Source: an uncultured Candidatus Saccharibacteria bacterium | GTDB lineage: Bacteria > Patescibacteriota > Saccharimonadia > CAILAD01 > GCA-016700035 | Reading direction: 5' to 3' | Length of the DNA: 64,000 bases | Assembly (NCBI GenBank): GCA_964583675.1 | Contig: CAZOVH010000001.1 | Coordinates: 145,754 to 209,753, forward strand | Shown here: piece after piece, positions 1-64,000 of the stretch | Layout of the letters: every line of letters starts with the position of its first letter | How positions within the stretch are numbered: the stretch's first letter is position 1 | Made by a program: the position numbers and the translations under genes | Notes under the pieces: model-generated | What the model saw: only the letters and a program-made list of their open reading frames with translations | What the model was told of the DNA's origin: nothing | Database searches by the model: none

Positions 1-131
1 CGCTTCCAATATATTGGTTTTACCAGTGGCATTTGGCCCAAGTATCAAAAAGACCGGCTCATCAAGGATAAGCTCGAGGGATTCATACGAGCGAAAATGA
101 GAGAGATGCAAACGAGTTAGCAACGATCCTC

Positions 132-1229
132 CTAGCTACGTAGCGGCATGATCAGATGAGTATACTGGTTATTTTTCTCTACCGGAACCACTACGCATGG
201 ATCCAGCTTATCATTCAGTCGCAACTCCACCTCATCAGTAGAGATCACTCCAAGCGCATCAATCAGAAAACGAACATTAAGAGATATTGTCGCGTCAGCC
301 CCATCAAGTTTTAGTGAAACCTCCGAAGTATTTTCGCCCACTTGAGCCGCCTCAGCGTGTAACTGAAGTGTTGAACCAGAAGCCTTTAAGGTAATAGTGT
401 GGGCACTTTCTCGAGCAAAAATTCCAGCCAGTCGAGCCGCTTGGGTAAGCTCAGTGCGCGAAGTTTTTAGCTTTGTGGCAGCTTGAGAGGGGATAATCTG
501 TGTATAATTCGGAAAATTTCCTTCAATGAGGCGAGTAACGAGTTCTACATTATCGATTGTAACCCGGGCTTCAGATTTACCGAGCTCAAACGTAATCTCA
601 GCCGAGTCTGTAGCTCCCGCCAAACGCAAGACTTCTTGCACTGTGCGAAGGGGGAGGATTACTGTGGCTTCATTACCACCAGAGGAAGGAATGCGCATTT
701 CCGCTAGACGATAACTATCAGTTGCCGCAAAGATAAGCTCATCAGCAGAAGACTTCATATAAACACCCGCGAGAACTGGTCGAGATTCATCAAGCGATGC
801 AGCCACAGCAACTTTCGTGAGAGCATCCACTATTACATCTCTTTTCAGTACTAGGTTCTGAGGAGAATCAATTGCTGGAATTGCAGGGAACTCCTCGGCA
901 GACATAGCTTGAATTTGGACTTCCGCACCAGCTGCAGCAATTTCTAACTTATTCTCATCTCCAGAAAGCATAATTTTATCACTCTGTAGGCTCTGAAGGG
1001 TTTCTAGTAGGAGCTTAGCTGGAACGCAGACGACTCCAGTTTGCTCAGCCTTACAGCCAATCGTAACAGTAAGAGCAATCTCTAAATTTGTTGCCGAAAG
1101 ACTTAAAGAGGATTTATCAGCCTTTAAAAGTATATTGCCCAGAATAGGCAAGCTTGTTCTTGAACCAACTACTCGACTGACAGTAGCTACGGCTTTCACT
1201 AAGTTTTCTTGTACAACAGATATTTTCAT
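132..1229 (-). CDS. dnaN: DNA polymerase III beta sliding clamp
   Basis: 365-aa ORF with a typical DnaN N-terminus (MKISVVQENL...ILGNILL). It sits directly downstream of dnaA on the same strand, the standard origin arrangement. Confidence 0.9.
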   Translation of the reverse strand: MKISVVQENLVKAVATVSRVVGSRTSLPILGNILLKADKSSLSLSATNLEIALTVTIGCKAEQTGVVCVPAKLLLETLQSLQSDKIMLSGDENKLEIAAAGAEVQIQAMSAEEFPAIPAIDSPQNLVLKRDVIVDALTKVAVAASLDESRPVLAGVYMKSSADELIFAATDSYRLAEMRIPSSGGNEATVILPLRTVQEVLRLAGATDSAEITFELGKSEARVTIDNVELVTRLIEGNFPNYTQIIPSQAATKLKTSRTELTQAARLAGIFARESAHTITLKASGSTLQLHAEAAQVGENTSEVSLKLDGADATISLNVRFLIDALGVISTDEVELRLNDKLDPCVVVPVEKNNQYTHLIMPLRS

Positions 1230-1352
1230 GAGTTGGTCCTTTCTTTAATCTTTTATATATACATGGAAGTGGTAGTAATGGGTGCTGTGGAAACTGGGGA
1301 GAAGTGGTTTTTAGGGGCACTGGACTTCGAGAAGAATGTTCTTTGAAGATGT

Positions 1353-1535
1353 GTGGATGGGGTGTGCAAACTGGCTCTGGATGACGTGGGGATAAGCTGG
1401 TGATTGTGGAGAACGGAAGAGAGGGTAGGGATAACATGTGGAGAATTTTGGTGGTAAACCACAATTTGCCAACACTTTTTCCGCAACTTTTCCACGAGGT
1501 TATCCTCATGTTGTCCACAGGCAAACTGTGGACAA
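1353..1535. promoter_or_regulatory. DnaA-box cluster in the dnaA-dnaN intergenic region (oriC part 2), with an AT-rich stretch at ~1240-1275
   Basis: 9-mers matching or near TTATCCACA are visible: TTGTCCACA at 1511-1519, its inverted copy TGTGGACAA at 1527-1535, TTATCCTCA at 1500-1508, TGTGGAGAA at 1405-1413 and TGTGGATGG at 1353-1361. The AT-rich run tttaatcttttatatatac next to the dnaN start could be a DNA-unwinding element. Confidence 0.5.
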
Positions 1536-1566
1536 AAACCGAAATTGTTCAGTAACTTTCGCATCG

Positions 1567-2973
1567 CTATGCCGCCATAAATTCTTGATGGATACGCTGA
1601 CGAACCTCAACTATCTCTTGAGTGACAGGGTCTTTAGATCTCATCAGGGTTTCGACTTTATCGCAGCCGTGCATGATAGTGGTGTGATCTCGCCCCCCTA
1701 AGTGACCCCCTATTTGAGGGAATGAAAGGTCGAGCTCGGAGCGCAAAATATACATTGCTATTTGACGAGGTAATACGATGTCTTTACTACGCCTTTTCCC
1801 GGAGAGGTCATCAGAACTGAGGCCATAATATTGAGCAATCTCTTCTATTACTTGCTTGGGACTTGGTTTGCGTCGGCTTCCGCCGGTCTGCGCTGGGCCA
1901 CCTAGAATTTGTGCGACAATCTCTAGTGATGGTTTTTCGTGGTGGAGTTCACAATGCATGTATACCTTGTTAAAACCACCCTCTAGCTCACGGATATTGG
2001 TCGAAATTCTCTCAGCAATAGCTTCAGCAATTTCAAGCGAGATAGAGAAATTTTTTTCTTCGGCCTTAGCCTGAATAATCGCAACGCGCGTTTCAAGGTC
2101 TGGCGGTTGAATATCTACTACCATGCCCCACTCAAATCGACTACGCAGACGCTCTTCCAGCTCGGGGATTTCCTTTGGAGGACGATCGGAACAGATGACA
2201 ATTTGCTTATTAGCTTGGTGGAGCGCATTAAACGTATGGAAGAATTCTTCCTGAGTTGTTTCTTTCTTTTTAATAAACTGAATATCATCTACAAAAAGCA
2301 CATCAACTTCACGGTATTTATTTGTGAAAGCTTCAGACTTACGCACTGAATCTACAAAGGTTTTATAAAATTCCTCAATGGTGATATACATCAGCTCGAG
2401 GTTTTTGTTGCGGCGAGTAAGCTCACCATAAATTCCCCACATAAGGTGTGTTTTTCCAACTCCAGCTGGGCCGTAGAGAAACAGGGGATTGTAGTCGGTG
2501 CCAGGCTTTTCGGCTACCAGTCGAGCGGCCGAGTGGGCTAATCGATTTGATGAGCCAACAATAAAGTTGTCGAAATTATAGCGCTCAACTAAGTGTTGCT
2601 TCTGATTGAAGAGATTTGGCTGAGGTGCAGTTTGACTTGTATTGCGGCCAAGTGATTTGCGGGGAGCTTGCATAGTATTAGGGAGTTCAAGCTCAACATT
2701 AGCGGGTTGTGCGGTGGAGCGAATAACGTAATCAATCTTTTCTATGCCTTCAATATGGTTGGCGAGGGCATCTAAAATATCGTTTTCAAACCGAGCCTTT
2801 ATTTGCGCGCTAGAAAAAGGATTGGGGACAACCAGTACGGCAGCGTTACCCTGAACCGACTCGAGAATAACGGGTTTTACAAATGTCTTAAAACTGTGAC
2901 CACTCAGGGAAACTTCAAGTTCTCCAAGTATTGTCTGCCAAATCGAATTTAAGTCAGAGCGTTGTTGCCCCAT
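1567..2973 (-). CDS. dnaA: Chromosomal replication initiator DnaA
   Basis: Walker A motif [10 protein letters not shown], an AAA+ core, and the C-terminal DnaA signature ([20 protein letters not shown]). The preferred start is the ATG at 2973 ([13 protein letters not shown]...), which has an AGGAG ribosome-binding site. The track's 3045 start would read through a perfect DnaA box. Confidence 0.9.
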
Positions 2974-3014
2974 ACTCACCACTCCTTCACATAGCTTTAT
3001 CTGTATACTACTAG

Positions 3015-3088
3015 TTTTCCACAGGCCTGCCAAGTATTTATCCACATACCACCCACAATATTCTGAGGGGCTGTGGATATGTGGACGA
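3015..3088. promoter_or_regulatory. DnaA-box cluster upstream of dnaA (oriC part 1)
   Basis: A perfect TTATCCACA lies at 3038-3046 and TTTTCCACA at 3015-3023. Inverted boxes TGTGGATAT (3072-3080) and TGTGGACGA (3080-3088) follow, all between dnaA and rpmH. Confidence 0.55.
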
Positions 3089-3133
3089 GAAGGGGTTGAA
3101 ATATCAGGAGAAAACAGGTATACTACTGCAGAT

Positions 3134-3268
3134 ATGAAACGAACTCATCAACCAAAGAAACGCCGTCGCCAACGAGTGCACGGATTTATGGCTCGTATGA
3201 AGACTCGAGTTGGTCGCGCAGTTTTGAAGCGTCGTCGACTTAAGGGTCGGTCACGCGTAGCTATCTAA
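3134..3268 (+). CDS. rpmH: 50S ribosomal protein L34
   Basis: A 44-aa ORF absent from the track because it is under 60 aa: [44 protein letters not shown]. This is the canonical L34 sequence, and it sits directly upstream of rnpA. Confidence 0.85.
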
Positions 3269-3282
3269 GAGGTAGGCAACCC

Positions 3283-3618
3283 ATGTTTGCGCGCTCACAG
3301 CGCCTCAAAAAAAGCTCTGACATTGCTCGTGTATATAAGCGGGGAAACAGAGCTTTTTCAGATCATCTAAAAGTGCACTTCCTAGCTAATCCGCGAGGCG
3401 GAATGCGTGTAGCGGTTGTGGCTTCCAAAAAGCTTAATAAGCGGGCTGTCGTTCGCAATCGGGCAAAACGCCGAGTTCGTGAGCTGTTAAAAGCAGAGCT
3501 AATAGGTGCGACGTATGCTGGATTTGATATACTGGTAACCATACAGGCGGGCATTGAAGATGTGAGCATCGATGTCTTGCGGCGAGAGGTGCAAAAAATT
3601 GTTGGAAGGATACGTTAA
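3283..3618 (+). CDS. rnpA: Ribonuclease P protein component
   Basis: A basic 111-aa protein with the RnpA pattern (KRAVVRNRAKRRVRE). It follows rpmH in the conserved rpmH-rnpA-yidD-yidC order. Confidence 0.85.
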   Translation: MFARSQRLKKSSDIARVYKRGNRAFSDHLKVHFLANPRGGMRVAVVASKKLNKRAVVRNRAKRRVRELLKAELIGATYAGFDILVTIQAGIEDVSIDVLRREVQKIVGRIR

Positions 3619-3870
3619 GTGCGACGAGCTGTACAAAAAGTAATTCGTGGTTATCAGCGCACATTATCGCCTGATCACGGGGCACTTAAAGTGTTTTATC
3701 CATATGGCTGTTGCCGGTTTTATCCCACCTGTAGCGAGTATACGCACGAAGCGATCGGTAAGTACGGAATTGCAAAAGGGGGCGCACTCGCAGTAAAGCG
3801 ACTAGGGCGCTGTCATCCATGGAGTGCTGGCGGCATAGATCTAGTGCCTGATATAGGAAAGAAAGGTTAA
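3619..3870 (+). CDS. yidD: Membrane protein insertion efficiency factor YidD
   Basis: The conserved YidD core YPTCSEY...RCHPW is present. The gene uses a GTG start immediately after the rnpA stop. Confidence 0.8.
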
Positions 3871-3873
3871 AAA

Positions 3874-4698
3874 ATGTTCGATACGATTTTTGTTCAGCCA
3901 TTAATGAATGTCCTGTTCTTTATATATGGCATAATTCCGGGTCACGATTTTGGTGTGGCGGTAATTATTATGACGGTACTTATTCGTTTTGCGTTGTGGC
4001 CAGTTATGGCGAAGCAGCTGCATTCGCAAAAGAAGATGCAGGCACTGCAGCCAGAGATTGCTAAAATCCGAGCCGAAACTAAAGGCGATAAACAGCAAGA
4101 GAGTGCTCGCCTAATGGAGCTTTATAAGGAAAAGGAAATTAACCCTCTCGCTTCGTGTTTGCCGCTCATCATTCAGTTGCCTTTCTTAATCGCGCTGTTT
4201 GCCGTGTTTAGTCGTGCAACACAGGGGATAGAAGTGGTTGCGCCTTTACTTTACGGCCCGGTGAAAAACCTTCCTTGGATTCAGCAGGTTATTCAAAATC
4301 CAAGCCTATTTTCTGCTGAACTTTTTGGAATTGTAAATCTTGCGGCTAAAAACAATATTATTCTCGCGCTCATTGCTGGTGCTACGCAGTATTACCAGGT
4401 TTGGCAGATTACTCCAAAGAATGTTGATGCTAACGACCCAAGTGCTGCTGCTAATAAGATGATGACTTGGATGTTCCCGCTTCTTACTGCTTGGATTGGG
4501 TATACATTGGTAGCTGCATTACCGCTTTATTGGGCAGTATCAAATGGGATCAGTATTTTGCAACAAACCCTGATTATGCGTGGTGAAGTTGATAAAATGG
4601 AAGAAGCCAAAGTGGTAACAAAGGTTCGTGAAGTAGGTGCTCCATCAACAGCAAAAAAGACTAAGAGTAAGGGTAAGTCTAAACGAAAGAAGGGGTAG
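3874..4698 (+). CDS. yidC: Membrane protein insertase YidC/Oxa1 family
   Basis: Multi-transmembrane 274-aa protein with a basic C-terminal tail (KSKGKSKRKKG). It lies between yidD and jag. Confidence 0.8.
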   Translation: MFDTIFVQPLMNVLFFIYGIIPGHDFGVAVIIMTVLIRFALWPVMAKQLHSQKKMQALQPEIAKIRAETKGDKQQESARLMELYKEKEINPLASCLPLIIQLPFLIALFAVFSRATQGIEVVAPLLYGPVKNLPWIQQVIQNPSLFSAELFGIVNLAAKNNIILALIAGATQYYQVWQITPKNVDANDPSAAANKMMTWMFPLLTAWIGYTLVAALPLYWAVSNGISILQQTLIMRGEVDKMEEAKVVTKVREVGAPSTAKKTKSKGKSKRKKG

Positions 4699-4702
4699 GG
4701 GG

Positions 4703-5170
4703 ATGAAAATTTCTGAAGAGCACCTAGCAAGCGCAAAACAAATTATTGCAGATATGCTCACAGCTATGGGGTTCGAAGAATTTACGGTGTATGAAGACCA
4801 GCTGGAAAGTCGGCAAATTCTCTCGATCGCTGCAGATAACCAAGCAGTTTTAATTGGTCGCAAAGGTGAGAGCCTGACGGCTTTTCAGTCATTATTTAAT
4901 GCTGTTTTAAAACACAAAGATCCTACGGCTCCTTTTATTACTATTGATATCGCCGGGTATAAAAAAGAGCGCATTGAAAAGGTGATGCGGATTGCCGAGG
5001 AGACAGCGCAAAAAGTTCGAGACTATGGCCGCGAACAAGAGATGCGGCCTATGAATGCATTTGAGCGTCGAGTGGTACACATGGTGTTAGCCGAAATGCC
5101 TGAACTGGAAACAGAAAGTGTTGGTGAAGACCCAAATCGAAAAGTAATCGTTCGTTTGAAGCAGACCTAG
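4703..5170 (+). CDS. jag: Jag/SpoIIIJ-associated RNA-binding protein (KH/R3H)
   Basis: An R3H-like C-terminus (NAFERRVVHMVLAEMPELETESVGEDPNRKVIV) and the position after yidC support the call. The likely start is ATG 4703 (MKISEEHL), which is preceded by GGGGG. Confidence 0.7.
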   Translation: MKISEEHLASAKQIIADMLTAMGFEEFTVYEDQLESRQILSIAADNQAVLIGRKGESLTAFQSLFNAVLKHKDPTAPFITIDIAGYKKERIEKVMRIAEETAQKVRDYGREQEMRPMNAFERRVVHMVLAEMPELETESVGEDPNRKVIVRLKQT

Positions 5171-6939
5171 TCGACCGGCGGGAAGTCGAGTGATGATCGA
5201 TAGGTTGTGTAGAATGTGTTGGTCTTAGAAACTTGACCGTTTGTGACGATGTCACGATAGAATACTGTCTTTGATGGTTGAGTTGCATCGTTGCTACCGC
5301 TAACAAAGTAGGGTCCTCGAATAACACCACTTTTTTCTTTAGTCCCATAAAAACGGAATTTTAGTGTAGTACCAACCATTTCGGTTTGAATAAGTATGTG
5401 GTGGGACGTGTCGTTTCTAAACTTAAAATCTACCTGCGGATAGTAAATAGTTGCGTCAACACCTGGAACCCCATATGGAGCAGTGTAGTATTCGACTGCA
5501 AACGAGTGGTTGTATCTTTCAAGGATTGGTAGACCAGCCAGCAGGGCAGCACGAAATGCGGTTGAGCTTACTTGGCAGAGCCCGCCACCGTATTGGCTTT
5601 CGGTCCGGCCTTCAAGGATAACACGCCCCTCCTTATAGCCTTGTTCGGGTCCGACCTTTCCGAGGATTTCACCAAAACTAAACACTTGGCCAGGCTTAAG
5701 GAGTACGCCATTATATCTTTTGGCTCCAACCCGTACATTAGTGAGGCGGTTTGCAGATGAGCCAGGGAAGTACGATACGCCTTCTGATAACAGTTCCTTA
5801 ATTCCGAGCTGATCAATGGTTTCGCTCGTTACATCAGCTTTAGTTACGACAACCGTGAGTGGAATGGTAGTTTCTACAGTTTCGGACAGAATCGTTTCAG
5901 AAATGGTCTTTGCGGTGGTGTCGAGATCTACTGCGCGGCCATCTTGGCTTTGCTGAAACACGGTAGCACGATCGCCTTCGACGGTAAGTGTAGCATCAAC
6001 TGCTTTTTGGTTAATATCTTTTGCAACCGAGCTAAGGTAGCTCTTGATGCGTGATGAATCCATTCCTAGCTGGGTGAGAGCTTCGGGTTGTTGGAGATAG
6101 TAGTTTTGGACTAAGTCTTGGCGCAGAGGCATAGTGCCATCCGAATAGCTGAGCCAGCTTAGGAGTTCTTGGGTTGGTACGGTCCAGGTTCTTTTTTCAA
6201 ATGTGAGTGTCATTGGTGTGCGTACGTACGGCTCGAGATTAGCCCTTTTTTCTTCGAGAGCAGAGCTAGTGACGGAAGCTGTTTGCGTGTGTGTTGTTAC
6301 TACTACATTGCTTCTTTGTAACTTGGTAACGATATCTGTGTAGTCTGTGATGAAGCCCCCCAAATTCATACGGGTGCCCGGTTGACTATCATTAACTATG
6401 AGGCTGCCTTGCTCACCAGCTGTATAGCTAGCGTTTTGCACGGGAACAGCTAGGCTCTTAGAAAGCGGCTGTAAAATAGCGTAAAGCTTTGTGGTGTTAT
6501 AGGTGACTTGCCCGTCACTATTGCTATTTATACCAAGCAGAAGGCCTGCCTGATCGGAGACTTGCTGGAAGGCTTGGCCATTGCGACCTTTTTGATAGGC
6601 TGCCGCTAGGTCATCTTGTATGGCATAGCGTAATTCAACTTCCGAGGCGGGGATAGAGGCGGTTTCTTCTGATGCATCGCTTTTAACGACAATTGTGGAG
6701 GATTCGATATATTGCTGAGTTTCTTTTTCTACTAAAGCTTGAGCTTCGGTCTTTGTGAGGCCACCCACATACACACCATATACCTTCACGCCTGGAAGGA
6801 ATCTACCCTGATAGGCTAGGCGTAAAACTCCAAGTAAAATAATCACAAACAGGGCAGCGCCGACAATAATTAGGAAGGCTATTTGCCAGCGTTTAAGTCG
6901 GTATTTTGTGGGCAATGAGAACTGCTCGGATGGATTCAT
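5167..6939 (-). CDS. VanW-domain protein, membrane-anchored
   Basis: The C-terminal VanW-like segment (GGGLCQVSSTAFRAALLAGLPILERYNHS...YGVPGVDATIYYP) is present, with an N-terminal transmembrane anchor. The likely start is MNPSEQ at 6939. Confidence 0.7.
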   Translation of the reverse strand: MNPSEQFSLPTKYRLKRWQIAFLIIVGAALFVIILLGVLRLAYQGRFLPGVKVYGVYVGGLTKTEAQALVEKETQQYIESSTIVVKSDASEETASIPASEVELRYAIQDDLAAAYQKGRNGQAFQQVSDQAGLLLGINSNSDGQVTYNTTKLYAILQPLSKSLAVPVQNASYTAGEQGSLIVNDSQPGTRMNLGGFITDYTDIVTKLQRSNVVVTTHTQTASVTSSALEEKRANLEPYVRTPMTLTFEKRTWTVPTQELLSWLSYSDGTMPLRQDLVQNYYLQQPEALTQLGMDSSRIKSYLSSVAKDINQKAVDATLTVEGDRATVFQQSQDGRAVDLDTTAKTISETILSETVETTIPLTVVVTKADVTSETIDQLGIKELLSEGVSYFPGSSANRLTNVRVGAKRYNGVLLKPGQVFSFGEILGKVGPEQGYKEGRVILEGRTESQYGGGLCQVSSTAFRAALLAGLPILERYNHSFAVEYYTAPYGVPGVDATIYYPQVDFKFRNDTSHHILIQTEMVGTTLKFRFYGTKEKSGVIRGPYFVSGSNDATQPSKTVFYRDIVTNGQVSKTNTFYTTYRSSLDFPPVD

Positions 6940-7035
6940 AGTATGCGCGTATGGCTCCGTAACTATACATAGTATAACTGGTTTTTGTTCGGTGCGCGAA
7001 TAAAAAATCCCCACGCGCAAACGTGGGGAGAGGGT

Positions 7036-8247
7036 TTAGCTAGCTCTGCCAGTCCAGGTTCCGTCCGCCCATGACCAGCCAGCGTACGGACCGAAAGCTG
7101 CTGTGTTGATTCCGGTGACGTGGACGGTTTTTCCGGAGCTAACAAACTGTCCGCCACCAATCGAAAGCATGACGTGACCGTAGTAGCCGTTTTGCCACGA
7201 TGGTTTGAAGAAGGCGAGAGCGCCAGCTGGCACATTGGTGTCTCCGGCGTGGAACTGCCCGGAGTTGATTTTCTGATACATGTTGGCCTTAGCGCTGAGG
7301 TAGCGTCCGGTAGTTCCGAAAGCGTTTTCAACAAAGCGCTCACACAGATTTCTGTATCCGGTATTCCCGACTATGCTACGTGCCCAGTTGATGGCACGCT
7401 GTTCGCGCAGGCTTGTGCAGCTGGGCGCATCGCCGCTGACAGGATAGACAGCGGTGTAGGCCTGAGTCATTTCAACCGAAACTTGGCGCACGTTGCCCCA
7501 ACCCCCATAGCACTGGTCGAGTTGAGTTGTACTTGTTACGGTGTAACTCCGTCCTCCAAGGATGACATAAGTTGCGGGGCCATATCCTGCTGAATAGTAC
7601 AGGTTGCGTTCTGCGAGTGGGGTGAAAGGCTTGGCGCCCAGATCGGCTCGCCACACGATGGATCCACTCTGGAAATCCTGACGCGTGACACCATTCCAGG
7701 AATACTCATTGCTGCGTGGATAACCGAGCCAGCCATCGGCGCCACCTTGTGAGATGAAGTAGTCACGAATGCCGCCATGTACTCCGTAGGCTTGCCCGAC
7801 AGCGTCGCCTCGCATGACCAGCGTCCAGCCCCAGCTGCCGTAGTTGAAGTCTTGAGTCCAGCCTGCAGCCCAGCGATGTGAGTCGTTGTAGGGATAGCCG
7901 ACCGTCTGGCTGCCCATTCTCACGACGTACTGCCAGTGTTGTCCAACTACAGGGAACACCATCGACTGATTGCAGGTCGGTGACATCAGCGCTGCATCGC
8001 TGAAAGACCCACCACCGTAGTCTTGCAAGCAGCCGTTGTTCCACCAGTGCACACCGTTTTCGGCGCTGCCAATTGCGTTTCCCCCTCCGATGCGGTTGTA
8101 GGCTGCCACCCAAGCTGGGCCTGAGCCACCCTCACCTACGGTGGCAGCTCCTGCAGATGGAGCTGCCAGCACCGCGAAGACCGTGCCTATGAATACTGCA
8201 AGCAGTACCCGTAGGCTCACCCTCCAGGCCTTTGTGTGTGTCGCCAT
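7036..8247 (-). CDS. Secreted cell-wall hydrolase: signal peptide + ~3 LGFP repeats + C-terminal CHAP/NlpC-P60-like Cys/His domain
   Basis: A signal peptide is present (MATHTKAWRVSLRVLLAVFIGTVFAVLAAPSAGAA). LGFP-repeat matches include GGIRDYFISQGGADGWLGYPRSNEYSWNGVTRQDFQSGSIVW. The C-terminal domain has a candidate catalytic Cys (NLCERFVENAFG) and His (GHVMLSIGGG). The gene is visibly GC-richer than its flanks. Confidence 0.65.
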   Translation of the reverse strand: MATHTKAWRVSLRVLLAVFIGTVFAVLAAPSAGAATVGEGGSGPAWVAAYNRIGGGNAIGSAENGVHWWNNGCLQDYGGGSFSDAALMSPTCNQSMVFPVVGQHWQYVVRMGSQTVGYPYNDSHRWAAGWTQDFNYGSWGWTLVMRGDAVGQAYGVHGGIRDYFISQGGADGWLGYPRSNEYSWNGVTRQDFQSGSIVWRADLGAKPFTPLAERNLYYSAGYGPATYVILGGRSYTVTSTTQLDQCYGGWGNVRQVSVEMTQAYTAVYPVSGDAPSCTSLREQRAINWARSIVGNTGYRNLCERFVENAFGTTGRYLSAKANMYQKINSGQFHAGDTNVPAGALAFFKPSWQNGYYGHVMLSIGGGQFVSSGKTVHVTGINTAAFGPYAGWSWADGTWTGRAS

Positions 8248-8355
8248 CGTTCACTCCTTGTGACTTGCGAATGGGACCACTCCACCATACTGAGATAAGC
8301 GTTTTATCTGCAAGCATGTGCGACATCAGTAGGAAATAGTCGGTATAATAGCTGT

Positions 8356-9474
8356 ATGGCACGAATTCTTATAGACGGTCGATGGATGAAAGATAGCGGA
8401 ATTGGTCGCTATGTAGAAAACCTCACACTCGAAGTTGTTAAACAGGATGCGAAAAATACTTACATCATCTTGGTGAAAAAGGGTGAGTCTGATTGTTTAC
8501 CACTTCCAAAAGGTAAGGTTGAATATGTTGAGACCGATATCGCCTGGTACACACCACAAGAGCAAATCGCGCTCCCTAAAATTATCGAAACTCACAAGCC
8601 GGATTTGGTGCATTTTACAAATTTTAATATTCCACTTGGCTATCGAAAGCCATTTGTAGTCACTATTCACGACCTTACCCTCTTAAAGTACAAAAGTATT
8701 CGTGGAGGACTCTTGGCTCCCTTTACATACCGACTGAAAGACGTGGTGATGCGCCACGTTCTTAAGACTGCCGTGAAGCGTAGCAAACTGATTTTTACAC
8801 CGAGCCAGTTTGTGGCCGAAGATGTTGCTCGACAGTATCGTTGTGATTTAGGCAAAATAATTGTTACACACAATGCAGCCGATGGCCTGACGCAAACCGG
8901 ACGTGTGAATCTAGCAAAGTATGGGATCGATAAGCAGTTTCTGTTGTGTGTCGGGAATCCCTACCCGCACAAAAATATTGAACGTCTTTTGAAGGTATTC
9001 GCACAGCTCGTTAAAAACGAACAAGTTGCTTATCAGCTTGTAGTCGTAGGACGAGATAACGAATTTATGGCTCGCCACAAAAAACTTGTTAAAAAACTTA
9101 AGCTCGAAGATCGAGTGGTTTTTCCAGGCTATGTCAGTGACGCCGAACTGGCTGGCATTTATCAAAAAGCCACCCTTTATGTGTTTCCATCCCTTTCGGA
9201 AGGTTTTGGTATTCCTGGTTTGGAAGCCATGAAATATGGTGTTCCGGTAGCTAGCTCTAATGCTACCTGTCTTCCGGAAATTTTAGGCGATGCTGCTGCA
9301 TATTTTGATCCCAAAAATACGCAGGATATAGCAAAGGTCATAGGTGAGTTGATGCAAGACGAAGTGCGTCGTAAGCAGCTTGTGAGCTTAGGTTACAAAC
9401 AAGTGAAAAAATATGCTTGGAGCACATCTGCCAAAGAACTTATTCGTGGCTACAACAAAGCACTTAAGGGCTAG
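8356..9474 (+). CDS. Glycosyltransferase family 4 (GT-B, group 1)
   Basis: C-terminal GT4 motifs are present: PSLSEGFGIPGLEAMKYGVPV. A TATAAT at 8344-8349 sits directly against the ATG. Confidence 0.8.
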   Translation: MARILIDGRWMKDSGIGRYVENLTLEVVKQDAKNTYIILVKKGESDCLPLPKGKVEYVETDIAWYTPQEQIALPKIIETHKPDLVHFTNFNIPLGYRKPFVVTIHDLTLLKYKSIRGGLLAPFTYRLKDVVMRHVLKTAVKRSKLIFTPSQFVAEDVARQYRCDLGKIIVTHNAADGLTQTGRVNLAKYGIDKQFLLCVGNPYPHKNIERLLKVFAQLVKNEQVAYQLVVVGRDNEFMARHKKLVKKLKLEDRVVFPGYVSDAELAGIYQKATLYVFPSLSEGFGIPGLEAMKYGVPVASSNATCLPEILGDAAAYFDPKNTQDIAKVIGELMQDEVRRKQLVSLGYKQVKKYAWSTSAKELIRGYNKALKG

Positions 9475-10514
9475 CGCGCAACTTCGTTTTTAACAGTCTC
9501 CCACATCTCGGGCTTACCTTGGGTTTCTTTGAGCCAGTACCACCACTCGGCACCCCATAGGTACATGGTTTTTATCTGAGTTTGGCGAGCATACGTAAGA
9601 TTATCGCGGAGCTGCTTGGGGCTCATCGAGCGTTGGGCTTCTTCCCAGCTGAGCTCTTCATTACCGCGTGATCCCCAGGCTTCGCCTTGCAATTCATGAA
9701 TTGTTACGCGGGTATCACGATATGTCTCTATGAGTGCAGCTTTCCAAAAATTATAGATGCCGGTTTGTGGATATACATAATAACCAAACACATTGTTGTG
9801 CACCACGCGATACATCGAAAAGCCAAATGTTTCAGTATTTGGTCCCAGGAAAGGGAAGCCGTTTTGATTTGATTGCGTCAGTTCAATTGGGCGAGATGGG
9901 TCGAGTGTACGCACGGTTTCTATTTCTCGCGAGAGTGCTTCATTTGTGAGGTTTTGTTTTGGACATTCGCCAAAGGTTTTTAAGAGAAACTCATTCTCTA
10001 CCTGCCAAGATTCAATCGCTGGACTGTTTTTATAGCGATTCACGGTTTCCGTTATAAGCTCGTTGGTTCTTTCGGCAACTAACCCAGGGTTATTCTTATC
10101 GAGCCAAGCAGGATAAAAACATTCTGGCCAACGAATAACTTTTTGACCAACAACTACTTTAAGCTTGGCGTTACGCTTTTCGGCTTCTTGCACCATAAAA
10201 TCGAGTTCAGAGAAATCGTATTCACTCGGTGATTTTTCTATGCGATCCCAGTAGGTGGCCACGCGTATATTGCGGAAGCCTAGGTCATCAAGGGTGGCGA
10301 TATAGGCATCGCGCCAGTTAATACCAAAGCGATCAGCTTGTACTTGCGAAAAACTTACACCAATCACTTCGGTGTCATCTTTGTGGCGTAAGTAGAAGAT
10401 GGACATCATGAGCAGGTTCGATATAAATAGAAATCCCATAACTGAGGCCACGAAAGGCAGAGCTCCAGCTAGCCATGTAAGTTTTTTTGGTTGCTTTTTC
10501 ATTACTTGTAGCAT
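9471..10514 (-). CDS. Membrane-anchored glycoside hydrolase (TIM-barrel, GH5/cellulase-like)
   Basis: The protein has an N-terminal transmembrane segment and a Glu/Trp-rich fold (NEF...WGAEWWYW, WPECFYPAW). The family assignment is tentative. Confidence 0.45.
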   Translation of the reverse strand: MLQVMKKQPKKLTWLAGALPFVASVMGFLFISNLLMMSIFYLRHKDDTEVIGVSFSQVQADRFGINWRDAYIATLDDLGFRNIRVATYWDRIEKSPSEYDFSELDFMVQEAEKRNAKLKVVVGQKVIRWPECFYPAWLDKNNPGLVAERTNELITETVNRYKNSPAIESWQVENEFLLKTFGECPKQNLTNEALSREIETVRTLDPSRPIELTQSNQNGFPFLGPNTETFGFSMYRVVHNNVFGYYVYPQTGIYNFWKAALIETYRDTRVTIHELQGEAWGSRGNEELSWEEAQRSMSPKQLRDNLTYARQTQIKTMYLWGAEWWYWLKETQGKPEMWETVKNEVAR

Positions 10515-10625
10515 AGCGTGAGAATAGCGCGTTGGCGAGCCACAGCATTGACGTCATATCTGTTGCGTCGTATAATTATGCGGTCGTCTAGCGCCGGTCA
10601 CGTGCCGGTTGTTAGACGGCAACCT

Positions 10626-10700
10626 TCCGGGGTAGCTCAGCGGTAGAGCAGTTGGCTGTTAACCAATTGGCCGCCGGTTCGAATCCGGCCCCCGGAGCCA
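10626..10700 (+). tRNA. tRNA-Asn (anticodon GTT), CCA encoded
   Basis: A manual fold gives an acceptor stem TCCGGGG/CCCCGGA, a D-arm GCTCAGCGGTAGAGC, an anticodon stem GTTGG/CCAAT with loop CTGTTAA, a T-arm GCCGG-TTCGAAT-CCGGC and a terminal GCCA. Confidence 0.85.
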
Positions 10701-12158
10701 ATTTTGAGATTTAGAGCACCTAGCGATTACATCAAAGGGTGCTTTCAGGTTAAAAACGAGCTTTTTGTCCTGAATTACAAGGTTCGAAAGTAGGAAACGT
10801 AAAAGTTTGGATTTTAGTGCCGCTTTCGAACTTTTGAATAGCTGAGGAGCTTTTGTGGCTATCTCTAACAGATACGAACTGGTTAACATAAAACTTTTAT
10901 CATTATGCGTTAGATTAACTAACTGTTCGTCTAGCTGCTCTTGACGAGCCTTTAGGTCCTTAACGTATTCGTCATAGTCATTGAGAGTAATACGCCCATC
11001 TAGCCTGTCCTCGTACAATACACGCAGCTTTTTCTGTATCGTATCGTACTCTGTGCGTGTTTGTTCAATAGCGTTGGCGTAGTATAGCTGCTGATTATCG
11101 TGATGATTACGCAGTTCATCAATAACGTACTTTACAATATCCTCGTTCATTTCTAGCTGACCAATCATTTCAGCAACCTGTGGCACAAGGTCCTTTTCTT
11201 TGATGTGTGATTGCTTGCACGGACCTTTGCCTCTGCTGCACTGCATATAAACGTTACCCTTAGCCGTGTACGAGGATATGCTACAACCGCAGCTGCCACA
11301 TTTCAGCAAGCCATTGAACGTATAGTCAATTTTCTGCTTTTTGGTTCTGTTAGTGCCTCTCTGGTCGTTGACAGCTTGTACTTTATCAAACATCTTTCGG
11401 CTAATTAGCGGTTCGTACTTATGAGGGTACAGCTTGCCACTGTATCTCATAGTGCCGTAATAAAACGGATTTTTAAGTATTTGTTCAACGGTGCTTTGAC
11501 CAATGGGAGTTAACTTTGCCGTGTTATTTCTTAAACCCTCTTTTTTAAGCTGGGCTGCAATGCCCCTGTACGGCGTGCCAATTAAACGCAGTTCAAACGC
11601 CTTTTTAATGTAGGGTGCTCGTTCAGTATCTAATAGTACCGTCGTTTCTTTATCGCTAATTCTGTGATTAACGTAGCCAATCGGTGCTTTACCAGGCCAC
11701 TCGCCGTCATTCAGTTTCTGTTCAAATCTGCGTTTAACATTATCTCTGATACTGTCAGAGTAGTAGCGAGCAAGTGCAACGCCAATACCGAGCCTAAATA
11801 AGTCAGGAGCACCAGAGTTTTTGGTGACGCATAAGTTATCAGATGGGAAGTGTATCTCAATCTGACCGTCCTCACGCAGCTTGTTTAGGGTTTTAACTTC
11901 GTCTGTTGAACTGTCCCTTGTGTAGCGGTCTATTTTGTCAAACACGACAATACAATTTTCTGGGTAATTGCCTATACTATCAACAATCTTGCTAAACGTT
12001 TTGCGATTATCTTTATATGCACTCTCATCAAACTCAAACAGCTCATAATCGTAGTCTTTATCCTTTGCGTACTTTTCAAGCCGTAAAACCTGTGCAGGTA
12101 ATGCTTGTCTCTGTTCTGGGTCTGATACTCTTGCTATTAAAAATGCCTTAGTTTTCAT
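10659..12158 (-). CDS. Large serine recombinase (integrase)
   Basis: The N-terminal resolvase catalytic motif FLIARVSDPEQ is followed by a recombinase domain and a Cys-rich zinc ribbon (CGSCGCS...C...C). The last ~14 codons (RGPDSNRRPIG) are the antisense strand of the tRNA-Asn T-arm. Confidence 0.8.
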   Translation of the reverse strand: MKTKAFLIARVSDPEQRQALPAQVLRLEKYAKDKDYDYELFEFDESAYKDNRKTFSKIVDSIGNYPENCIVVFDKIDRYTRDSSTDEVKTLNKLREDGQIEIHFPSDNLCVTKNSGAPDLFRLGIGVALARYYSDSIRDNVKRRFEQKLNDGEWPGKAPIGYVNHRISDKETTVLLDTERAPYIKKAFELRLIGTPYRGIAAQLKKEGLRNNTAKLTPIGQSTVEQILKNPFYYGTMRYSGKLYPHKYEPLISRKMFDKVQAVNDQRGTNRTKKQKIDYTFNGLLKCGSCGCSISSYTAKGNVYMQCSRGKGPCKQSHIKEKDLVPQVAEMIGQLEMNEDIVKYVIDELRNHHDNQQLYYANAIEQTRTEYDTIQKKLRVLYEDRLDGRITLNDYDEYVKDLKARQEQLDEQLVNLTHNDKSFMLTSSYLLEIATKAPQLFKSSKAALKSKLLRFLLSNLVIQDKKLVFNLKAPFDVIARCSKSQNWLRGPDSNRRPIG

Positions 12159-12209
12159 AGTTATTCCTTTCTCTGTTACTATGTACCATTATATACCAAT
12201 AGATAACAA

Positions 12210-13340
12210 TCATATAGAGCCTTTAATTTGGTCCATCTTTGTTGGCTCAAATTGTTCAAGCATTTGGTTAATGCCTGCTATTGTCTTGTATTGGACCTTT
12301 TGTGTTGGTTTTGTAAGTGGCTTTAGCCGTGTCCAAGCGTGTTTGCCGAAACGGTCCTCAAACAACGCTCTAACGTGACGCTGGTCGCTCGTTGTTAGCA
12401 GCAAAGCCATACCAAGCCGTGCAGCCGCTTGTTGCGGACCTTTCAGCTCATCTGTCTGTAAAATGTTAGCCAGCACCTTATACGGCTCATTACTGTCTAA
12501 CGCCAGTTTGGGCAGGTTAGTGAAAAAATTTTGCCAGTGGTGTTGCAACAACAGTTTTGACAGTTCGGTTGAGAACACGTTTTGAAATACCAGCGGCTTA
12601 TCAAATCCAACTGCTTTGAGTGCGTCAGTTATTTTCCTTTTGCCGTTCAGTCGAACTTCATAACGCATAACTGCTGTGGGCTGTGTCCGAGCTAACTGGT
12701 CTAGCAAATCAAGCTGAACAAAGTTGTCTTTTTCCTGTGACCGTTTTTCGCTAACTTTAGATTGCCTTAGGTCAGCCAGTTTGTCGTATATAGCAATATC
12801 AAGCGAGTTAGTATGAACGTGCAGCACATAACCGCCATTACGGAAGTTCGTGTTCTGTATATCGTAGGTTTTGCTTATGTCAGCTGTTCGTAGCATTTGC
12901 AACACAGCCGAGCAGGACGTATAGTCATCAAACACAAAGTTTTTGCTGTAATGTAACGCCCTTATCTCTGCTTGTTCAATCTGCTTGCTAAACAACCAAA
13001 CGCCCATTTCTCGGAGTGTTTGCTGTAATTTACTAACAACTGACGCAAAGTCGTTATCAATCAGCTCGTCAAAATTATTACCAAATGCAATCTTTGGCAG
13101 GCTCAACTCAATTGCCAACTCGTAACTAGCACGTTTGTAGCCTCTGGGACGCTGCGTATAGGTCAGACGTGGCTGATACTTGCCGAGCTTTTTAGTAGCT
13201 GCTGACGGATTAGCCATTGCTTTAAAATAGCCAAAGTAGTCAGGGTTTATGCTATCCAGCGTCGGTTGAAAGTTGGCTCTTGCGTGCAATGGTCTGTCCA
13301 TTTTTACTACCAGCTTTATTGTGTCTATCATTGTCATCAC
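12210..13340 (-). CDS. Hypothetical protein, possible replication initiator of the element
   Basis: A 376-aa protein with no family recognisable by eye. It sits between the integrase and SpoVG. A YDK...K stretch (IAIYDKLADLRQSK) hints at a rolling-circle Rep-type tyrosine motif, but this is speculative. The start may be the internal MDRPLH. Confidence 0.35.
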   Translation of the reverse strand: MMTMIDTIKLVVKMDRPLHARANFQPTLDSINPDYFGYFKAMANPSAATKKLGKYQPRLTYTQRPRGYKRASYELAIELSLPKIAFGNNFDELIDNDFASVVSKLQQTLREMGVWLFSKQIEQAEIRALHYSKNFVFDDYTSCSAVLQMLRTADISKTYDIQNTNFRNGGYVLHVHTNSLDIAIYDKLADLRQSKVSEKRSQEKDNFVQLDLLDQLARTQPTAVMRYEVRLNGKRKITDALKAVGFDKPLVFQNVFSTELSKLLLQHHWQNFFTNLPKLALDSNEPYKVLANILQTDELKGPQQAAARLGMALLLTTSDQRHVRALFEDRFGKHAWTRLKPLTKPTQKVQYKTIAGINQMLEQFEPTKMDQIKGSI

Positions 13341-13599
13341 GTCCTTTAAAAAGCTGCTGGCACTCGGCTACAACGGCTTGTTCAATCAGGTTGCCAACGT
13401 CCCTGCTAATTGGGTGGTATAGGTTTAACTCTTTACTACCGATTTTCTTGGTTGGGTAAGTAATACGGTATGAGCCGTCTAAACGGCTATGCACGCCAAT
13501 TGAGCCAAGATATAGGCTGTTGTCTATTACTACGCTGGCAAAGGCTAAAAGACCGCTAGTCGGCTTTATCGGTATGATATTTACCTCGCTAATTGTCAT
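13252..13599 (-). CDS. SpoVG-family nucleic-acid-binding protein
   Basis: ISEVNIIPIKPTSGLLAFASVVIDNSLYLGSIGVHSRLDGSYRITYPTKK...YHPISRDV matches the SpoVG core pattern (RA.ASI..D..FV.H.I.V..G..G.FV.MP...DIAHPI). The preferred start is MTISEV at 13599. Confidence 0.7.
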   Translation of the reverse strand: MTISEVNIIPIKPTSGLLAFASVVIDNSLYLGSIGVHSRLDGSYRITYPTKKIGSKELNLYHPISRDVGNLIEQAVVAECQQLFKGRDDNDRHNKAGSKNGQTIARKSQLSTDAG

Positions 13600-13912
13600 T
13601 GCAATTCTCTTGACACTGTTCTGTTTTGCACGGACCTTCAAGCAATAGACTAATTTGTGCTCTTATCGCACGCATTTGCTTGTGGTCCAATTCGCTCAAA
13701 AGAGACTTAATTTTATTTGAGGTTCCATCGCCTGTTATGTCAGCAGGTAAGTAACCCTCTGCGACTTTCACAAGGTGTTCAACCTCGTTAATTTCAGCGT
13801 TCCAAACAATTACTTGGGCGGCATAAAGTCGGCAATCGTTGCACAACGCCATCACAGTATCAGCTACCCTTTGTTTTGTTTCATCGTTCATCATCAATCC
13901 TTTCTTGTTCAT
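13589..13912 (-). CDS. Hypothetical small protein with a CxxC pair
   Basis: 107-aa ORF lying in the same minus-strand gene string as the SpoVG and Rep-like genes of the element. No family assigned. Confidence 0.4.
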   Translation of the reverse strand: MNKKGLMMNDETKQRVADTVMALCNDCRLYAAQVIVWNAEINEVEHLVKVAEGYLPADITGDGTSNKIKSLLSELDHKQMRAIRAQISLLLEGPCKTEQCQENCNDN

Positions 13913-14048
13913 TTAGTTCAAGGTCCATTTCTATCAGCACGTCAAAATAGCCAACGAGGTTGGCTGTTGCTACGTCATCTCGACCAAGCTCGGCAAGAAA
14001 CTCTTGCAAGCTGACGATGTTTGGCTGTTGGCTATTTTGCTGCTGCAT
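13905..14048 (-). CDS. Possible small acidic protein (47 aa)
   Basis: Manual translation of the minus strand gives MQQQNSQQPNIVSLQEFLAELGRDDVATANLVGYFDVLIEMDLELNEQERIDDER. It fills the gap between two island genes and is below the track's size cutoff. Confidence 0.25.
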
Positions 14049-14106
14049 ATAGCCATTACGACAAAACAGGCGTTTAGCCGAGTTTAAACCTGTGGATAAT
14101 TACAAT

Positions 14107-15357
14107 TTACAGATTAGTGCGATACTTAGGGTTTATGTATACCTCATAGTTCAAAAGTATAAAAAACTCAGTAATTTGACCTTTTGTGGCAGCTGCAATC
14201 TTGATGTTTAGAGCCTTAACGTAGCCTTTGATGATGTTATTGAAACTGTCCTCATTGCCATCAGTACCAGCGTGCATTGTAAATACCAGTTCCATAAGAT
14301 GGGTAACGTCCCATTTTTTCGTAAAGTTATCTATTGAACTAAAGAAAAAATCACAAAATCTGGCTTGTTTTGAGCTGCGTTGCACATCTACTTTGTAGCC
14401 TTTAAGTATGAGTTGTGAGCTTTCAATCTGAAACTTAATATCAGCGTAAGCAATTTTTGTAATGCCACTTTCCAACTTACCCATTACATACTGTTTTACT
14501 TCTGCAATCTGATTACTATTTGCTTTCAATTCTGTAAATAAAAGGTCGAGTTTGGCGGTGCTTACAAGCTGATAGTCATCGTCTATACGCTTAGTACGGC
14601 TTGTGTCACTAACAATCGTTACATTACCGTCTCGGTCAATTACCTCAATGTCATCAAGGTTAATCGTTTCAACAGGCGTAAACTTTGCAAATGTCGTACT
14701 TATAGAGGCTAGGTCAACTGCAAATGCCTTAACAATCATTTCGCTCATTGAATTTATGCTTTCAAACAGACTGCGTGTAAGGTTGGCGGCGTGAGCGGTT
14801 GCCATAAATGACTGCCCAATTATCCCATAAGTGATAGCCAGTTTTTGCTGCATAGCAGCAATTTGCTGAACAGGGACAATCAGGTTTGTCTGGAACTTTT
14901 GAGTTGCTAAGGCAAATCGCTGAGCGTCCTGTGCAATACGAGCCATTGGCAGGGTTTCTAGTGAGTTGAATATCTTGGCAATGCCTGAAAAGTCGTACTG
15001 AGCCGATATACGCTTGGCTATTTCAGCAGCCATTACATTTGCTTGTTCGAGCTGCTTTGCTTGTCTTGGTGTTAATAAATTGGGGTCTTTTTTCAGTAAC
15101 TCTTGCCACTCATCAACAGACAAGCCAGAACGATATTTTTTAGCGTCTAAGTTTAGGTCGTATTTATTTTGGTTGGTTATACGCCTATCACGAATAACGT
15201 GTGCTGGCGTAACCTCTGTCGGTGCTTGTTTAACAGGTAGAGTTATCTCTACTGGTTTAATGTTGTCGGTCTTTGGCTTTTTGACAGGCTGCTTAGCCGC
15301 TTTTGATTGCGGCTTTTTCTTGGGTTGTTTAGGCTGCTTGTCATCTTTTTTCATCAC
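14107..15357 (-). CDS. Hypothetical cargo protein with a lysine-rich N-terminus
   Basis: A 416-aa protein beginning MMKKDDKQPKQPKKKPQSKAAKQPVKKPK, with no recognisable domain. It is transcribed divergently from the excisionase gene. Confidence 0.5.
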   Translation of the reverse strand: MMKKDDKQPKQPKKKPQSKAAKQPVKKPKTDNIKPVEITLPVKQAPTEVTPAHVIRDRRITNQNKYDLNLDAKKYRSGLSVDEWQELLKKDPNLLTPRQAKQLEQANVMAAEIAKRISAQYDFSGIAKIFNSLETLPMARIAQDAQRFALATQKFQTNLIVPVQQIAAMQQKLAITYGIIGQSFMATAHAANLTRSLFESINSMSEMIVKAFAVDLASISTTFAKFTPVETINLDDIEVIDRDGNVTIVSDTSRTKRIDDDYQLVSTAKLDLLFTELKANSNQIAEVKQYVMGKLESGITKIAYADIKFQIESSQLILKGYKVDVQRSSKQARFCDFFFSSIDNFTKKWDVTHLMELVFTMHAGTDGNEDSFNNIIKGYVKALNIKIAAATKGQITEFFILLNYEVYINPKYRTNL

Positions 15358-15427
15358 GTTTTTCCAAAACTGCTCTATCGCAGGTGTTCACATTCTTGTA
15401 TCATAATAGTATCAATTGTGAGGTTTT

Positions 15428-15616
15428 ATGTCATCAAAAGATTTACCAGAATTACTAACACTGAAACAAGCGAGCGAACTGCTGCAAGTACACCCAAACA
15501 CATTACGCAACTGGGATAACAACGGCACTCTTAAAGCTGTCCGTATTGGTGGGCGTAGTTTACGACGTTATAAAAAAAGCGATTTATTAAAATTTGTAGA
15601 ACAACCAAAAAAGTAA
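15428..15616 (+). CDS. Excisionase-family HTH DNA-binding protein (Xis/AlpA-like)
   Basis: LLTLKQASELLQVHPNTLRNWDNNGTLKAVRIGGRSLRRYKKSDLLKFV matches the classic excisionase HTH pattern (LLT.KEAAELLGVS..T..RW...G.LPA.RIG.R..R...DL..FL). Confidence 0.7.
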   Translation: MSSKDLPELLTLKQASELLQVHPNTLRNWDNNGTLKAVRIGGRSLRRYKKSDLLKFVEQPKK

Positions 15617-15631
15617 TGAAAGGGGTTAATT

Positions 15632-16261
15632 GTGTCCTTATTTGATAAATTAAAAGACGCTAGTGATAAAGCAGGTAAGTCAGCCGCTGGTGCATACGAA
15701 AAGCATAAAGAAAAAGTAGCTGCGACTAAAGAGGCTCGTGGCAATACGCTCAAAGCAGTATCACTAGATTATATGGGCGGATACAGCGACTACAAAAAAG
15801 CAAAGGGCATACTAACGTTTTACGAGAAACAAACTGAGTTTAGTAGTCCATTATCAACAAAGTTCACAATCATCAATGACCAAGTATCTAACATTGTTAT
15901 TGAGGGCAAAGATGATGTTAGCAGACGTGTAACAGTAACTCGGCTATTAGCGGTTGGTATTTTTGCATTTGCCTTAAAAAAGAAAAAGAAAGAAAAAGAG
16001 GCATACCTGACGGTAGAGTTGTCAGACGGTCAAGAGGTTATATTTTTTGTTGATAACAATTCGCCTATGGAATTAAAGACTAAACTAGCAAAAGTTGTAT
16101 CTTTGGTTAAACAGGCTGGCGTATCTAGTAGTAACGCCCAAGCAGTACAAAACCAGCAAGTTAGCGTAGCAGATGAGCTGGCAAAACTGGCAAAACTCAA
16201 AGAACAGGGCGTAATTACCCAAGATGAGTTTGATAAGAAAAAGACTGAGTTGCTGGGCTAA
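15632..16261 (+). CDS. SHOCT-domain protein
   Basis: The C-terminal SHOCT motif ELAKLAKLKEQGVITQDEFDKKKTELLG is present. The N-terminal ~130 aa form an unassigned beta-rich domain. Confidence 0.6.
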   Translation: MSLFDKLKDASDKAGKSAAGAYEKHKEKVAATKEARGNTLKAVSLDYMGGYSDYKKAKGILTFYEKQTEFSSPLSTKFTIINDQVSNIVIEGKDDVSRRVTVTRLLAVGIFAFALKKKKKEKEAYLTVELSDGQEVIFFVDNNSPMELKTKLAKVVSLVKQAGVSSSNAQAVQNQQVSVADELAKLAKLKEQGVITQDEFDKKKTELLG

Positions 16262-16281
16262 AAACGCTTGGTCATTTTGCA

Positions 16282-16297
16282 GCCGAAAAAATTCGGC
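16282..16297 (+). terminator. Candidate hairpin terminator after the SHOCT gene
   Basis: GCCGAA-aaaa-TTCGGC hairpin followed by ATTTCAT. A second hairpin, GGGG-taata-CCCC, lies at ~16334-16350 beside the convergent Ltp gene. Confidence 0.4.
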
Positions 16298-16345
16298 ATT
16301 TCATAGGTGGTATCCCAAGTCTAGTAACTAAGGGGTAATACCCCC

Positions 16346-16852
16346 CTAGTCGTTGAGGTGTGCTATGGCGTAATCAGCCTCAGCTGCGGTAAATTGACCG
16401 CCTTGTGCTGATACCAGTTGGTCACGAACACCAGCTGGTGACAGGTGCAAATCATTTTGATATGTCTTTGCCTGAGCAAGAGCGTTTGCGTTCCAATCTG
16501 CTTTTACGTTATCTACGGCGTATTGTGCTGCCTCTGGCTTAAACTTACCGCCATATTCAGAGACCAGTTGGTCATATAAACCTTTTTTTGACAGGTGTAA
16601 ACTGTTTGCATAAGTATCAGCCTGTGCGAGAGCAGATTTGTACTCAGCTGGTACGGCAGGTTCTTTCTTTTCTGCTGGCTTAGCCTCAGCTGCTTGCTTG
16701 GTTTCACTACTCGCTGGCGTGCTGTTATTTGAGGTATTTGTGTCAGTACCGCCACTTGCTGCACTTACAATAACAATCAGTAAGATAAAACCGAGTATTC
16801 CTGATAAAACCTTGTGTCTCTTAAACCAATTACCTTGTTTTTTATCTGCCAT
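16346..16852 (-). CDS. Ltp-family (phage superinfection-exclusion 'host cell surface-exposed lipoprotein') tandem-repeat protein, membrane-anchored
   Basis: An N-terminal transmembrane segment is followed by an S/T/A/E-rich linker. Two Ltp repeats follow: KSALAQADTYANSLHLSKKGLYDQLVSEYGGKFKPEAAQYAVDNV and ANALAQAKTYQNDLHLSPAGVRDQLVSAQGGQFTAAEADYAIAHL. Confidence 0.7.
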   Translation of the reverse strand: MADKKQGNWFKRHKVLSGILGFILLIVIVSAASGGTDTNTSNNSTPASSETKQAAEAKPAEKKEPAVPAEYKSALAQADTYANSLHLSKKGLYDQLVSEYGGKFKPEAAQYAVDNVKADWNANALAQAKTYQNDLHLSPAGVRDQLVSAQGGQFTAAEADYAIAHLND

Positions 16853-16953
16853 TACAAACTATCCTTTCATTTGATTATAGTTATCGTCAGTATATACCAT
16901 TTGCTTACATTTGTCAGTGGTTACTTACAATTGTAAGCAATACGCTAAAAGAT

Positions 16954-17181
16954 GTGAAAACATCATCTGTCGAACACATCTATACCGAACTAGGCAAGCG
17001 TATTGTTAAGGCACGTAATGATAAGGGTATGAGCCAAGAAAAACTAGCTGCTACTAGCGGAATTGACCGTTCACATATGGGGTTTATAGAGCAAGGTCGT
17101 AGAAAGCCAACACTATCTACACTGTTTAAAATTGCTAAGTCGCTTGATATGTCGCTGGAACAACTGTTTAAAGGTTTATAG
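16954..17181 (+). CDS. XRE-family HTH transcriptional regulator (cI/Cro-like)
   Basis: The HTH_3 pattern is visible: GMSQEKLAATSGIDRSHMGFIEQGRRKPTLSTLFKIAKSLDMSLEQLF. Confidence 0.7.
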   Translation: MKTSSVEHIYTELGKRIVKARNDKGMSQEKLAATSGIDRSHMGFIEQGRRKPTLSTLFKIAKSLDMSLEQLFKGL

Positions 17182-17491
17182 TCCGCCAAACGACAATGCA
17201 AGGTCAGGCTCATATTGTCTGACGGTTGCTGCTAAATCTTCAAATTCGTAATCCTCAAAGTTATTGCTGGCAGTTCGTAGAGTTTCCACTAGACGGAGCC
17301 AAAGAAAATGCTCGAGCCTTGCGTTCGGGCTTTTTCTTTGGAACTGAGTGCTTGCGAAGTCGAACCGTAGGTTCGTCGTAGCGAAGCGAAGAAGACGTAG
17401 TCGCTATCCGGCATGGGAACATAATATGTGATAGAGAATTCCATATAACTTTTATGTCACTAGACTCACTGATTTATGCAATAATCAAAGC

Positions 17492-17920
17492 ATGAAAGAA
17501 ATGCAGTTCAAGATTGAAATTAGTGCTCCAAAAGAAAGAGTTTGGCAAATCCTGTGGGAGGACGAATCGTTACGCGACTGGTCTGGCATCGTTGATCCAG
17601 GAACATACATGTTGGGCGAACTTAAAGAGGGTGAAACTGTGCAGTTCAATTCTGCAGAAGGCTACGGTGTAACGAGTTTAGTAGCAGAACTAATTCCAAA
17701 TGAATTTATCTTATTCAAGCATCAGGCTGACACGCAAGATAGTGGTAAAGCTCATCGCGATGACCAATGGATGGGTGGCCAAGAGAGCTACAAGCTTACC
17801 GAAAAAAATGGAGTCACAACCTTAGAGATGAGCCTTGATGTGCCGCCAGAACTGGAAAAAATAATGAGTGCTAGCTATCCAAAGGCTTTGGCACGAATTA
17901 AAGAATTATCTGAAAGCTAA
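17492..17920 (+). CDS. SRPBCC (AHSA1/polyketide-cyclase-like) domain protein
   Basis: 142-aa protein whose N-terminus (FKIEISAPKERVWQILWEDESLRDW) matches the SRPBCC pattern. Confidence 0.55.
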   Translation: MKEMQFKIEISAPKERVWQILWEDESLRDWSGIVDPGTYMLGELKEGETVQFNSAEGYGVTSLVAELIPNEFILFKHQADTQDSGKAHRDDQWMGGQESYKLTEKNGVTTLEMSLDVPPELEKIMSASYPKALARIKELSES

Positions 17921-17985
17921 TCTGCGGAAATCTTAGCTCTTTTGGAATGCTGCTTGGATCGTTATGGGGATTGTATACTTAGAAT

Positions 17986-18273
17986 ATGAAAAATTTTCTA
18001 AAAAAATACAGAAGATGGTTTGGGATAATTGGGTCCTTTGTTGCATTAAGCATTGCAATAATCTATTTAATAATTACTCCTAGAGAGGCAATTGACACTG
18101 AAGGAGTACAAAAGGCCATTCTTATGTATAGTCATTCCTTAGGTTGGATGTTGCTTGGTGTTGCGAGCTTATTGTGGGGGCTGAATCGCGATAATATTTG
18201 GGCAAAATACCTATCCTATAGTGCTTTGTTAGTTTATGTAATTTTTATTGTTACTTTGGTTTCTAGTAGCTAG
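17986..18273 (+). CDS. Small membrane protein (3 predicted TM segments)
   Basis: Hydrophobic 95-aa ORF with no family assigned. Confidence 0.4.
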   Translation: MKNFLKKYRRWFGIIGSFVALSIAIIYLIITPREAIDTEGVQKAILMYSHSLGWMLLGVASLLWGLNRDNIWAKYLSYSALLVYVIFIVTLVSSS

Positions 18274-18343
18274 AGTACGGAAACCGTTTAAGAATAGTGT
18301 ATTGTTGCTCTTCTTTAGTGTGATTATTTGTTATTATGCATGC

Positions 18344-18520
18344 ATGAATACAGAAACTTCACTGCCAGAAAAAATTGGTAAACCAGCCATGCGAGCGTTA
18401 CTTGGTGCAGGGATAACTACCTTGCAGCAAGCAACTAGGATTTCAGACGAAGATTTACTCAAGTTGCACGGTGTTGGTCCGAAAGCGGTCAGAATATTGC
18501 GGGAAAGTGCTAGGCCTTAA
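18344..18520 (+). CDS. Small helix-hairpin-helix DNA-binding protein
   Basis: LLKLHGVGPKAVRILRE is an HhH motif. The internal MNTETS start at 18344 is preferred over the 18248 start, which overlaps the preceding gene. Confidence 0.45.
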   Translation: MNTETSLPEKIGKPAMRALLGAGITTLQQATRISDEDLLKLHGVGPKAVRILRESARP

Positions 18521-18526
18521 TAATTT

Positions 18527-19060
18527 ATGAAATACGTTGCGCTTCTTCGTGGAATAAATGTGGGCGGTAATAATCGTGTACCAATGGCGGAGCTCAAGGC
18601 ATGCTTTGAGAAAGCTGGTTTTCAAAGTGTTGTGACATATATTAATTGCGGCAATGTGATATTTGTATCAGACGAATCTAGCCTGACAAAACTTGTAGAA
18701 ATTTGTGAGACTGCGATCGAGAAGCAGTTTGGGTTTAGGGTGGTGTGCTCGGTGATATCAGCTCAAGATTTGCGTGAAGCGGTCCGCAGCGCACCAGAGT
18801 GGTGGAGTGTTGGTGATGCAAAACATAACGCAATTTTTGTTATTACGCCCAAAACCGCTAAGGAAGTTATGCAACAAGTTGGCGATGCGAAGCCTGAGTA
18901 TGAAAAAGTTGCGGCCTACGGGCAGATAATTTTTTGGTCCGCACCACTTAAGACGTTTGGTCGCACACGCTATAGTAAAATAGTTGGATCTAAAGCATAT
19001 AAGTCAGTGACGATTCGCAATGCCAATACCACACTTAAACTCGCTCAACTTTGCGAGTAG
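18527..19060 (+). CDS. DUF1697-family protein
   Basis: The N-terminus MKYVALLRGINVGGNNRVPMAELKACFEKAGF is the DUF1697 hallmark. Confidence 0.7.
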   Translation: MKYVALLRGINVGGNNRVPMAELKACFEKAGFQSVVTYINCGNVIFVSDESSLTKLVEICETAIEKQFGFRVVCSVISAQDLREAVRSAPEWWSVGDAKHNAIFVITPKTAKEVMQQVGDAKPEYEKVAAYGQIIFWSAPLKTFGRTRYSKIVGSKAYKSVTIRNANTTLKLAQLCE

Positions 19061-19092
19061 ACTAAGAATAAATAACAGAAAAGAGGGTTAGT

Positions 19093-19554
19093 ATGGAGCA
19101 AAAAATAGTCGCGAATTTGTGGTTCAATGGGGACGCTGAGCAAGCGGTAGAATTTTACACTTCAGTGTTTCCGGATAGTAAGGTGTTATCTACGACGCAT
19201 TATCCAAAAACGCAAGAAGAAGGGTTGGCAGATTTTCAAACCGAGCTAGCCGGTAAGCCGCTTACAATAGAGTTTGAGTTACAGGGCATACACTTTACGG
19301 CTATTAACGCTGGGCCGGAATTTTCATTTACCGAGGCTATTTCTTTTGCGGTGTATTGCAAAGACCAAGAGGAGATCGATTATTTTTGGGAAAAACTTTC
19401 CGACAAGCCAGAGTTTGAGCAGTGCGGTTGGTGCAAGGATAAGTATGGTTTGAGCTGGCAGATTGTTCCAAAAAATATGGAAGAACTAATGAATCAGCCC
19501 GATGCTTTTGCAAAGATGATGGGAATGAAAAAGATCGTTATCGCAGACTTTTAG
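19093..19554 (+). CDS. VOC-family protein (PhnB / 3-demethylubiquinone-9 3-methyltransferase-like domain)
   Basis: LWFNGDAEQAVEFYTSVF...WCKDKYGLSWQIVP is the typical PhnB-like glyoxalase fold. Confidence 0.7.
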   Translation: MEQKIVANLWFNGDAEQAVEFYTSVFPDSKVLSTTHYPKTQEEGLADFQTELAGKPLTIEFELQGIHFTAINAGPEFSFTEAISFAVYCKDQEEIDYFWEKLSDKPEFEQCGWCKDKYGLSWQIVPKNMEELMNQPDAFAKMMGMKKIVIADF

Positions 19555-19569
19555 CACAATCTAAACAGT

Positions 19570-19881
19570 CTAGCTTGTCTTTGATCGTTTGGCGAGAATA
19601 CCTTTAATTGATGGGCTAATTTCTTTATCCGTGCGATGAATGCAGCCAATCCAGCAGCATGGTCGGCGTTTGCCCTCCTGAATTTCCACGACAGTTCGCT
19701 TGATGTGATTTTCGCGCGTGGCAGCCTGTTTAACGGAGATGTTCCAACAGATGAATTCATTACGAGCGAGTGGCGTGAGGCTTTCCCACGCAACTACTGC
19801 TGCGGGCGCAGCGAGCAAAGCCCTTTTTAGGTCGGCAGGGAGTTCATGAACGGTTCCGCCAGATAGAGTTTTGGTAGTCAT
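19570..19881 (-). CDS. YdeI/OmpD-associated (OmdA) family protein
   Basis: WESLTPLARNEFICWNISVKQAATRENHIKRTVVEIQEGKRRPCCW matches the family signature. The likely start is MTTKTL. Confidence 0.65.
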   Translation of the reverse strand: MTTKTLSGGTVHELPADLKRALLAAPAAVVAWESLTPLARNEFICWNISVKQAATRENHIKRTVVEIQEGKRRPCCWIGCIHRTDKEISPSIKGILAKRSKTS

Positions 19882-19991
19882 GTGTTTATGGTACATGACT
19901 TAGGCTTTAGTAACCAGCATTCGATTTAGTGGTCATGCTTGTTGTTTTGCGCTATGCAGTAAATAATTACGCACAAGTGTACCTTGAGCGA

Positions 19992-20549
19992 ATGGAAAAA
20001 ATCATGTCGAAATATACTCCTCCTATGCAGGCTGTACTTACAACACTGCCAGTTGGGGATTGTGTTGAGGGGCCGACTGTAACAATCATGGCGATGTATC
20101 GTCGTGGACTGTGTTACGAGGTTGAGCGCATTGATAGCGGAAGACAGCGAGCAAAACTTACCTATATGGGCCATGAGGCACGTGTCGAAGTGGCTCGAGC
20201 TAATGGTCTGGACTTGCTAAAGACGCTTGATGAGGTGCGTAGTAATCGAATCACTTCCAACGGTAATCTCAGACTTAATCGAGCACGTCATGCTGCCGAG
20301 ATGGTGGCGATAAACTTGGTGGGCCGTGCTCTTACTGTTGAGGAGAAACGACTGGTTTCAGAAGTTACTGAGCGGGTAATCGACGTCTTTGAAGAGGGCA
20401 CGACAAGAATCCATATTTGCCCACAATGCACTTTTGTTGTTGGTGGAGACGGAATTGATACTACGCCCTGTCCGGAGCATGGTTTGCGGCAGTCTTTCCC
20501 ATTTGGTTTCGGTGTTACTGACCTTGCAGTCAGGTATTGCTCGCCGTAA
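19992..20549 (+). CDS. Hypothetical protein with a C-terminal zinc ribbon (CPQC...CPEHG)
   Basis: No family is recognisable. The candidate start is MEKIM at 19992 or MSKYTPP at 20004. Confidence 0.45.
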   Translation: MEKIMSKYTPPMQAVLTTLPVGDCVEGPTVTIMAMYRRGLCYEVERIDSGRQRAKLTYMGHEARVEVARANGLDLLKTLDEVRSNRITSNGNLRLNRARHAAEMVAINLVGRALTVEEKRLVSEVTERVIDVFEEGTTRIHICPQCTFVVGGDGIDTTPCPEHGLRQSFPFGFGVTDLAVRYCSP

Positions 20550-20650
20550 CAATTTTTAACTCCAGGCAGTGCTTGGGGTTTTTCTTTTGATCAAATATCT
20601 GTATAATTCCATGGAATGTATGAAATAGCGCCAACGAAAACTCGGCACTA

Positions 20651-20674
20651 GCCGCCCGAAAGGGCGGTTTTTTT
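20651..20674 (+). terminator. Rho-independent terminator
   Basis: CCGCCC-gaaa-GGGCGG hairpin followed by TTTTTTT. Confidence 0.7.
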
Positions 20675-20710
20675 ATACATTCACACCGAACCTTCCTAAT
20701 AAGGAGATGT

Positions 20711-21091
20711 ATGATTCTGAATCGTGTAGAGATTAGCGTTGTTTTTGAGCAGCGCGAAAAGCACTTTGCTCAATTGGTACCTGGTCTTGAGGCACATTTT
20801 GCCCTGCAGTGTTTGATGTGCGGAAAGATTCACCAGCTTACCACACCGATGGTTTACAAGCTTAAGGCTGATGAGATGCCGCACAAATATGTCCATCAGA
20901 TTAAGACGGCGGTCATGCAGACGCGCAGCTGTGAAAACTGCGGCTTACTTTCAACTCTACCTAAGCTTGACGCCGAGCGTTTGCTGAAGGCACTGCAGAA
21001 GACTATAACACCAGAATTTATCACGCTGCATAGTCGGGATCAGGTACCATTTTTGGCCCAACGACTCTTTGAACGTATGCAGCTCGTCTAG
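20711..21091 (+). CDS. Hypothetical protein with two CxxC pairs (CLMCGK...CENCG)
   Basis: 126-aa ORF bounded by clear terminators on both sides. No family assigned. Confidence 0.45.
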   Translation: MILNRVEISVVFEQREKHFAQLVPGLEAHFALQCLMCGKIHQLTTPMVYKLKADEMPHKYVHQIKTAVMQTRSCENCGLLSTLPKLDAERLLKALQKTITPEFITLHSRDQVPFLAQRLFERMQLV

Positions 21092-21104
21092 CTCCTAGGG
21101 GAGC

Positions 21105-21130
21105 GGAACTCCTCTGGGAGTTCCTTATTT
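21105..21130. terminator. Hairpin terminator between convergent genes
   Basis: A perfect 8-bp stem GGAACTCC-tctg-GGAGTTCC is followed by TTATTT on the plus strand. It abuts the stop of the minus-strand FMN reductase gene. Confidence 0.6.
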
Positions 21131-21679
21131 ACGCAGCTGCTTGAGCGCACCACTCCAGGCGGTTACTTCTTCGGCAACTTTCTTGAGCTGCTCAGCATGC
21201 GCTTCAGTCGGCTTAAAAGTGGAGTAGTTTTCAAAGTCGGTGCCAAGGTAGAGTAAAACTTGATCACGTACGTCGGCCATGTGGAGTTCGCCCGCAATCT
21301 GCCGCCATTGCTCGGCTGCCCTCGATCCACCCGCAGCACCGTAACTAATAAAACCAATCGCCTTATTGTGCCATTCGTGATTTAAGAAGTCGACAGCGTT
21401 TTTGAATGCCCCTGGAACGCTATGGTTGTATTCCGGCGTAACAAAGATATAGCCATCTGCCTCGGCGATTTTTGCCGACCACTTTTTGGTGTGATCCTTT
21501 GTGTATTGCCCCATAAGTGGTGGCATTGGCTCATCGAGTAGGGGAAGATTGTAGTCTGCGATGTCGACGAGCTCAAACTCTGTGTCCTCAAAATCCTTAA
21601 GAGCATCTACGGCCCATTCTGCTACTTGTTCGCCAACTCGGCCAGGTCGAGTGCTGCCTAAGATAATCTGAATTTTCAT
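21125..21679 (-). CDS. NAD(P)H-dependent FMN reductase (flavodoxin-like fold)
   Basis: MKIQIILGSTRPGRVGEQVAEW...FVTPEYNHSVPGAFKNAVD is typical of the FMN_red family. Confidence 0.8.
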   Translation of the reverse strand: MKIQIILGSTRPGRVGEQVAEWAVDALKDFEDTEFELVDIADYNLPLLDEPMPPLMGQYTKDHTKKWSAKIAEADGYIFVTPEYNHSVPGAFKNAVDFLNHEWHNKAIGFISYGAAGGSRAAEQWRQIAGELHMADVRDQVLLYLGTDFENYSTFKPTEAHAEQLKKVAEEVTAWSGALKQLRK

Positions 21680-21747
21680 ATTTGTGCCTCCATTGCTATA
21701 ATATGTATAGTATTAACACTGTCTATACTATATAAAGTAAAGTAACT

Positions 21748-22083
21748 ATGCAAGATAAAGTTATGAAGAATCCACATATTGAGAAAAAACCAGGCTGTGT
21801 TGCGGCGGCTGCAGCAATTATGGGCAATAAATGGACTGCCCTGATGATTTTAGAATTAGCTTCGGGAGAAAAACGTTTTTCTGAGATTCAAGCTCATTTG
21901 CCTGGCATGAGTCCGCGTACTCTGTCGCAGCGACTTGATGAGCTTGAGGTTACAAAAATTATCACCAAAAAAAGTTTTGCTGAAGTTCCGCCGCGCGTGG
22001 TGTATGCACTCACGCAAAAGGGGCAAGACTTAATTCCAATTCTAAAGAGCATGGCAGACTGGGGGACAAAATATCACCAATAA
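21748..22083 (+). CDS. HxlR-family transcriptional regulator
   Basis: GNKWTALMILELASGEKRFSEIQAHLPGMSPRTLSQRLDELE is the HxlR HTH. It is divergent from the FMN reductase gene, a common regulator/target pair. Confidence 0.8.
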   Translation: MQDKVMKNPHIEKKPGCVAAAAAIMGNKWTALMILELASGEKRFSEIQAHLPGMSPRTLSQRLDELEVTKIITKKSFAEVPPRVVYALTQKGQDLIPILKSMADWGTKYHQ

Positions 22084-22140
22084 GAATTCTTCTAGTAAAA
22101 ATCATAGGGCAATGCTAGCTAAATCGGTAAAATAGATTAC

Positions 22141-23256
22141 ATGCGCATTTCGCCAAAAAAATCTCGTCTCCTACATCTCGACTTTATGCGGGGGATTTTT
22201 TTGTGTGTCATTATTATTGATCATTTGCAAAAGTTCCCAGGTTTCTTTGAGCTGTTTACGGGCAAAGGTATTTTATGGGCGTCTGCAGCCGAGGGCTTTT
22301 TCTTTTTATCGGGAATACTTTTGGGCTTGGTGCGCGGTCGGCGTGAAGTCGCCCGACCTATGTCTACGGTTACAAAAAAACTGTGGGGAAGAGCATTACT
22401 ATTATATTTATGGAATATTGCCCTAACGCTGTTTTACACACTGCTCGCTATGGCGTTCTTTGACCAAGTTGGCATTAAGCCTGGCTATGCGCTTCCTTCT
22501 TCTGTGGTAAACCTTGTTAGGGAAACGCTGACGTTTAAATATGTGTACGGCTGGGCTGATTTTTTGCAGTATTACGCGGCTTTTATCTTTATAAGCCCTT
22601 TGGCAATCTGGTTATTGCGAAAAAAATATTGGTGGTTGGTCTTGGCGATTTCCACAATTGTGTGGTTAAAGAGCGGCCAGAATTTCTATCTCAGTTGGCA
22701 GCTGCTTTTCTTTAGTGGTGCGGTCTTTGGCTATTATGTGGAGGATATTCACACTTGGTTTAAGGGGCTCAAGCATGATGTTCAGAGGCGGTTGCGTTAT
22801 CTAGCGGTGGCTACTGCTGGGATAACGTTTATTGTAAGTTATGTGTTTGTAATTGGCTTAAGTTACGCAAAGAATAATGCAGATGCCGGTTGGCTAAGGT
22901 TCTTGCCCGTCAAGCAACTAATGGAGTTAAATGAAAAACTTGCCCCGGACTTTGACAAAACTAGTCTAGGTATCGGTCGGGTAGTTGTATTTTATCTGTG
23001 GTTTTTTGCTCTATATTTTATTGTTAAGCGATTTGCTTGGATTTATGAGAAGAACAAGATTGGTAAGGCCATAACCATGCTCGGTCAAAACTCACTGTAT
23101 GTATATATTGTGCATAGTCTTTTGGTATTTAGTGTGAGTTTGGTTTTGCCTAAAAGTACTGGGTTGATTGGTAATATTTTGATAGACGTGGCAGTGATTA
23201 GTACAATAGTGTTTTTAGTGCGCAAACGGGTATTTTTCGCCTATATTCCGAGATAA
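22141..23256 (+). CDS. OpgC / acyltransferase-3-like integral membrane protein
   Basis: A ~10-TM protein with the OpgC-like N-terminus (LHLDFMRGIFLCVIIIDHL). Confidence 0.55.
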   Translation: MRISPKKSRLLHLDFMRGIFLCVIIIDHLQKFPGFFELFTGKGILWASAAEGFFFLSGILLGLVRGRREVARPMSTVTKKLWGRALLLYLWNIALTLFYTLLAMAFFDQVGIKPGYALPSSVVNLVRETLTFKYVYGWADFLQYYAAFIFISPLAIWLLRKKYWWLVLAISTIVWLKSGQNFYLSWQLLFFSGAVFGYYVEDIHTWFKGLKHDVQRRLRYLAVATAGITFIVSYVFVIGLSYAKNNADAGWLRFLPVKQLMELNEKLAPDFDKTSLGIGRVVVFYLWFFALYFIVKRFAWIYEKNKIGKAITMLGQNSLYVYIVHSLLVFSVSLVLPKSTGLIGNILIDVAVISTIVFLVRKRVFFAYIPR

Positions 23257-23266
23257 AAAAGAAATA

Positions 23267-23322
23267 GGACCGCAAGAAGAAAGTTGCACAGGCGGTGAGG
23301 CCTGCCTTTTTTCTTGCGGTCC
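23267..23322 (+). terminator. Long nested hairpin, putative terminator
   Basis: The outer stem GGACCGCAAGAAGAAAG pairs with TTTTTTCTTGCGGTCC, and an inner hairpin CAGGC-ggtgag-GCCTG sits inside. Confidence 0.45.
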
Positions 23323-23592
23323 TAGGTGTCGAGGATTTGTGTCGCACGCCTTCGACTGGCGCTAGGTGCTCCGGACTTATTGCCGCCATTTCTCGTTGAG
23401 GTTTGGGTTGGTTGACGTTTGGAAAGAGAAATTGTGAGTGGCAGCTTTTTACCGGTGGCTTTGTGTTCAGGCTCGGGTAGAAGCCGTTGAAACGTCAGCC
23501 CATCTTGTTACCCATAGTCAGGTAGTATAGTTTTACTGGTTAAATAAGTCAAAGGTTTAGGGGTATACTGGAAAGCAATAAGAGGATTTTGT

Positions 23593-24033
23593 ATGGCAAA
23601 AGTGAGTGTGTATCTAAACTTTATGGGCAAAACCGAAGAAGCCTTCAACTTTTATAAAGATGTGTTTGGCACCGAATTTGTTGAGCCGATGCAGCGCATG
23701 GGTGAAGTGCCTCAAGACGATTCGCAGCCGGCTCTTCCTGAGAATGAAAAAAATATGATAATGCATGTGGAGCTTCCGATACTGGCAGGGATGAGTCTCA
23801 TGGGTACAGATATGCTCGAATCGATGGGTCACAAGATTAAGTATGGAAATAATATGTCGATTAATTTGATGCCCGATACCGAAGAAGAGACACGCCGCCT
23901 GTTTGATCAATTATCTGAGGGTGGAAGTGAAGTAATGCAGCTAGAAAAAATGTTTTGGGGCGATCTTTTTGGATCTTGCGTGGATAAGTATGGAATTCGC
24001 TGGATGTTCGATTGCCCAGCCGAGAAAAAGTAA
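23593..24033 (+). CDS. VOC-family protein (PhnB-like), paralogue of the 19093 gene
   Basis: The N-terminus VYLNFMGKTEEAFNFYKDVFG matches, with a C-terminal DKYGIRWM. Confidence 0.7.
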   Translation: MAKVSVYLNFMGKTEEAFNFYKDVFGTEFVEPMQRMGEVPQDDSQPALPENEKNMIMHVELPILAGMSLMGTDMLESMGHKIKYGNNMSINLMPDTEEETRRLFDQLSEGGSEVMQLEKMFWGDLFGSCVDKYGIRWMFDCPAEKK

Positions 24034-24046
24034 CTAGGAGTAAACA

Positions 24047-24313
24047 ATGGCAACGAAGAAAGAACCAAGAATAGAGATCAAGGCCGACATTACAGGCGCT
24101 GACGAGTTAAAAGAATGGTTTAAGCAGGAGTCGAAAAAGAACACGGCTGGACACAGTACGGGCGGAGCGTTGTATGGACTTGGTATGATTGGATCGCTCG
24201 TATATTGGCTCCAGGCGGCTACAAGCTTTGGAGCAGTTGTGACGGCAATACTTAAGTCAATTGTATGGCCGGCATACGTCGTGTATAAGCTACTCGAAAG
24301 TTTTTACGGGTAG
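24047..24313 (+). CDS. Hypothetical small protein with a hydrophobic C-terminal half
   Basis: 88-aa ORF, unassigned. Confidence 0.4.
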   Translation: MATKKEPRIEIKADITGADELKEWFKQESKKNTAGHSTGGALYGLGMIGSLVYWLQAATSFGAVVTAILKSIVWPAYVVYKLLESFYG

Positions 24314-24318
24314 ATTTT

Positions 24319-24492
24319 ATGGCGATTGCACCAGTTTGTGATTTATGTCGCGAAGAGCTAAAGGACTTTGGCGCACTTCTTTTTAGCCCGCCCAATACTC
24401 AGTCTGAAGTGAAGAAGTTTCATGTCTGTAAGCCTTGTTACAAAAAACTGCTCGCTGAATATAAGCTGGAAGACATACGTGACGAAAATTAA
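24319..24492 (+). CDS. Small zinc-ribbon protein (57 aa)
   Basis: Manual translation gives MAIAPVCDLCREELKDFGALLFSPPNTQSEVKKFHVCKPCYKKLLAEYKLEDIRDEN, with CxxC...CxxC pairs. The ORF is below the track's size cutoff. Confidence 0.4.
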   Translation: MAIAPVCDLCREELKDFGALLFSPPNTQSEVKKFHVCKPCYKKLLAEYKLEDIRDEN

Positions 24493-24937
24493 CGTTCATG
24501 AGCTCGGCCATATTGTGCTATATGTGAAAGACCTGCAGCGCTCCTCAGAGTTTTATGGCGAAATTCTAGGGTGGAAAAAACTTCCACGCCAGGCTGACAT
24601 GCCGGCCCAAGCATTTTCTAGCGGGCGCACTCACCACGAACTCCTGCTTATAGAGGTGGGGAATATGGCAGCTGCAAAGCCCGACCACTTGCAGCTAGGC
24701 CTCTATCATTTTGGGCTCAAGATTGGCGACACTGACGATGAATTACTTCAAGCGATTGAGTTTTTACAGGAAAAAAGCGTAACAATTACTGGCACCGCCG
24801 ATCATCACGTTACGCATAGCGTGTATATTGCTGATCCTGACGGAAACCAGATTGAGCTCTATATAGACGTGGCTGATGCTAATTGGCGCGAAGATGAGTC
24901 GCTTATTATGCAGCCAACTCGCCGCTTGGATGTATGA
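24479..24937 (+). CDS. VOC-family protein (glyoxalase/bleomycin-resistance/dioxygenase fold)
   Basis: HELGHIVLYVKDLQRSSEFYGEILGW is the VOC beta-alpha-beta-beta-beta start. The start codon is uncertain and may be the GTG at 24479. The track's ATG at 24422 lies inside the upstream small ORF. Confidence 0.6.
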   Translation: MTKINVHELGHIVLYVKDLQRSSEFYGEILGWKKLPRQADMPAQAFSSGRTHHELLLIEVGNMAAAKPDHLQLGLYHFGLKIGDTDDELLQAIEFLQEKSVTITGTADHHVTHSVYIADPDGNQIELYIDVADANWREDESLIMQPTRRLDV

Positions 24938-24991
24938 GATTAAGGCTGACATCTCCGTAAAATCTGCCCGGCACTGTATACTGAGAAGTCT

Positions 24992-26527
24992 ATGAATCAG
25001 TCACTCGCGTTAGAAATTATGCTTGCTGGTGAGAGCGCGTTGCTCACCGGTGCTGCCGGCTCTGGTAAAACGTATGTGCTCAACAAGTTTATCCGCCTCG
25101 CTCAGCGCGAAGGAAAAAATGTAGCCGTCACGGCAACAACTGGCTTAGCGGCTACACATCTTGGCGGTACAACTATTCATTCTTGGAGCGGTATGGGTAT
25201 TCATAATGTTTTGCCGCCTCGCTTCGTGGATTCGCTCGCGCAATCTCGGAAAGACACCATTGCTGCAGCCGATATTTTGGTGATTGATGAAATTTCGATG
25301 ATGCACGATTATCGACTGGATATTGTTGACGAAATTACGCGCAAGGTTCGCGGCAAAGATGAACCGTTTGGCGGTTTGCAGGTAATTTTATGCGGAGATT
25401 TCTTCCAATTACCCCCTATTAATCGTGACGGCGAACGGGCCGGTGGATTTGTGGTGAACGCGCAAGTTTGGCAGGAACTGAGCCCTGTGGTGTGTTATTT
25501 AGATGAGCAACATCGGCAAGAAGATGATGCATTTTTGGATATTTTAAATGCTATGCGCGCTGGAGATGTGCGCCGACGTCATGTAGAACAGCTTTTGGAA
25601 CAGAAAGATGCCGAGCTAGGCTATGGGCAAGAAGTGACAGAGCTTCATACTACCAACGTTGATGTTGATAGTCTGAACGCTCGCAAGCTCGCCGAACTAA
25701 AAAGTGAGCCGCATCGATATGAAATGCAAACTTCTGGCAAGGCGAATTATCTTGATACTCTCAAACGGTCCTGTTTAGCGGTTGAGGATTTGGTTTTGAA
25801 AGAAGGCGCACTTGTGATGTGTATTCGTAATAGTCCGGATAAGAAATATGTTAATGGAACGCTTGGTGTGGTTATGGGGTTTGAGGATGAAACCGGCTAC
25901 CCGATTGTTGAGTTGCGTGATGGCCGTAAGATTGTGCTTGAACCGGCCACGTGGGAGTTGCGTGATGGTGATAAAAAGCGAGCCTCCATTGTGCAAATTC
26001 CTCTGCGCCTGGCCTGGGCAATAACGGTGCACAAAAGCCAGGGTATGACGCTTGATGCTGCTCGAGTGGATCTCAGACGAGCTTTTGTTGAGGGGATGGG
26101 TTACGTTGCACTATCTCGAGTGCGCAGTTTAGGTACACTCAGTCTTACCGGGATGAACTCGATGGCGATTAAAGTGAGTCCTGAAGCTGTGGCGATTGAT
26201 GGTAAACTGAGATCTCGCTCGGCGGCCGATGCAGAGCGTTTCGTACATCTTCGATCTGCAGCTGCCAAGCGCGCGGTTGAGCCGGAGGTCTTGGACGAGG
26301 TAAAAAAGCCGACTTCTGCCTGGGGTGAGCGACTTGCGGCTATTCGTGCTGAGCATCCTAAAGCCTTCACTCCTTGGAAATCCAGTGACGATGTTGAATT
26401 AAAGCAAATGTATGAAGACGGCAAGGGTGTTGATGTAATCAGCAAAAAACTTGGTCGTCAGCCCGGAGGTGTGCGGGCGCGCATTAAGAAATTCTACGGA
26501 GATGATGCGCTTCTGGCGCGTAAGTGA
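24992..26527 (+). CDS. Pif1/RecD-like superfamily 1 DNA helicase with a C-terminal HTH-like extension
   Basis: Walker A (LTGAAGSGKTY) and Walker B (VIDEISMM) motifs are present, with Pif1-type motifs and a C-terminal ~100-aa basic tail (RQPGGVRARIKKFYG). Confidence 0.7.
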   Translation: MNQSLALEIMLAGESALLTGAAGSGKTYVLNKFIRLAQREGKNVAVTATTGLAATHLGGTTIHSWSGMGIHNVLPPRFVDSLAQSRKDTIAAADILVIDEISMMHDYRLDIVDEITRKVRGKDEPFGGLQVILCGDFFQLPPINRDGERAGGFVVNAQVWQELSPVVCYLDEQHRQEDDAFLDILNAMRAGDVRRRHVEQLLEQKDAELGYGQEVTELHTTNVDVDSLNARKLAELKSEPHRYEMQTSGKANYLDTLKRSCLAVEDLVLKEGALVMCIRNSPDKKYVNGTLGVVMGFEDETGYPIVELRDGRKIVLEPATWELRDGDKKRASIVQIPLRLAWAITVHKSQGMTLDAARVDLRRAFVEGMGYVALSRVRSLGTLSLTGMNSMAIKVSPEAVAIDGKLRSRSAADAERFVHLRSAAAKRAVEPEVLDEVKKPTSAWGERLAAIRAEHPKAFTPWKSSDDVELKQMYEDGKGVDVISKKLGRQPGGVRARIKKFYGDDALLARK

Positions 26528-26540
26528 TACTATCAAGGGC

Positions 26541-26723
26541 ATGAGTAAGAATTCACACGCTAAGCACGAACATACTAAACACGCTCACGCAAAAAATATT
26601 CAAGAAGAAGCAGTTATTGAGCCAGATTTTCCGCAGGAGCATCGGGCTTTGATGATTGCAATCTTAATTGTCTTTACGTTTATGAGTACATTTGTGTTTG
26701 CGTTGTTCTATATTTTTGGTTAG
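26541..26723 (+). CDS. Small His-rich single-TM protein
   Basis: MSKNSHAKHEHTKHAHAKN... followed by a hydrophobic C-terminus. Confidence 0.3.
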   Translation: MSKNSHAKHEHTKHAHAKNIQEEAVIEPDFPQEHRALMIAILIVFTFMSTFVFALFYIFG

Positions 26724-27931
26724 CCATTTAGTATTTCAAAAACAATCAGACAGGAACTGGTGATGGCGCCTGCCAGTGGTACCCAACGAGGAACCCTAAT
26801 GTGTGATTTATGTTTTTGTGGCCGTCCTTTTATAACAAACAGAGATATGTTTACCAAGACGAAAATGCTTAGTACCACCAGACTAGTAGCACGAGCTAGA
26901 ACCGTAAGTGGTAGAAATACTGCGACAATCATGGTGACGCCTGCAATTACCAGGGTTGCGGCAACAGGAGTGCGAGTGCTGGCGTGCACTTTAGCAAACT
27001 CTTCGCGGATCCAGCCGCGCTTTGCCATGCCGTAAAGCATTCGGGAGCCCATAATGAGATGTGCTAAGCCACCGTTGATGGCAGCCGAAATACCGATAAC
27101 GGTAATGATAAACGCAGGTGCACTGGTGAGCTGTGAGAAAACGAGTGTGAGCGGCGCATCGCTACCTGCGAGTTCGTTTGGAGTAAGTGTATTTGTGGCA
27201 ATAATTGCTACTGATATGTATAGGATGGTTGCTGTTATGAGTGCAATGATAATCGCGAGAGGCATGGTGCGTTCTGGTTTTTTTACCTCCTCTGCAACAT
27301 TTACCATATCTTCAAATCCGATAAATGCGTAGAAAGCCAAGAAGGCACCAGCCAACACGCCAGCAAGCCCGTAGTTTGGATCTATGGCAAAGGTTTGAGC
27401 GGGGTTTGCGAGACCATTTGCTAATGTATTTCTGCCAAACCAAATAACTAGTCCGAGGCCCGCAAGCTCGACGATAGTAAATACTGTCGCGAGTGCTGCC
27501 GATTCTTTCATGCCCTTAATTGCCACGAGTGTAAGGAAAGCCAAGATGCCAATAATTAATACCGGTTCCGGAGCCGGTATAAGCAGCTTTGCGTAGCCAG
27601 CAAAGCCACGCGCTAAAACTCCAGCAGAAACGATGCCACTAATAATCATTAAGATGCCAATCAAGCGTGAAAGACCAGTTTTATTAAAAGCTCCATGCAC
27701 AAATGCGGTTGCACCGGCACTAACCGGAAAGCGCGCTGATAGCTCCATGTAAGAAAGAGCGGTAAAGCCCGCTACCACGCTAGCGATAACGAATGATAGA
27801 GCCGTACCCATTCCGGCCTCACCGGCTACTTTGCCGATGAGAACATAAATTCCGGCCCCAACTATGTTGCCGAGACCATAGAGTGCGATGAGCCAAAGTC
27901 CTAAACTGCGCTTGAGTGTAGTGCGTGCCAT
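26720..27931 (-). CDS. APC-family amino acid permease
   Basis: A 12-TM protein with the N-terminal signature LGLWLIALYGLGNIVGAGIYVLIG. Confidence 0.8.
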   Translation of the reverse strand: MARTTLKRSLGLWLIALYGLGNIVGAGIYVLIGKVAGEAGMGTALSFVIASVVAGFTALSYMELSARFPVSAGATAFVHGAFNKTGLSRLIGILMIISGIVSAGVLARGFAGYAKLLIPAPEPVLIIGILAFLTLVAIKGMKESAALATVFTIVELAGLGLVIWFGRNTLANGLANPAQTFAIDPNYGLAGVLAGAFLAFYAFIGFEDMVNVAEEVKKPERTMPLAIIIALITATILYISVAIIATNTLTPNELAGSDAPLTLVFSQLTSAPAFIITVIGISAAINGGLAHLIMGSRMLYGMAKRGWIREEFAKVHASTRTPVAATLVIAGVTMIVAVFLPLTVLARATSLVVLSIFVLVNISLFVIKGRPQKHKSHIRVPRWVPLAGAITSSCLIVFEILNG

Positions 27932-28029
27932 ACATAACCATTATTCAGGATTAGAGACGATATGTAAAAAAGCTTTTCAGGTAGGAGTATAATATAAGTG
28001 TAGAAAAAAGTAAGAAAGTGAGGTTTGTT

Positions 28030-28443
28030 ATGGCAGCCAAAGCCAATAGTGTAACAAATGTTTCTGGCTGGGTAGGCTGGGTCTACTTTGCTGGACTTCT
28101 GATGATTGTAAATGCAGTCTTTCAGATTATTGCGAGTCTTGTAGCATTATTTAACGATCAGCTCTTTGTAGCAGGTGTAAATCGCATCTGGATTGTTGAT
28201 CTGACAACTTGGGGATGGGTGCACCTACTCTTGGGTGTAATTTTGTTCTTTGCAGGTGGAGCTGTTATGGCTGGTAAAATGTGGGGCCGAGTAATCGGTA
28301 TTATCCTCGCAACTCTGGCTATGATGGTAAACTTTGCCTTTATCCCAGTGTATCCACTCTGGTCAATCTTAATGGTTGTAGTAAGTGGTCTCGTGATCTA
28401 CGCCCTGGTAGCTCACGGAAAAGAAGCCGCAAACCTCGAATAA
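28030..28443 (+). CDS. Hypothetical 4-TM membrane protein
   Basis: Hydrophobic ORF with a likely start at MAAKANS. Confidence 0.4.
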   Translation: MAAKANSVTNVSGWVGWVYFAGLLMIVNAVFQIIASLVALFNDQLFVAGVNRIWIVDLTTWGWVHLLLGVILFFAGGAVMAGKMWGRVIGIILATLAMMVNFAFIPVYPLWSILMVVVSGLVIYALVAHGKEAANLE

Positions 28444-28477
28444 AGAGAGTTGCAGTAGCCATTTAAAAGCACCGAGT

Positions 28478-28915
28478 CTAGGCTTGGTGCTTTTTGGTAA
28501 GTTGCTTAAGTTTTTTTGTATCGATGGTTGGAGCTGGCTCTTTAATTACTTCAAGCCGCAGAGGTTTTTTGGAGAAGGCAAGAATGAGCATCCCAACAGG
28601 GGCGCCTAGTGTGAGCCAAAAAGATGAAAAGGCAGTACTCTTGCCAAAAATTTTACCGAGACGTATGCCAATTGGGATTGAGTAAATTGGTCCTAGGTAG
28701 GGAACAAATGCCACAGCTTGCCAGGTTTTTGGTAGGCCGAGAACGCGAATGAGCACGATGTAGTTGTAGGCGGGAATATATGCTGGCCACATTTTTTGTC
28801 CAAGGCGGCGGAAGACAAGGCTTAATCCGAGCATATACACGAGGTAAGCTAAGATCATTGCTAGGCCCACGCTTAAGATGAGCTGCAGAAGCCATTGGAG
28901 TATATCTACTATCAT
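28478..28915 (-). CDS. Hypothetical membrane protein
   Basis: Hydrophobic ORF. The MIVDILQW start is preferred so that it does not overlap the divergent gene. Confidence 0.4.
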   Translation of the reverse strand: MIVDILQWLLQLILSVGLAMILAYLVYMLGLSLVFRRLGQKMWPAYIPAYNYIVLIRVLGLPKTWQAVAFVPYLGPIYSIPIGIRLGKIFGKSTAFSSFWLTLGAPVGMLILAFSKKPLRLEVIKEPAPTIDTKKLKQLTKKHQA

Positions 28916-28980
28916 GCTTGTTATTGTACCCGGTTTTCCTAAAATAGTCGCATCTATCCCGCTTACGCTACAATAGAGAT

Positions 28981-30210
28981 ATGTTGCATCAAGCTGTAAA
29001 GTCCATAGAGCCTGCGAGCTATGCCTCGTTTCTGACAAAGAGACAGATGGCAAAACTAGAGTCTTCTGCAGGAAAACTGCAGGGTAAAAAAATATATGAA
29101 ATTAACTCAACTGCAACTGGAGGCGGTGTGGTTGAGCTTTTGCAATCCCAAATCCCCTTAATGCAAGGGCTTGGGCTACAGGCCGAGTGGCTGGTTTTGC
29201 CACCGGATGAGCGGTTTTTCGCTATCACCAAGCAGTTTCACAATGCTCTTCAGGGTGGCCGAGATAGTTTGCCCGAAGATTTAGATTATTACGATGTGTA
29301 TACACAGAAGATTGCCGCCACGGTTCCGCGTGATGGCGATATCTATATTTTGCATGACCCACAAACGCTTGGCCTCATTCCGTTTCTTGCCGATAAGGTG
29401 GTAGTTTGGCGTTGCCACATAGACCTTACAAACGCTGAGCCACATACGTTTTCTTGGTTGCGTCGCCGTTTGCGCGCGGTCGATGGCTCGATTTTTTCTC
29501 TACCAAGCTATACTGCCGGCATCGAAAATACGCATATTGTACATCCGTCAATCGATCCGCTTCGACCAAAAAATATGGCGCTATCCGAGGATGAGAGCAC
29601 AGCAGTGCTTGCTCGAATCGGCGTGGATGTCAGTCGTCCATTTATTACACAAATTTCTCGCTACGATATATTTAAAGATCCTATAGGAGTTTTGGAAGTT
29701 GTAAGTCGTGTGCAAAAAACTATGCCCGATTTGCAATGTGTGATGTTGGGTAATTATGCTGATGATGACCCGGAGGGCGAGGAGATGTACCTTAAGGTTC
29801 GTGAAGCGGCGAAGAGTATCTCACGTGCGTTGGTTTTGGTGAATGTGCCGGATAACGAAAAGGTAGTAAACGCTTTGCAGTCGCGAGCCGCTGCCGTGAT
29901 GCAATATTCTTCAAAAGAAGGTTTTGGACTTACAGTTACCGAAGCAATGTGGAAAGGCGCGCTCGTTTGTGCTCGACCAGTGGGCGGCATATCGTTACAG
30001 ATTAAAAACCGCAAAACCGGTATTGTATTAACTGGCAACCATAATCATGATGCGGATCGGATTATACGTTTGCTAAGCACATCAAATGATCACCAAGATA
30101 TTCGCGAGGCTGCGCGAGCACATGTGGAAAAAAACTTTATAACCCCCGTGATGCTGAATGGTTACTTAGATGTGTATCAGAAGATAGCTGCAAGCTTAGA
30201 GCTAGGTTAG
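28981..30210 (+). CDS. GT4 glycosyltransferase, trehalose-synthase (TreT)-like
   Basis: The N-terminal INSTATGGGVVELL resembles the TreT motif (NSTA.GGGVAE.L). A GT-B C-terminal half follows. Confidence 0.55.
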   Translation: MLHQAVKSIEPASYASFLTKRQMAKLESSAGKLQGKKIYEINSTATGGGVVELLQSQIPLMQGLGLQAEWLVLPPDERFFAITKQFHNALQGGRDSLPEDLDYYDVYTQKIAATVPRDGDIYILHDPQTLGLIPFLADKVVVWRCHIDLTNAEPHTFSWLRRRLRAVDGSIFSLPSYTAGIENTHIVHPSIDPLRPKNMALSEDESTAVLARIGVDVSRPFITQISRYDIFKDPIGVLEVVSRVQKTMPDLQCVMLGNYADDDPEGEEMYLKVREAAKSISRALVLVNVPDNEKVVNALQSRAAAVMQYSSKEGFGLTVTEAMWKGALVCARPVGGISLQIKNRKTGIVLTGNHNHDADRIIRLLSTSNDHQDIREAARAHVEKNFITPVMLNGYLDVYQKIAASLELG

Positions 30211-31391
30211 CGCTTGCGAGCTGCGAGTAGCTCAACGACACTTACGTAGATGCAGTAGGCGAGCACAGCCTGGATGATTGTTTGCCAGGTGATGGAGGGC
30301 TTGAGGATGAGTGCAGTAAAGGCAAGCACTATTCCGCCAACACGCCAGCTCAAGATGTTCTTACGCAGCCAAGCACGAGAAAGTGTAAGTGCGTGATAGA
30401 GACGAGTTCCTGTAAGTTTGTCGAGACCTATTAAGTGGCGCAGCTTTTTTGCCCAGGTAAAAGGCCCGGCGAAAGTCATGATAATCGAGGCTACCACGCC
30501 AATTATGAGTGTGTTGGTGGTGACATTCTTGAATCCAGCCGTGAGTGAATCCCAAATGACTCCTGCTGCTGCCTGATAGGTAGTTGCAACATCGCCAATT
30601 ATTTCTGGTCGAGCGGCCTTTAAGAGAATCAGCTCAATTGCAGTAATGACTACTACTGTAAGTGTAATAGCAAAGCCGGTCTTCCAGCGTTGGCGAGAAA
30701 CTGCGATGGCACCGATGTAGGCTGCAGCAAACAACATCGGCAAGATTACGTAGAGTGCTTGCGTGTACTGATAGGCAAGACGCATGTCTTGAATACGCTC
30801 ACGAAGATTAACGGCAACTTCAGCGGCTTGGCTGTTCTGAAGGTTGCTGGAGATGGTGCCGGAGCCGTTTGATTGGAGTCGATCGCGAATTTTTTCGATA
30901 AACGGCGTGATATTTACGCCAAACACCACTCGTTCTTTTTGCGCATTAAATTCTGCCTGGGGTTGCTTGAGGGTTGTCATCAGGCGGGAATGAGCAGCTT
31001 CATTGGCGGAGATCCAAATGCCATTAAATTGATCGCTAGCAATCAGGTTGCTGCCAATTTTCTCTGTAGCAGATACAACTTGACTGGCAAGTGGAGGTGC
31101 AATAAATGCAGCTTTTTCTGGAAGAGCCTGTTTTATTTCGGCTTCGAGATCGATAGTACTGTAAAGTTTTTCGGTGGCATATTTACTAAGTGCACTTGAA
31201 ACATCACTGTTTTTTGTAAGTGGAGCCACGGTTTTGACATAGTTTTGTGTATCAAATACATAGACATTTAGCCAACGCAGAATGAGCCAGTTGCCAAGCG
31301 CGATAGTCCCGACTCCGATAAGGAAGCCGACAATAATGGCACGCCATTTATTTGCAGTAGGTGCTGTTGAATTCGTAGATGATTTTTTCAT
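30207..31391 (-). CDS. Hypothetical polytopic membrane protein
   Basis: 394 aa with an N-terminal TM segment, a large extracytoplasmic domain and C-terminal TM segments. Confidence 0.45.
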   Translation of the reverse strand: MKKSSTNSTAPTANKWRAIIVGFLIGVGTIALGNWLILRWLNVYVFDTQNYVKTVAPLTKNSDVSSALSKYATEKLYSTIDLEAEIKQALPEKAAFIAPPLASQVVSATEKIGSNLIASDQFNGIWISANEAAHSRLMTTLKQPQAEFNAQKERVVFGVNITPFIEKIRDRLQSNGSGTISSNLQNSQAAEVAVNLRERIQDMRLAYQYTQALYVILPMLFAAAYIGAIAVSRQRWKTGFAITLTVVVITAIELILLKAARPEIIGDVATTYQAAAGVIWDSLTAGFKNVTTNTLIIGVVASIIMTFAGPFTWAKKLRHLIGLDKLTGTRLYHALTLSRAWLRKNILSWRVGGIVLAFTALILKPSITWQTIIQAVLAYCIYVSVVELLAARKR

Positions 31392-31531
31392 ACATGTAGT
31401 GCCTTTAACTAAGGTTAGTTATACGACCCATCTCCTTATAGGTCAAGCAGAAGCGAAATTGAGTGGCTATTTTTTTTCATGGGCTTGCTGTACAGTAGTT
31501 GTAAAGTAACAGGTACGGAAGCACGAAAAAC

Positions 31532-33127
31532 ATGTCTAAGAAAGCCAAAAAACTCCTCATCTTGCTGGCAGCAGCCCAATTTATTTTTACGCTCGATTCT
31601 ACGGTAATGAACGTTTCGATTTCGACGTTGGTTAAGGATCTTAATACAACGGTTGGTGAAATTCAGTCAGCCATCGCTTTCTATTCACTGGTAATGGCTG
31701 CCTTCATGGTGGCCGGTGCGAAGGTGGGCGATATTATTGGCCGCAAAAAAGCATTCATCATTGGTATGTGTATTTATGGCGCTGGAAGTGCACTGACTGC
31801 GTTGGCGCCAAACGTTCAAGTTTTAAAATTCGGCTGGTCTTTTTTGGAAGGTATGGGTGCAGCACTTGCAATCCCAGCTATGCTTTCGCTGATTGCGGGT
31901 AATTTTACAAAGCCGGATGAGCGCTTGAAGGCATATGGAACTGTAGCAGCCATGGCCGGTATTGCCGCTGGGCTAGGGCCAATTATTGGTGGGTTTCTTA
32001 CTACCTATGCTACGTGGCGATTGGCTTTTGCTGCAGAAGTTTTGGTGGTGATTTGGATCTTGGTTCAGCAAGGGCTGATTCGTGATGTCAAACTAGATGG
32101 ACCAAAGATGAAACTTGATGTAGTTGGTGTTGTATTGTCGGTGGCCGGTTTGGGGCTTATGGTACAGGGAATTCTTATGGCCGGTACATATGGCTTGCTT
32201 CAGGCGCGTCAAAGTTTTTCATTGGCAGGAGTTACCCTTGAAGTGGGCGGCATCTCACCGTCCATAGTTGGGATCGCTTTGGGCATTGGTGTACTTGTAC
32301 TATTCGCGTTGTGGGAAGGTTTACGCGCTAAGCAGGGCAAAGATATGTTGGTGAATTTGGAGCTCTTTAAGCTTCCGACGGTCAGTGGTGGCACTCTCAC
32401 AATTTTGTCACAGCAGTTTGTTTTGGGCGGGCTGATGTATGTTATGGCCTTGTTCTTGCAAATTCAACAGGGGATGACAGCATTTCAAACCGGTTTTGTG
32501 TTGTTACCACTCTCACTCTGCTTGCTTTTAGCGGCTGCAAAGGGTGGAGACCTAGCGAAGCGTTTTGATCCCCGAGAGATTATTCGAGTTGGCTATGTGC
32601 TTATTTTGACTGGTGTCCTGGTGATAGCTTTCCGCTCGCGTGATATCGCATCAGATCCAACCTTCCCGCTCTCGTTAGCTGTTGCTGGTATTGGTTTAGG
32701 GCTGATCAGTTCTCAATTGCAAAACCTTGTTCAGTCTTCAGTTACAAAAGAACAGTCTAGTGAAACTTCCGGACTTATGTCTACTTTTCAAAATCTTGGC
32801 ATGTCACTTGGGACTGCGATTGCTGGTGTGGCACTGACAGGATTCCTTATCTCAGTCAGCTCTCAACTCATAACTGAAAACACAGTGCTGACTAGTACCC
32901 AAAAGCAGCAATACGAGAACGCACTCCAAACACAGGCTCAGGTGGTAAGTGATTCGGCATTACAGAATGAATTACAGGATGAAGATCCTGCAGCAGCTGC
33001 GGAGGTAGTGCAGATTAATGCTGAAGCTCGAGCGCAAGCACTGACATATTCATTTGTAGCAATCGCGGTTTTGGGTGCACTCGGCCTTGCAGCAACTGCT
33101 CGCTTACCAAAGCGCGAGATAGCTTAA
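31532..33127 (+). CDS. MFS transporter, DHA2 (14-TMS) drug:H+ antiporter family
   Basis: An MFS motif is present (GAKVGDIIGRKKAFIIGMCIYGAGSAL) across 14 hydrophobic segments. Confidence 0.8.
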   Translation: MSKKAKKLLILLAAAQFIFTLDSTVMNVSISTLVKDLNTTVGEIQSAIAFYSLVMAAFMVAGAKVGDIIGRKKAFIIGMCIYGAGSALTALAPNVQVLKFGWSFLEGMGAALAIPAMLSLIAGNFTKPDERLKAYGTVAAMAGIAAGLGPIIGGFLTTYATWRLAFAAEVLVVIWILVQQGLIRDVKLDGPKMKLDVVGVVLSVAGLGLMVQGILMAGTYGLLQARQSFSLAGVTLEVGGISPSIVGIALGIGVLVLFALWEGLRAKQGKDMLVNLELFKLPTVSGGTLTILSQQFVLGGLMYVMALFLQIQQGMTAFQTGFVLLPLSLCLLLAAAKGGDLAKRFDPREIIRVGYVLILTGVLVIAFRSRDIASDPTFPLSLAVAGIGLGLISSQLQNLVQSSVTKEQSSETSGLMSTFQNLGMSLGTAIAGVALTGFLISVSSQLITENTVLTSTQKQQYENALQTQAQVVSDSALQNELQDEDPAAAAEVVQINAEARAQALTYSFVAIAVLGALGLAATARLPKREIA

Positions 33128-34137
33128 ACTTTCTGCGGCTCCACTAGATTTTGGGCTTTGCCAGTCTGAAAGCTGTGAATATTATCGAGTGAAGTTTGCC
33201 AAATGCGACTGACTGCTTCGGCTGTGTTAAAAGCGTTATGCGGAGAAATAATAACATTAGGAAGCTTTTCGAGCGCAGCAATTTCTGCGGCTAGCTGAAG
33301 CTTCTTTTTAGATTTGTGTTGGCGGATTATTTGCAGTTCATGCTGTGAGTCGAGCAGTTCTTCGCCTTCAATTACATCAAGCGCGGCTCCGGCAATTTTT
33401 TGTGAGTTTAGCGCCATGGTGAGTGCATCGGTATTGATAATCTCCCCTCGAGAAGTATTAATAAGTAAACTAGTTGGCTTCATAGCTCGAAATGCCGATG
33501 CATCAAACAGATGGTGAGTAGTTTTACTTAGCGGTGCATGAATAGTAATAATGTCGCTTGTTTTAATGAGTCCACGAAAGTCCACATAAGAGAATCCAAG
33601 CTGACCTTCGAGCTCTAAGCGCGGAAAAGGATCAAAGCCAACAACTTTCATGCCAAAGCCACGACCGATAGAGATTGCGTGAGAGCCAATGCGTCCTGTG
33701 CCCACAACTCCCAGTGTTTTTCCTGCCAAGTCGATGCCGCCCAGCTCGTGGGTATCAATCTCGCCATCACGAACTTGGTCGATTGCTTGAGGGATTTTGC
33801 GTGCTAATGCGAGTAGTAGCGCAAACGCGTACTCGGCAACGGTATTTTCTCCGTAGCTTGGCACATTAGAAGTAAGAATTCCGCGTTTGTGAGCGGCAGC
33901 AAGATCAACATTATCGTAGCCAGTTGAACGGCAGGCAATAAATTTCAACTTGGGTAACTTTTCTACCACCGAAGACGATACATCTGAGGTTACAAAGATC
34001 GAGATAATCTCGCAGTTTGCAGCTAGCATAGCGGTCTCATCTGACAATGGTTCGGCGCAAATAATCGCTTTCGGGAAAGCTTCTATTACGCGCTTCTTAT
34101 CGTCATCTGCGACGTCAAAAAATGCGATAGCAGTCAC
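33124..34137 (-). CDS. D-isomer-specific 2-hydroxyacid dehydrogenase (glycerate dehydrogenase / hydroxypyruvate reductase-like)
   Basis: The NAD-binding motif GKTLGVVGTGRIGSHA and the catalytic-domain pattern of the D-2-HADH family are present. Confidence 0.8.
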   Translation of the reverse strand: MTAIAFFDVADDDKKRVIEAFPKAIICAEPLSDETAMLAANCEIISIFVTSDVSSSVVEKLPKLKFIACRSTGYDNVDLAAAHKRGILTSNVPSYGENTVAEYAFALLLALARKIPQAIDQVRDGEIDTHELGGIDLAGKTLGVVGTGRIGSHAISIGRGFGMKVVGFDPFPRLELEGQLGFSYVDFRGLIKTSDIITIHAPLSKTTHHLFDASAFRAMKPTSLLINTSRGEIINTDALTMALNSQKIAGAALDVIEGEELLDSQHELQIIRQHKSKKKLQLAAEIAALEKLPNVIISPHNAFNTAEAVSRIWQTSLDNIHSFQTGKAQNLVEPQKV

Positions 34138-35348
34138 ACTAGTTGCGCCTCAATTTCAAGTAAGCGGTTATATTTTTCGACTCTTTCACCTCGGCGCGGC
34201 GCACCGATTTTTACTGCGTCTGCTCCAAAGCCGTACGCTAGATCGATAATGAGATGATCATTAGTTTCGCCAGAGCGGTGAGAGATAATTACTGATAGCT
34301 TATGTTTTTGAGCGGTAGTAATTGCCTCGATGGCTTGAGAGATGGTGCCAATTTGATTTGGTTTTATAATGACGCCGCGAATAGCATGTTTTTCTGCAAG
34401 ATTTGCGATGCGTACTGCATCGGTAACAGTAATATCGTCGCCAACAATCAGACCGGTTGGGTGTGTTGCGACGTAGTCTATAAAGGCTTCTTCGTCTACT
34501 TCTGCAAATGGATCTTCGAGGCTAGCGATACCATACTTGCTAGCTAGTCCAGAAAGTCGAGCACTCCAATCTTTGCTTGAGAGTTTTTGACCTTCAAATG
34601 CGTAAGTTCCGCCAGAATAAAAACTTGACGCAGCTACGTCGAGCGCAATTGCCATGCCGCCAGTTTTTTGGCACAATTCGTGCATCATTTCTAATATTTC
34701 TTCAGCTTTTGCCCCAGCTGGTGCCATGCCGCCTTCGTCTCCTACGAGCTTTGCTGATGATCCATATTTTTCAGTGAGCGTTTTTTGTAGCTCGGCATGA
34801 AAGTCATATATTTGAGAGATGGCTTGCGAGGGGGTAGTGCTTTTGGGGACGATCATAAACTCTTGTATATCCAAGCCTGGGGCATGTTTACCGCCATTTA
34901 CAAGATTGGCAAAAATATGCGGAAATGCAGGAGCCTTGCCAGAGATATTTTGAAAATATTCCCACAGTGCGAGTTTTTGTACGCGTGCCGCTAGGTGGGC
35001 GAAAGCACCAGAAAGCGCAAGCGAGGTGTTGCCGCCAAGCTCAATTTTTTGCGGTGATGGATCAACTGTTTGTAGCCAATCATCAAAGTGTTTTTGATCG
35101 CTAAAATCTCGACGTGTGATTTCGGGCTTGAGCTGAGAGTTAATCAACTTAATAGCGTTTTGTACGCCTTGGCCGTGATATAGTGTGCCTCCATCACGCA
35201 ATTCCATAGCCTCGTTTTCACCTTTGCTGGCGCCTGCCGGAACGCTGTATGTTGCACTCACGCCACTCTCTGTAGCTAACCTAACTTCAATGGTTGGTGT
35301 GCCTCGCGAGTCGAGTATTTGTAGTGCTCGAACGTCGGTAATTTTCAT
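34134..35348 (-). CDS. eno: Enolase (phosphopyruvate hydratase)
   Basis: The N-terminus ILDSRGTPTIEV and the signature SHRSGETND are both present. Confidence 0.9.
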   Translation of the reverse strand: MKITDVRALQILDSRGTPTIEVRLATESGVSATYSVPAGASKGENEAMELRDGGTLYHGQGVQNAIKLINSQLKPEITRRDFSDQKHFDDWLQTVDPSPQKIELGGNTSLALSGAFAHLAARVQKLALWEYFQNISGKAPAFPHIFANLVNGGKHAPGLDIQEFMIVPKSTTPSQAISQIYDFHAELQKTLTEKYGSSAKLVGDEGGMAPAGAKAEEILEMMHELCQKTGGMAIALDVAASSFYSGGTYAFEGQKLSSKDWSARLSGLASKYGIASLEDPFAEVDEEAFIDYVATHPTGLIVGDDITVTDAVRIANLAEKHAIRGVIIKPNQIGTISQAIEAITTAQKHKLSVIISHRSGETNDHLIIDLAYGFGADAVKIGAPRRGERVEKYNRLLEIEAQLV

Positions 35349-36622
35349 GATTTTGCCCTTAATGCAATCATAAAGTCGGAAATATTGGCGGTGGTTTTTC
35401 TGGTCTTTAGATGTGCGCCAATAGTTTTGAGCGCCTTCCAGCCGGCATTCATCTCCACTGCTTCATCGGCAGTAATGCAGGCTTTTTTGAGCGCACCAAC
35501 GCCAGTTGGATTATCCATAATGGCTCCGGCAACTGGCTCGTTATCTTTTCCGTCACTGGCACAGGATATCACCACGGTATTTTTTGGTAAGTGATTAGTG
35601 GCCGAGAGTGCAACATCTTGATTGCGCCCACCTCGTCCCGGATGAGTGACATGGACTTGGGTTTCACCGCAGCCTAGCAGAACTTCACCTGGTTTTACGT
35701 TTTTCGCAAGTTTGGGCCCCAGTCCTTTGGCAGTTTCGGCAACTTTTTTCGAATAAACTTTTGGCACATAGCCCAGTTCTCGAGCTTTGGCGGACATTGC
35801 TTCCACCACCTGTGAGCCATTGGCGATCATGATGTTGGTTATATTTTTGAAAAATTTTGGATCCTTAGGAGTTTCAGTAAACTTAAGCCCGGTGAGACGA
35901 TAGCGCTTGGCAATTTTTTCGGCATCAGCCCTAGTTGTTTTGTCGAGGACTGTGGGGCCAGACGCAACAAAGTTAAGATCATCGCCTGGGACGTCAGAAA
36001 TAATCATTGCAAGCACCGTGGCGGGGTAGGCGTATTTGGCAAAGAAGCCGCCATGAATGTGTGAGAGATGTTTGCGTACGGTGTTAATCTCCTGGATGCT
36101 AGCGCCAGCTTTTAAAAGATAATCGGAAACACGCTGCAACTCAACGCAGGTGAGGCCGGCAGGCTGGCAGAACAATGAACTGCCACCACCACAGATTGCG
36201 GTGATAACGAGATCATCTTTGGTAGCCGATTTCATGAGTTCAATGATCTTATTGGTCGCAGCTATATTTTGCTCACTCGGAAGTGGATGTGTACCTGTAA
36301 ATACGCGAATTTTACGCACGATGCGTCGGTGGATATCTATGGCATAGCCTTTCGTGACTCGCCGTTTAAGAACTTTACCAATACCTTCCACTGCCAGGCC
36401 GCTACCTTTCCCAACGCCGACAACATAAATGTTTTTGTAGCTAGAGAGTGCAAACCGTTTACCGTCAATCACGAGATGGTCGCCCACGATGGTGAGTTTT
36501 TCGGAAAACATGGTACGTAAATCTATCGAGTGATAGCCAGCTTCAGCAATCTCAAGCGCATCGCGCCTTTGAGGGGTGGTGGCGAGGGCTGAAAAATTCT
36601 TTATTACTCTTATGCTCATCAA
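35345..36622 (-). CDS. Glycerate 2-kinase (MOFRL/GckA family)
   Basis: The DUF4147 + MOFRL architecture is visible: VVGVGKGSGLAVEGI...GGGSSL...GTDGIDG-like. It is co-directional with eno. Confidence 0.7.
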   Translation of the reverse strand: MMSIRVIKNFSALATTPQRRDALEIAEAGYHSIDLRTMFSEKLTIVGDHLVIDGKRFALSSYKNIYVVGVGKGSGLAVEGIGKVLKRRVTKGYAIDIHRRIVRKIRVFTGTHPLPSEQNIAATNKIIELMKSATKDDLVITAICGGGSSLFCQPAGLTCVELQRVSDYLLKAGASIQEINTVRKHLSHIHGGFFAKYAYPATVLAMIISDVPGDDLNFVASGPTVLDKTTRADAEKIAKRYRLTGLKFTETPKDPKFFKNITNIMIANGSQVVEAMSAKARELGYVPKVYSKKVAETAKGLGPKLAKNVKPGEVLLGCGETQVHVTHPGRGGRNQDVALSATNHLPKNTVVISCASDGKDNEPVAGAIMDNPTGVGALKKACITADEAVEMNAGWKALKTIGAHLKTRKTTANISDFMIALRAKS

Positions 36623-36685
36623 GAATATTGTATCACGCAGCGTTGCTCACAGGAGTATAATTATATGTAGAGAGCGAGGTATACT

Positions 36686-36973
36686 ATGGCGCAGCAGCGT
36701 ACTGAAGAATTTAAAATTTCTGGCGAAGACATCATGGCCAAACTTAAAAAGTTGGTGAATGAAGGAAATGTTCGCAAAATTATGGTGAAGGATAAAAAGG
36801 GCAAAACAATTGCTGAGTTTCCACTTACCGTTGGAGTGGTTGGCGCTCTGTTGGTACCCGTTTTGGCTGCTGTAGGCGCGATTGTAGCCTTGGCTAGCGA
36901 ATGCATTATTTCCGTGGAGCGTGATGTGGATGAGAAGAAGCCAGAGGTAAAACTCGCAAAAAAGGAAAAGTAA
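36686..36973 (+). CDS. DUF4342-family small protein
   Basis: EEFKISGEDIMAKLKKLVNEGNVRKIMVKDKKGKTIAEFPLTVGVVGALLVPVLAAVGAI matches the DUF4342 pattern. Confidence 0.6.
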   Translation: MAQQRTEEFKISGEDIMAKLKKLVNEGNVRKIMVKDKKGKTIAEFPLTVGVVGALLVPVLAAVGAIVALASECIISVERDVDEKKPEVKLAKKEK

Positions 36974-36976
36974 GCA

Positions 36977-37852
36977 ATGGCCACTCAAGCAATCGAAATA
37001 TCTGGTCTTACAAAGAAGTTTGGGCAGCATACCGCTGTTGAGGACATTTCTTTTAGTGTAAATAAAGGTGAGATTTTTGGTTTTTTGGGGCCTAATGGGG
37101 CCGGGAAAACTACGACGATTCGCTGCTTGATGAATTTTTTGGAACCAAATAGTGGCCAGATTCGGGTGCTCGGTCACGATGCTCAACGCGAGAGTGTGGC
37201 TGTGAAGCGTGAAATTGGCTACATCGCTAGTGATAATCACTTAGTTGACCGTTGGACTGCGCGCGAGCACGTTGAGTATGTGCAGAATCTACGCGGTGGG
37301 GCCGGGGACTATAAAGGTTTGCTCGAACAGTTCTCACTTGACCTTGATCGGCGCGTAAAAGTGCTGTCTACCGGGAACAGACAAAAGTTGAATATTATTC
37401 TGGGTCTCATCGGCACTCCAAAGGTGTTGGTGCTTGATGAGCCTACACAAGGTCTGGATCCGCTTTTCCAGAACGAGGTCTATCGGGTACTAGAAGATTT
37501 TCGTGCTAGTGGTGGAACCGTATTTATTTCATCTCACAACCTTGCCGAAGTTCAGCGCATTTGTGAGCGAGTGGCAATTATTCGTAAGGGCAAATTGGTG
37601 GCCGTTGAAAGCTTGGAGAGCTTGCGCGAGAAGACCAAGCATATTGTAACTGTACGAAGTAAAAAGACAATTCCGAAGTCTGCGTTAGCAAATGAACAAA
37701 TTGACGTGCGTAGTCACACTAAAAATGAAGTGTCGTTTTTAGTGCAAGGAGATCTCAACCCCATCATCAAGATGTTGAGTAAATACCCGCTGACCGATGT
37801 AGAGATTAGTCATGCCAGCCTTGAGGAAATATTTTTGGAGATGTACGTATGA
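36977..37852 (+). CDS. ABC transporter ATP-binding protein (ABC-2 type)
   Basis: Walker A GPNGAGKTT, the signature LSTGNRQK and Walker B VLVLDEPT are all present. Confidence 0.85.
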   Translation: MATQAIEISGLTKKFGQHTAVEDISFSVNKGEIFGFLGPNGAGKTTTIRCLMNFLEPNSGQIRVLGHDAQRESVAVKREIGYIASDNHLVDRWTAREHVEYVQNLRGGAGDYKGLLEQFSLDLDRRVKVLSTGNRQKLNIILGLIGTPKVLVLDEPTQGLDPLFQNEVYRVLEDFRASGGTVFISSHNLAEVQRICERVAIIRKGKLVAVESLESLREKTKHIVTVRSKKTIPKSALANEQIDVRSHTKNEVSFLVQGDLNPIIKMLSKYPLTDVEISHASLEEIFLEMYV

Positions 37853-38655
37853 ATAGAGTAGTTATCCGCAGGTTTATACGCGATAGGCGCGTTGCACTCG
37901 CTGTCTACACGGTAGGGGCGCTATTGTTTGCGCTGATGTATACCTCACTGTATCCATCGCTAAAATCACAAATGCAAAATTATGACGATATTCTCAAGTC
38001 ATTCCCTAAAGGATTTACGGATGCACTAGGCGTAGAAGATATATCTTTCTCTTCATTTGCTAGCTATTTTAGTGCGGAGTATCTTTCGTTAATTTGGCCG
38101 CTACTTGCCATTATTTTGGCGATTTCCTTTGCAGGAAAAGCCTTAGCTGGTGCGGTTGAAACTGGTACGGCTGGCTTAGAACTTGCGCAACCAGTCAGTC
38201 GCACAGAAATATACGTATCAAAGTATGTGGGTGGAGTGGTGCTCATGACGCTTTTTACAGTGGCGTCAATTTTAGGAGTTATTCCAATCGCAGCACTTTT
38301 TGGAGCAGAATTACAACTTGCAAATTGGCTGAAAGTTTGTTTGCAGTCATGGTTGTTTATCGTGAGTATTTTCTCAATTGCCTTTGCGGCTTCCGCAGCC
38401 TTTTCTGAGCGGGCAAAAATGTATGGTGTGGTCGCCGGCGTTGTTCTATTTATGTATGTCGCACGAGTTATGTCTGGCCTGCTCGATTCGGTCCAGTGGT
38501 TGAAGTATGCATCGATCTTCCATTACTACAATGGACCAGCTGTGCTCACTAAAGGTAATTTTACCGATTGGAGCTGGTTGGTGTTTGTAGTTACGACCGT
38601 GCTGATGTTCTTGGTTGGTTTAGCTATCTGGCGCCGTCGAGATTTCGCAGTCTAG
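37849..38655 (+). CDS. ABC-2 family permease
   Basis: A 6-TM protein translationally coupled to the upstream ATPase gene. Confidence 0.6.
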   Translation: MNRVVIRRFIRDRRVALAVYTVGALLFALMYTSLYPSLKSQMQNYDDILKSFPKGFTDALGVEDISFSSFASYFSAEYLSLIWPLLAIILAISFAGKALAGAVETGTAGLELAQPVSRTEIYVSKYVGGVVLMTLFTVASILGVIPIAALFGAELQLANWLKVCLQSWLFIVSIFSIAFAASAAFSERAKMYGVVAGVVLFMYVARVMSGLLDSVQWLKYASIFHYYNGPAVLTKGNFTDWSWLVFVVTTVLMFLVGLAIWRRRDFAV

Positions 38656-39815
38656 TTTTTAGATGAGGCTTTGCTCGTAGAGAGCATCCAGGCGGTTACC
38701 ATCGAGTTAAGTCGGCGGATTTTATAAGACACTTTGTGGCCAAACGTACCGCCAAAGTGGAAGGCAAGCCATTCGCCAACGCGAGTATAGGCTTCTACAA
38801 AAATTGCTAGATACGGTCGTTGTTTTAGGTTGCGAAGAGCAGAATTCGTTTGCGCGTACATGGAGTCACGAGATTTTCCACCAGTTTTGCAGTACAGAGC
38901 AAAGTGTTCACAGTTATTTGAGATGAGATTATATTTCATTGTTTTGCCGGCTTGCGAAATAGCGGTCTTAATTACGACGTCTATCGGCGCAGCTTTAATA
39001 TCTGGATACACCCAGTGTTGCGGTTCGCGGCCACGTAAAAATTCTTCCCAACTGGTGCGATGCACTATGCTGTCGTCGCGGTAGTGTACAACTTCGTTAT
39101 TACCAATGTAGACACCTAGATGGAAACCCGAGCCAAAATAGCAGGCGTACAATTCACCCTTTTTACGCTTCACAACCTGAGGCTCAATTTCGGTGAAAAT
39201 AATTGGTAGGCTGTTGTTTTTACTGCGGTACGCCATGATGAGCAACATAATGCCGAATGAGATGAGTCGAGCTGCTAAAAGAATAATCACGCCATTCACG
39301 CGTAGCTGAGGGATAAGCACGATGGTACTGAGTCCGAGGAAAAGGGTAAAGCAGGCATTTAGGAAGAATAGAAAGCGTGATTTTATGCCGCGTGATCGCC
39401 AAGCAACGACAAACTGCACGGTGCCATCTATGGTGAATAATATCCCCAATATTAGTGCTACGAAGCCAATTGAGATGTTCTCGTTAGTGAGAAAGATTAA
39501 GCCGGCCCCTATATCAATGAAGGAATGGATCAAAATAAGAACAATCCCACGCAGGCTGTAGCCCTTACTACTTTTTCCGAGAAAGAGCTGCACAAGTTTA
39601 AGTCCACCGCTGGCGATAAGTCCAAAACTTAAAAGGATTTGCAAAGGATCAAAGAAAATAAAAGGTGCCTCTACAATGAGTATGCCGGCAAGTACAAAGA
39701 GCGAACCGATCACTGCAAGGCGAGTGCGATGTTGGCGGATAACTACAAGTTCACTGCTTAGGGCGGCGGTTGTAGATTTTTTGGCGGGCATAATTGTATA
39801 TAAGTATACGAACAC
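38652..39815 (-). CDS. Fusion protein: HdeD/DUF308-like membrane domain + C-terminal LRAT/NlpC-P60 superfamily domain
   Basis: The N-terminal half holds about six TM segments with GxxxG-rich helices. The C-terminal half carries the LRAT/H-REV107 catalytic motif NCEHFALYC and an upstream His (HLGVYIG). The start is either ATG 39791 or GTG 39815. Confidence 0.55.
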   Translation of the reverse strand: MFVYLYTIMPAKKSTTAALSSELVVIRQHRTRLAVIGSLFVLAGILIVEAPFIFFDPLQILLSFGLIASGGLKLVQLFLGKSSKGYSLRGIVLILIHSFIDIGAGLIFLTNENISIGFVALILGILFTIDGTVQFVVAWRSRGIKSRFLFFLNACFTLFLGLSTIVLIPQLRVNGVIILLAARLISFGIMLLIMAYRSKNNSLPIIFTEIEPQVVKRKKGELYACYFGSGFHLGVYIGNNEVVHYRDDSIVHRTSWEEFLRGREPQHWVYPDIKAAPIDVVIKTAISQAGKTMKYNLISNNCEHFALYCKTGGKSRDSMYAQTNSALRNLKQRPYLAIFVEAYTRVGEWLAFHFGGTFGHKVSYKIRRLNSMVTAWMLSTSKASSKN

Positions 39816-39874
39816 TTCTGGTTAAAATACAGCCCCAGATAGACGAAAATTTTTGACGGGTGTAGTATGCACGT

Positions 39875-40945
39875 ATGGTACGCGCAAAAAACATCATGCT
39901 CGAAAGAGCTCGCATTGCCGAGCAGCAGGCTCTGCGTTGGGGAATACTATCGGCCTTGTTGGCTGCAGCGGTGGCACTGGCCTGGTATTTGGGTAAAGGT
40001 GCGCAACTTGTTCCGCTGACAGGTGATCTCTCAATTACACGTTTGGCGGTATATCTAGGTGCATTGGCAAGTTTTCTATTCTTTGCGTATTTCTACCGCG
40101 CTGGTGAACAGTGGCTACATAAAAATACTCAACAACCACTCCCTAAGCGTTGGATTTTTTGGCGCGACACGCTAACTTTGGCGTTTGCATATGCAATCGT
40201 GTCCCTAGCGGCAATGGCTCTAGCGGCCTTTGTGTTTTCAGAAGCCTTTATTGGTCTTGAGTTAGATCCGTATAGTTCGGCATTAGCTGTGGGCGTTGTA
40301 GTGGGTATGGTGGCGTATGTAAATATTAATTTGGCCTATACCGTCTCGGTTAATCGAATTTTGGCAGTATTGGGTATTGTGTTGGTTGGCGGTGTTTTGT
40401 TTGCCATGGTTACCAACGGTCAGGCAGATTGGTGGCAGGTGCATTTTAGCTACCTTGGTATGGCTCAATCTAATGCTGCCCGAGCGTTCAATTTTACCCT
40501 CATCTTCTCTGGCTTGGTGATGCTAGCGCTTACCGAAAACTTGTTTAATACTCTCGCCCCCGCATTTAATGGCAAAAATTCTGGTATGCGTTTTAATGTT
40601 ATAAAGGCAGCTTTTGTGTTTATTGCTATTGCCCTGGCTTGCGTTGGTATTTTTCCGTATGAGGCCGACAGTATAAATGCCACCCTGCATAATCTTTCGG
40701 CGTACGGCATGGTGCTAGGTTTTCTTTTTCTGATTTCTACTTTGCGCTGGACATCTCCTAAACTCTCTCCGGAATTCTTTGTGCTTTCTTATATGATGGG
40801 TGGAGCATTAATAGTCTGTTACGCGCTATTCGCATTTGTAGGTTATTTTAATCTCACAGCTTTCGAACTCTTAAGCTTTGGAATTAGCTTTGCATGGCTT
40901 ATGCTATACCTAAAGAATTTGTCGCAATTAATAGAAAAGAGGTAG
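39875..40945 (+). CDS. Hypothetical polytopic membrane protein (~10 TM)
   Basis: Hydrophobic profile only. Confidence 0.45.
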   Translation: MVRAKNIMLERARIAEQQALRWGILSALLAAAVALAWYLGKGAQLVPLTGDLSITRLAVYLGALASFLFFAYFYRAGEQWLHKNTQQPLPKRWIFWRDTLTLAFAYAIVSLAAMALAAFVFSEAFIGLELDPYSSALAVGVVVGMVAYVNINLAYTVSVNRILAVLGIVLVGGVLFAMVTNGQADWWQVHFSYLGMAQSNAARAFNFTLIFSGLVMLALTENLFNTLAPAFNGKNSGMRFNVIKAAFVFIAIALACVGIFPYEADSINATLHNLSAYGMVLGFLFLISTLRWTSPKLSPEFFVLSYMMGGALIVCYALFAFVGYFNLTAFELLSFGISFAWLMLYLKNLSQLIEKR

Positions 40946-40948
40946 GAA

Positions 40949-41335
40949 ATGGCACAAAATTCTGTACAAAGAAATATGAGTACTTCATCATCTTCGGCGG
41001 AGTGGCAAAATGGCATGTCACTTATCGTGGGGATTGTGATTATTCTAGTCGGCGTCGGATTTCTCTCTGCAATTCTTGCAAAATCCGATACGGCTAACCT
41101 TATACCGCGTCAGTCAGTGCCAATTTTGGTATTCCTCGGGGGAGTAATCATGGCCGGAGCTGGTAAGGCAGCCCAGGGCCTTGGCTTAATGGTGCTTGGT
41201 TTGTTGTTTATTCTTCGTAATATGGGCGTGTTTGCGGTCGACACCTTTGATACGGCTTGGTATGGAATTTTAGTGCTCGTTGGTTTGCTGTTTGTTCTCA
41301 TGGCTCAGGTTAAGCCAAAAGATAAAAAAGCCTAG
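40949..41335 (+). CDS. Hypothetical small membrane protein
   Basis: Three hydrophobic helices, beginning 4 nt after the preceding gene. Confidence 0.4.
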   Translation: MAQNSVQRNMSTSSSSAEWQNGMSLIVGIVIILVGVGFLSAILAKSDTANLIPRQSVPILVFLGGVIMAGAGKAAQGLGLMVLGLLFILRNMGVFAVDTFDTAWYGILVLVGLLFVLMAQVKPKDKKA

Positions 41336-41406
41336 GCGGCTTGTAAGATTTTTCACCAGTTTATGAAGTGCTTATGGTATAATAGTGCTCGTAGATTCGG
41401 GGGATT

Positions 41407-41970
41407 ATGGCTTACGGACCAACGTTAAAAAACACATCAAACCGCACATCAAAGCTGAAATGGCTACTCGTAGCAGTGGTCGTGTTAGCAGTTTTAGGGC
41501 TTGGCGGTTTCTTTGGTTATCGTTGGTATATGGACAGCAAGGCTCAGGACCCAGTATCTGAGCAGAATCAGCAGGAGAGCACGCAGGATGAAGAAGTTGG
41601 CGTACAAGATAATCTCACTCCTTCACCAAGTACAACCACTAGCCCTGCGAGTAGTATTCCAGACCAAGAACAGCAGGCCTCGAACAGTACTGGCATAACA
41701 ATTTCATCACCGAGCACAGGCTCTACTGTGAAAGCCGGCACTAAGCTAGAGGGCACAGCGCCAACTACATACACAAAAGTTTCGTATCGTATTCAAAGCG
41801 ATGAGCGCGGACTGGTTGGACAAGGCGAATTAAATGTCGTGAAGGGTAAATATTCGGGAACAATCGGATCTGGTGGCGCTAGCGGGAATGGCTACATTGA
41901 AGTATTCGTTGTAAGCGCTAATGGTAACGAAGAGAAGCACACAAAAGTAACCGTAAAGTTGGGTGGCTAA
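41407..41970 (+). CDS. Membrane-anchored protein with an S/T-rich linker and C-terminal beta domain
   Basis: An N-terminal TM segment is followed by low-complexity STTTSPASS and a globular C-terminus. Confidence 0.45.
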   Translation: MAYGPTLKNTSNRTSKLKWLLVAVVVLAVLGLGGFFGYRWYMDSKAQDPVSEQNQQESTQDEEVGVQDNLTPSPSTTTSPASSIPDQEQQASNSTGITISSPSTGSTVKAGTKLEGTAPTTYTKVSYRIQSDERGLVGQGELNVVKGKYSGTIGSGGASGNGYIEVFVVSANGNEEKHTKVTVKLGG

Positions 41971-41992
41971 TATGACTTGGAGGGTGAAAACT

Positions 41993-44089
41993 ATGAAGCG
42001 AACTTTTAGCACGCTTGTTGCAAGTATCGGTCTTTTTGCAGTAGTAGTGCTCTTTGCTGCACCGGCACACGCGGCCTATAACTCCAATAATATTATTGAT
42101 GATGGTCGTTTTACGAACCATACAACAATGGACGAAGCCGCCATTCAGGCTTTTATGAATGCACGCAATAGTGGGCTTAAAAACTATGTAGATCCTTCAG
42201 TTAATCAATCGGCGGCAAAAATTATTCGTGATGCGGCTTGGGACTTTGGTATCAATCCTCAAGTCATTATGGCGACCCTGCAAAAAGAGCAATCGCTGAT
42301 GACTAATCCATCGCCATCGGCCTCTAATATTAATTTCGCCATGGGCTATGGCTGCCCAACTACTGGCAGCTGCTCGTACCCAGGGTTTTATCAGCAGGTG
42401 AGGAATGGGAGCTGGCAACTTCGTTTTAATATGCATCGAGCGGCCGGTAACAATGGTACCTGGACCGGTCCATCCGGTGCAGTGTGGGGTAACTCTTCAA
42501 TTTCGTACGCCTGCCGTAATGCGACCAGCTACTACAGCACAGGATTATTTCCGGGGCGCAACGTAACGTTTTACGCTCATACCAACGGTCAAGCCTATGC
42601 CACAATCAATATTGCAAATGCTTCTACGGCGGCCATGTATTGTTATACCCCGCACGTCTATAACCCAAGCGGCGCTCCAGTGTACTACTCAGGTAGTTAT
42701 AACTTTGTAGTTTTTTACGAACGTTGGTTTGGTCCAACAACTGGAGAAGCGTATAAATCTGAGTATGCCGGACAGTCCAGCTATAAAACCCTCTCGCCAT
42801 CAGTAACTACGGCAGTTGGTCATATACGCTATAGAAATATAGGTAATGAAACGTGGTACGACGATATTGGTTTATCTTCCGCTCCGGCAGGCACTAAGCC
42901 AGTCCATCTAGCAACTTCGAACCCACTCAATCGCAGCAGTCCGGTGGGCTACCCATGGGGAGGTGATCGCAATCGACCGACCGGCGCCTTTGCGGCTGTC
43001 TATGAATCTGATGGTGTAACTCCTGCTGCGGATCAGCACAGGGCAGTTACAGGGCAAATTGTTCAATTTAATATTACTTTTGGTGCAGATAATACCGTTC
43101 CGGAAGGTGTCTATCGCGAGTTTTTCCAACCTATCGTTGAAGGTGGATCAACCATGAATACGCCAGGTACTTATCTTGATATAACGGTACAGCGACCTAC
43201 GTATACCTCTCAGTTTTCAGGCCACTGTGCGTATCCAACAATGGTTGCCAATAATAGCTCTGCACCGTGTTTTATGAGATATAAAAATACTGGAAACGTC
43301 CCGTGGTACGATAGCTCCTCTGCGGCAGCAAATAATGCAAAACCAGTTGTTTTGTCTACTGCTAGATCGGTGAATCGCTACAGTCTACTTGGTACCTTAT
43401 GGAACCGTGATCAGAACCGTGCCTCCACCCGCTTTGCAGCAGTGTATGAGGCGGATGGCACAACTCTTGCTTCTAATCAAGCAGTAGCGCAACCTGGTCA
43501 GATAGTGCAATTCAACTTTAATCTTTGGGCTGCCCAAGTGCTTCGGCCAGGTGTCTATCGTGAGTTCTTCCAACCCATCGTTGAAGGTGGTTCAACTATG
43601 AATGACCCCGGTACGTTTATAGACATAACTGTGCAGGCCCCGACATATGTATCTCAATTTGCTGGACAGTGCGCGTATCCAATAATGGTTGCCAATAATA
43701 GCTCTGCACCCTGCTTCTTGCGCTATAAGAACATAGGTAATGTTACTTGGTATGATGGGGTGACGGCTCCAGCTAATGGTGCACGTCCAGTAGTACTTGC
43801 TACTGCGCGATCAATTAATCGCTACAGTCTACTCGGAACTTTATGGAACCGTGATCAGAACCGTGCTTCTACCCGCTTTGCAGCAGTGTATGAGGCAGAT
43901 GGGGCAACCCCTGCTTCCAATCAAGGCGTTGTGCAGCCAGGGCAAATCGTGCAGTATAACTTTAATCTGTGGGCAGCGGCTGTACTTAGCCCAGGTGTCT
44001 ATCGCGAGTTTTTCCAGCCAATCGTAGAAGGTGGAACTACTATGAATGATCCAGGTACGTATATAAATATTACTGTCAATCGTCCATAA
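41993..44089 (+). CDS. Secreted protein: signal peptide + lytic-transglycosylase/muramidase-like N-domain + three tandem ~145-aa repeats
   Basis: The signal peptide is MKRTFSTLVASIGLFAVVVLFAAPAHA. An SLT-like segment follows (ATLQKEQSLMTNPSPSASNINFAMGYG, compare the GH23 E-S catalytic motif). Three repeats share ...QPGQIVQFNFNLWAA.VL.PGVYREFFQPIVEGGSTMNDPGT.IDITVQ.P. Confidence 0.6.
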   Translation: MKRTFSTLVASIGLFAVVVLFAAPAHAAYNSNNIIDDGRFTNHTTMDEAAIQAFMNARNSGLKNYVDPSVNQSAAKIIRDAAWDFGINPQVIMATLQKEQSLMTNPSPSASNINFAMGYGCPTTGSCSYPGFYQQVRNGSWQLRFNMHRAAGNNGTWTGPSGAVWGNSSISYACRNATSYYSTGLFPGRNVTFYAHTNGQAYATINIANASTAAMYCYTPHVYNPSGAPVYYSGSYNFVVFYERWFGPTTGEAYKSEYAGQSSYKTLSPSVTTAVGHIRYRNIGNETWYDDIGLSSAPAGTKPVHLATSNPLNRSSPVGYPWGGDRNRPTGAFAAVYESDGVTPAADQHRAVTGQIVQFNITFGADNTVPEGVYREFFQPIVEGGSTMNTPGTYLDITVQRPTYTSQFSGHCAYPTMVANNSSAPCFMRYKNTGNVPWYDSSSAAANNAKPVVLSTARSVNRYSLLGTLWNRDQNRASTRFAAVYEADGTTLASNQAVAQPGQIVQFNFNLWAAQVLRPGVYREFFQPIVEGGSTMNDPGTFIDITVQAPTYVSQFAGQCAYPIMVANNSSAPCFLRYKNIGNVTWYDGVTAPANGARPVVLATARSINRYSLLGTLWNRDQNRASTRFAAVYEADGATPASNQGVVQPGQIVQYNFNLWAAAVLSPGVYREFFQPIVEGGTTMNDPGTYINITVNRP
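42752..44086 (+). repeat. Three tandem ~440-bp intragenic direct repeats
   Basis: Copies 2 (about 43198-43643) and 3 (about 43644-44086) are nearly identical at nucleotide level over long runs, for example gctacagtctacttggtaccttatggaaccgtgatcagaaccgtgc. Copy 1 is more diverged. Confidence 0.7.
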
Positions 44090-44124
44090 GTAGCTCAGAT
44101 TAAAGTTTTCTTGATATAATTTAG

Positions 44125-45087
<963 letters not shown>

Positions 45088-45103
45088 TATAATTATCTAC
45101 TAG

Positions 45104-45928
45104 ATGGAACACGTTGTAGTCATTCGTCCTAAGAAACGACTCGCAATCGACTGGAAGGAGCTCAAGGAATACCGCGAGCTCTTCTTCTACTTCGCTTGGC
45201 GTGATGTAAAGGTGCGCTACAAGCAAACCGCAATTGGTATTTTGTGGGCAATTTTGCAGCCATTTATTCAGATGGTGGTATTTACGCTGTTCTTCAATAA
45301 AGCTGTGGGTATAGAGACGGGCTCAGCCGTTCCTTATGCAATTTTTTCTTATACTGGCTTATTATTCTGGAACTATTTCTCGCAGGCTTTGCAGCGTTCG
45401 GCAAATAGCCTTGTAGATAATCAGGCTGTTGTAACAAAGGTGTATTTTCCGCGCATTATTCCACCAATTTCCTCCACGATTGTCTCGTTTATAGATTTTT
45501 TGTTTGCGTCGATTATTTTTATAGGCCTCATGATTTATTTTCAGTTTGTACCAACTCTCTTGGGTGTACTTCTAGTAATTCCAGCTATAATAGTGACCTT
45601 CCTAGCTGCTACTGGACCGGGCCTCTTCCTAGCTGCAGTTAACGTGAAATACCGTGACGTGAAGCAGGCATTGCCGTTTCTTATTCAACTAGGCCTGTTC
45701 CTTACGCCAGTTATCTATCCGGTTACAGCCATCCCCGAGCAGTACCAGTGGCTACTGTATTTAAACCCAATGACAGGCGTGATTAATGCAATGCGTGCAA
45801 GCCTACTTGGAGCTGGAGAAATTAACTGGGCCCTTACGGCGCTTTCGGTTGCGATGGCAGTTATTATGTTTATTGGTGGATTGTATTACTTCAAGGGTAG
45901 AGAAAAGGAATTTGCGGATATTATATGA
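45104..45928 (+). CDS. wzm: ABC-2 polysaccharide export permease (Wzm/TagG-like)
   Basis: A 6-TM ABC-2 permease lying upstream of, and coupled to, the Wzt-like ATPase gene. Confidence 0.75.
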   Translation: MEHVVVIRPKKRLAIDWKELKEYRELFFYFAWRDVKVRYKQTAIGILWAILQPFIQMVVFTLFFNKAVGIETGSAVPYAIFSYTGLLFWNYFSQALQRSANSLVDNQAVVTKVYFPRIIPPISSTIVSFIDFLFASIIFIGLMIYFQFVPTLLGVLLVIPAIIVTFLAATGPGLFLAAVNVKYRDVKQALPFLIQLGLFLTPVIYPVTAIPEQYQWLLYLNPMTGVINAMRASLLGAGEINWALTALSVAMAVIMFIGGLYYFKGREKEFADII

Positions 45929-47208
45929 GCAAGCCAGCTATAGAAATTAAGGACCTATCTAAGGCATATATGATTGGTCATGAGCGAGAAGCCATGGCTG
46001 GCACGATGACGTTTCGGGATTCGCTGGTAAATATTGCCCGTAAGCCTTATGAGCTTTTTACTGGCCATCAACTAAAAAAAGAAAAATTCTGGGCGCTAAA
46101 GGATGTCAATCTAGAAATACAACAGGGTGATGTAGTTGGCATTATTGGTCGCAACGGATCGGGGAAATCAACTCTTCTCAAAGTTTTGTCTCGCATAGTG
46201 GAACCAACCAAAGGTGAAGTGATAATGCGCGGCCGCGTCGCGAGCTTGCTTGAGGTAGGAACAGGTTTTCATCCTGAGCTTACTGGACGTGAGAATGTAT
46301 ATTTTAACGGTGCCATTCTTGGAATGACCCGTAAGGAGATACAGTCTAAATTTGATGAGATTGTAGCATTTTCAGAAGTTGAGAAATTTTTGGATACGCC
46401 TGTAAAATTTTATTCTTCTGGCATGTATGTGCGACTTGCGTTTGCAGTTGCGGCTCATCTTGATCCGGATATTCTCATCGTTGATGAAGTGCTAGCTGTA
46501 GGGGATGCGGCTTTCCAAAAGAAATGTTTGGGGAAGATGAAAGATGTGGCTGGGCAAGGGCGAACCGTATTATTTGTTAGCCATAGCATGGATTCAGTAC
46601 GGAAGTTGTGTACAAAGGGGCTTTATATCAAGGCAGGAGAACAGCAAGGTACGATCGAGGATATAGATAAGGCTATAGGGAAATATACAAACGATATATC
46701 TACAGAGCTGAGTACCGAATGGGTTAAAAATGATGAGAATTTTTTCTCGAATGATTGGTATGATATTAATAGTATGAGAATTACTGACTCTAAGTTTAGT
46801 ACTATTAAGAAAATACCTACAAAAGATAGTGAAGCATGGATTGAGATAGAGGGTACCTTCAATAAAATTAGTCCAGAATTGAAGCTGGGTTACACCCTTT
46901 ATTCTGATGAAGGGACAATTCTCTATACTTCTGTGCAGACTGATATTGAAGAGAAAAAATGGCCAAAACTTAAGACTGGTACTTTTAAGCTTCGTTCAAG
47001 ATTACCTTTTTCAATGCTGAAGACAGGAAAGTATATTTTAGAGATGAATTCAAGTATTCATAATAAAAAAATGCTCAGTGGCTTAGGGCTTGAAGCCCCT
47101 AGTATTAGCTTTGAGATTATTGGAGATGCCAGTAAATCCCCCCACTATGTATTGTCTCGCGAGGGGGTGATTGCACCTATAATAACGTGGGAGTATAAAA
47201 ATGATTAA
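45925..47208 (+). CDS. wzt: Polysaccharide export ABC ATPase (Wzt/TagH-like) with a C-terminal ~180-aa extension
   Basis: Walker A GRNGSGKST and the signature YSSGMYVRLAFAVA are present. The beta-rich C-terminal domain is analogous to the glycan-binding module of O-antigen Wzt. Confidence 0.8.
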   Translation: MSKPAIEIKDLSKAYMIGHEREAMAGTMTFRDSLVNIARKPYELFTGHQLKKEKFWALKDVNLEIQQGDVVGIIGRNGSGKSTLLKVLSRIVEPTKGEVIMRGRVASLLEVGTGFHPELTGRENVYFNGAILGMTRKEIQSKFDEIVAFSEVEKFLDTPVKFYSSGMYVRLAFAVAAHLDPDILIVDEVLAVGDAAFQKKCLGKMKDVAGQGRTVLFVSHSMDSVRKLCTKGLYIKAGEQQGTIEDIDKAIGKYTNDISTELSTEWVKNDENFFSNDWYDINSMRITDSKFSTIKKIPTKDSEAWIEIEGTFNKISPELKLGYTLYSDEGTILYTSVQTDIEEKKWPKLKTGTFKLRSRLPFSMLKTGKYILEMNSSIHNKKMLSGLGLEAPSISFEIIGDASKSPHYVLSREGVIAPIITWEYKND

Positions 47209-47893
47209 TCGCCATTATATAAGAAGAAAAGCTAGTGCATTGCGTCATCATACCGAAAAGCATGAAGAAGGAATAATCCCGAAAAGCCTGATAGCTAGGT
47301 ATCTGCCCCCAAATCCTGTAATACTGGAGGCGGGAGCACATGTGGGGACCGATACTTTGCAAATGTGCAGTATGTGGCCAGATGCGAGAATACATGCCTT
47401 TGAGCCTGTGTCAGACATATTCGCGCAGCTAGAAAAAAATACCAAGCATTTATCGATGGTCAACCGTTATAAGCTAGGGCTGGGCAATAAGACTGAACAG
47501 AGAAAAATATATGTTAGTAGCGGCGCCTCAGATGCGTCCAGTTCTCTGCTAAAGCCAAAAAAACATCTAGAGATAAACCCTAAGGTTAAGTTTCAGTCGA
47601 TGGAGAACATTCAAGTAACAACGATTGCCGATTGGGCACGTAAGGAGGGGATTAATAAGGTTGACTTCATGTGGCTCGACCTACAGGGCATGGAGCTGCC
47701 GGTTCTGCAAAATACTGGTTCAATTTTACAGGGCGTGAAGATGATTCTCGCAGAAGTAAGTCTGATTGAGACTTATGAAGGTGTTTCAATGGCAGATGAC
47801 CTTACGAGATTCCTCGAACAGGAGGGTTTTAGGGTCTTGGTTGAGGAGATGCCTTACCCGGATATGGGTGACATTTTATATGTACGGAAATAG
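47201..47893 (+). CDS. FkbM-family SAM-dependent methyltransferase
   Basis: ILEAGAHVGTDTL...FEPVSDIFAQLEKN...YKLGLGNKTEQRKIY is the FkbM pattern. Confidence 0.7.
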   Translation: MINRHYIRRKASALRHHTEKHEEGIIPKSLIARYLPPNPVILEAGAHVGTDTLQMCSMWPDARIHAFEPVSDIFAQLEKNTKHLSMVNRYKLGLGNKTEQRKIYVSSGASDASSSLLKPKKHLEINPKVKFQSMENIQVTTIADWARKEGINKVDFMWLDLQGMELPVLQNTGSILQGVKMILAEVSLIETYEGVSMADDLTRFLEQEGFRVLVEEMPYPDMGDILYVRK

Positions 47894-47896
47894 TAC

Positions 47897-48739
47897 ATGT
47901 TGACTGTTGAATTTCATGACAAGCTTTTCGAAGGCTATAGTAGTGCAGCTCGAGGAGATTTGAAATGCAAACCCAAGCATATTTTTTTTGATCGAACAGC
48001 TAATCATAGCATTGCCTTATTTACTGATGAGAGTCTTGATGAGGTTAACTCATCAAAAGCGGTAATAAATTTAGCATGGCTAGTAGAGTCTCCTGATTTT
48101 AAAAAGAATATTTATAAAAAAATGAGGAAGAAAAAGGTCTACTCGAAGTTTGATCGGATATATACGTTCGACTCTGCGCTACTCGCAAAAGATCCAAGAT
48201 TTGTGATGCTGCCTGTTGGTGGCAGTTGGATTGATGACAAAAACTGGCGAATATACAATAAATACCTCAACCTATCAATGATTGCATCACGAAAAAAACA
48301 GTTGAAAGGGCATAGGTTGCGCCATGAAATTATTGGAAAATTTGCCGATTACCTCGATGAGGTATATGGTAGTGGGTATTTAGCATTTGATAATAAGATA
48401 GATGTCATGAAGCCCTTTAGATATAGTATTGTTATCGAAAACGGCAGGCGTGATTACTATTTTACGGAGAAATTGATCGATTGTTTTGCGGTGGGCACTA
48501 TACCTATTTATTGGGGCTGCCCCAGTATTGGGAAATTTTTCAATCCGGAGGGAATACTCCCTTTTAGGACTTTGCGTGACCTAAAAAAAATCTTAGCTAA
48601 TATTTCAGAGGAAGACTATTTTTCCAGGATGGCAGCTGTTAAAGATAATCTAGCTCGTGCAAAGGATTATGTGATGCCAGAGGATAATATGTATGAACTT
48701 ATGAAGAGAGATCAGCTGTTCTCAACCGAGTTAACATAG
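47897..48739 (+). CDS. GT10-like alpha-1,3/4-fucosyltransferase
   Basis: [46 protein letters not shown] matches the GT10 C-terminal motif (FENS...YVTEK..DA....IPIYWG.P.....FNP). Confidence 0.6.
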
Positions 48740-48750
48740 GGGGGTATATT

Positions 48751-49308
48751 TTGAAGCAATTAATAAATCTAATGCTTAGCAAGTTTGGCTACAATATAAA
48801 GCGTATACCTCAGGTTTCTGACAGGGATCTCCTAAACGGCACTTACCCAGGGGTTACATTTATAGGTCCATTAGATAATTACAATATTGGTGAAAAAGTT
48901 ACTATTGGCTTAGGGAGTATACTTTTTGCTTGTGAAAATATAACAATTGGTGACAATTCGATGATTGCAGTAGGTGTAATCATTCACACGAGTACGCATG
49001 ATTATGCAGCACATCCAATGTGGAAGTATCGTATTGATCGCCCTGTATATATTGGTGATTATTCATGGATTGGAGCGGGGGCAATAATACTGCCAGGGGT
49101 TAGAATTGGTAGAAATGCTGTAGTTGGGGCTGGCTCAGTTGTTACTGCGAATGTTCCAGAAGGAGCTATAGTTGCGGGAAATCCAGCGAGGATAATTAAG
49201 CATCGAAATAAGGCGGACTACCTCAAAAAGCCTGATATTATTGAGTTTGAGGAAGCAATTACAATAAAAGAGCCTTTCGGTGTTAACAAGATAAAAAGAA
49301 GGAGGTAA
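48751..49308 (+). CDS. Left-handed beta-helix (hexapeptide) O-acetyltransferase, WcaF/Mac-like
   Basis: Hexapeptide repeats are present ([15 protein letters not shown]...[31 protein letters not shown]). The gene has an apparent TTG start. Confidence 0.7.
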
Positions 49309-49312
49309 AGAG

Positions 49313-49966
49313 TTGAATATTTATAGGAAAATACGTGGAAAGATTCTGAAGCCAATCAGAACTGATATTCAATCCGAGAGGGTGAAGCCCTGGTTTGAGA
49401 TAGGTGGCGATAGGACCCTGCGGCTTAACTATGACTTGAATGAAAAATCTATAGTTTTCGATCTTGGTGGCTATGAGGGACAATGGGCTAGCGATATTTA
49501 TTCCAAGTATCGGCCAAAGATATATGTCTTTGAACCAATGCCTGAGTATGCAAAGAATATCAAAGAGCGATTTAAGAAGAATCCTGACATAAAAACGTTT
49601 ATATTTGGGTTGTCTAATGAGGATAAGAAGATAAGTCTTACAGTCGATGGTGATGCTAGTTCGGGTATCAAAGAATCGGACAATGCCATAGAGGCAGAAC
49701 TTAAGAAGGCAGCTACTTTTATAGATAATCTTGGAGTGAATAAGATTGATCTAATGAAAATAAATATTGAAGGTGGAGAATATGATCTACTAGATCACCT
49801 GATAGAAACAGGGTGGATTAAGAATATTGATAATATTCAGGTGCAGTTTCATGATTTTTTCGATGAAGCAGAGGGGAGAATGAAGAAAATTCAGGCCCAG
49901 CTGAAGAAAACTCATAAAATTACCTATCAATATCCATTTGTTTGGGAAAATTGGAAACTTAAGTAG
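49313..49966 (+). CDS. FkbM-family methyltransferase (second copy)
   Basis: FDLGGYEGQWASD...VFEPMPEYAKNIKERF, with an apparent TTG start. Confidence 0.7.
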   Translation: MNIYRKIRGKILKPIRTDIQSERVKPWFEIGGDRTLRLNYDLNEKSIVFDLGGYEGQWASDIYSKYRPKIYVFEPMPEYAKNIKERFKKNPDIKTFIFGLSNEDKKISLTVDGDASSGIKESDNAIEAELKKAATFIDNLGVNKIDLMKINIEGGEYDLLDHLIETGWIKNIDNIQVQFHDFFDEAEGRMKKIQAQLKKTHKITYQYPFVWENWKLK

Positions 49967-49971
49967 TTGAT

Positions 49972-50808
49972 ATGATACGTGTAGTATTACAGGGGGGGCT
50001 AGGCAATCAGATGTTTCAGTATGCTGCCGCTCGAGCGCTCGCTGAGCGGAATAATACGAATGTAGTGTTGGACTTATCGTGGTTTGATCAGGATTTTGAT
50101 CTCGGTTCTACATCTCGAGAGTATGAATTGTCTTGCTTTGTTTTAGATGCAATTACTCCTAAGTCCAAGAACACTATTCGCCAGAAGTTACAGGGACGAT
50201 TCGCGAAAATTTACACTGAACCGCACTTTCATTGCGATCCAGCATTTACGGATCTTCCGAAAAATACTGTCATGAGTGGCTACTTTCAATCTGAGAAATA
50301 TTTTCACGATATACGTGGAATTTTACTGCAGGATTTTTTATGGGCAAAAGAACCGAACGGTAAGAACAAGGATCTTTTAGGGCAAATCGAGGGAGACAGA
50401 TTAAGTGTATCTGTGCATGTTCGCCGAGGTGATTATGTCTCAAATAAAAGTGCAGCAAAATTCCACGGACTTGCTGGGATTGACTACTACAAAGCTGCAG
50501 TAAAAATGGTAGCTGAACAATTGGAAAGCTTAAATTTATATGTGTTTTCCGATGACCCGGATTGGTGTAAGAAGAATTTAAAGTTTACGCAGCCAACGAC
50601 ATATATCTCACATAACAACGATGGCTCAGAGGATATGCGCCTAATGAAAGCCTGCAAGCATAACATTATTGCAAACTCGAGTTTTTCTTGGTGGGGAGCT
50701 TGGCTTAACGAAAATCCGAATAAGATTGTGATTGCACCAAAAAAGTGGTTTTCTCACCCTGAAAGCAATACGAAAGATGTAATACCAGGCTCGTGGCACA
50801 AATTGTAA
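49972..50808 (+). CDS. GT11 alpha-1,2-fucosyltransferase
   Basis: LQGGLGNQMFQYAAARALA is the GT11 signature, and HVRRGDY is also present. Confidence 0.8.
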   Translation: MIRVVLQGGLGNQMFQYAAARALAERNNTNVVLDLSWFDQDFDLGSTSREYELSCFVLDAITPKSKNTIRQKLQGRFAKIYTEPHFHCDPAFTDLPKNTVMSGYFQSEKYFHDIRGILLQDFLWAKEPNGKNKDLLGQIEGDRLSVSVHVRRGDYVSNKSAAKFHGLAGIDYYKAAVKMVAEQLESLNLYVFSDDPDWCKKNLKFTQPTTYISHNNDGSEDMRLMKACKHNIIANSSFSWWGAWLNENPNKIVIAPKKWFSHPESNTKDVIPGSWHKL

Positions 50809-51755
50809 AAAAGAAAGCTAAAGGCAAGTCAAAAGCGCCTCTTGTTTCGGTGGTGATGAGTGTCTATAACGGTGAGAAATATCTACGTGAGGCGATGGAT
50901 TCTATATTGAATCAAACTTATAAAAACCTCGAATTTATCATTATTGATGACGGGTCCACTGATGATACGCTCAAAATTATAAAAACCTACAAAGACCCAC
51001 GTATTATCTTGATTACTCGTGAAAATAAGGGGTTGGTTGCTTCGCTCAATGAGGGAATCAAAAAGGCTAAGGGGAGCTACATAGCTAGGCAAGACGCCGA
51101 TGACATAAGTGAAGTCGATAGGATTAATCGTCAAGTAGAATATATGAAGCAGAGACCTAATGTGGGTCTGGTTGGGTCTTCAATTAGGATAATCAATGAG
51201 CGAGGTGATTCTAGGGGTGTACATTATGTTTATAGTGAATCATTAGACGTTAAGAGAGAGTTAATGATTCGTAGTCCGTTTGCCCATGGTTCAATTATGC
51301 TGAATAAAAATAAACTAAATAGGCATGATATATATAATTCGGAATATTGGCCCGCCGAAGATTATGCGGTATGGAGCTCATTAATTTCAGATGGTGTGTG
51401 TGCGGGTAATATTCATGAGGCTCTATACAGGTATAGAGATAACACTGAAGGCATCTCAAGTAGTAATCCAGAGCTACAAAAAAACAAGTCTAATATAATA
51501 CGCCAATCAAACTTGGGGAATTTCGAAAAGCTATGGAGTCCGGTAGATTGGTTCAAAACAGAGAAGAGTACCGCACTAAAAAAGAGAATGTTTACTGACA
51601 TGAGTTATTTAATCAGGGAGCTTAGCTGTCGCGGTATGTGCAGGGAGGCTATAATAGTAGCGATGAATTGGCTATCAAGTTTTTTTACTAGGACTCCGTA
51701 TACTGTATTAATAGAGCATGCCAGGAGATATATAGGCGGTGTGCTGCATGGCTGA
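50793..51755 (+). CDS. GT2 glycosyltransferase
   Basis: VSVVMSVYNGEKYLREAMDSILNQTYKNLEFIIIDDGSTD and a DAD motif are present. Confidence 0.75.
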   Translation: MAQIVKKKAKGKSKAPLVSVVMSVYNGEKYLREAMDSILNQTYKNLEFIIIDDGSTDDTLKIIKTYKDPRIILITRENKGLVASLNEGIKKAKGSYIARQDADDISEVDRINRQVEYMKQRPNVGLVGSSIRIINERGDSRGVHYVYSESLDVKRELMIRSPFAHGSIMLNKNKLNRHDIYNSEYWPAEDYAVWSSLISDGVCAGNIHEALYRYRDNTEGISSSNPELQKNKSNIIRQSNLGNFEKLWSPVDWFKTEKSTALKKRMFTDMSYLIRELSCRGMCREAIIVAMNWLSSFFTRTPYTVLIEHARRYIGGVLHG

Positions 51756-52635
51756 TATTAGGGCTACAATAGTAATTCCTACCTATAATCGAGACTTTGT
51801 ATTATTAGATACTATTGAAAGCTGTCTGGCTCAACGCGTGAAGGTGAAGTTAATCATTGCTGACCAGTCTGACGAAGAAAATATACAGCTGAAGGATTGG
51901 ATAGCAAAGCAGAGTCAACGAAATAGGATCTCATACTATTGGATCAAGCCCGCCTCGGTGACGGCCGCTAAAAATTTCGCATTGCAGAGAGTTGATACAC
52001 CAATAGTTATCTTTATTGATGACGATGTAATTCTCTCAAAAGAATTTGTACGTGAACATCTTGCAATTTTGGATTCTAAAGAAGATGTTGCAGCCGTAGC
52101 TGGACGTGTCAAGCAAAAAGGATTCCCCACTCAGGGGCCCATATTACACTTTGATAAATATGCTGTTTCAAGGGGTATATTCAATTCTCGAACCGAAGGA
52201 TATACTAATTCATTCCCGGGTGGAAACGTAGCTTTATGGACAGATATTGCAAGGTCTGTCGGAGGCTTTGATACGAGATTTTCCAAGGGTGCCTTTAGGG
52301 AGGAAAGTATATTTGCTTATAAGGTGCATAGAGCAGGTCACAAGATTTTTTATAGCCATAAGCCTTGGCTACTGCATCTCGCCGCCCCAAGAGGAGGAAA
52401 CAGAATAGCAAAAAACCCCTATGATAGCTGGCATTTTTATAGAAACGAGTTATTCTTTACATTATATGTGGTTAGGTCGCAGAACTTGCTGAAAGCCCTA
52501 AAAATTAAATATAGAACATATTGCAGGGCATCTAGAAGGCGACTTCCGGCGCGAAGCATAATGTTTGGTGTCGGGTTGCTGGTTGCAGTAAAGCGCATGT
52601 TTTTCGATAGGCAGATATGTGCTGGCATAAGGTAA
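51739..52635 (+). CDS. GT2 glycosyltransferase
   Basis: ATIVIPTYNRDFVLLDTIESCLAQ...IFIDDD. Confidence 0.7.
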   Translation: MCCMADIRATIVIPTYNRDFVLLDTIESCLAQRVKVKLIIADQSDEENIQLKDWIAKQSQRNRISYYWIKPASVTAAKNFALQRVDTPIVIFIDDDVILSKEFVREHLAILDSKEDVAAVAGRVKQKGFPTQGPILHFDKYAVSRGIFNSRTEGYTNSFPGGNVALWTDIARSVGGFDTRFSKGAFREESIFAYKVHRAGHKIFYSHKPWLLHLAAPRGGNRIAKNPYDSWHFYRNELFFTLYVVRSQNLLKALKIKYRTYCRASRRRLPARSIMFGVGLLVAVKRMFFDRQICAGIR

Positions 52636-52686
52636 TGTGCTTGTACTTAGTTGCTTGTTAATAGGGTTTATTACAGGAGTATATTG

Positions 52687-53862
52687 ATGAAAATAGCAAT
52701 TGACTTACGACCACTACAGAGTGGCCATCAACACAGAGGAATCGGTAAATATATTGCTAATGTAGTTCCTGCCTTGTTTAAAGTCGGTAAACAGCATGAA
52801 TTTTATTGTTATCATTATGGTGATACGCCACCAAAACTTTCTTATGTGTCGCCATCTGTAAAATTTATAAGTCTCGGTAATTATGATCCAGGCTCATTCA
52901 GCTCTAAGCTTTATAGAAAATTGTTTATGCATCAACCTGGACTTAAAGAGTCGGTGGAGACAGATGTATTTTTTCAGCCAGATATTGGGTTTGGACTTAG
53001 TAAAAATACTCCTACAGTAGTTACGCTGTATGATCTTATACCGATTATTTATAGAGAAAAGTATTTTGTACCGAGGAAAAAGCCGAGTTTTTTGCGACCT
53101 TTTTGGAATATGCGCAATGAGCAGGTGTTTCAACAATTTATGCGTTTGAACGCTAGATTCGCATTAGTTGATCGTATAGTCAGTATTTCTCAAGCATCTA
53201 TTGATGATTTACATAAGGTTTTTCCGAACACTACCCACGTACCCTATTTGGTAACGCCGTTAGCTGCACAGAAGCTTCCAGTGCCGAGCAAAAGGAAAAT
53301 TAACAATAAGCCTTACATGCTGTATGTGGGTGGGACTGATTCTCGAAAAAACCTTATCAAATTAGTGGACATGTATGAAGGTGCACTTAATGGTGGAATT
53401 GATGTTGACTTGGTCTTGATTGGGTATGATTTTGAGCAACCTAAATTTTATGACACGGCTCGTTTGTTAAAGCACATAGACAAATCTCCAGTAAAGAAAA
53501 GAATTAGAGTAGTTGGGTATGCAGATGATGCAAAATTGGCTACCTATTACTCTCAGGCTCAAGCACTGTTATTTGCTTCGGAGTATGAGGGTTTTGGTAT
53601 GCCGATTCTGGAGGCGATGCAAGCTGGTTGCCCAGTAATTTGCTTTAACAATTCATCTATTCCAGAAGTTGCTGGTAATGCGGCAATAATGGTAGATACG
53701 GAAGCCGCCTTTATTGATAGTATTGTACAGCTTGCCAAGTCTGAAAAGCTACGTAAAGAGCTTATTCAGAAGGGTAAGAAACAGGTTGCAGGCTTTACGT
53801 GGGAAAATGCTGCTGAGCTTACGCTTAAGGCTTTGGAGGGATCGGCAAAAGCAAAGAACTAA
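52687..53862 (+). CDS. GT4 glycosyltransferase
   Basis: The C-terminal motif ASEYEGFGMPILEAMQAGCPVI is present. The likely start is MKIAIDL. Confidence 0.75.
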   Translation: MKIAIDLRPLQSGHQHRGIGKYIANVVPALFKVGKQHEFYCYHYGDTPPKLSYVSPSVKFISLGNYDPGSFSSKLYRKLFMHQPGLKESVETDVFFQPDIGFGLSKNTPTVVTLYDLIPIIYREKYFVPRKKPSFLRPFWNMRNEQVFQQFMRLNARFALVDRIVSISQASIDDLHKVFPNTTHVPYLVTPLAAQKLPVPSKRKINNKPYMLYVGGTDSRKNLIKLVDMYEGALNGGIDVDLVLIGYDFEQPKFYDTARLLKHIDKSPVKKRIRVVGYADDAKLATYYSQAQALLFASEYEGFGMPILEAMQAGCPVICFNNSSIPEVAGNAAIMVDTEAAFIDSIVQLAKSEKLRKELIQKGKKQVAGFTWENAAELTLKALEGSAKAKN

Positions 53863-53864
53863 AC

Positions 53865-54824
53865 TTAGCTTAGTTCTTTAACATCGGCATCAACCATCAT
53901 CTTTACGAGTTCTTCAAAGCTCACTTTTGGTTCCCATTTAAGCTGTTTTTTAGCGTGGGCTGGGTCACCGATGAGGAGATCTACTTCGGCCGGTCTGAAG
54001 TATTTTTCGCTGACTTCTACATATTTTTCCCAATCGAGCCCTACGTGTTTAAAAGCGATTTGGCAGAATTCTTTTACGGAGTGGGTTTCGTTAGTGGCAA
54101 CTACGTAGTCGTCTGGGCTATCTGCTTGGAGCATGAGCCACATAGCTTCTACGTAGTCTCCGGCAAAGCCCCAGTCTCGCTTGGCATCTAGGTTGCCAAG
54201 GAGGAGTTTATCTTGTTTGCCGGCTTTAATGGCTGCAACTGCACGAGTGATTTTGCGAGTTACAAATGTTTCGCCACGGCGTGGGCTTTCGTGATTGAAC
54301 AAAATTCCGTTGCACGCAAACATATCGTAGCTTTCGCGGTAATTTTTTGTAATCCAGTAAGAGTATACTTTGGCAGCACCATACGGCGATCGTGGGTAGA
54401 AAGGAGTCTGCTCTGTTTGGGGGACTTCTAATACTTTGCCAAACATTTCGCTGGAGCTAGCTTGGTAAAATTTTGCGCTTGGTGCACAGGTTCGAATCGC
54501 TTCCATAAGGCGCAGGGTGCCGGTGCCAGTAACATCGGCGGTGTATTCAGGAACATCAAACGAAACCTTTACGTGACTTTGGGCAGCGAGGTTATATACC
54601 TCATTGGGTTGTACTGCTGAAATAATGTGATGCAGGGAACTGGAATCAGCGAGATCGCCATAGTGCATTTCAATTTGGTCGAAAATATGTTCAATGCGTC
54701 CAGTAGTAAAGGTGCTATTGCGGCGCATGATTCCATGAACTTCATAGTCTTTTTCAAGAAGTAATTCCGCTAAATATGAGCCGTCTTGCCCGGTAATTCC
54801 TGTAATGAGCGCTTTCTTTGCCAC
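53865..54824 (-). CDS. gmd: GDP-mannose 4,6-dehydratase
   Basis: [30 protein letters not shown], the Y..K catalytic dyad and the overall short-chain dehydrogenase/reductase extended pattern match Gmd. Confidence 0.9.
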
Positions 54825-54870
54825 GAATCCTCCTTGGTTATCTGAACATTAGGTATAATACACAGTATAT

Positions 54871-56031
54871 ATGCGCGTGGCTATTTATCACAATCTACCC
54901 GATGGAGGCGCTATAAGGGCACTTCACGAACTAGTCAGGCACTCTTATGAAGAGGTTGAGTACGACCTGTATCAACTTGCGCCAATTGATCAGGCGTCTC
55001 GGTATAATTTTCAACCTTATGTAAAAAATCATAAAAGCTATGATTATATCTATAGCCCTTCAAAAATAGACATACTCATAGAAATAGTTACTCGGTTCGC
55101 AAGGCTACGTCGTATACAGAAAAACATTGCCCATGAGATTGATAGTAAAAATTATGATGCAGTATTTGTTCATCACTGCGCCATAGCACAAACTCCATTT
55201 TTGTTGGAATATCTGAAAACAAAGAGTTTATATTTTATTCAGGAGCCTAGGCGCTTAAGTTTTGAGCAAGACTTTTATAAGAACTCAAAAGAAATGATTC
55301 CTAAAGTTCTCCGAGCGCCGTGGGTTCTCCGCCAGAAGATACTCAAGGATTTCGATATAGTAAATGCTAGTAAGTGTTCAGCTGCGCTCTGTAATTCGAA
55401 GTATGCTCAAGGAAATATTTCTAAGGCTTATAATATCAATGCCGAGGTGTGTTACTTGGGTATTGATAAAGAAAAATTTTTCTATACCAAGCAAGCTAAG
55501 AAAAATCAGATCGTTGTAGTGGGTACGTTGCATCCCGCAAAGGGTCAGGACTTGGCCATTAGGGCTGTTAAGAAAGTCGAGTCTAAAAAGGGGATGAAAC
55601 TGATTTTTGTCTATGAAAATTATGATGCAAGATACAAGCGAGCGTTAGAAGTACTTTCAAAAGAGCTTGGCATTACAACTGAATTTAGGCAAGGAGTTAC
55701 AGATGAGCAGCTCGCACGAATTTATCGGGAGAGTATTATGACCCTTGCTGTAGCGGCCAAAGAACCTTTTGGCTTTACCCCCATAGAGTCTGCAGCTTGC
55801 GGTACACCAACGGTTGCTGTAAAGGAAGGTGGGTATCTAGAGACTGTGGTGGATGGCCAGAACGGATTGTTGTGCAATAGGAACGCAAAAAGTATAACGC
55901 GCGCGATTGATGAAGCAATTCAAACTAAGTGGGACCCAGCTAAGATGAGTAAAAAAGCCCGACTACAGTGGAGCTGGCAGGCCTCTGCCAAGACTTACTT
56001 AACCGTATTAGAGGAGCTAGTTAATGACTAA
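54871..56031 (+). CDS. GT4 glycosyltransferase
   Basis: AAKEPFGFTPIESAACGTPTV is the GT4 EX7E region. Confidence 0.75.
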   Translation: MRVAIYHNLPDGGAIRALHELVRHSYEEVEYDLYQLAPIDQASRYNFQPYVKNHKSYDYIYSPSKIDILIEIVTRFARLRRIQKNIAHEIDSKNYDAVFVHHCAIAQTPFLLEYLKTKSLYFIQEPRRLSFEQDFYKNSKEMIPKVLRAPWVLRQKILKDFDIVNASKCSAALCNSKYAQGNISKAYNINAEVCYLGIDKEKFFYTKQAKKNQIVVVGTLHPAKGQDLAIRAVKKVESKKGMKLIFVYENYDARYKRALEVLSKELGITTEFRQGVTDEQLARIYRESIMTLAVAAKEPFGFTPIESAACGTPTVAVKEGGYLETVVDGQNGLLCNRNAKSITRAIDEAIQTKWDPAKMSKKARLQWSWQASAKTYLTVLEELVND

Positions 56032-57001
56032 AGCTAAAGTAACCGTGGTCTTGGTTAATTGGAATGGGGCCGAAATAATTTCGGCTGCCCTCGATTCCTT
56101 AAGAGTACAAACCTTTAAGGATTTTGATGCTGTAGTGGTAGATAATAATTCTCAGGATGACTCTATTAGTTTTATAGCTAAAAACTATCCAGAGGTAAAA
56201 GTGATCCGTGAGAGTAAAAATCATGGGTTTGCTGCGGCGGTAAATATTGCGGTCAGAAATATTCAGTCTGAGTACTTTGCACTCCTGAATACGGATGCTG
56301 TTGCTGACAAAAATTGGCTAAAACAACTTGTAGAGACTGCCGATGCCGATGATGGATTGGCCGTTGTGACGTCAGTATCTGTATTTCCCGACGGAGAGAC
56401 TATTGATGCATTGGGCGATGATATGAGCCGCTGGGGAGTTGCATTTCCAAGGTTGAGAGGAAAGAGTGTTGCTTCTGCAAAAAAACAATCTAGCCAAGAA
56501 ATATTTTCTGGATCGGGAGGCTATTCTCTTTATCGGGTTAAAGTATGGCGGGAGATAGGAGGTTTTGATAGTGCGTTCTTTATGTATTACGAAGACGTAG
56601 ATTATTGTTACCGAGCTCGTCTCAATGGTTACGGCATAGGATTGGCGTCCGGGGCGCTCATTACACATGGTTTGGGCGTATCTTCAGGCAAGAGAGGGAA
56701 GAATTTCTCTCGTCGCTATGTAATACGTAATGCTCAGTATGTCTATTGGAAAAATACACCTACTAAAATTATCTATCGAACAGCAATTAAATTCTGTTTT
56801 GTAAATGTGTATATGGCGCTCGCTGCCATCAAATCTTTAGCTTTCAGAGAATTATTTACGGCCTATTTTGAGTTTGTTAGAGCTATACCCCGTATCTTCC
56901 GGGAAAGGAAACATATTCAAGATAGGTCGAAAGTTACTTGGCCAGAGCTCTACAGAATGATGTCCCGTCAGTGGCCATTCAGAGGTAATAGTAGTCTATG
57001 A
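56024..57001 (+). CDS. GT2 glycosyltransferase
   Basis: VTVVLVNWNGAEIISAALDSLRVQTFKDFDAVVVDNNSQDD. Confidence 0.75.
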   Translation: MTKAKVTVVLVNWNGAEIISAALDSLRVQTFKDFDAVVVDNNSQDDSISFIAKNYPEVKVIRESKNHGFAAAVNIAVRNIQSEYFALLNTDAVADKNWLKQLVETADADDGLAVVTSVSVFPDGETIDALGDDMSRWGVAFPRLRGKSVASAKKQSSQEIFSGSGGYSLYRVKVWREIGGFDSAFFMYYEDVDYCYRARLNGYGIGLASGALITHGLGVSSGKRGKNFSRRYVIRNAQYVYWKNTPTKIIYRTAIKFCFVNVYMALAAIKSLAFRELFTAYFEFVRAIPRIFRERKHIQDRSKVTWPELYRMMSRQWPFRGNSSL

Positions 57002-57846
57002 AGCTGTCAGTTATATATGTGAACTACAACACGGAAGATTTATTGATAGATAGTTTGGCTAGCTTAAAGAAAAATTTGAGATTAAAACCAGCTGATTATG
57101 AAGTGTTAGTGATAGATAACGCATCCAGGAATCTGAATAAAAAAAGGATTCAGCAAACATTTAAGGACATTAAGATGGTGGAGCTTAACGAGAACTGCGG
57201 TTTTGGTCGGGGTAATAACGAGGGTGCAAGGCGAGCAAAAGGAGAATATATCTGGCTACTTAACACGGATACAATTGTTCCTAAGGACAACAACATAAAT
57301 GAACTTTTAAATTTTCTTCGCAATAATCGAGAGTATGCAGCAGCATTACCCTTGTTATCAGATGATCAAGGGGCTGTACAGCCGGCTCAGACTGATGATT
57401 TCCCAGCGCTCTATAAGCTTATTATTTTAAAACCGTTGGGATTGTTGAGCAGGTTAGTTACAGGTAAAAAAGATGATGTACGGCCTGCAGATCAAGATGT
57501 GGATGTTGCGGTTGCGGCAGCACTCGTTATATCTAAAGATATTTTTCAGCAGATTGATGGTTTTGACGGACGTTACTTCATGTATTATGAAGATACAGAC
57601 CTGTGTAGAGCGATTTCTGCAGCTGGTTACAAAATAAGATTTTTTACTTCTGCTCACATTATTCACTTATGGGGAAGAAGTATTACATCTTCCTCAAGCC
57701 GTAAAAAGTATTATTATGAGTCACAAAACAAATATTTCAAAAAGTGGCATGGAAATACAGCTGCCGCTGTACTACGAATATTTCGTGCGCCACTTTACAT
57801 TAAGAATGTTATTTTAGCGGGAACACATGAGAGACAAGACGCATAA
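56998..57846 (+). CDS. GT2 glycosyltransferase
   Basis: LSVIYVNYNTEDLL...VLVIDNASRN. Confidence 0.75.
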   Translation: MKLSVIYVNYNTEDLLIDSLASLKKNLRLKPADYEVLVIDNASRNLNKKRIQQTFKDIKMVELNENCGFGRGNNEGARRAKGEYIWLLNTDTIVPKDNNINELLNFLRNNREYAAALPLLSDDQGAVQPAQTDDFPALYKLIILKPLGLLSRLVTGKKDDVRPADQDVDVAVAAALVISKDIFQQIDGFDGRYFMYYEDTDLCRAISAAGYKIRFFTSAHIIHLWGRSITSSSSRKKYYYESQNKYFKKWHGNTAAAVLRIFRAPLYIKNVILAGTHERQDA

Positions 57847-59218
57847 GTTTATTACATACATCCGTAGTAATCCTGACTTAACCCTCCTTCAAGTCATGGT
57901 ATTGTCTTTGCCGTTTGAGCGCATACCGTCTTTAGATGTTGCATTCGTAACACTTAGGCCGAGTTTACTAATCGGGGGTATATTGATTTTCCGGGCGCTT
58001 TGGCTGCTTGGCAGGTTTCGTAAACTAGCAAAGTTGCCGCTCGAGGTATTGTTAATTGGGCTATTCATATTGTGGATAACATTACTTATCCCTGCCTCTA
58101 TAAGTCAGACCCGAGCTCTGCAGGTGGTAGTTTATACAAGTTTTACAGTTAGTGTTGCTCTAAGTATTTTCTATATTTGGCAGAAGATTAATTCTCAATC
58201 TAGGAGAAAAGTAATTTTGGCATTGTATGTAGCGGCTATTGTTACTTCAATCTTTGGGCTTTATCAGTATTTTGGTGACTTTTTTGGACTAGGGCCTAAC
58301 TTCACGGGACTTGCCGAAAGGTATAGCTGGAAGGTCTTTGGCTTTGCTAGAGTTCAATCGACGGGCTTAGAGCCTCTCTACTATGGTTCCTACTTATTAA
58401 TGCCTACACTCATTCTCATGAATGAGATTCTTTACAGAAAAGACACTATCCCGTATAGCGCAGCAGTATTGACTTTATTCGTGACGACGCTAGGTCTCAC
58501 TCTGTCGAGGGGTGCAATTTATGGCCTGATTGGTGCGACTTTAGTTACCTTTTTCTTGTCGGCGATCTTTAGGAAAAAACTCAAGCAAGGCAGATTTAAA
58601 AGAGTAGTTCTGGCAATTGTTATGGGCTTTCTGTTGTCATTGGCATGTGTCCAGCTCTTCAACCGTACGCCGCCAACCGAAGGGCCTACTGAGGGCAAGA
58701 AAGCCGCGGGTGCTTACGTGCAACAGCTTACAAACTCCGGAGTTGAAGGGGCTGGTGATGACCGAAGTCGTTTTAGGAGCAAGGCAATTAGTATGGCCAC
58801 CTCCGATATTAATGTTTTGATGTTTGGTATAGGGCCAGGGCAATTTGGTCCGTATATTCAAGGGACTAATGCTGAGGGGGGCTGGGTAATCGTAAATAAT
58901 CTTCCATTAGAAATTCTTTTGGAAACTGGTGTAATTGGATTTCTCATCATGCTAACTGTAATTATCCTAGTTGTTCGTCAGTCTCTTACTTTATTGTCAA
59001 AAGCTGATAGCTACGAGAGCTATCTTATCTTTGGCTTGCTTGCATATCTATTTTCTCAGTTCATTCAGGCACAAACATTTTCTACTCTTTATATTCTTCA
59101 CATTTGGAGTGCGATAGGAATCTTATTGGCTGTAAATTACTCCGCGAAAAGATCTATTCAGACTAGCAAGAGAAAGCGTGCACAAGGCAGAAAGCATGCA
59201 GCTACGACCAAGTCTTAG
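57827..59218 (+). CDS. O-antigen ligase/polymerase-like (Wzy_C) polytopic membrane protein
   Basis: About 11 TM segments, with the Wzy_C-type segment LTLSRGAIYGLIGATLV and a periplasmic loop. Confidence 0.55.
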   Translation: MRDKTHKFITYIRSNPDLTLLQVMVLSLPFERIPSLDVAFVTLRPSLLIGGILIFRALWLLGRFRKLAKLPLEVLLIGLFILWITLLIPASISQTRALQVVVYTSFTVSVALSIFYIWQKINSQSRRKVILALYVAAIVTSIFGLYQYFGDFFGLGPNFTGLAERYSWKVFGFARVQSTGLEPLYYGSYLLMPTLILMNEILYRKDTIPYSAAVLTLFVTTLGLTLSRGAIYGLIGATLVTFFLSAIFRKKLKQGRFKRVVLAIVMGFLLSLACVQLFNRTPPTEGPTEGKKAAGAYVQQLTNSGVEGAGDDRSRFRSKAISMATSDINVLMFGIGPGQFGPYIQGTNAEGGWVIVNNLPLEILLETGVIGFLIMLTVIILVVRQSLTLLSKADSYESYLIFGLLAYLFSQFIQAQTFSTLYILHIWSAIGILLAVNYSAKRSIQTSKRKRAQGRKHAATTKS

Positions 59219-60380
59219 AAAAATTAAAAGTATAGTTGGTCGCTATCCAGCAATTACGATAGTATTTGCGTGGCTAATAGTCTTGATTTTGCTACGTACT
59301 TATGTAGTAGCAGCGATTAGCCAGCCTGGTAATCTAGATTACAATCCGCCGGTCGTATCGACTATACAGGGTGCTGTGAAATGGGATGGGCACTATTATC
59401 TACAGATAATACGTCAGGGATACGATTTTTCTGGACCAACTGCTGTTTTCTATCCAATCTTCCCCCTTATTGTAGGACTACTCAGTAGACTTGGCTTAGG
59501 CATAGTTATTTCAGCGCAGATAGTGAATGCATTGGCATTAATTCTTGCCTCACAGGGGCTCTATTTGCTAACTATACTAGTTACAAAAAAACGCCAAATT
59601 GCCCTCCTAGCCGTTCTTGCTTGGCTAGCTTTTCCAGTAGCGCATTTCTTTATTGCCTTTTACACAGAGGCTCTTTTTTCTGCATTGGTAGTGTGGTCGC
59701 TTTATTTTCTTTTACGAAAAAAGTACATATGGGCAGGTGTTTTAGCTGGGTTTGCTACCGGCACACGGGGGGCTGGCGTAGTACTTGGCTTGGTGATTTT
59801 AATTCAGTATCTTGCCGATAAGGGTTGGTCCTGGAGGAAGATTGATTGGCAGATCTTGGCGGTTCCAATTTCATTTTTTGGCATCGCCGCATATTGGTTG
59901 TGGATTTACAGGGAGACGAAAATTTTACCTTGGGTTTTCTTTTCGGGGCTCTATGCTAAATTCTGGCCATACATGCGCTTTGAGTCGAATATCCTAAAAA
60001 CGCTCTACGTTGAGTTGTTATCGATGGTAACGCTGATTAATTCAACGAGCTGGATGGATGCTTGGTTGAGCGAGTGGTTTACGAAGTTGCACTTCTTTGT
60101 TGCGTGGTTGACGATTGTTTATAGTGCTTGGCTCGGTTGGGTTAAAAAGTTGCCACTGGCTTTGGTGTTGTATTCGGCGCTCACTGCACTAATGCTGATA
60201 TTAACCGGAAATTTTGTATCGCATTCCCGTTATATTCTGCCAGTTTTTCCGGTGTTCATCCTCATTGCAATGTGGCTCGATAAGCAGGCTGAGTGGGTGA
60301 GAACTCTATACTTTGTCGTATCTGCCATTGCACTTGGTGCCATGCTCACGCTATTTTCTAATGGCTATTGGGTTGGCTAA
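59196..60380 (+). CDS. GT-C fold membrane glycosyltransferase-like protein (ArnT/PMT/GT87-like)
   Basis: A polytopic ~11-TM protein with an N-terminal loop carrying acidic residues. The assignment rests on topology and locus context only. Confidence 0.45.
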   Translation: MQLRPSLRKIKSIVGRYPAITIVFAWLIVLILLRTYVVAAISQPGNLDYNPPVVSTIQGAVKWDGHYYLQIIRQGYDFSGPTAVFYPIFPLIVGLLSRLGLGIVISAQIVNALALILASQGLYLLTILVTKKRQIALLAVLAWLAFPVAHFFIAFYTEALFSALVVWSLYFLLRKKYIWAGVLAGFATGTRGAGVVLGLVILIQYLADKGWSWRKIDWQILAVPISFFGIAAYWLWIYRETKILPWVFFSGLYAKFWPYMRFESNILKTLYVELLSMVTLINSTSWMDAWLSEWFTKLHFFVAWLTIVYSAWLGWVKKLPLALVLYSALTALMLILTGNFVSHSRYILPVFPVFILIAMWLDKQAEWVRTLYFVVSAIALGAMLTLFSNGYWVG

Positions 60381-60399
60381 AAGTTGACGCGTTAACTAA

Positions 60400-61776
60400 T
60401 TGGCGCGTACCATAAAGAGTATGACGGTCGATCAACTTACGTGGAAACAATGGCGCTGGATTCTATTGTGGCTCGTGCAAATTGTTATGATCGCTGCGGT
60501 GTGGCTTTTTAGTAGCGGCAAGCTTATCGGCACTGGCTATGTGCCTACTCTCATTGCATTCGCCAGACTTGCAGGTTTGTTCGCGGCGTTTACCGTGCTT
60601 ACACAGGTAGTGCTTGTAAGTAGGGTGACGTTTATTGAAAGAGACTTTGGTCTTGATAGGCTCACTCGCATACATCGCTGGAATGGGTTTGCGGCATTAG
60701 TGCTCGTACTCATGCACGTGCCCACGCTTATTTTGGCATACTCTACCGTGTATGGCGTGCAACCTCCTGAAGTATTGCCGCTTTTCTTCCAAAACTTTGA
60801 AGACACGCTTCAAGCCTTTATTGCCGAAATACTACTCGTTATCGTTGCCGTTTCATCGCTAGTGATTGCCCGTAAAAAACTGCGTTATGAGTGGTGGTAT
60901 GCAATACATCTCTTGACGTATCTGGTCGTGCTGTTTTCGTTTGGCCACCAAATAGATAATGGTAGGGAGCTCACAAAAATTGAGTGGTTCCGCATGTACT
61001 GGATTGCACTCTATGGATTGGTGTTTCTTTTGGTTGTATATTACCGGTTTGCGCGCCAGTTATTGCTCTATAAGCAGCAGGATTTTCGTGTGGCTCGAAT
61101 TGTTCAAGAGGCGAGCGGTATACATAGCGTGTATATTCGTGGGAAAAATATTCGAAACTTTCACTATACTGCCGGACAGTTTGGTAAGTTTCGCTTTTTA
61201 GCCAAGGGCTTTTGGCTGCAAGAGCACCCTTTTAGTTTTTCTCTAGAGCCAAATAGTGATGAGTTGAGGATTAGTGTAAAAACGCTGGGTGATTTTACAG
61301 CAAATATTGCCCAGCTTCCGGAGAATACTCGCGTAATTGTGGATGGGCCTTACGGGCGTTTTACCACCGAAAGAATTACACAAAAACGTGCTGTATATAT
61401 TGCGGGTGGCATTGGTATTACTCCAATTCGTTCTATGCTTGGCGCGTTGGCTGAAGCTGGCGCCAAAGAGAAGTTATGGCTGTTTTATAGTACTAAAGCA
61501 AGTAGTGAGAGGGTGTTTGAAAAAGAGCTTGCTCGAATTTCTCGAGACATAGATCTTACTCTGCGGAATGTGGTGCAAGAAGGTCCTAAGAAACAAGATA
61601 TTGCCGGCATGATTTCTGCTGATATCCTGAAAAAAGAACTTAAGAATTTGAGCGGTACGGACTTTTATATTTGTGGCCCTCCTGGCATGATGCGCGCCAT
61701 AAAAACCCAATTACTCGATGCAGGTGTGGCACCAGTAAACATTCATACAGAAGAATTTAGTTTGGTGAAATCATGA
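60400..61776 (+). CDS. NOX/FRE-type ferric-reductase-domain flavocytochrome (6 TM + FAD + NAD(P)H binding)
   Basis: Two His pairs spaced 13 residues apart lie in TM helices (HRWNGFAALVLVLMHV and HLLTYLVVLFSFGH). The FAD motif HPFSFS and the NAD(P)H motif YIAGGIGITP are also present. Confidence 0.7.
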   Translation: MARTIKSMTVDQLTWKQWRWILLWLVQIVMIAAVWLFSSGKLIGTGYVPTLIAFARLAGLFAAFTVLTQVVLVSRVTFIERDFGLDRLTRIHRWNGFAALVLVLMHVPTLILAYSTVYGVQPPEVLPLFFQNFEDTLQAFIAEILLVIVAVSSLVIARKKLRYEWWYAIHLLTYLVVLFSFGHQIDNGRELTKIEWFRMYWIALYGLVFLLVVYYRFARQLLLYKQQDFRVARIVQEASGIHSVYIRGKNIRNFHYTAGQFGKFRFLAKGFWLQEHPFSFSLEPNSDELRISVKTLGDFTANIAQLPENTRVIVDGPYGRFTTERITQKRAVYIAGGIGITPIRSMLGALAEAGAKEKLWLFYSTKASSERVFEKELARISRDIDLTLRNVVQEGPKKQDIAGMISADILKKELKNLSGTDFYICGPPGMMRAIKTQLLDAGVAPVNIHTEEFSLVKS

Positions 61777-62312
61777 AGCAAGAATGTTTTTCCTACGCAT
61801 CGGCGCTTCAGCTGAGAAAAATAATGTACCAAATGGATAAAATGGCCGAACGTGCGCTAGCCGAGCAGCATCAGCTTACGCTTTCACAGTTTTTTGTGTT
61901 AGTAAAAATACAGGGTGATGAGCCGTGCCAGCGCGATCTAGCAGAAAGTCTTGGCATCACGCCAGCGGCAGTGTCTCGACATATTGCTACGCTTACGGAG
62001 CTTGGCTATGTTGCAAGGACGCCGGGTGAGACCGACCGTCGTTTTGACTCTTTACAGCTCACCCCAGCTGGACAAACTACCTTTCGGGATGCATCTAAGT
62101 TGATAGATAAGTTTTTCTCGGAGCAATCGCAGAGTGTTACTCGGGATCAATATACGCAGATCTCTGCGGCTTTAGCAGCGCTTTCTTGTTGTTTTGATAG
62201 GGGTGGGGCGGCTAAAGTTGAGCAGAAATCTAAGAAGACATTGCGCCCAGAAAAATTGATTGCAAGCTTGGTGGTGTTAGGCACAATTCTTTCATTCGAC
62301 GTGATACGATAG
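61773..62312 (+). CDS. MarR-family transcriptional regulator
   Basis: LTLSQFFVLVKIQGDEPCQRDLAESLGITPAAVSRHIATLTELGYVAR is a winged HTH. Confidence 0.75.
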   Translation: MKQECFSYASALQLRKIMYQMDKMAERALAEQHQLTLSQFFVLVKIQGDEPCQRDLAESLGITPAAVSRHIATLTELGYVARTPGETDRRFDSLQLTPAGQTTFRDASKLIDKFFSEQSQSVTRDQYTQISAALAALSCCFDRGGAAKVEQKSKKTLRPEKLIASLVVLGTILSFDVIR

Positions 62313-62315
62313 AAT

Positions 62316-62756
62316 GTGATGCATAAAAAAGCCACACTCTACGTAATCGGATTTGCAACGTTTTCTTTGTTGCAATATATGTGGCTGCAAGTTGCGGCAC
62401 GGGATATCTATAAACGTGCGCTTGAGCAATATGTATCGAATGAATTTTCGCTCGTATGGTTTATTTTGTTCGGGGTAATTTTTTCGGCTGGGCTAACCTA
62501 TATAGCCATAACTCGCGAAAAGAAACGACCGACCATGGGGCAGTCTTTACTGCGAGCGGGTGTATTTGGCGGCTTGGTTTTTGGGCTCATCAATATAAAG
62601 AATTTGCAATTTTTGCAAGACTGGCAACTGGGAATTTCTGTAATTGACACGATATGGGGCGCTGTTGTGGCCACAGCAAGCGTGGCGCTCACACTTATTA
62701 TTTTTGAAAAACTGGAGGAGACACGTAATGGAGCAAAACAACGACCCAATTCTTGA
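62316..62756 (+). CDS. Hypothetical 4-TM membrane protein
   Basis: Hydrophobic profile only. Confidence 0.4.
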   Translation: MMHKKATLYVIGFATFSLLQYMWLQVAARDIYKRALEQYVSNEFSLVWFILFGVIFSAGLTYIAITREKKRPTMGQSLLRAGVFGGLVFGLINIKNLQFLQDWQLGISVIDTIWGAVVATASVALTLIIFEKLEETRNGAKQRPNS

Positions 62757-63873
62757 ACACGCAAAGCACCGGGGAAAGATCCATATTGAATCGAATGCCG
62801 CACTTACTGAAACATCGCTTGCGACATTTTATACGCCGGGTGTGGCAGCGGTTTCGCGCGAGCTGGCAGAAAAGCCAGAGCGTGCTCGAGAGTTAACTAG
62901 TGCTGCTGGCGCTGTGGCGGTAGTGAGTGATGGCTCTGCAGTTCTAGGTCTCGGAAATGTGGGTCCACAGGCGGCTCTACCGGTTATGGAAGGCAAAGCA
63001 ATGTTGTTTCGCGAGTTGGGGGGAGTCAACGCTTGGCCAATTGTACTATCTACGCAAGACCCTGATGAGGTCGTGCAGGCAGTGCGTGCAATTGCTCCAG
63101 GCTTTGGCGGCATAAATTTAGAAGACATAGCTGCACCTGGCTGCTTTGAGATAGAGAGGCGATTGCAGGCTGAGCTGGATATTCCGGTTGTACATGACGA
63201 TCAGCACGCTACGGCTATTGTGGTGTTGGCTGGTATGTATAACGCGCTCAAAGTTGTTGGCAAGCAGCTGTCTGATGTGCGGGTTGTGGTTAATGGTGCC
63301 GGTGCGGCTGGCTCGGGAATTGCTAGACTTGTATATCAAGCCGGTGTACGTGAGTTGATCGTGGTTGATTCTCGCGGAATTTTGTCAGCTGATCGAGGTG
63401 ATTTACGCGGCGAAAAAGCCGAGCTTGCTAAGTTGAGCGGCGCTACGGAAAACGGGGGTTTGTCTGAGGCGGTTCGGCGTGCGGACGTGCTTATTGGTGT
63501 TTCGGTAGCTGGAGCATTCACGCCTCAGATTATTCAAGGCATGAACAGTGACCCAATTGTTTTTGCACTGGCTAACCCAGAGCCAGAAATTTTACCTGAA
63601 GACGCTAAGGCGGCAGGTGTGGCTGTTATGGCAACCGGTAGATCCGACTTGCCCAATCAGATAAATAATGTATTGGTGTTTCCTGGCTTGTTTAGGGGCT
63701 TGATGGACGCGCATAAAAATACTGTTTCGTCCAACGATAAATTGCGTGTCGCCAAGGCGTTGGCTGGTCTCATTGATACACCTCGAGCAGAACACATAAT
63801 TCCCGACGTGTTTGATAGTCGGGTTGCTTCGTGCGTTGCCGCGGCGATTACAGGTGATACAATAGAAGCATAA
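62728..63873 (+). CDS. NAD(P)-dependent malic enzyme (malate dehydrogenase, decarboxylating; short form without PTA domain)
   Basis: LATFYTPGVAAVS, VVSDGSAVLGLGNVGPQAALPVMEGKAMLF and GAGAAGSGIA are malic-enzyme motifs. The likely start is MEQNND at 62728. Confidence 0.8.
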   Translation: MEQNNDPILEHAKHRGKIHIESNAALTETSLATFYTPGVAAVSRELAEKPERARELTSAAGAVAVVSDGSAVLGLGNVGPQAALPVMEGKAMLFRELGGVNAWPIVLSTQDPDEVVQAVRAIAPGFGGINLEDIAAPGCFEIERRLQAELDIPVVHDDQHATAIVVLAGMYNALKVVGKQLSDVRVVVNGAGAAGSGIARLVYQAGVRELIVVDSRGILSADRGDLRGEKAELAKLSGATENGGLSEAVRRADVLIGVSVAGAFTPQIIQGMNSDPIVFALANPEPEILPEDAKAAGVAVMATGRSDLPNQINNVLVFPGLFRGLMDAHKNTVSSNDKLRVAKALAGLIDTPRAEHIIPDVFDSRVASCVAAAITGDTIEA

Positions 63874-63885
63874 AAGGTATTTCTA

Positions 63886-64000
63886 TGGCTCAATCGCCAA
63901 AAGTTGTTTCGTCATCTCGGGCTAAAAAACCAATGTCAAAGGGCGCCAAGCTGGCAATCATAGGCGGCGGCATTGTGGTTGTACTATTTGTTGCTGTGAT
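63886..64000 (+). CDS. Hypothetical membrane protein, 5' fragment (continues beyond the window)
   Basis: MAQSPKVVSSSRAKKPMSKGAKLAIIGGGIVVVLFVAV..., truncated by the window end. Confidence 0.3.

Follow-up and report, generated by a model that had tools for sequence, protein, structure and literature searches.

AICEs are elements of 9-17 kb integrated in the 3' end of tRNA genes, which share an int-xis-rep module, replicate by the rolling-circle mode once excised and differ in their accessory genes (PMC2440964), and the IMEs of Firmicutes, which pair serine integrases with Rep_trans-type (MOBT) relaxases, are small, integrative, carry cargo besides an integrase and an RCR-type initiator, have no mating apparatus of their own and may need a T4SS encoded elsewhere (PMC5704250). 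The locus described here, located in a 64,000-nt stretch of DNA (the window) from an uncultured Candidatus Saccharibacteria bacterium, shares these features, with rolling-circle replication as a prediction, and is probably an AICE/IME-like integrative, self-replicating rolling-circle plasmid or episome of Saccharibacteria. The resemblance is imperfect on both sides: AICE integrases are usually of the tyrosine type and their Rep is RepSA or RepAM, whereas here we find a large serine recombinase and a G2P/Cri-type initiator, SpoVG belongs to the core genes, int contains attP, and the window copy and nearly all relatives lack both an FtsK-like Tra and spd genes. Saccharibacteria in culture live on Actinobacteria. 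Unlike the Firmicutes IMEs, the element contains no recognised MOB relaxase or coupling protein, and the T4SS of Patescibacteria are thought to be non-conjugative because relaxases are missing (PMC12102498).

The element is inserted at a tRNA-Asn(GTT) gene (10626..10700, plus strand; ARAGORN, and Rfam RF00005 with 73.5 bits), which is preceded by a promoter-like TTGACG-17-TATAAT at 10548-10576 and is still whole after the insertion. Its ends are two copies of the 9-bp core CGGAGCCAA, of which the left copy (attL, 10693..10701) consists of the final 8 nt of the tRNA gene, including CCA, plus one nucleotide, and the right copy (attR, 17294..17302) is the same 9-mer; the 9-mer recurs in the attP of relatives assembled as circles and wherever attB was found unoccupied. 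A preliminary description of this DNA had placed the element at 10626-17450 (~6.8 kb), but it runs from one 9-bp core to the other and is 6,601 bp long. Just outside attR lies the native tRNA-Asn terminator, a hairpin-like structure with a T-run in host DNA (17310..17340, plus strand), which the insertion has moved 6.6 kb away from its tRNA. Empty sites were found in five independent metagenome contigs of the same species (L013-L016 and L018), which match the predicted attB exactly and have the terminator directly 3' of tRNA-Asn. The composition of the element is also atypical, with a GC content of 41.4% versus 44-47% for the flanks, and a tetranucleotide distance to the remainder of the window of 0.375, higher than in all 89 other 6.6-kb windows (maximum 0.311). 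Together with the intact integrase and the excision, replication and regulation genes discussed below, these data bear out the original proposal of a compact integrative mobile element at tRNA-Asn.

The integrated int allele (10659..12158, minus strand) encodes a 499-aa large serine recombinase with Pfam Resolvase, Recombinase and Zn_ribbon_recom domains (phrog_95, E=1e-72), in which the catalytic Ser12 and the four zinc-ribbon cysteines are invariant. The gene was earlier said to abut tRNA-Asn; it is indeed a large serine recombinase gene at the tRNA, but it overlaps rather than adjoins it, as the final 14 int codons lie on the opposite strand of the tRNA gene, and the terminal 11 residues (RGPDSNRRPIG) and stop codon are encoded by its antisense strand. 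At the other end of the element a detached int 3' segment (17176..17293, minus strand) encodes the stop codon and the last 38 of the 39 residues that make up the C-terminal tail of the free form (RLVETLRTASNNFEDYEFEDLAATVRQYEPDLALSFGGL), with the first residue of the tail (R) straddling the core. This segment is in frame with int only in the circular form. Joining of attL and attR gives a free-form Int of 527 aa, matching the 527-aa Int called on a contig carrying the junction (L007). The attP site lies inside the int ORF, and the circle encodes a 527-aa Int and the integrated element a 499-aa Int. On integration the tail ends up at the opposite end of the element, while the 499-aa enzyme retains every folded domain; in an AF2 model of a 527-aa Int homologue the fold is predicted to be complete by about residue 481, with a flexible tail. 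The free-form tail ORF is open over 41 codons in 10 distinct DNA versions, and the distribution of its variable columns over the three codon positions (16/11/32, chi-square p=0.002) indicates that the conserved tail is under purifying selection.

An attP inside a protein-coding gene, and therefore a product of which the C-terminus is altered by integration, is also known from the mycobacteriophages BPs and Brujita (integration-dependent immunity) and from archaeal fuselloviruses with an SSV1-type split integrase, where the gene likewise exists in "viral" and "prophage" alleles. However, those systems use tyrosine integrases, the remodelled gene in the mycobacteriophages is the repressor, and in SSV1 int is split into two inactive parts, whereas the serine integrase described here keeps its folded domains and swaps a tail of ~39 residues. 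With regard to the enzyme itself, phiRv1 of Mycobacterium tuberculosis is similar in being compact and in having, next to its large serine integrase, an RDF that is a small HTH protein of excisionase type, but it is prophage-like, targets a repetitive element, and is not known to have an RCR Rep or an attP within int.

Several relatives were recovered as circles: one contig (L006) closes through a 30-nt terminal overlap into a circle of 8,655 bp, L007 carries the attP junction in the order Int(527 aa)-XRE, and an 8,733-bp circle was obtained from four samples (L091-L094) with terminal overlaps and in rotated permutations, with a fifth sample (L095) giving another rotation without terminal overlap. 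An additional circular relative is L096, and circular contigs also came from other assemblers (L132 and L134). These contigs prove that the DNA is circular or in tandem, but not that it replicates autonomously. Circles were recovered for relatives whose Rep is no more than 94% identical to that of the window copy, and none for the exact copy. That the element is instead a decayed, immobile prophage or island remnant which has become fixed in its lineage might be suggested by its small size, the lack of structural genes and its presence in integrated form in several metagenome contigs; this is strongly disfavoured by the empty sites in the same species and the other occupants of the same attB, which carry different cargo, by the circular near relatives, by core ORFs that are all intact and identical across samples, and by the purifying selection apparent in the detached int tail.

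The preliminary description called the 376-aa ORF upstream of int Rep-like (12210..13340, minus strand, with a probable ATG start at 13331), which can now be refined. While the window's own Rep stays below significance for PF05144 and has only a weak match to phrog_702 ("replication protein"), 290 homologues were found, and PF05144 was matched over the full domain in 16-17/37 of the homologues searched (26-32 bits, gathering cutoff 21.7), those passing being ~45% identical to the window's Rep. The motifs HxH, YDK and RxExR are invariant, and by these sequence criteria the protein is a member of the filamentous-phage G2P/Cri family of rolling-circle initiators, although the family profile had no significant direct match to M13 gpII, phage B5 Rep or Cf1c Rep. 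We identified no replication origin or nick site in the element. The start of rep is overlapped by a gene for a SpoVG-like nucleic-acid-binding protein (13252..13599, minus strand; PF04026, 31.5 bits), which is located directly upstream of rep in 68/72 genome loci and 76/79 metagenome loci.

RS1 and TLC-phi of Vibrio cholerae encode a gpII/Cri-type Rep and regulators only, with coat and export supplied by a helper phage, and like the element described here they are small, chromosomally integrated, contain a repressor and have no morphogenesis genes. They do, however, use host XerCD at dif and have a known helper filamentous phage, whereas the element described here brings its own serine integrase and targets a tRNA gene. 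A phage satellite, whether of the PICI type or, as is more plausible, one of a filamentous phage in the manner of RS1/TLC-phi, would account for the membership of Rep in the Pfam family PF05144 (Phage_CRI), for the small size without morphogenesis genes, for a repressor and Xis arranged as in temperate elements, and for an Ltp exclusion gene typical of prophages. We consider it unlikely, since no helper is known and the Rep family has no relative among 2.9 million IMG/VR viral contigs or in a phage collection of 50,697 records (nor in plasmid collections), and we found neither a packaging signal or terS nor genes for capsid remodelling or for a small membrane protein resembling a coat protein; no Zot/pI ATPase was seen in the annotated elements either, with the flanks of the 151 related loci lying outside this screen, and one relative has a conjugation-type FtsK translocase instead. 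With PICIs, which the preliminary description considered a match, there is a shared layout of int at one end, divergent repressor/xis regulation and accessory or defence cargo, but the element has no PICI-type primase-helicase replicon, terS, ppi, cpm or capsid genes or other packaging or capsid-redirection genes, is at 6.6 kb half the usual PICI size, and no link to a helper was found. A G2P/Cri-type Rep without relatives in the viral, phage and plasmid collections searched and the absence of packaging genes therefore give it the look of a self-replicating integrative plasmid.

The leftward operon starts with p416 (14107..15357, minus strand), a 416-aa lysine-rich DNA-binding protein, followed by a small acidic 55-aa protein (13881..14048, minus strand; also called as a gene in Logan contigs) and a 107-aa ORF (13589..13912, minus strand; 100 aa by gene callers). 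The latter two are the small unknowns noted before next to SpoVG; each is present in 19/72 loci, the 107-aa ORF in close relatives only and with no Pfam, PHROG or PADLOC match. In p416 a Lys-rich, disordered N-terminal part is followed by a helical middle part and, at the C-terminus, by a winged helix of the OmpR/PhoB type, which is the only confidently folded portion, the remainder being predicted as helical or disordered. The 107-aa and 55-aa proteins and the N-terminal 300 residues of p416 could hide a function which changes the picture. A minimal temperate virus with its structural proteins among the uncharacterised ORFs, for example with p416 as a DNA-binding capsid protein, would fit the rolling-circle Rep, the 6-10 kb genome and the basic N-terminal arm of p416, which recall ssDNA viruses, and the three ORFs without assignable function, but we regard it as very improbable: p416 is predicted to have neither a jelly-roll nor an HK97 fold but only the OmpR-type winged helix, over half of the family members lack it or have no recognisable version (33/72), none of the small proteins spans the membrane as a coat protein would, and there is no PHROG structural match. 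As already noted in the preliminary description, capsid, terminase and tail genes are absent, and neither these nor portal families were matched by the element genes in Pfam or PHROGs.

The p416 gene is divergent from an excisionase-family HTH gene, as was first described, with a control region between them (15358..15427) that is 85-98% conserved among close relatives and has a promoter-like site on the minus strand (15434 to 15406). The xis-like gene (15428..15616, plus strand) encodes an HTH_17/MerR-type protein (PF12728, E=6e-14; excisionase families phrog_66 and phrog_2907) and is present at the same divergent position in 65/72 loci, making it a candidate recombination directionality factor. 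Its role as Xis is an assumption, since the RDFs of serine integrases are heterogeneous. It is followed by a SHOCT-domain protein (15632..16261, plus strand; PF09851, E=9e-9; phrog_888) with one predicted membrane helix, of which the gene is swapped for others in sister elements, and by a membrane-anchored protein with two Ltp repeats (16346..16852, minus strand; two stretches of PF07553, E=2e-41; phrog_4980, "superinfection exclusion", E=1e-53), which is not a classical lipoprotein because its N-terminal region has no Cys in the sequence. Between the Ltp gene and the XRE-family repressor gene (16954..17181, plus strand; PF01381, E=1e-13, and many PHROG repressor families) is a near-perfect 18-nt palindrome (16901..16940, inverted repeat I11, 89% complementary with a 4-nt spacer) with promoter-like sites on both strands; it is 90-100% conserved in relatives and is probably a repressor operator overlapping divergent promoters. 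All gene calls of the preliminary description hold, and its SHOCT, tandem Ltp exclusion and XRE assignments agree with Pfam and PHROGs, including the Ltp-type exclusion gene as cargo. The label "defence island" is not supported for this copy: PADLOC found no defence system among the genes of the window, and as the element has no genes for virions, packaging or known defence, neither a PICI or other satellite nor a defence island is supported here. Defence-like genes (ThsB-TIR, PD-T7-5-like, a mad2-like methyltransferase and type III R-M-like genes) do occur as cargo in relatives, either at the same attB or elsewhere in the family, and therefore the idea of a chassis for anti-phage cargo is reasonable at the level of the family, though not for this copy.

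In the proposed life cycle, the serine integrase would recombine attP with attB, and the Xis-like protein would act as directionality factor for excision by attL x attR recombination, after which Rep would nick a putative origin to start rolling-circle replication. SpoVG, whose gene invariably overlaps the start of rep, and the OmpR-like p416 may bind DNA in an accessory or regulatory role, the XRE repressor would keep the element quiescent through its palindromic operator, and the variable slot between xis and XRE would bear cargo of benefit to the host, here the SHOCT and Ltp-type exclusion proteins and in sister elements genes for defence, transport or enzymes. This copy encodes no means of transfer; candidate routes are natural transformation, mobilisation via a chromosomal T4SS, or an FtsK-type translocase, as the circular relative L096, alone in this respect, encodes a membrane-anchored conjugation-type FtsK/SpoIIIE translocase, to which the TraB of AICEs can be likened.

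We found no description of this element family in the literature searched. It is widespread in Saccharibacteria, with the module Xis | ... SpoVG-Rep-Int present in at least 72 species. Among the 72 genome loci with Rep, nearly all from Saccharibacteria, Int is found in 71, SpoVG in 68 and Xis in 65, in a fixed order. The int ORF enters a convergent tRNA gene in 54/72 loci (Gly 32, Asn 17, Asp 3, Trp 1 and Ser 1), and 90 of the best 120 Int clusters have a tRNA-antisense ending, with the free-form tail motif in several others. In this family the int gene is cut and re-tailed at every integration.

The region from 10 to 22 kb of the window was searched for direct repeats that would represent a second copy of the tRNA 3' end, with no useful outcome, and no long repeat flanks the element; its ends became apparent only on comparison with a circular relative. 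Alignment of the window with L007, a related contig in which the gene for a 527-aa integrase (Int) is directly followed by the XRE gene (the attP junction), placed a core of 9 bp (CGGAGCCAA, plus strand) at 10693-10701 and 17294-17302, which gives the element a length of 6,601 bp. These 9 bp are the only sequence common to attP, attB, attL and attR, with no longer repeat found, and a scan for dyad symmetry did not place the crossover or central dinucleotide within the core. The predicted attB consists of the tRNA 3' end, the core and then AGAAAATGCTCGAGCC. Empty sites were sought via contigs encoding exactly the flanking 142-aa protein (17492-17920), and were found in five contigs from independent assemblies (L013-L016 and L018), four of which match the predicted attB at every one of the 140 nt aligned, with L014 differing at a few flank positions; the exact attB pattern gave 0 matches in the JGI metagenome contigs. 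In three further contigs (L010, L011 and L012) sister elements carrying other cargo are inserted at this attB, and the native tRNA terminator (17310-17340) lies directly 3' of the tRNA in the empty sites and 6.6 kb away from it in the window.

Circular forms were found across several lineages of the family. The Logan contig L006, with a Rep 94% identical to that of the window, has a 30-nt terminal overlap and is therefore a circle of 8,655 bp. Four contigs of 8,762-8,763 nt from four samples (L091-L094), with terminal overlaps of 29-30 nt, are rotations of one 8,733-bp circle, and a fifth sample contributed L095, another rotation of it that lacks a terminal overlap. L096 is a circle of 8,669 bp, and other assemblers produced two more circular contigs, L132 (123-nt overlap) and L134 (55-nt overlap), bringing the independent circular relatives, including L006, to five. 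By tetranucleotide composition the element is the most deviant 6.6-kb stretch of the window (GC 41.4%). Together, the empty attB, the attP junction, the circular relatives and the deviant composition show that the window element is mobile, as the preliminary description had proposed; empty sites exist, and the composition is atypical.

The individual features listed in that description were likewise all recovered in the window using ARAGORN, Rfam, Pfam and PHROGs. The tRNA-Asn(GTT) gene (10626-10700, plus strand; ARAGORN and Rfam) is met by a minus-strand series consisting of int (10659-12158; a 499-aa large serine recombinase with Resolvase, Recombinase and Zn_ribbon_recom domains, phrog_95 at E=1e-72), the 376-aa ORF encoding Rep (12210-13340), spoVG (13252-13599), two small ORFs and the 416-aa lysine-rich ORF (p416, 14107-15357), beyond which lie, in order, an HTH_17 excisionase-type gene (xis, plus strand), a SHOCT gene (plus), a two-repeat Ltp gene (minus) and an XRE gene (plus). 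The int gene had been described as abutting the tRNA 3' end, and it is indeed adjacent, but the two do not merely abut, since the int ORF overlaps the tRNA by 42 nt, with the stop codon of the integrated allele located in the tRNA anticodon loop. The absence of virion and packaging genes also stands, with zero matches to such families in the element. A role of p416 as capsid protein was rejected because of its fold; in its AF2 structure residues 1-300, the N-terminal two thirds, are of low confidence and have no assignment.

Int has the three characteristics of a large serine recombinase that were examined: a catalytic resolvase domain (PF00239, E=3e-13) with an RVS motif containing Ser12, and R78, R81 and D82, invariant in 44 homologues; recombinase and zinc ribbon domains (PF07508 and PF13408) with four invariant Cys and, in the AF2 model of a 527-aa homologue, long antiparallel helices (339-417) forming the coiled coil; and a short att core. 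When the attL side of the window is joined to the attR side, Int grows from 499 to 527 aa, with the C-terminus changing from ...NWL-RGPDSNRRPIG in the integrated allele to ...NWL-RLVETLRTASNNFEDYEFEDLAATVRQYEPDLALSFGGL in the free allele, the stop codon of which overlaps the XRE stop. The Trp codon TGG in this region is the antisense of the tRNA CCA, and is invariant in the 44 homologues. Among the top 120 Int clusters, 90 have a C-terminus of tRNA-antisense residues (...DSNQRP...) and are therefore integrated alleles, and free-form tails with a shared motif are present in others (P0174, P0177, P0222, P0234, P0236 and P0255); these tails are acidic/aromatic, with consensus ..TLRT..[DN][YF][ED].[YH].. 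The tail-less integrated Int of the tRNA-Gly lineage has ..WCG as its last residues.

The detached tail segment (17176-17293) is intergenic when the element is integrated, and is open over exactly 41 codons in 10 distinct DNA versions, with the variable columns distributed as 16/11/32 over the three codon positions (chi-square p=0.002), and with stops in all other frames. The open frame and codon-position pattern identify the tail as a selected coding sequence, expressed from the circle only. The AF2 model of the 527-aa homologue (mean pLDDT 79) contains the catalytic domain, recombinase domain, zinc ribbon, coiled coil (339-417) and a small alpha/beta unit that is complete by about residue 481, followed by a low-confidence tail with two short helices. 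The integrated 499-aa Int thus keeps all folded domains and drops only a flexible, conserved appendage, which may have a part in directionality, partner binding or stability. One tentative reading, which we consider rather improbable, is that this C-terminal remodelling acts as a built-in sensor of the state of the element: the tail of the circle-only 527-aa Int would bias the enzyme to attP x attB recombination, or would act like a degron that determines enzyme stability, and loss of the tail on integration would leave Int poised for Xis-dependent excision. If true, such remodelling would amount to a switch in directionality or commitment of a kind that is not known from serine integrases.

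Next to these two types of C-terminus there are recurrent Int tails that fit neither the tRNA-antisense type nor the main free-form motif, namely ..NWL[RP]IQVT[DE].. and ..NWLTTIEEVIT.. (P0170, P0221, P0231, P0266 and P0281; also P0227, P0272 and P0284; loci L170 and L172). Some of the ..NWLTTIEEVIT..-type tails are inside long contigs, as is a Gly-lineage free-form tail (L148), and such alternative tails may mark other target sites or other types of free-form tail. Searching for attR in distant loci by the longest shared k-mer was noisy, with 8-9-mers matching by chance, and use was restricted to cases for which the conserved tail or circular contigs provided confirmation. Two loci have extra copies of the core with 10-11 nt of tRNA 3' sequence just outside attR (L023:2539-2560 and L022:3569-3590), which perhaps were left behind by previous insertions or by tandem arrays at this site. 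The insertion also parts tRNA-Asn from its terminator (window 10548-10700 and 17310-17340), and the strong tRNA promoter should therefore transcribe antisense into int in the integrated state; such read-through could provide built-in antisense control of int.

The Rep protein of the window has no Pfam match, and reaches only E=0.006 with phrog_702. Among 37 diverse homologues, 16-17 exceed the gathering cutoff of PF05144 (Replication-associated protein G2P N-terminal, 'Phage_CRI') across the whole domain, with homologues at 40-49% identity scoring 26-32 bits (cutoff 21.7) and covering positions 1-225 of the 232-position profile, and the HxH, YDK and RxExR motifs are invariant in the family alignment. 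Kinship between Rep and G2P is remote, as direct hmmsearch comparison of the Rep profile with M13 gpII, the phage B5 Orf9 Rep and the Cf1c Rep was not significant, with only a short RFE.R motif aligned. The same profile gave only a chance ribosomal-protein match against solved structures, and tblastn searches with Rep found no match in phage and plasmid collections. Zero matches were obtained in viral contigs (IMG/VR), both in single-sequence scans with Rep and p416 and in a profile scan. No replication origin was identified in the conserved intergenic regions, where the conserved hairpins are not diagnostic.

There are 290 Rep homologues, and the named ones are all from genomes of Saccharibacteria or other CPR. 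A scan of one genome per GTDB species with the Rep-family profile gave 72 loci, nearly all in Saccharibacteria MAGs, and tblastn with the window proteins detected Int in 71, SpoVG in 68 and Xis in 65 of these, always in the order Xis (divergent) ... SpoVG-Rep-Int; p416 homologues were found in 33/72, and Ltp, SHOCT and XRE in few. A metagenome scan added 79 further loci with the same core. In 54/72 loci the int frame enters a convergent tRNA gene (Gly-GCC 32, Asn-GTT 17, Asp 3, Trp 1, Ser 1), 10 more stop at a contig edge, and ARAGORN found no tRNA in the other eight, although in three of these (L021, L022 and L025) a tRNA 3' half follows the core. The target tRNA of L021 is split by a group I intron (RF00028, 69.8 bits; L021:12690-12949, downstream of int), so that 3'-end integration and a tRNA intron coexist at this locus; intron-bearing tRNA-Asn and tRNA-Asp genes were recently reported in Patescibacteria (PMC13011429). 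Three MAGs contain two family members (L025/L047 in JAYRRP01, L027/L050 in JAKOQC01 and L034/L059 in CAYGDI01), which in JAYRRP01 and JAKOQC01 occupy distinct target tRNAs (one Asn or Asp, the other Gly), suggesting compatible lineages with distinct att specificities.

The element had been labelled a candidate defence island, a label that is not supported for the window copy, as PADLOC returned only generic HTH matches and no complete defence system. Its Ltp protein has two PF07553 stretches (140 bits; also phrog_4980) and an N-terminal hydrophobic helix, with no lipobox Cys within the N-terminal 40 residues, and judging from this sequence is probably membrane-anchored via a transmembrane helix and not as a lipoprotein; the tandem repeat of Ltp-type superinfection exclusion is thus present, and its lipoprotein signal absent. 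Sister elements carry defence-like genes encoding a ThsB-TIR with membrane partner, a PD-T7-5-like protein, a mad2-like methyltransferase and a type III R-M-like helicase/methylase pair, next to other cargo (a beta-lactamase-fold protein, MFS transporter, DUF4352, and SDR, GDSL and NUDIX enzymes). One circular relative encodes a 516-aa membrane-anchored FtsK/SpoIIIE protein with PF01580 and FtsK_gamma domains next to xis (L096:4545-6095 and L097:3563-5113, both minus strand), resembling TraB of actinomycete conjugative elements; tblastn with this protein recovered no additional copy, either among the 151 loci of the family that the two collection scans had yielded or in further loci.

The element, with its insertion at a tRNA, attB and attP forms, split int with a selected tail, conserved core and variable cargo, is best interpreted as an integrative, rolling-circle-replicating, plasmid-like element. 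Int would catalyse both reactions with Xis acting as directionality factor, Rep would drive replication of the circle, SpoVG and p416 would assist or regulate, XRE would repress through a putative site, the 18-nt palindrome at 16901-16940, and Ltp would exclude phages. In layout it is closest to the actinomycete integrative conjugative elements (AICEs), which target a tRNA gene, replicate as rolling circles and combine int-xis-rep with an FtsK-type Tra (PMC2440964), and IMEs are also close to it (PMC5704250). As in AICEs, integration is at the tRNA 3' end with int, xis and a putative rolling-circle rep, whereas the window element has no FtsK/SpoIIIE-type Tra. It further differs from the classical AICEs in the class of Int (serine) and Rep (G2P-like), in having SpoVG in the core and attP inside int, and the family in nearly always lacking Tra. 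The filamentous satellites RS1 and TLC-phi, which use XerCD and a known helper, have the probable Rep family and the absence of morphogenesis genes in common with the element; inovirus features (a pI/Zot-like morphogenesis ATPase, small membrane-spanning coat proteins) had no Pfam or PHROG match in any ORF. A match to phage-inducible chromosomal islands (PICIs) and similar satellites had also been suggested, but terS, ppi, cpm and capsid homologues were sought in the window element with Pfam, PHROGs and PADLOC and not found, leaving only the int/repressor/xis logic in common with PICIs. The change of an integrase C-terminus by an attP within the gene resembles mycobacteriophage integration-dependent immunity and the split SSV1 integrase, which both involve tyrosine recombinases, unlike the serine Int of this element. 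Full-text literature searches found no description of the family, or of a serine integrase straddling its own attP, which does not prove absence, as large-scale serine-recombinase surveys may list these proteins; attP within int is one unusual, family-wide feature in elements of a known kind, i.e. integrative plasmid-like elements.

With regard to transfer, a Pfam scan of ten window ORFs detected no T4SS genes. Saccharibacteria are naturally competent and have a chromosomal T4SS homologous to conjugation machinery, generally without relaxases (PMC12857230, PMC12102498), which makes transformation, or mobilisation by an unrecognised Rep-type relaxase, candidate transfer routes. The Patescibacteria T4SS is described as missing a 'very different relaxase' (PMC12102498), and the G2P-like Rep is a possibility for this role. 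The AICE-like layout and the one FtsK-bearing relative raise the question of whether genes pass between these epibionts and the Actinobacteria that host them.

Much of the diversity of uncultured bacteria belongs to the Patescibacteria, Saccharibacteria among them, and to our knowledge almost nothing is known of their plasmids and integrative elements. The family is widespread, in at least 72 species representatives, with attP, attB, attL and attR defined at base level, and offers a native replicon with a variable slot for defence, transport and enzyme genes. We know of no genetic tools for Patescibacteria other than natural transformation with homologous recombination, and the family is a candidate native shuttle replicon and site-specific integration system for their genetics. 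An int gene straddling its own attP, kept over five tRNA targets, also constitutes a natural experiment in feedback of the integration state on the recombinase.

Elsewhere in the window, the gene at 7036-8247 (minus strand) encodes a secreted protein of 403 aa with weakly matching LGFP repeats (PF08310) and lies in a 1-kb stretch of 56.5% GC versus about 45% for the window; as such repeats typically occur in cell-wall proteins of Actinobacteria, this gene may have been acquired from an actinobacterial host. Approximately 8 kb to the right of the element is a PIF1-like helicase gene (24992-26527, plus strand; PF05970, E=1e-34), in a stretch with small accessory genes (AHSA1, DUF1697, PhnB-like, HxlR and flavodoxin-like), of which the part covered by the empty-site contigs is outside the element because it is also present in those contigs. 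Finally, the 46000-58000 region has a lower GC content (37-42%) and a strongly positive GC skew, and the ORFs scanned just upstream (44128-47208) are an epimerase gene and ABC-2 transporter genes, which are probably a cell-envelope polysaccharide cluster.

Follow-up and report, generated by a model that had tools for sequence, protein, structure and literature searches.

What is a protein of the superinfection-exclusion type doing in the genome of an uncultured Candidatus Saccharibacteria bacterium? The question is raised by a minus-strand ORF at 16346..16852 of a 64,000-nucleotide stretch of one contig (hereafter the window), which the original prediction described as two tandem Ltp-like repeats of ~45 residues, hung from a transmembrane (TM) helix instead of a lipobox and located inside an integrative element. 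Judged by its sequence and its structural model, the ORF is a genuine and ordinary member of the Ltp family, and its product is probably a surface-displayed protein of the phage-exclusion type borne by an integrative episome. The carrier element, with a recombinase ORF that spans attP, is the more original part of the locus than the ltp gene itself.

The ltp ORF begins with an ATG, has the ribosome-binding site AAAGGA upstream and codes for 168 aa. The protein matches Pfam PF07553 (Lipoprotein_Ltp) in two stretches with an E-value of 2.3e-41 and 140.1 bits, against a gathering cut-off of 23.2 bits; PHROG 4980 (“superinfection exclusion”) matches residues 4-168 (E 1.3e-53), and PDB entry 4eqq_A, the Ltp of phage TP-J34, aligns with residues 66-166 (E 2.4e-21). 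The internal repeats share 24 of 41 identical residues and score 115, compared with 22 ± 4 in 2000 shuffles (z ~22). Repeat 1 occupies codons 66-116 (16505..16657, minus strand), with the best Pfam stretch at residues 70-116, and repeat 2 occupies codons 117-166 (16355..16504, minus strand), which contain the second stretch. An AlphaFold2 model built on 40 homologues predicts a helix at residues 14-31, disorder at 33-68 and then two three-helix units with pLDDT ≥ 94 (residues 69-166), the helices lying at 69-85, 89-97 and 106-115 in the first repeat and at 120-135, 139-147 and 156-164 in the second. In a Foldseek search of the PDB with this repeat domain, 4eqq_A/B were the sole significant matches (E 1.7e-8, rmsd 1.0-1.1 Å, target-normalised TM 0.88-0.94, 48% identity), the next match having an E-value of 0.8. 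The ectodomain carries a net charge of -4, compared with -3 for TP-J34 Ltp. The NCBIfam search gave no meaningful match for the protein, and none of the PADLOC models matches it. The two Ltp repeats and the Ltp repeat fold of the original prediction are thus borne out by the Pfam, PHROG and structural matches; of the two outcomes that it named as refuting, a missing match to the Ltp HMM and a divergent repeat fold, neither was obtained.

The nearest genomic relatives of the protein, at 96% to 57% identity, come from Candidatus Saccharibacteria MAGs; next are those of other Patescibacteria and, after these, those of Actinobacteria such as Bifidobacterium, Microbacterium and Clavibacter. The ectodomain shares 60-70% identity with its counterparts in actinobacterial genomes and phages. 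Our literature search found no report of Ltp in Saccharibacteria or the Candidate Phyla Radiation (CPR). Taken by itself, the gene adds this lineage to a well-populated family and brings no new mechanism.

The attachment of the repeat domain rests on the N-terminal part of the protein. Codons 1-31 (16760..16852, minus strand) encode a basic N-region, with a net charge of +4 over residues 1-14, followed by the hydrophobic helix KVLSGILGFILLIVIVSA, and together these form a conserved “NWFxRHK(V/I)L(T/S)” anchor module. Codons 32-65 (16658..16759, minus strand) encode a predicted disordered spacer rich in S/T/A/N/E/K/P (S5 T5 A6 N3 E4 K4 P3) that has pLDDT < 50 at residues 33-57 and is hypervariable in the alignment. 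The 19-residue Kyte-Doolittle mean is 2.58 at residues 15-33 and at most 0.45 beyond residue 40. The protein contains not a single cysteine, hence it has no lipobox and the type II signal peptide with a lipobox cysteine of the TP-J34 type is absent, which makes “lipoprotein” an inapplicable name for the predicted product. The hydrophobic segment, the low-complexity linker and the missing lipobox were all part of the original prediction and hold; membrane anchoring, as opposed to cleavage of a Sec signal peptide, is the part of that claim that we infer.

The claim that a TM anchor in place of a lipobox is an oddity, in contrast, falls away once the relatives are considered. Among the 120 best homologues at least 118 are without a lipobox, the exceptions being P0114 (LAGC) and arguably P0116 (LFAC), and so do 12 of 15 Ltp homologues on IMG/VR viral contigs, the remaining three having one. 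Among the characterised phages, PFR1 and TP-778L encode an Ltp with a lipobox, and BigBern1, phi16 and phiRg507T2_3 encode one with a TM helix (with an additional Zn-ribbon in phiRg507T2_3). The predicted TM-anchored, lipobox-free form is accordingly the majority among the relatives and a common anchor variant, so that the name “lipoprotein” misdescribes the larger part of the family. N-terminal membrane helices and lipid anchors have been described as alternative display modes of Sie proteins (PMC3952083). A separate scan for lipobox patterns across subsets of loci L001-L080 returned 3 of 452 ORFs, all weak candidates, in Saccharibacterial loci and 17 of 873 in actinobacterial loci, a difference that is not significant; the tendency would fit a scarcity of canonical lipoproteins in the Saccharibacterial lineage, and a literature search returned nothing on Lgt or LspA in Saccharibacteria.

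The same N-terminal segment could be read as a cleavable Sec signal peptide that is cut after VSA or SAA, at about residue 31-33, releasing the Ltp domain into the wall space or the medium as a soluble decoy. Its h-region spans only ~15-18 residues and runs into small residues at -3 and -1 (VSA|AS), and a comparable cluster (GAAG, SAAG or SAAS) recurs at a conserved distance of 13-17 residues after WFxRHK in 86 relatives, such that a short helix of ~18 residues followed by a plausible signal-peptidase I site (VSA-AS or SAAGGG) might allow the protein to be released. Moreover, TP-J34 Ltp in a soluble form that lacks the anchor retains activity and acts over a wider range (PMC3952083, citing Bebeacua 2013). 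The uncharged run, however, extends over 22 residues (15-36) and is long enough to span a membrane, and a long flexible spacer fits a tethered protein best. Furthermore, homologues P0089, P0110 and P0119 have a cytoplasmic Zn-ribbon immediately before this WFxRHxxLT helix module, where cleavage would discard a folded domain, and this arrangement argues for a true N-in anchor. We therefore regard release as unlikely and favour the tethered form; its positive-inside N-region, together with the lone hydrophobic helix, suggests extracytoplasmic display of the repeat domain.

The gene lies within an integrative element at ~10701-17301, inserted at the 3′ end of a tRNA-Asn (GTT) gene (10626..10700, plus strand; identified by ARAGORN and by Rfam tRNA at 73.5 bits), which serves as the chromosomal attachment target and whose last 7 nt are the recombination core. 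The core GGAGCCAA occurs at the left end of the element as attL (10694..10701) and at the right end as attR (17295..17302). In independent copies of the element in other genomes (L001, L003, L005, L006), DNA similarity to the window runs from the tRNA 3′ end to 17302-17304; three of these (L001, L003, L005) mark attR at this stop, and the copies in L001 and L005 are flanked by non-tRNA sequence bearing the same core. Five sister strains (L128-L133 loci) have an empty site, with the order glycosyl hydrolase, tRNA-Asn, AHSA1, that is identical to the window up to base 10700 and contains the intact and identical tRNA-Asn. Because its ends are set by the independent copies, the shared core, the empty sites and the circular-junction contigs described below, we take the element to be 6,601 bp long. 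A longer att repeat, formed by duplication of the tRNA 3′ half, was considered and rejected: a search that allowed up to 3 mismatches in the final 25 nt of tRNA-Asn recovered the tRNA alone, and the real repeat is the 7-8 nt core.

The element excises, and a free circular form exists. Contig L111 is collinear with the predicted circular junction over 1,297 bp, and the two ends of contig L110 (8,685 bp) overlap by 30 nt and close it into a circle. The element is placed among those mobilised by large serine recombinases (LSRs) by four features: the LSR gene at one of its ends, the short att core that both ends share, the empty sites and the attP contigs L110 and L111. The location of ltp inside an integrative element, as originally proposed, is confirmed by the independent copies, the empty sites and the circular-junction contigs. 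Two features of the surroundings may be recorded here. A 189-bp spacer (17302-17490) with a terminator-like hairpin at 17310-17330 separates attR from the AHSA1 gene; it lies outside the element, as the other copies stop at 17302, and is absent from the empty-site strains, in which the tRNA terminator region at this place is a different one of 128 bp. Window positions 132-4698 correspond to the chromosomal replication-origin region (dnaN, dnaA, rnpA, yidD/yidC, with synteny to L128), and the episome is therefore integrated ~7 kb from dnaA.

The backbone of the element runs from the recombinase through Rep, a SpoVG-family protein, two small proteins without a family and a 416-aa protein to a divergent Xis-like HTH_17 gene, and is followed by cargo, ltp and HTH_3. 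The recombinase (10659..12158, minus strand) has Pfam Resolvase, Recombinase and Zn_ribbon_recom domains and matches the PHROG 95 integrases (E 1e-72). In the integrated state it is 499 aa long, with its last ~11-14 codons antisense within tRNA-Asn, and in the circle it is 527 aa long, an ORF of this length being called on L111. The alternative C-terminal, exon-like tail of 39 aa (...RLVETLRTASNNFEDYEFEDLAATVRQYEPDLALSFGGL) is encoded at 17176..17294 (minus strand), is in frame only in the circle, and is acidic and conserved in L001, L003 and L005. As attP lies inside the recombinase gene, the integration state switches the C-terminus of the enzyme, and this switch could bias the directionality or stability of recombination.

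Downstream in this order lies a putative 376-aa rolling-circle Rep of the G2P/Phage_CRI type (12210..13340, minus strand; likely start ATG at 13334), an assignment made by transitivity: the protein has no direct Pfam match, and PF05144 is matched above threshold by P0152 and P0170, which are homologous to it over the full length at 46-49% identity. The SpoVG-like protein (13252..13599, minus strand) is 115 aa long from an internal ATG and matches PF04026 at 31.9 bits against a cut-off of 29.6, with the same call in L110 and L111. A small backbone protein of 100-107 aa (13589..13912, minus strand) is conserved in L003, L005, L006 and L109-L111 and has no family matches. The 416-aa protein (14107..15357, minus strand) has a K/P-rich N-terminus and 48 homologues, all unannotated; its AlphaFold2 model has a pLDDT of 47, with only residues 315-416 modelled confidently, and gave no Foldseek match below E 0.1. 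Sequence searches of the PDB found no relatives of the 376-aa Rep or the 416-aa protein, and PADLOC had no match for Rep or for the element proteins without a family. The HTH_17/MerR-type small DNA-binding protein (15428..15616, plus strand) matches Pfam HTH_17 (E 6e-14) and PHROG excisionase families, holds the same position in all family members and is a candidate recombination directionality factor.

Beyond it lies a 209-aa cargo protein (15632..16261, plus strand) with a C-terminal SHOCT domain (Pfam E 9e-9) and matches to PHROG 888/2700; its gene is present in L003, L006, L109 and L119, and L110 and further copies have different genes in its place. The ltp gene comes next and is divergent from a gene for a 75-aa Cro/CI-type HTH_3 regulator (16954..17181, plus strand; Pfam HTH_3 E 1e-13). 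The control region between the two (16853..16953) contains promoter-like sites on both strands, which are consensus matches only, and a 20-bp palindrome TTACTTACAA/TTGTAAGCAA at 16921-16940 that is a candidate operator. An HTH_3 gene co-occurs with Ltp in 19 of 80 loci fetched through Ltp and in all close copies. Lying 450 bp from attR, ltp adjoins the 3′ end of the recombinase gene in the circle. We also considered an inovirus-type prophage and rejected it, as the G2P-type Rep is assigned by transitivity only and none of the element ORFs encodes a Zot/pI-like morphogenesis ATPase or a coat-like family; in the 416-aa protein neither a TM segment nor a Walker motif was seen and no fold match was obtained. 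Compared with a PICI-like phage satellite, the element has Int, regulators and Rep, and no packaging function was recognised, three of its backbone proteins matching no family.

What else this element family carries was assessed in siblings fetched via Rep homologues and not via Ltp, which removes the ascertainment bias. The cargo slot, from the Xis-like gene to the element end, holds Ltp in L109-L111, type III restriction-modification (R-M) systems in L124 and L125, a HinfI-like type II R-M system in L127, a reverse transcriptase module (RVT_1, AAA_33, APH and DUF1045) in L126 and a MazG-like and pentapeptide pair in L114. Methyltransferase, GDSL lipase and SDR genes are also found among the cargo of sibling elements, L110 among them. 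In L123, the same slot contains a protein (4522-5085) that is divergent from HTH_3 and in which the same NWFxRHK anchor and S/T spacer as in the window's Ltp (MAKEKSTNWFVRHKILSVIIGLFVIGVIASAAGGG...) precede DUF4352. This is the domain found in Mpr, a membrane-bound protein that confers phage resistance on mycobacteria (PMC9262609, PMC12596739), and its presence on the anchor indicates that predicted ectodomains are swapped as modules on a common display module. Because the siblings carry R-M systems, a reverse transcriptase and DUF4352 at the same position or on the same anchor, the slot can be regarded as a defence hot spot and the anchor as a reusable display module. By its gene content the episome family is a shuttle of defence and accessory genes in Saccharibacteria, and the sibling cargo supports a defence role for Ltp. 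We found no description of this element family in the literature.

From homology and context together we infer an exclusion function and propose the following mechanism. The ltp gene, situated in the episome cargo slot and paired divergently with the Cro/CI-type regulator, would be expressed from its own promoter-like sites. The basic N-terminus of the protein would stay in the cytoplasm and the hydrophobic helix (~14-31) would insert N-in/C-out as a signal anchor, such that the S/T-rich spacer of ~35 residues would hold the two three-helix repeats on the outside of the membrane. If it acts as TP-J34 Ltp does, the acidic repeat domain would there bind the tape-measure protein (TMP) in the tail of an adsorbed siphovirus and block the passage of DNA; acidity has been implicated in TMP binding by Ltp (PMC3952083). 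The episome would thereby provide its Saccharibacterial host and itself with entry-level protection against phages. The position of the gene is consistent with this proposal: in the tailed phages PFR1, phiRg507T2_3, phi16 and TP-778L, ltp lies between the repressor and the integrase, and in the window it lies between the Cro/CI-type HTH gene and the attP/recombinase, as in phage lysogeny modules. The implication of the original prediction that phages infect this lineage agrees with published work and to that extent is not new, as prophages and CRISPR-linked phages of Saccharibacteria and CPR have been reported (PMC12455944, PMC12911398) and a characterised phage binds and weakly infects TM7x (PMC13578794). 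Counting against the exclusion reading are the missing PADLOC match, the lack of a tailed prophage or tape-measure gene beside the Saccharibacterial Ltp genes examined, and the alignment of Saccharibacterial copies, in which the repeat domain is highly conserved and the linker varies, a pattern that does not resemble the diversification expected of a tight arms race.

Another reading is that Ltp serves the element itself, by excluding incoming DNA of related episomes or DNA taken up by competence, and not tailed phages. The episome that carries it resembles a rolling-circle plasmid and has no recognisable virion genes, and in close relatives (Rep ≥ 93%) Ltp and HTH_3 are constant and the other cargo varies. 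At four loci with Saccharibacterial Ltp genes (L011, L012, L025, L038), the large ORFs matched no virion PHROGs and revealed neither a tailed prophage nor a tape-measure gene; serine integrases recur there instead. Nevertheless, the phage tape-measure protein is the only experimentally known target of an Ltp domain (PMC3952083), and the more distant siblings swap Ltp for R-M, reverse transcriptase and Mpr-like DUF4352 genes, which fits general phage defence better, and we consider such element-directed exclusion improbable. Still harder to credit is a surface role unrelated to defence, for instance in adhesion to, or interaction with, the actinobacterial cell on which the epibiont lives. In its favour, Saccharibacteria rely on contact between their own surface and the host, conservation of the repeat domain is strong, and Ltp-like domains also occur in surface proteins that are not from phages, such as pneumococcal CbpL (PMC5137146). 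Against it, ltp is absent from the empty-site sister strains and is therefore accessory, the siblings of its carrier bear defence systems, and the two-repeat-only architecture is that of phage Sie proteins, not of multidomain adhesins.

Returning to phage exclusion as the preferred function, we can ask which phages would be excluded. The Actinobacteria to which Saccharibacteria attach harbour prophages that can bind to these epibionts and infect them weakly (PMC13578794), and, as noted above, the window ectodomain is 60-70% identical to actinobacterial ones; for these two reasons the protein may protect against siphophages of the host. We put forward, as a speculative picture that we hold with low confidence, that ltp is one interchangeable cartridge of a previously undescribed group of Saccharibacterial mini-episomes (defined by an attP-spanning LSR, a G2P-type Rep and a SpoVG-like protein) whose slot is a defence hot spot and whose single anchor displays either Ltp or DUF4352, and that it may guard the epibiont specifically from its host's siphophages. 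Elsewhere in the window, a region of lower GC (44128-56031; 0.38-0.43 vs ~0.46) contains a surface-polysaccharide cluster with genes for an NAD epimerase, an ABC transporter ATPase, an FkbM methyltransferase, a GT11, two GT2 and two GT4 glycosyltransferases. The cluster may have been gained by horizontal transfer as a variable locus for surface glycans, and would thus be a potential determinant of phage receptors. The ltp gene marks an active, excising family of 6.6-9 kb episomes in a phylum in which genetic tools and natural vectors are scarce, and it offers a simple entry-level defence candidate now that a first CPR-targeting phage system (TM7x/Xhp1) is available.

Several known systems resemble parts of this locus. 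Actinomycete ICEs of the pSAM2 type are likewise small, target tRNA genes and excise to a circle, and they encode a tyrosine Int, Xis and a rolling-circle Rep; the window element differs from them in its large serine recombinase and its putative G2P/Phage_CRI-like Rep, and no FtsK-like transfer protein was detected in it. Mpr of Mycobacterium smegmatis shares with the proposed role of Ltp a membrane association and an anti-phage action at the stage of entry, and its DUF4352 domain is found on the same anchor in L123. The ectodomain folds of the two proteins are nevertheless unrelated, and Mpr is proposed to act as a nuclease/NTPase on injected DNA (PMC9262609, PMC12596739), as opposed to the TMP binding proposed for Ltp.

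The Ltp proteins of TP-J34 (4EQQ, the PF07553 prototype) and TP-778L share with the window protein two tandem three-helix repeats, an acidic ectodomain and a Ser/Thr-rich spacer, the last described for the TP-J34 prototype (PMC3952083), and their genes likewise belong to an integrating element, in which they lie beside a Cro/CI-type regulator gene and the integrase/att site. TP-J34 Ltp is, however, a lipoprotein with the lipobox LAAC and a diacylglyceryl-Cys anchor, in contrast to the Cys-free basic N-region and hydrophobic helix of the window protein; TP-J34 is a tailed temperate phage with a tyrosine integrase, whereas the window carries a 6.6-kb serine-recombinase/rolling-circle episome without recognisable virion genes; and it is for the prototype that function has been tested. 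The PHROG 4980 proteins of BigBern1 (Bifidobacterium), phi16 (Corynebacterium) and phiRg507T2_3 (Ruminococcus) come from tailed phages of 36-58 kb that belong to Actinobacteria and Firmicutes, none of them to the CPR, and their N-terminal motifs (KKP-YKRxWFW or GGC-KWG) differ from the NWFxRHKVL of the window protein. In overall architecture they nonetheless resemble it: the N-terminus is basic and may include a Zn-ribbon, one TM helix and a low-complexity spacer lead to the two repeats, and a lipobox is absent. Their ectodomains are 51-64% identical to that of the Saccharibacterial Ltp.

Follow-up and report, generated by a model that had tools for sequence, protein, structure and literature searches.

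A predicted secreted cell-wall hydrolase with three FW/NBR1-like repeats beside a surface-glycan cluster of a Saccharibacteria genome

Wall turnover and surface architecture are little known in Saccharibacteria and other CPR bacteria, for which the surface is the site of epibiotic life. In a 64,000-nucleotide stretch of DNA from an uncultured Candidatus Saccharibacteria bacterium (hereafter the window), one gene was described in an earlier note, made from the letters alone, as a secreted putative muramidase carrying three tandem repeats. What does this protein do at the cell surface, and what do its repeats bind? The outline of that description, an exported two-part protein with an enzyme-like N-domain and tandem binding-type beta-sandwich repeats, was supported by our analysis, while many of its details changed. 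On the most likely reading, the gene product is an exported wall hydrolase of the modular autolysin type, comparable to AcmA and LytB and built from new parts, and to this reading we assign a probability of roughly 0.6.

The gene and its tandem repeats

Positions 41993–44089 (+) form a single ORF of 698 amino acids, with the stop codon at 44087–44089. The ATG at 41993 is the likely start, since a Shine-Dalgarno-like GGAGG (41979–41983, +) lies 9 nt ahead of it and the homologues open with MKRTF or MRRTF at the equivalent Met. The N-terminus, MKRTFSTLVASIGLFAVVVLFAAPAHA followed by A, resembles a Sec signal peptide (aa 1–27, 41993–42073, +) with cleavage after AHA and before A. Both the ribosome-binding motif and the signal peptide were read by eye from the sequence; the signal peptide is kept in the homologues P0001–P0003 and P0047. 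The mature protein begins with the N-domain (aa 28–254, 42074–42754, +), a member of an uncharacterised family whose AF2 fold has a predicted lysozyme-superfamily core and which is the putative catalytic module. It is followed by repeat 1 (R1, aa 255–402, 42755–43198, +), repeat 2 (R2, aa 403–550, 43199–43642, +) and repeat 3 (R3, aa 551–698, 43643–44086, +). Judged from its sequence, 41993–44089 is a real gene, whose product combines a predicted Sec signal peptide with an N-domain of 227 aa and three tandem repeats of 148 aa each. No further copies of the FW repeats or of the N-domain were found in the 64-kb window. A phage or prophage origin was rejected, because the PHROGs gave no match and no phage genes were found nearby.

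The C-terminal 444 amino acids consist of three head-to-tail units with a period of 148 aa, not the 145 aa given earlier. Self-comparison confirmed the repeats, with 201 identities at offset 148 compared with about 55 at background offsets, and TRF reported a period of 444 nt (score 1170). The three units are indeed tandem, but they are not near-identical: R1 shares just 41–43% identity with R2 or R3. R2 and R3, which had been described as almost identical in nucleotides, are 82% identical in amino acids and 76% in nucleotides, their longest exact in-register run is 27 nt, and their codons differ at 53 of the 121 conserved residues. The pair of cysteines ascribed to every repeat is present in R2 and R3, while R1 has no Cys. 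The repeats had also been called rich in W, Y and N. R2 and R3 have an excess of Asn (about 9%), Tyr amounts to 5–6%, and Trp is not enriched (1.4–2.0%).

The repeats did not collapse as an assembly artefact. Their units are at most 76% identical in DNA, the identical 698-aa protein is present on three independently assembled contigs, and orthologues with three repeats exist at 94% and 88% identity. In the identity matrix, orthologous R2 units share 87–96% and orthologous R3 units 89–93%, compared with 78–82% for paralogous R2/R3. Since orthologous units are closer than the paralogous pair, recent duplication or concerted evolution of R2 and R3 was rejected, contrary to the duplication or gene conversion proposed before. 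On these identities, the R2/R3 duplication is older than the split from relatives that are 88–94% identical. The copy-number variation that had been predicted is real between lineages: one syntenic orthologue has two repeats and therefore copy number varies, and across the family repeat number ranges from 0 to at least 4.

The repeats had been expected to be carbohydrate-binding modules, but the CBM families in Pfam gave no match to them. The AF2 model of R3 (pLDDT 96.1) is all-beta, and its top three Foldseek matches are all the FW domain of human NBR1 (4ole), the best with E 1.4e-4, probability 1.00 and TM 0.56/0.66. The FW domains of ILRUN and Nbr1 were matched as well, as was the N-terminal domain of GH123 enzymes, and Ig-like adhesin domains ranked lower. 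The predicted model of R3 therefore has the FW beta-sandwich fold. At the level of sequence, the window protein has no match to the FW family PF16158, while 19 of 32 aligned homologous units match it (best E 1.5e-5) and relatives with units 40–50% identical exceed its 28-bit cut-off at 37–49 bits. Only two of the four Trp of FW domains are conserved in the 32 units (W36 is invariant and W68 is kept in at least 90%). The repeat profile also gave a marginal match (E 0.021) to the C-terminal glycan-binding domain of Wzt (5hno). Judged from the model, the repeats are FW/NBR1-like Ig beta-sandwiches, kin of PF16158 and outside every known CBM family.

Similar to the FW domains of human NBR1 (4ole), ILRUN (6vhi) and fungal Nbr1-Ams1 (7vqo), the repeats have the motif KNxGN..W. 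They differ in being about 40 aa longer, with a conserved insert NR.S.FG..W...NR, and in keeping two Trp. Bacterial FW domains are known at the C-termini of proteins (PMC3357945), and those FW domains with a characterised function have proteins rather than glycans as ligands (PMC9233695, PMC3357945). Those are cytosolic modules, whereas the units described here are predicted to be extracellular, are arranged in tandem and occur on putative wall hydrolases.

The N-domain and its putative catalytic residue

The N-domain had been likened to SLT/GH23 lytic transglycosylases. Whether the query was a single sequence or a profile, searches of Pfam, NCBIfam, PHROGs and the sequences of the PDB gave no match and assigned it to no GH family. 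The SLT model PF01464 did not match the protein within an E limit of 10, nor any of 31 homologues within a limit of 1, and the N-domain profile matched no PDB sequence. The GH73 model PF01832 (Glucosaminidase) was likewise without a match in the Pfam, NCBIfam and PHROG searches. Thus, no sequence model places the N-domain in GH23 or GH73, and what stands of the earlier assignment is a relationship by fold and weak profiles to the lysozyme superfamily, nearer to GH73.

The AF2 model of the N-domain is confident (pLDDT 92.7, pTM 0.91). In the PDB, the top of the Foldseek list is dominated by LytB, AtlE, SagB, Ecd09610, g-type lysozymes and MltC (best E 0.011). In BFVD, phage beta-N-acetylglucosaminidases were matched with probability 0.99 and rmsd 3.1–3.2 Å over 99–120 columns, together with SLT and GEWL. 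Every one of these structural matches is individually non-significant and they cover about 100–130 of the 227 residues. In both databases GH73 structures outrank SLT/GH23 and surpass them in probability and rmsd. The matches to SLT, MltC and g-type lysozymes have E values of at least 0.18 and TM scores of at most 0.34. A GH23 chitinase is also among the fold matches.

The predicted general-acid catalyst is Glu99 (E72 of the domain, codon 42287–42289, +), part of the invariant K-E of TLQKEQSL and the residue to which the earlier note had pointed. It is invariant in alignments of 31 and of 72 diverse homologues, and the AF2 model puts it at the C-terminal end of helix 62–73, as in lysozyme-superfamily enzymes. 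GH73 enzymes have a conserved proton-donor Glu close to the C-terminus of a helix (PMC4633669), and in the predicted model and the alignments Glu99 has this position. Moreover, the sole hhalign segment against a 75-sequence FlgJ GH73 profile places Glu99 on the catalytic Glu (P = 0.023–0.036, 20–21 columns). This register is as expected but lacks significance, and membership in GH73 is not claimed. The E-S segment reported before is not the adjacent pair of SLT enzymes, since the sequence reads K98-E99-Q100-S101 (consensus QKEQSL).

A second conserved motif, Y-x-Y-T-P-H, occupies aa 216–221 (42638–42655, +), and its alignment columns Y189, Y191, T192 and P193 of the domain are invariant. GH73 enzymes have a conserved YATD motif (PMC4633669). 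The N-domain has no YATD, and the collinear position of Y-x-Y-T-P-H and the GH73 'YATDPHY' emerges solely from a greedy extension of the hhalign alignment that lacks significance. K-E, Y-x-Y-T-P and Q108 are strictly invariant in more than 70 sequences, down to 20–30% identity. Fold comparison and weak profile–profile matches place the N-domain tentatively in the lysozyme superfamily, nearer to GH73 than to SLT/GH23.

The N-domain family is large, with 5,051 clusters at 50% identity from Patescibacteria and Actinomycetota. In relatives the N-domain is fused to FW, B_lectin, RicinB, LGFP, DUF5648 or FG-GAP domains. Because it is partnered with so many different lectin-like or wall-binding modules, the N-domain is likely to be the catalytic module. 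Microbacterium, Okibacterium, Agromyces and Cellulomonas carry the family inside their own wall-polysaccharide clusters. A description of this family was not found in the literature on Saccharibacteria wall hydrolases, autolysins and NBR1 domains.

Linkage to surface-glycan genes and a swap of the C-terminal module

Three ORFs for membrane or secreted proteins precede the gene (39875–41970), as the earlier note stated. It had suggested that all of them form a cell-surface block with the hydrolase gene, but the Gmad2-like gene (41407–41970, +) is the only one of the three that is a widely conserved neighbour. Its 187-aa product is anchored in the membrane at the N-terminus, and a linker rich in Ser, Thr and Gln leads to a Gmad2-like Ig domain (Pfam Gmad2, E 4.3e-5, just short of the cut-off), for which no informative PDB relative was found. 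A gap of 22 nt, in which no terminator-like site was detected, separates it from the hydrolase gene. Of 60 Patescibacteria loci, 16 have a homologue at most 100 bp upstream, as do L002–L009, L091 and L092. The other two genes, encoding a DUF998-like protein of 356 aa and a LiaF-TM-like protein of 128 aa (39875–41335, +), are syntenic in close relatives only and were not found in 80 more distant loci.

On the other side, the hydrolase gene adjoins a surface-glycan cluster (44128–53862, +), which is proposed to supply the ligand that the repeats bind. It encodes a GDP-fucose-synthase-like epimerase, Wzm, Wzt (with Wzt_C), a hexapeptide acyltransferase, two FkbM-type methyltransferases, GT11, two GT2 and one GT4. 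Of 80 N-domain loci, 26 (among them 10 of the 20 from Actinomycetota) have Wzm and Wzt together at a distance of no more than 8 kb, against a chance expectation of about 1–2.5%. The Okibacterium N-domain gene sits between Wzm and GT2, in a locus verified with Pfam, and further N-domain loci adjoin Wzx-type clusters. Furthermore, the downstream gene in relatives encodes either an Amidase_2 with three FW domains, overlapping the N-domain gene by 4 bp, or an S8 protease with three FW domains. The same repeats thus occur on adjacent enzymes, and therefore they are probably a shared targeting device of murein and surface hydrolases.

Comparison with the strain L009/P0047 revealed an exchange of the C-terminal module. 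By blastn, this strain is 95.4% identical to the window over 31994–42738 and has no homology past 42738, a breakpoint 17 nt ahead of R1 and thus at the domain boundary; identity drops from 98% to about 75% across 42000–42700. It has another C-terminal module and another glycan cluster. The N-domain is 83–94% conserved where the adjoining glycan cluster is wholly replaced. L007 has a differing C-terminus yet a glycan cluster resembling that of the window, and L004 has the C-terminus of L007 beside another glycan cluster. Since these two loci violate it, a strict one-to-one pairing of module type with cluster type was rejected. The pattern that survives in these sequence comparisons is co-location together with one clean co-replacement of C-terminal module and glycan cluster.

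Possible functions and related wall hydrolases

If the gene encodes an autolysin-type hydrolase, the N-domain would cut the glycan backbone of peptidoglycan after Sec export, with Glu99 as the general acid, and would represent a divergent, undescribed branch of the lysozyme superfamily closest to the GH73 N-acetylglucosaminidases. The three FW/NBR1-like repeats would serve as a multivalent targeting module that retains the enzyme on the cell surface. Their ligand might be a glycopolymer associated with the wall, for which the adjoining Wzm/Wzt-dependent cluster would be the most likely source. The enzyme would act in wall remodelling and daughter-cell separation, and in relatives it may cooperate with the amidase or S8 protease that bears the same repeats.

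Saccharibacteria are epibionts of Actinomycetota, and the source of the window is a Saccharimonadales bacterium. The protein might then be a lytic weapon or feeding enzyme directed at the host, whose repeats, like the alternative lectin-like ends in relatives, bind surface glycans of the host and whose N-domain opens the host wall for nutrients or attachment, with C-terminal variation tracking host range. The same catalytic inference would fit, and the lectin-like C-terminal modules vary greatly and are replaced even between strains that are nearly identical, as they would be under host-specificity or arms-race selection. However, free-living cultured Actinomycetota hold the N-domain family in their own wall-polysaccharide clusters, which argues for a housekeeping origin, and linkage to and co-replacement with the glycan cluster of the producer itself are not predicted by host attack. 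Moreover, no secretion or injection system was found near the hydrolase gene. We therefore consider a host-directed enzyme unlikely; should the protein turn out to cut host walls as well, it would become a candidate effector of episymbiosis.

Many exopolysaccharide clusters encode hydrolases or lyases, and the N-domain might cut the Wzm/Wzt- or Wzx-exported polysaccharide instead of peptidoglycan, for trimming, release or turnover. A conserved link to genes for glycopolymer synthesis and export spans the phyla, the position of the Okibacterium gene being an example, and the HMMs of peptidoglycan hydrolases gave no match. The lysozyme fold also includes enzymes that do not act on peptidoglycan, and the GH23 chitinase is among the matches. 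Nevertheless, the closest structural neighbours are overwhelmingly peptidoglycan-specific (GH73, GH23), the peptidoglycan amidase paired with the gene in relatives bears the same repeats, and the conservation of the N-domain despite full replacement of the glycan cluster is hard to square with specificity for the polymer. A polymer-processing role thus appears slightly less likely again than attack on the host.

A lytic transglycosylase of the GH23 type, which would act on peptidoglycan non-hydrolytically and yield a 1,6-anhydro-MurNAc product, is very unlikely. Both fold searches list SLT, MltC, Slt and g-type lysozymes, and the N-domain has one invariant acidic residue, followed by Ser at position +2. 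However, the sequence reads E-Q-S without an adjacent E-S, the SLT HMM stayed silent even at its most permissive threshold, GH73 matches rank higher, and the second conserved motif of the N-domain may resemble the YATD region of GH73. Least likely of all is a structural or adhesive envelope protein with a degenerate, lysozyme-like binding or scaffold domain: it would agree with the failure of HMMs to find a catalytic family and with the adhesin Ig-like domains among the lower-ranked matches of the repeats, but the strict invariance of K-E, Y-x-Y-T-P and Q108 in so many divergent sequences is what is usually seen in an active site rather than in a scaffold.

Beyond the autolysin reading, a wider proposal can be made only tentatively, and we lean against its being correct as a whole. 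The N-domain might be a new GH family of the lysozyme superfamily and a conserved, hitherto overlooked part of Wzm/Wzt or Wzx wall-glycopolymer loci across monoderm phyla (Patescibacteria and Actinomycetota), and the C-terminal modules might be glycan-specific address tags, passed on and exchanged together with the cluster as a 'serotype-matched autolysin' cassette. Binding of wall glycopolymers would then be the first function for bacterial FW domains, the possible ancestor of the NBR1 autophagy-receptor domain. The role of bacterial FW/NBR1-like domains has been open since 2011–2012, and the proposal offers a testable function for them. Furthermore, the gene points to a large putative catalytic family (about 5,000 clusters) that is absent from curated libraries and lies beside wall-glycopolymer loci in two phyla, and the exchange of modules between two strains with 95% identity upstream provides a natural comparison of C-terminal ends against glycan clusters. 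If none of this holds, the gene would still encode an ordinary-looking modular autolysin with unfamiliar parts.

The autolysin reading has several precedents. AcmA is a GH73 N-acetylglucosaminidase with three C-terminal LysM repeats (PMC3738550). Lactococcus lactis AcmA/AcmD and the window protein have the same order of parts, namely a signal peptide, an N-terminal glycan-cleaving domain and three C-terminal wall-binding repeats (by prediction in the window protein), and a role in cell separation and autolysis is predicted for both. AcmA/AcmD belong to GH73, whereas the window N-domain fails PF01832 and the likeness is at the level of fold and motif only. In addition, their repeats are LysM units of 45 aa, while those of the window protein are 148-aa FW/NBR1-like units whose proposed ligand is a glycopolymer and not peptidoglycan.

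LytB of Streptococcus pneumoniae combines choline-binding repeats with a GH73 domain (PMC4633669; PDB 4q2w, 7pj3). Of the structures that resemble the N-domain it is one of the best supported (Foldseek probability 0.89–0.92), and its single essential Glu near a helix end can be likened to Glu99. The repeat module of LytB targets a wall glycopolymer, teichoic acid, and is required for localisation and activity. Unlike the window protein, LytB has the reverse order of modules and choline-binding instead of FW repeats, and HMM similarity between the two is undetectable.

In Bacillus subtilis, LytD consists of a GH73 domain with tandem wall-binding repeats, and its gene has the tag genes for teichoic acid and the tagGH exporter genes as neighbours. 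To our knowledge, cassette-like co-replacement has not been described for LytD. As with the putative autolysin gene of the window, that gene is physically linked to a cluster for synthesis and ABC export of a wall glycopolymer, with catalytic and binding families that differ.

The gene and its N-domain

The gene is a single ORF on the + strand that likely starts at ATG 41993, with GGAGG 9 nt upstream, and ends at the stop codon 44087–44089, giving a protein of 698 aa; its homologues begin at the equivalent Met. Residues 1–27 (MKRTFSTLVASIGLFAVVVLFAAPAHA) resemble a Sec signal peptide. The 2-kb bin 42001–44000, which overlaps the gene and its repeats, has a GC skew of −0.017 and a GC content of 0.478, and the adjacent bins have a skew of about +0.12 and a GC content of about 0.45.

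Neither the N-domain (aa 28–254) on its own, nor 31 homologues queried one by one, nor a profile gave a match in Pfam, NCBIfam, PHROGs, or PDB sequences. The GH23 resemblance proposed in an earlier note thus fails at the HMM level, by the test that the note itself had set (similarity to GH23/GH73 families). The family comprises 5,051 clusters (50% identity) at E ≤1e-3 and 2,858 at E ≤1e-30. Fusion partners of the N-domain in 72 members include FW, B_lectin, DUF5648, RicinB, LGFP, FG-GAP, and other modules. Some proteins (P0121, P0122, and P0123; 824–1116 aa) carry 3–4 N-domain copies in tandem, which is unusual for a catalytic module.

An AlphaFold model of the N-domain from 31 sequences was confident and mostly helical (pLDDT 92.7, pTM 0.91). 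Foldseek found no significant match to it (best E 0.12 in PDB and 0.011 in BFVD), and the top of both lists, at non-significant E values, consisted almost entirely of lysozyme-superfamily peptidoglycan glycosidases. The GH73 matches were LytB, AtlE, SagB, Ecd09610, and phage glucosaminidases (probability 0.89–0.99, rmsd 3.1–5.8 Å, 99–128 columns), and the others included SLT-type transglycosylases and goose-type lysozymes. Across 72 sequences with full-length identity down to 20%, the K-E of TLQKEQSL, GYGCP, a Gln, and Y-x-Y-T-P are invariant. In the model, a helix has Glu99 at its C-terminal end, where GH73 and related families have their proton donor (PMC4633669). When we ran hhalign against E. 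coli FlgJ and a 75-sequence FlgJ GH73 profile, one segment only was aligned, with Glu99 on the catalytic Glu of FlgJ (P = 0.02–0.04, non-significant); greedy extension placed Y-x-Y-T-P-H over the GH73 YATDPHY motif, which is coherent and also non-significant. Since no HMM matched and the agreement in fold and hhalign was non-significant, the N-domain is described, from its model, as probably acting like a GH73-type lysozyme-fold enzyme and is not assigned to GH73 or GH23.

The C-terminal repeats

In a self-comparison of the protein, an offset of 148 residues gave 201 identities against about 55 at other offsets, and TRF found a period of 444 nt. The C-terminal 444 residues therefore form three 148-aa units, R1 (42755–43198), R2 (43199–43642), and R3 (43643–44086), all on the + strand. 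This confirms the triplicate of the earlier note, with units of 148 and not 145 aa. Its near-identity of R2 and R3 at the DNA level was overstated: they are 82% identical in protein and 76% in DNA, the longest in-register exact run is 27 nt, and codons differ at 53 of the 121 conserved residues. R1 is 41–43% identical to R2 and R3 and has no cysteine, so the Cys pair is not present in every repeat, and the repeats are not enriched in Trp as had been claimed.

The same 698-aa protein is present, identical, on three independently assembled contigs, and an assembly artefact is thus excluded as the origin of the repeats. The close orthologues P0001 (94% identity) and P0002 (88%) have three repeats, and P0003 (88%, 550 aa), from a syntenic locus, has two. 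Between orthologues, R2 units are 87–96% and R3 units 89–93% identical, whereas R2 and R3 within a protein are 78–82% identical. The R2/R3 duplication is therefore older than these lineages, contrary to the recent duplication first proposed, and this comparison gave no sign of concerted evolution. The predicted copy-number variation is real between lineages, as seen in P0003 and in the 0 to 4 repeats of N-domain-bearing proteins among the first 120 homologues. Unit 2 of P0003 is R2-like and, at its tail, R3-like, which fits a deletion through unequal crossing-over.

The window protein had no match in a Pfam search. PF16158 (N_BRCA1_IG, the FW/NBR1-like domain) was matched by 19 of the 32 aligned homologous units, and relatives exceed its gathering score. 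For R3, an AlphaFold model based on 32 sequences was all-beta (pLDDT 96.1). In PDB it best matched the FW domains of human NBR1 (4ole; E 1.4e-4, probability 1.00) and ILRUN, and further matches were the FW complex of fungal Nbr1 (7vqo) and the sandwich at the N-terminus of GH123 enzymes. Thus the fold is FW/NBR1-like, and the carbohydrate-binding modules that had been expected were not found, no CAZy-type CBM family being matched. Similar to NBR1, the units carry a KNxGN..W motif, but they exceed canonical FW domains by about 40 aa and, of the four tryptophans that gave the domain its name, retain only two. FW domains exist in bacteria, near C-termini and with no assigned function (PMC3357945, PMC9582228), and the eukaryotic ones so far characterised bind proteins (PMC9233695).

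Positions 46–114 of the repeat profile A2 gave a marginal profile match (E 0.021) to the glycan-binding Wzt C-terminal domain 5hno, which binds the O-antigen cap. The match is a lead only, which could be chance or a hint of glycan binding. A domain of this type is also encoded two genes downstream of the hydrolase gene.

Gene neighbourhood and exchange of the binding end

Upstream lie genes for a DUF998-like and a LiaF-TM-like membrane protein and a Gmad2-like gene (41407–41970, +), whose 187-aa product joins a membrane anchor to a Gmad2-like Ig domain through a Ser/Thr/Gln-rich linker. This last gene ends 22 nt 5' of the hydrolase gene, with no terminator found between them, and 16 of 60 Patescibacteria loci and 0 of 20 from Actinomycetota have a Gmad2-like gene directly upstream (≤100 bp). 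Among the upstream partners, it alone is tightly conserved. Its product has no informative relative in PDB and, by analogy with SpdC–SagB, could regulate or inhibit the enzyme. A syntenic gene in close relatives corresponds to 38652–39815 (−), which encodes a 387-aa membrane protein with DUF308 repeats and an LRAT/NlpC-P60-superfamily domain (Pfam E 5.5e-17), possibly a membrane-tethered enzyme that is either a wall peptidase or an acyltransferase.

A surface-glycan cluster (44128–54824) starts 38 nt 3' of the hydrolase gene. It encodes a GDP-fucose-synthase-like epimerase, Wzm, Wzt with Wzt_C (a cap-recognition domain), two FkbM-type methyltransferases, a hexapeptide acyltransferase, GT11 (a fucosyltransferase), GT2, GT2, and GT4. 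In this CPR bacterium the cluster is ABC-transporter-dependent, and the Wzt_C, FkbM-type, GT11, and GDP-fucose-synthase-like genes suggest that its product is a methyl-capped, fucose-containing surface polymer.

A locus from another metagenome (L009) is 95.4% identical to the window in DNA over 31994–42738 and has no detectable DNA similarity beyond 42738, a break 17 nt before R1. Across the final 700 nt before the break, identity falls from about 98% to about 75%; such decay is typical beside a hypervariable locus. Its protein P0047 retains the N-domain, followed at the C-terminus by an unrelated repeat (WRFENLDG...LRHAW) for which Pfam gave no family. About eight WRFENLDG...YYD..GNLRHAW repeats (L009 10001–11911, P0047 aa 250–636) make up this C-terminus, which looks like a beta-propeller lectin. 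Downstream, the glycan cluster is wholly replaced by a Wzx-type cluster with different transferases. Two other syntenic types combine FW with a B_lectin-like end. A one-to-one match between C-terminal end and cluster type is broken by two loci: L007 has a cluster resembling that of the window and a different end, and the end of L007 recurs in L004 beside a different cluster. The defensible claim is therefore narrower: the binding end lies with the glycan genes in one hypervariable surface island, and the two can be replaced jointly.

Function and distribution

We favour, with a probability of about 0.6, a Sec-exported modular autolysin with a lysozyme-fold N-domain and FW repeats on wall glycopolymer. 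After Sec export, the N-domain would cut the peptidoglycan glycan strand via Glu99, its predicted catalytic residue, and the three FW repeats would anchor the protein to a glycopolymer of the wall, probably the one made by the neighbouring cluster. AcmA (GH73 plus three LysM; PMC3738550) and LytB (choline-binding repeats plus GH73; PMC4633669) follow a like logic, but the window protein uses different parts.

Two Saccharimonadales loci bear on this reading. L091 has the order Gmad2-like gene, N-domain plus four FW, S8 protease plus three FW, and glycan cluster. In L092, whose domains were checked separately, a small protein is followed by N-domain plus FW, Amidase_2 plus three FW (4-bp overlap with the N-domain gene), and a glycan cluster. 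This peptidoglycan amidase shares the repeats, and its gene is translationally coupled to that of the N-domain; of all the contextual evidence, it argues most strongly that both would act on the wall and that the FW repeats are a putative targeting device common to the two.

With each GTDB species represented by a single genome, a scan found 570 relatives. The best 80 of 570, examined as loci, came from Saccharimonadales, other Patescibacteria (Berkelbacteria, Doudnabacteria, Komeilibacteria, CPR2), and Actinomycetota, the last including cultured genera such as Microbacterium, Okibacterium, Agromyces, Cellulomonas, and Gryllotalpicola (30–34% identity). Wzm and Wzt homologues both lay within 8 kb in 26 of these 80 loci, including 10 of the 20 from Actinomycetota; the chance level of about 1–2.5% is an estimate (random placement, 1–3 transporters per genome) and not a measured background, and calls outside the Okibacterium locus are by phmmer only. 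That locus, checked with Pfam, encodes a pyruvyl transferase, Wzt (+Wzt_C), Wzm, the N-domain protein, GT2, an epimerase, WsaF, GT2, RmlA, and RmlC.

An epibiont's lytic enzyme aimed at its host is unlikely, and a hydrolase acting on the glycopolymer itself is a little less likely still: against both stand the occurrence of the N-domain family in free-living Actinomycetota, the conservation of the N-domain while the glycan cluster is replaced, and the pairing of its gene with a peptidoglycan amidase. A true lytic transglycosylase is highly improbable, and a surface protein without catalysis slightly more so.

As a kind of protein, the modular wall hydrolase of the favoured reading is well known. 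The same cannot be said of the catalytic family, its catalysis predicted and its sequence absent from all libraries searched (Pfam, NCBIfam, PHROGs, PDB sequences), of the putative role of FW/NBR1-like repeats as a targeting module common to wall hydrolases, or of the cassette-like exchange of the binding end with the glycan locus. Our literature searches found no description of the family, of FW targeting of wall hydrolases, or of such an exchange. A more novel reading, in which the N-domain would found a GH family of its own linked to wall-glycopolymer loci and FW domains would serve as glycan address tags, is less likely than not.

Upstream of the surface block, a conserved run at 33124–36622 (−), syntenic in all close relatives, encodes a 2-hydroxyacid dehydrogenase, an enolase, and a DUF4147/MOFRL glycerate-kinase-like protein. 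Across the window, Rfam at gathering thresholds yields one match only, a tRNA at 10626–10697 (+).
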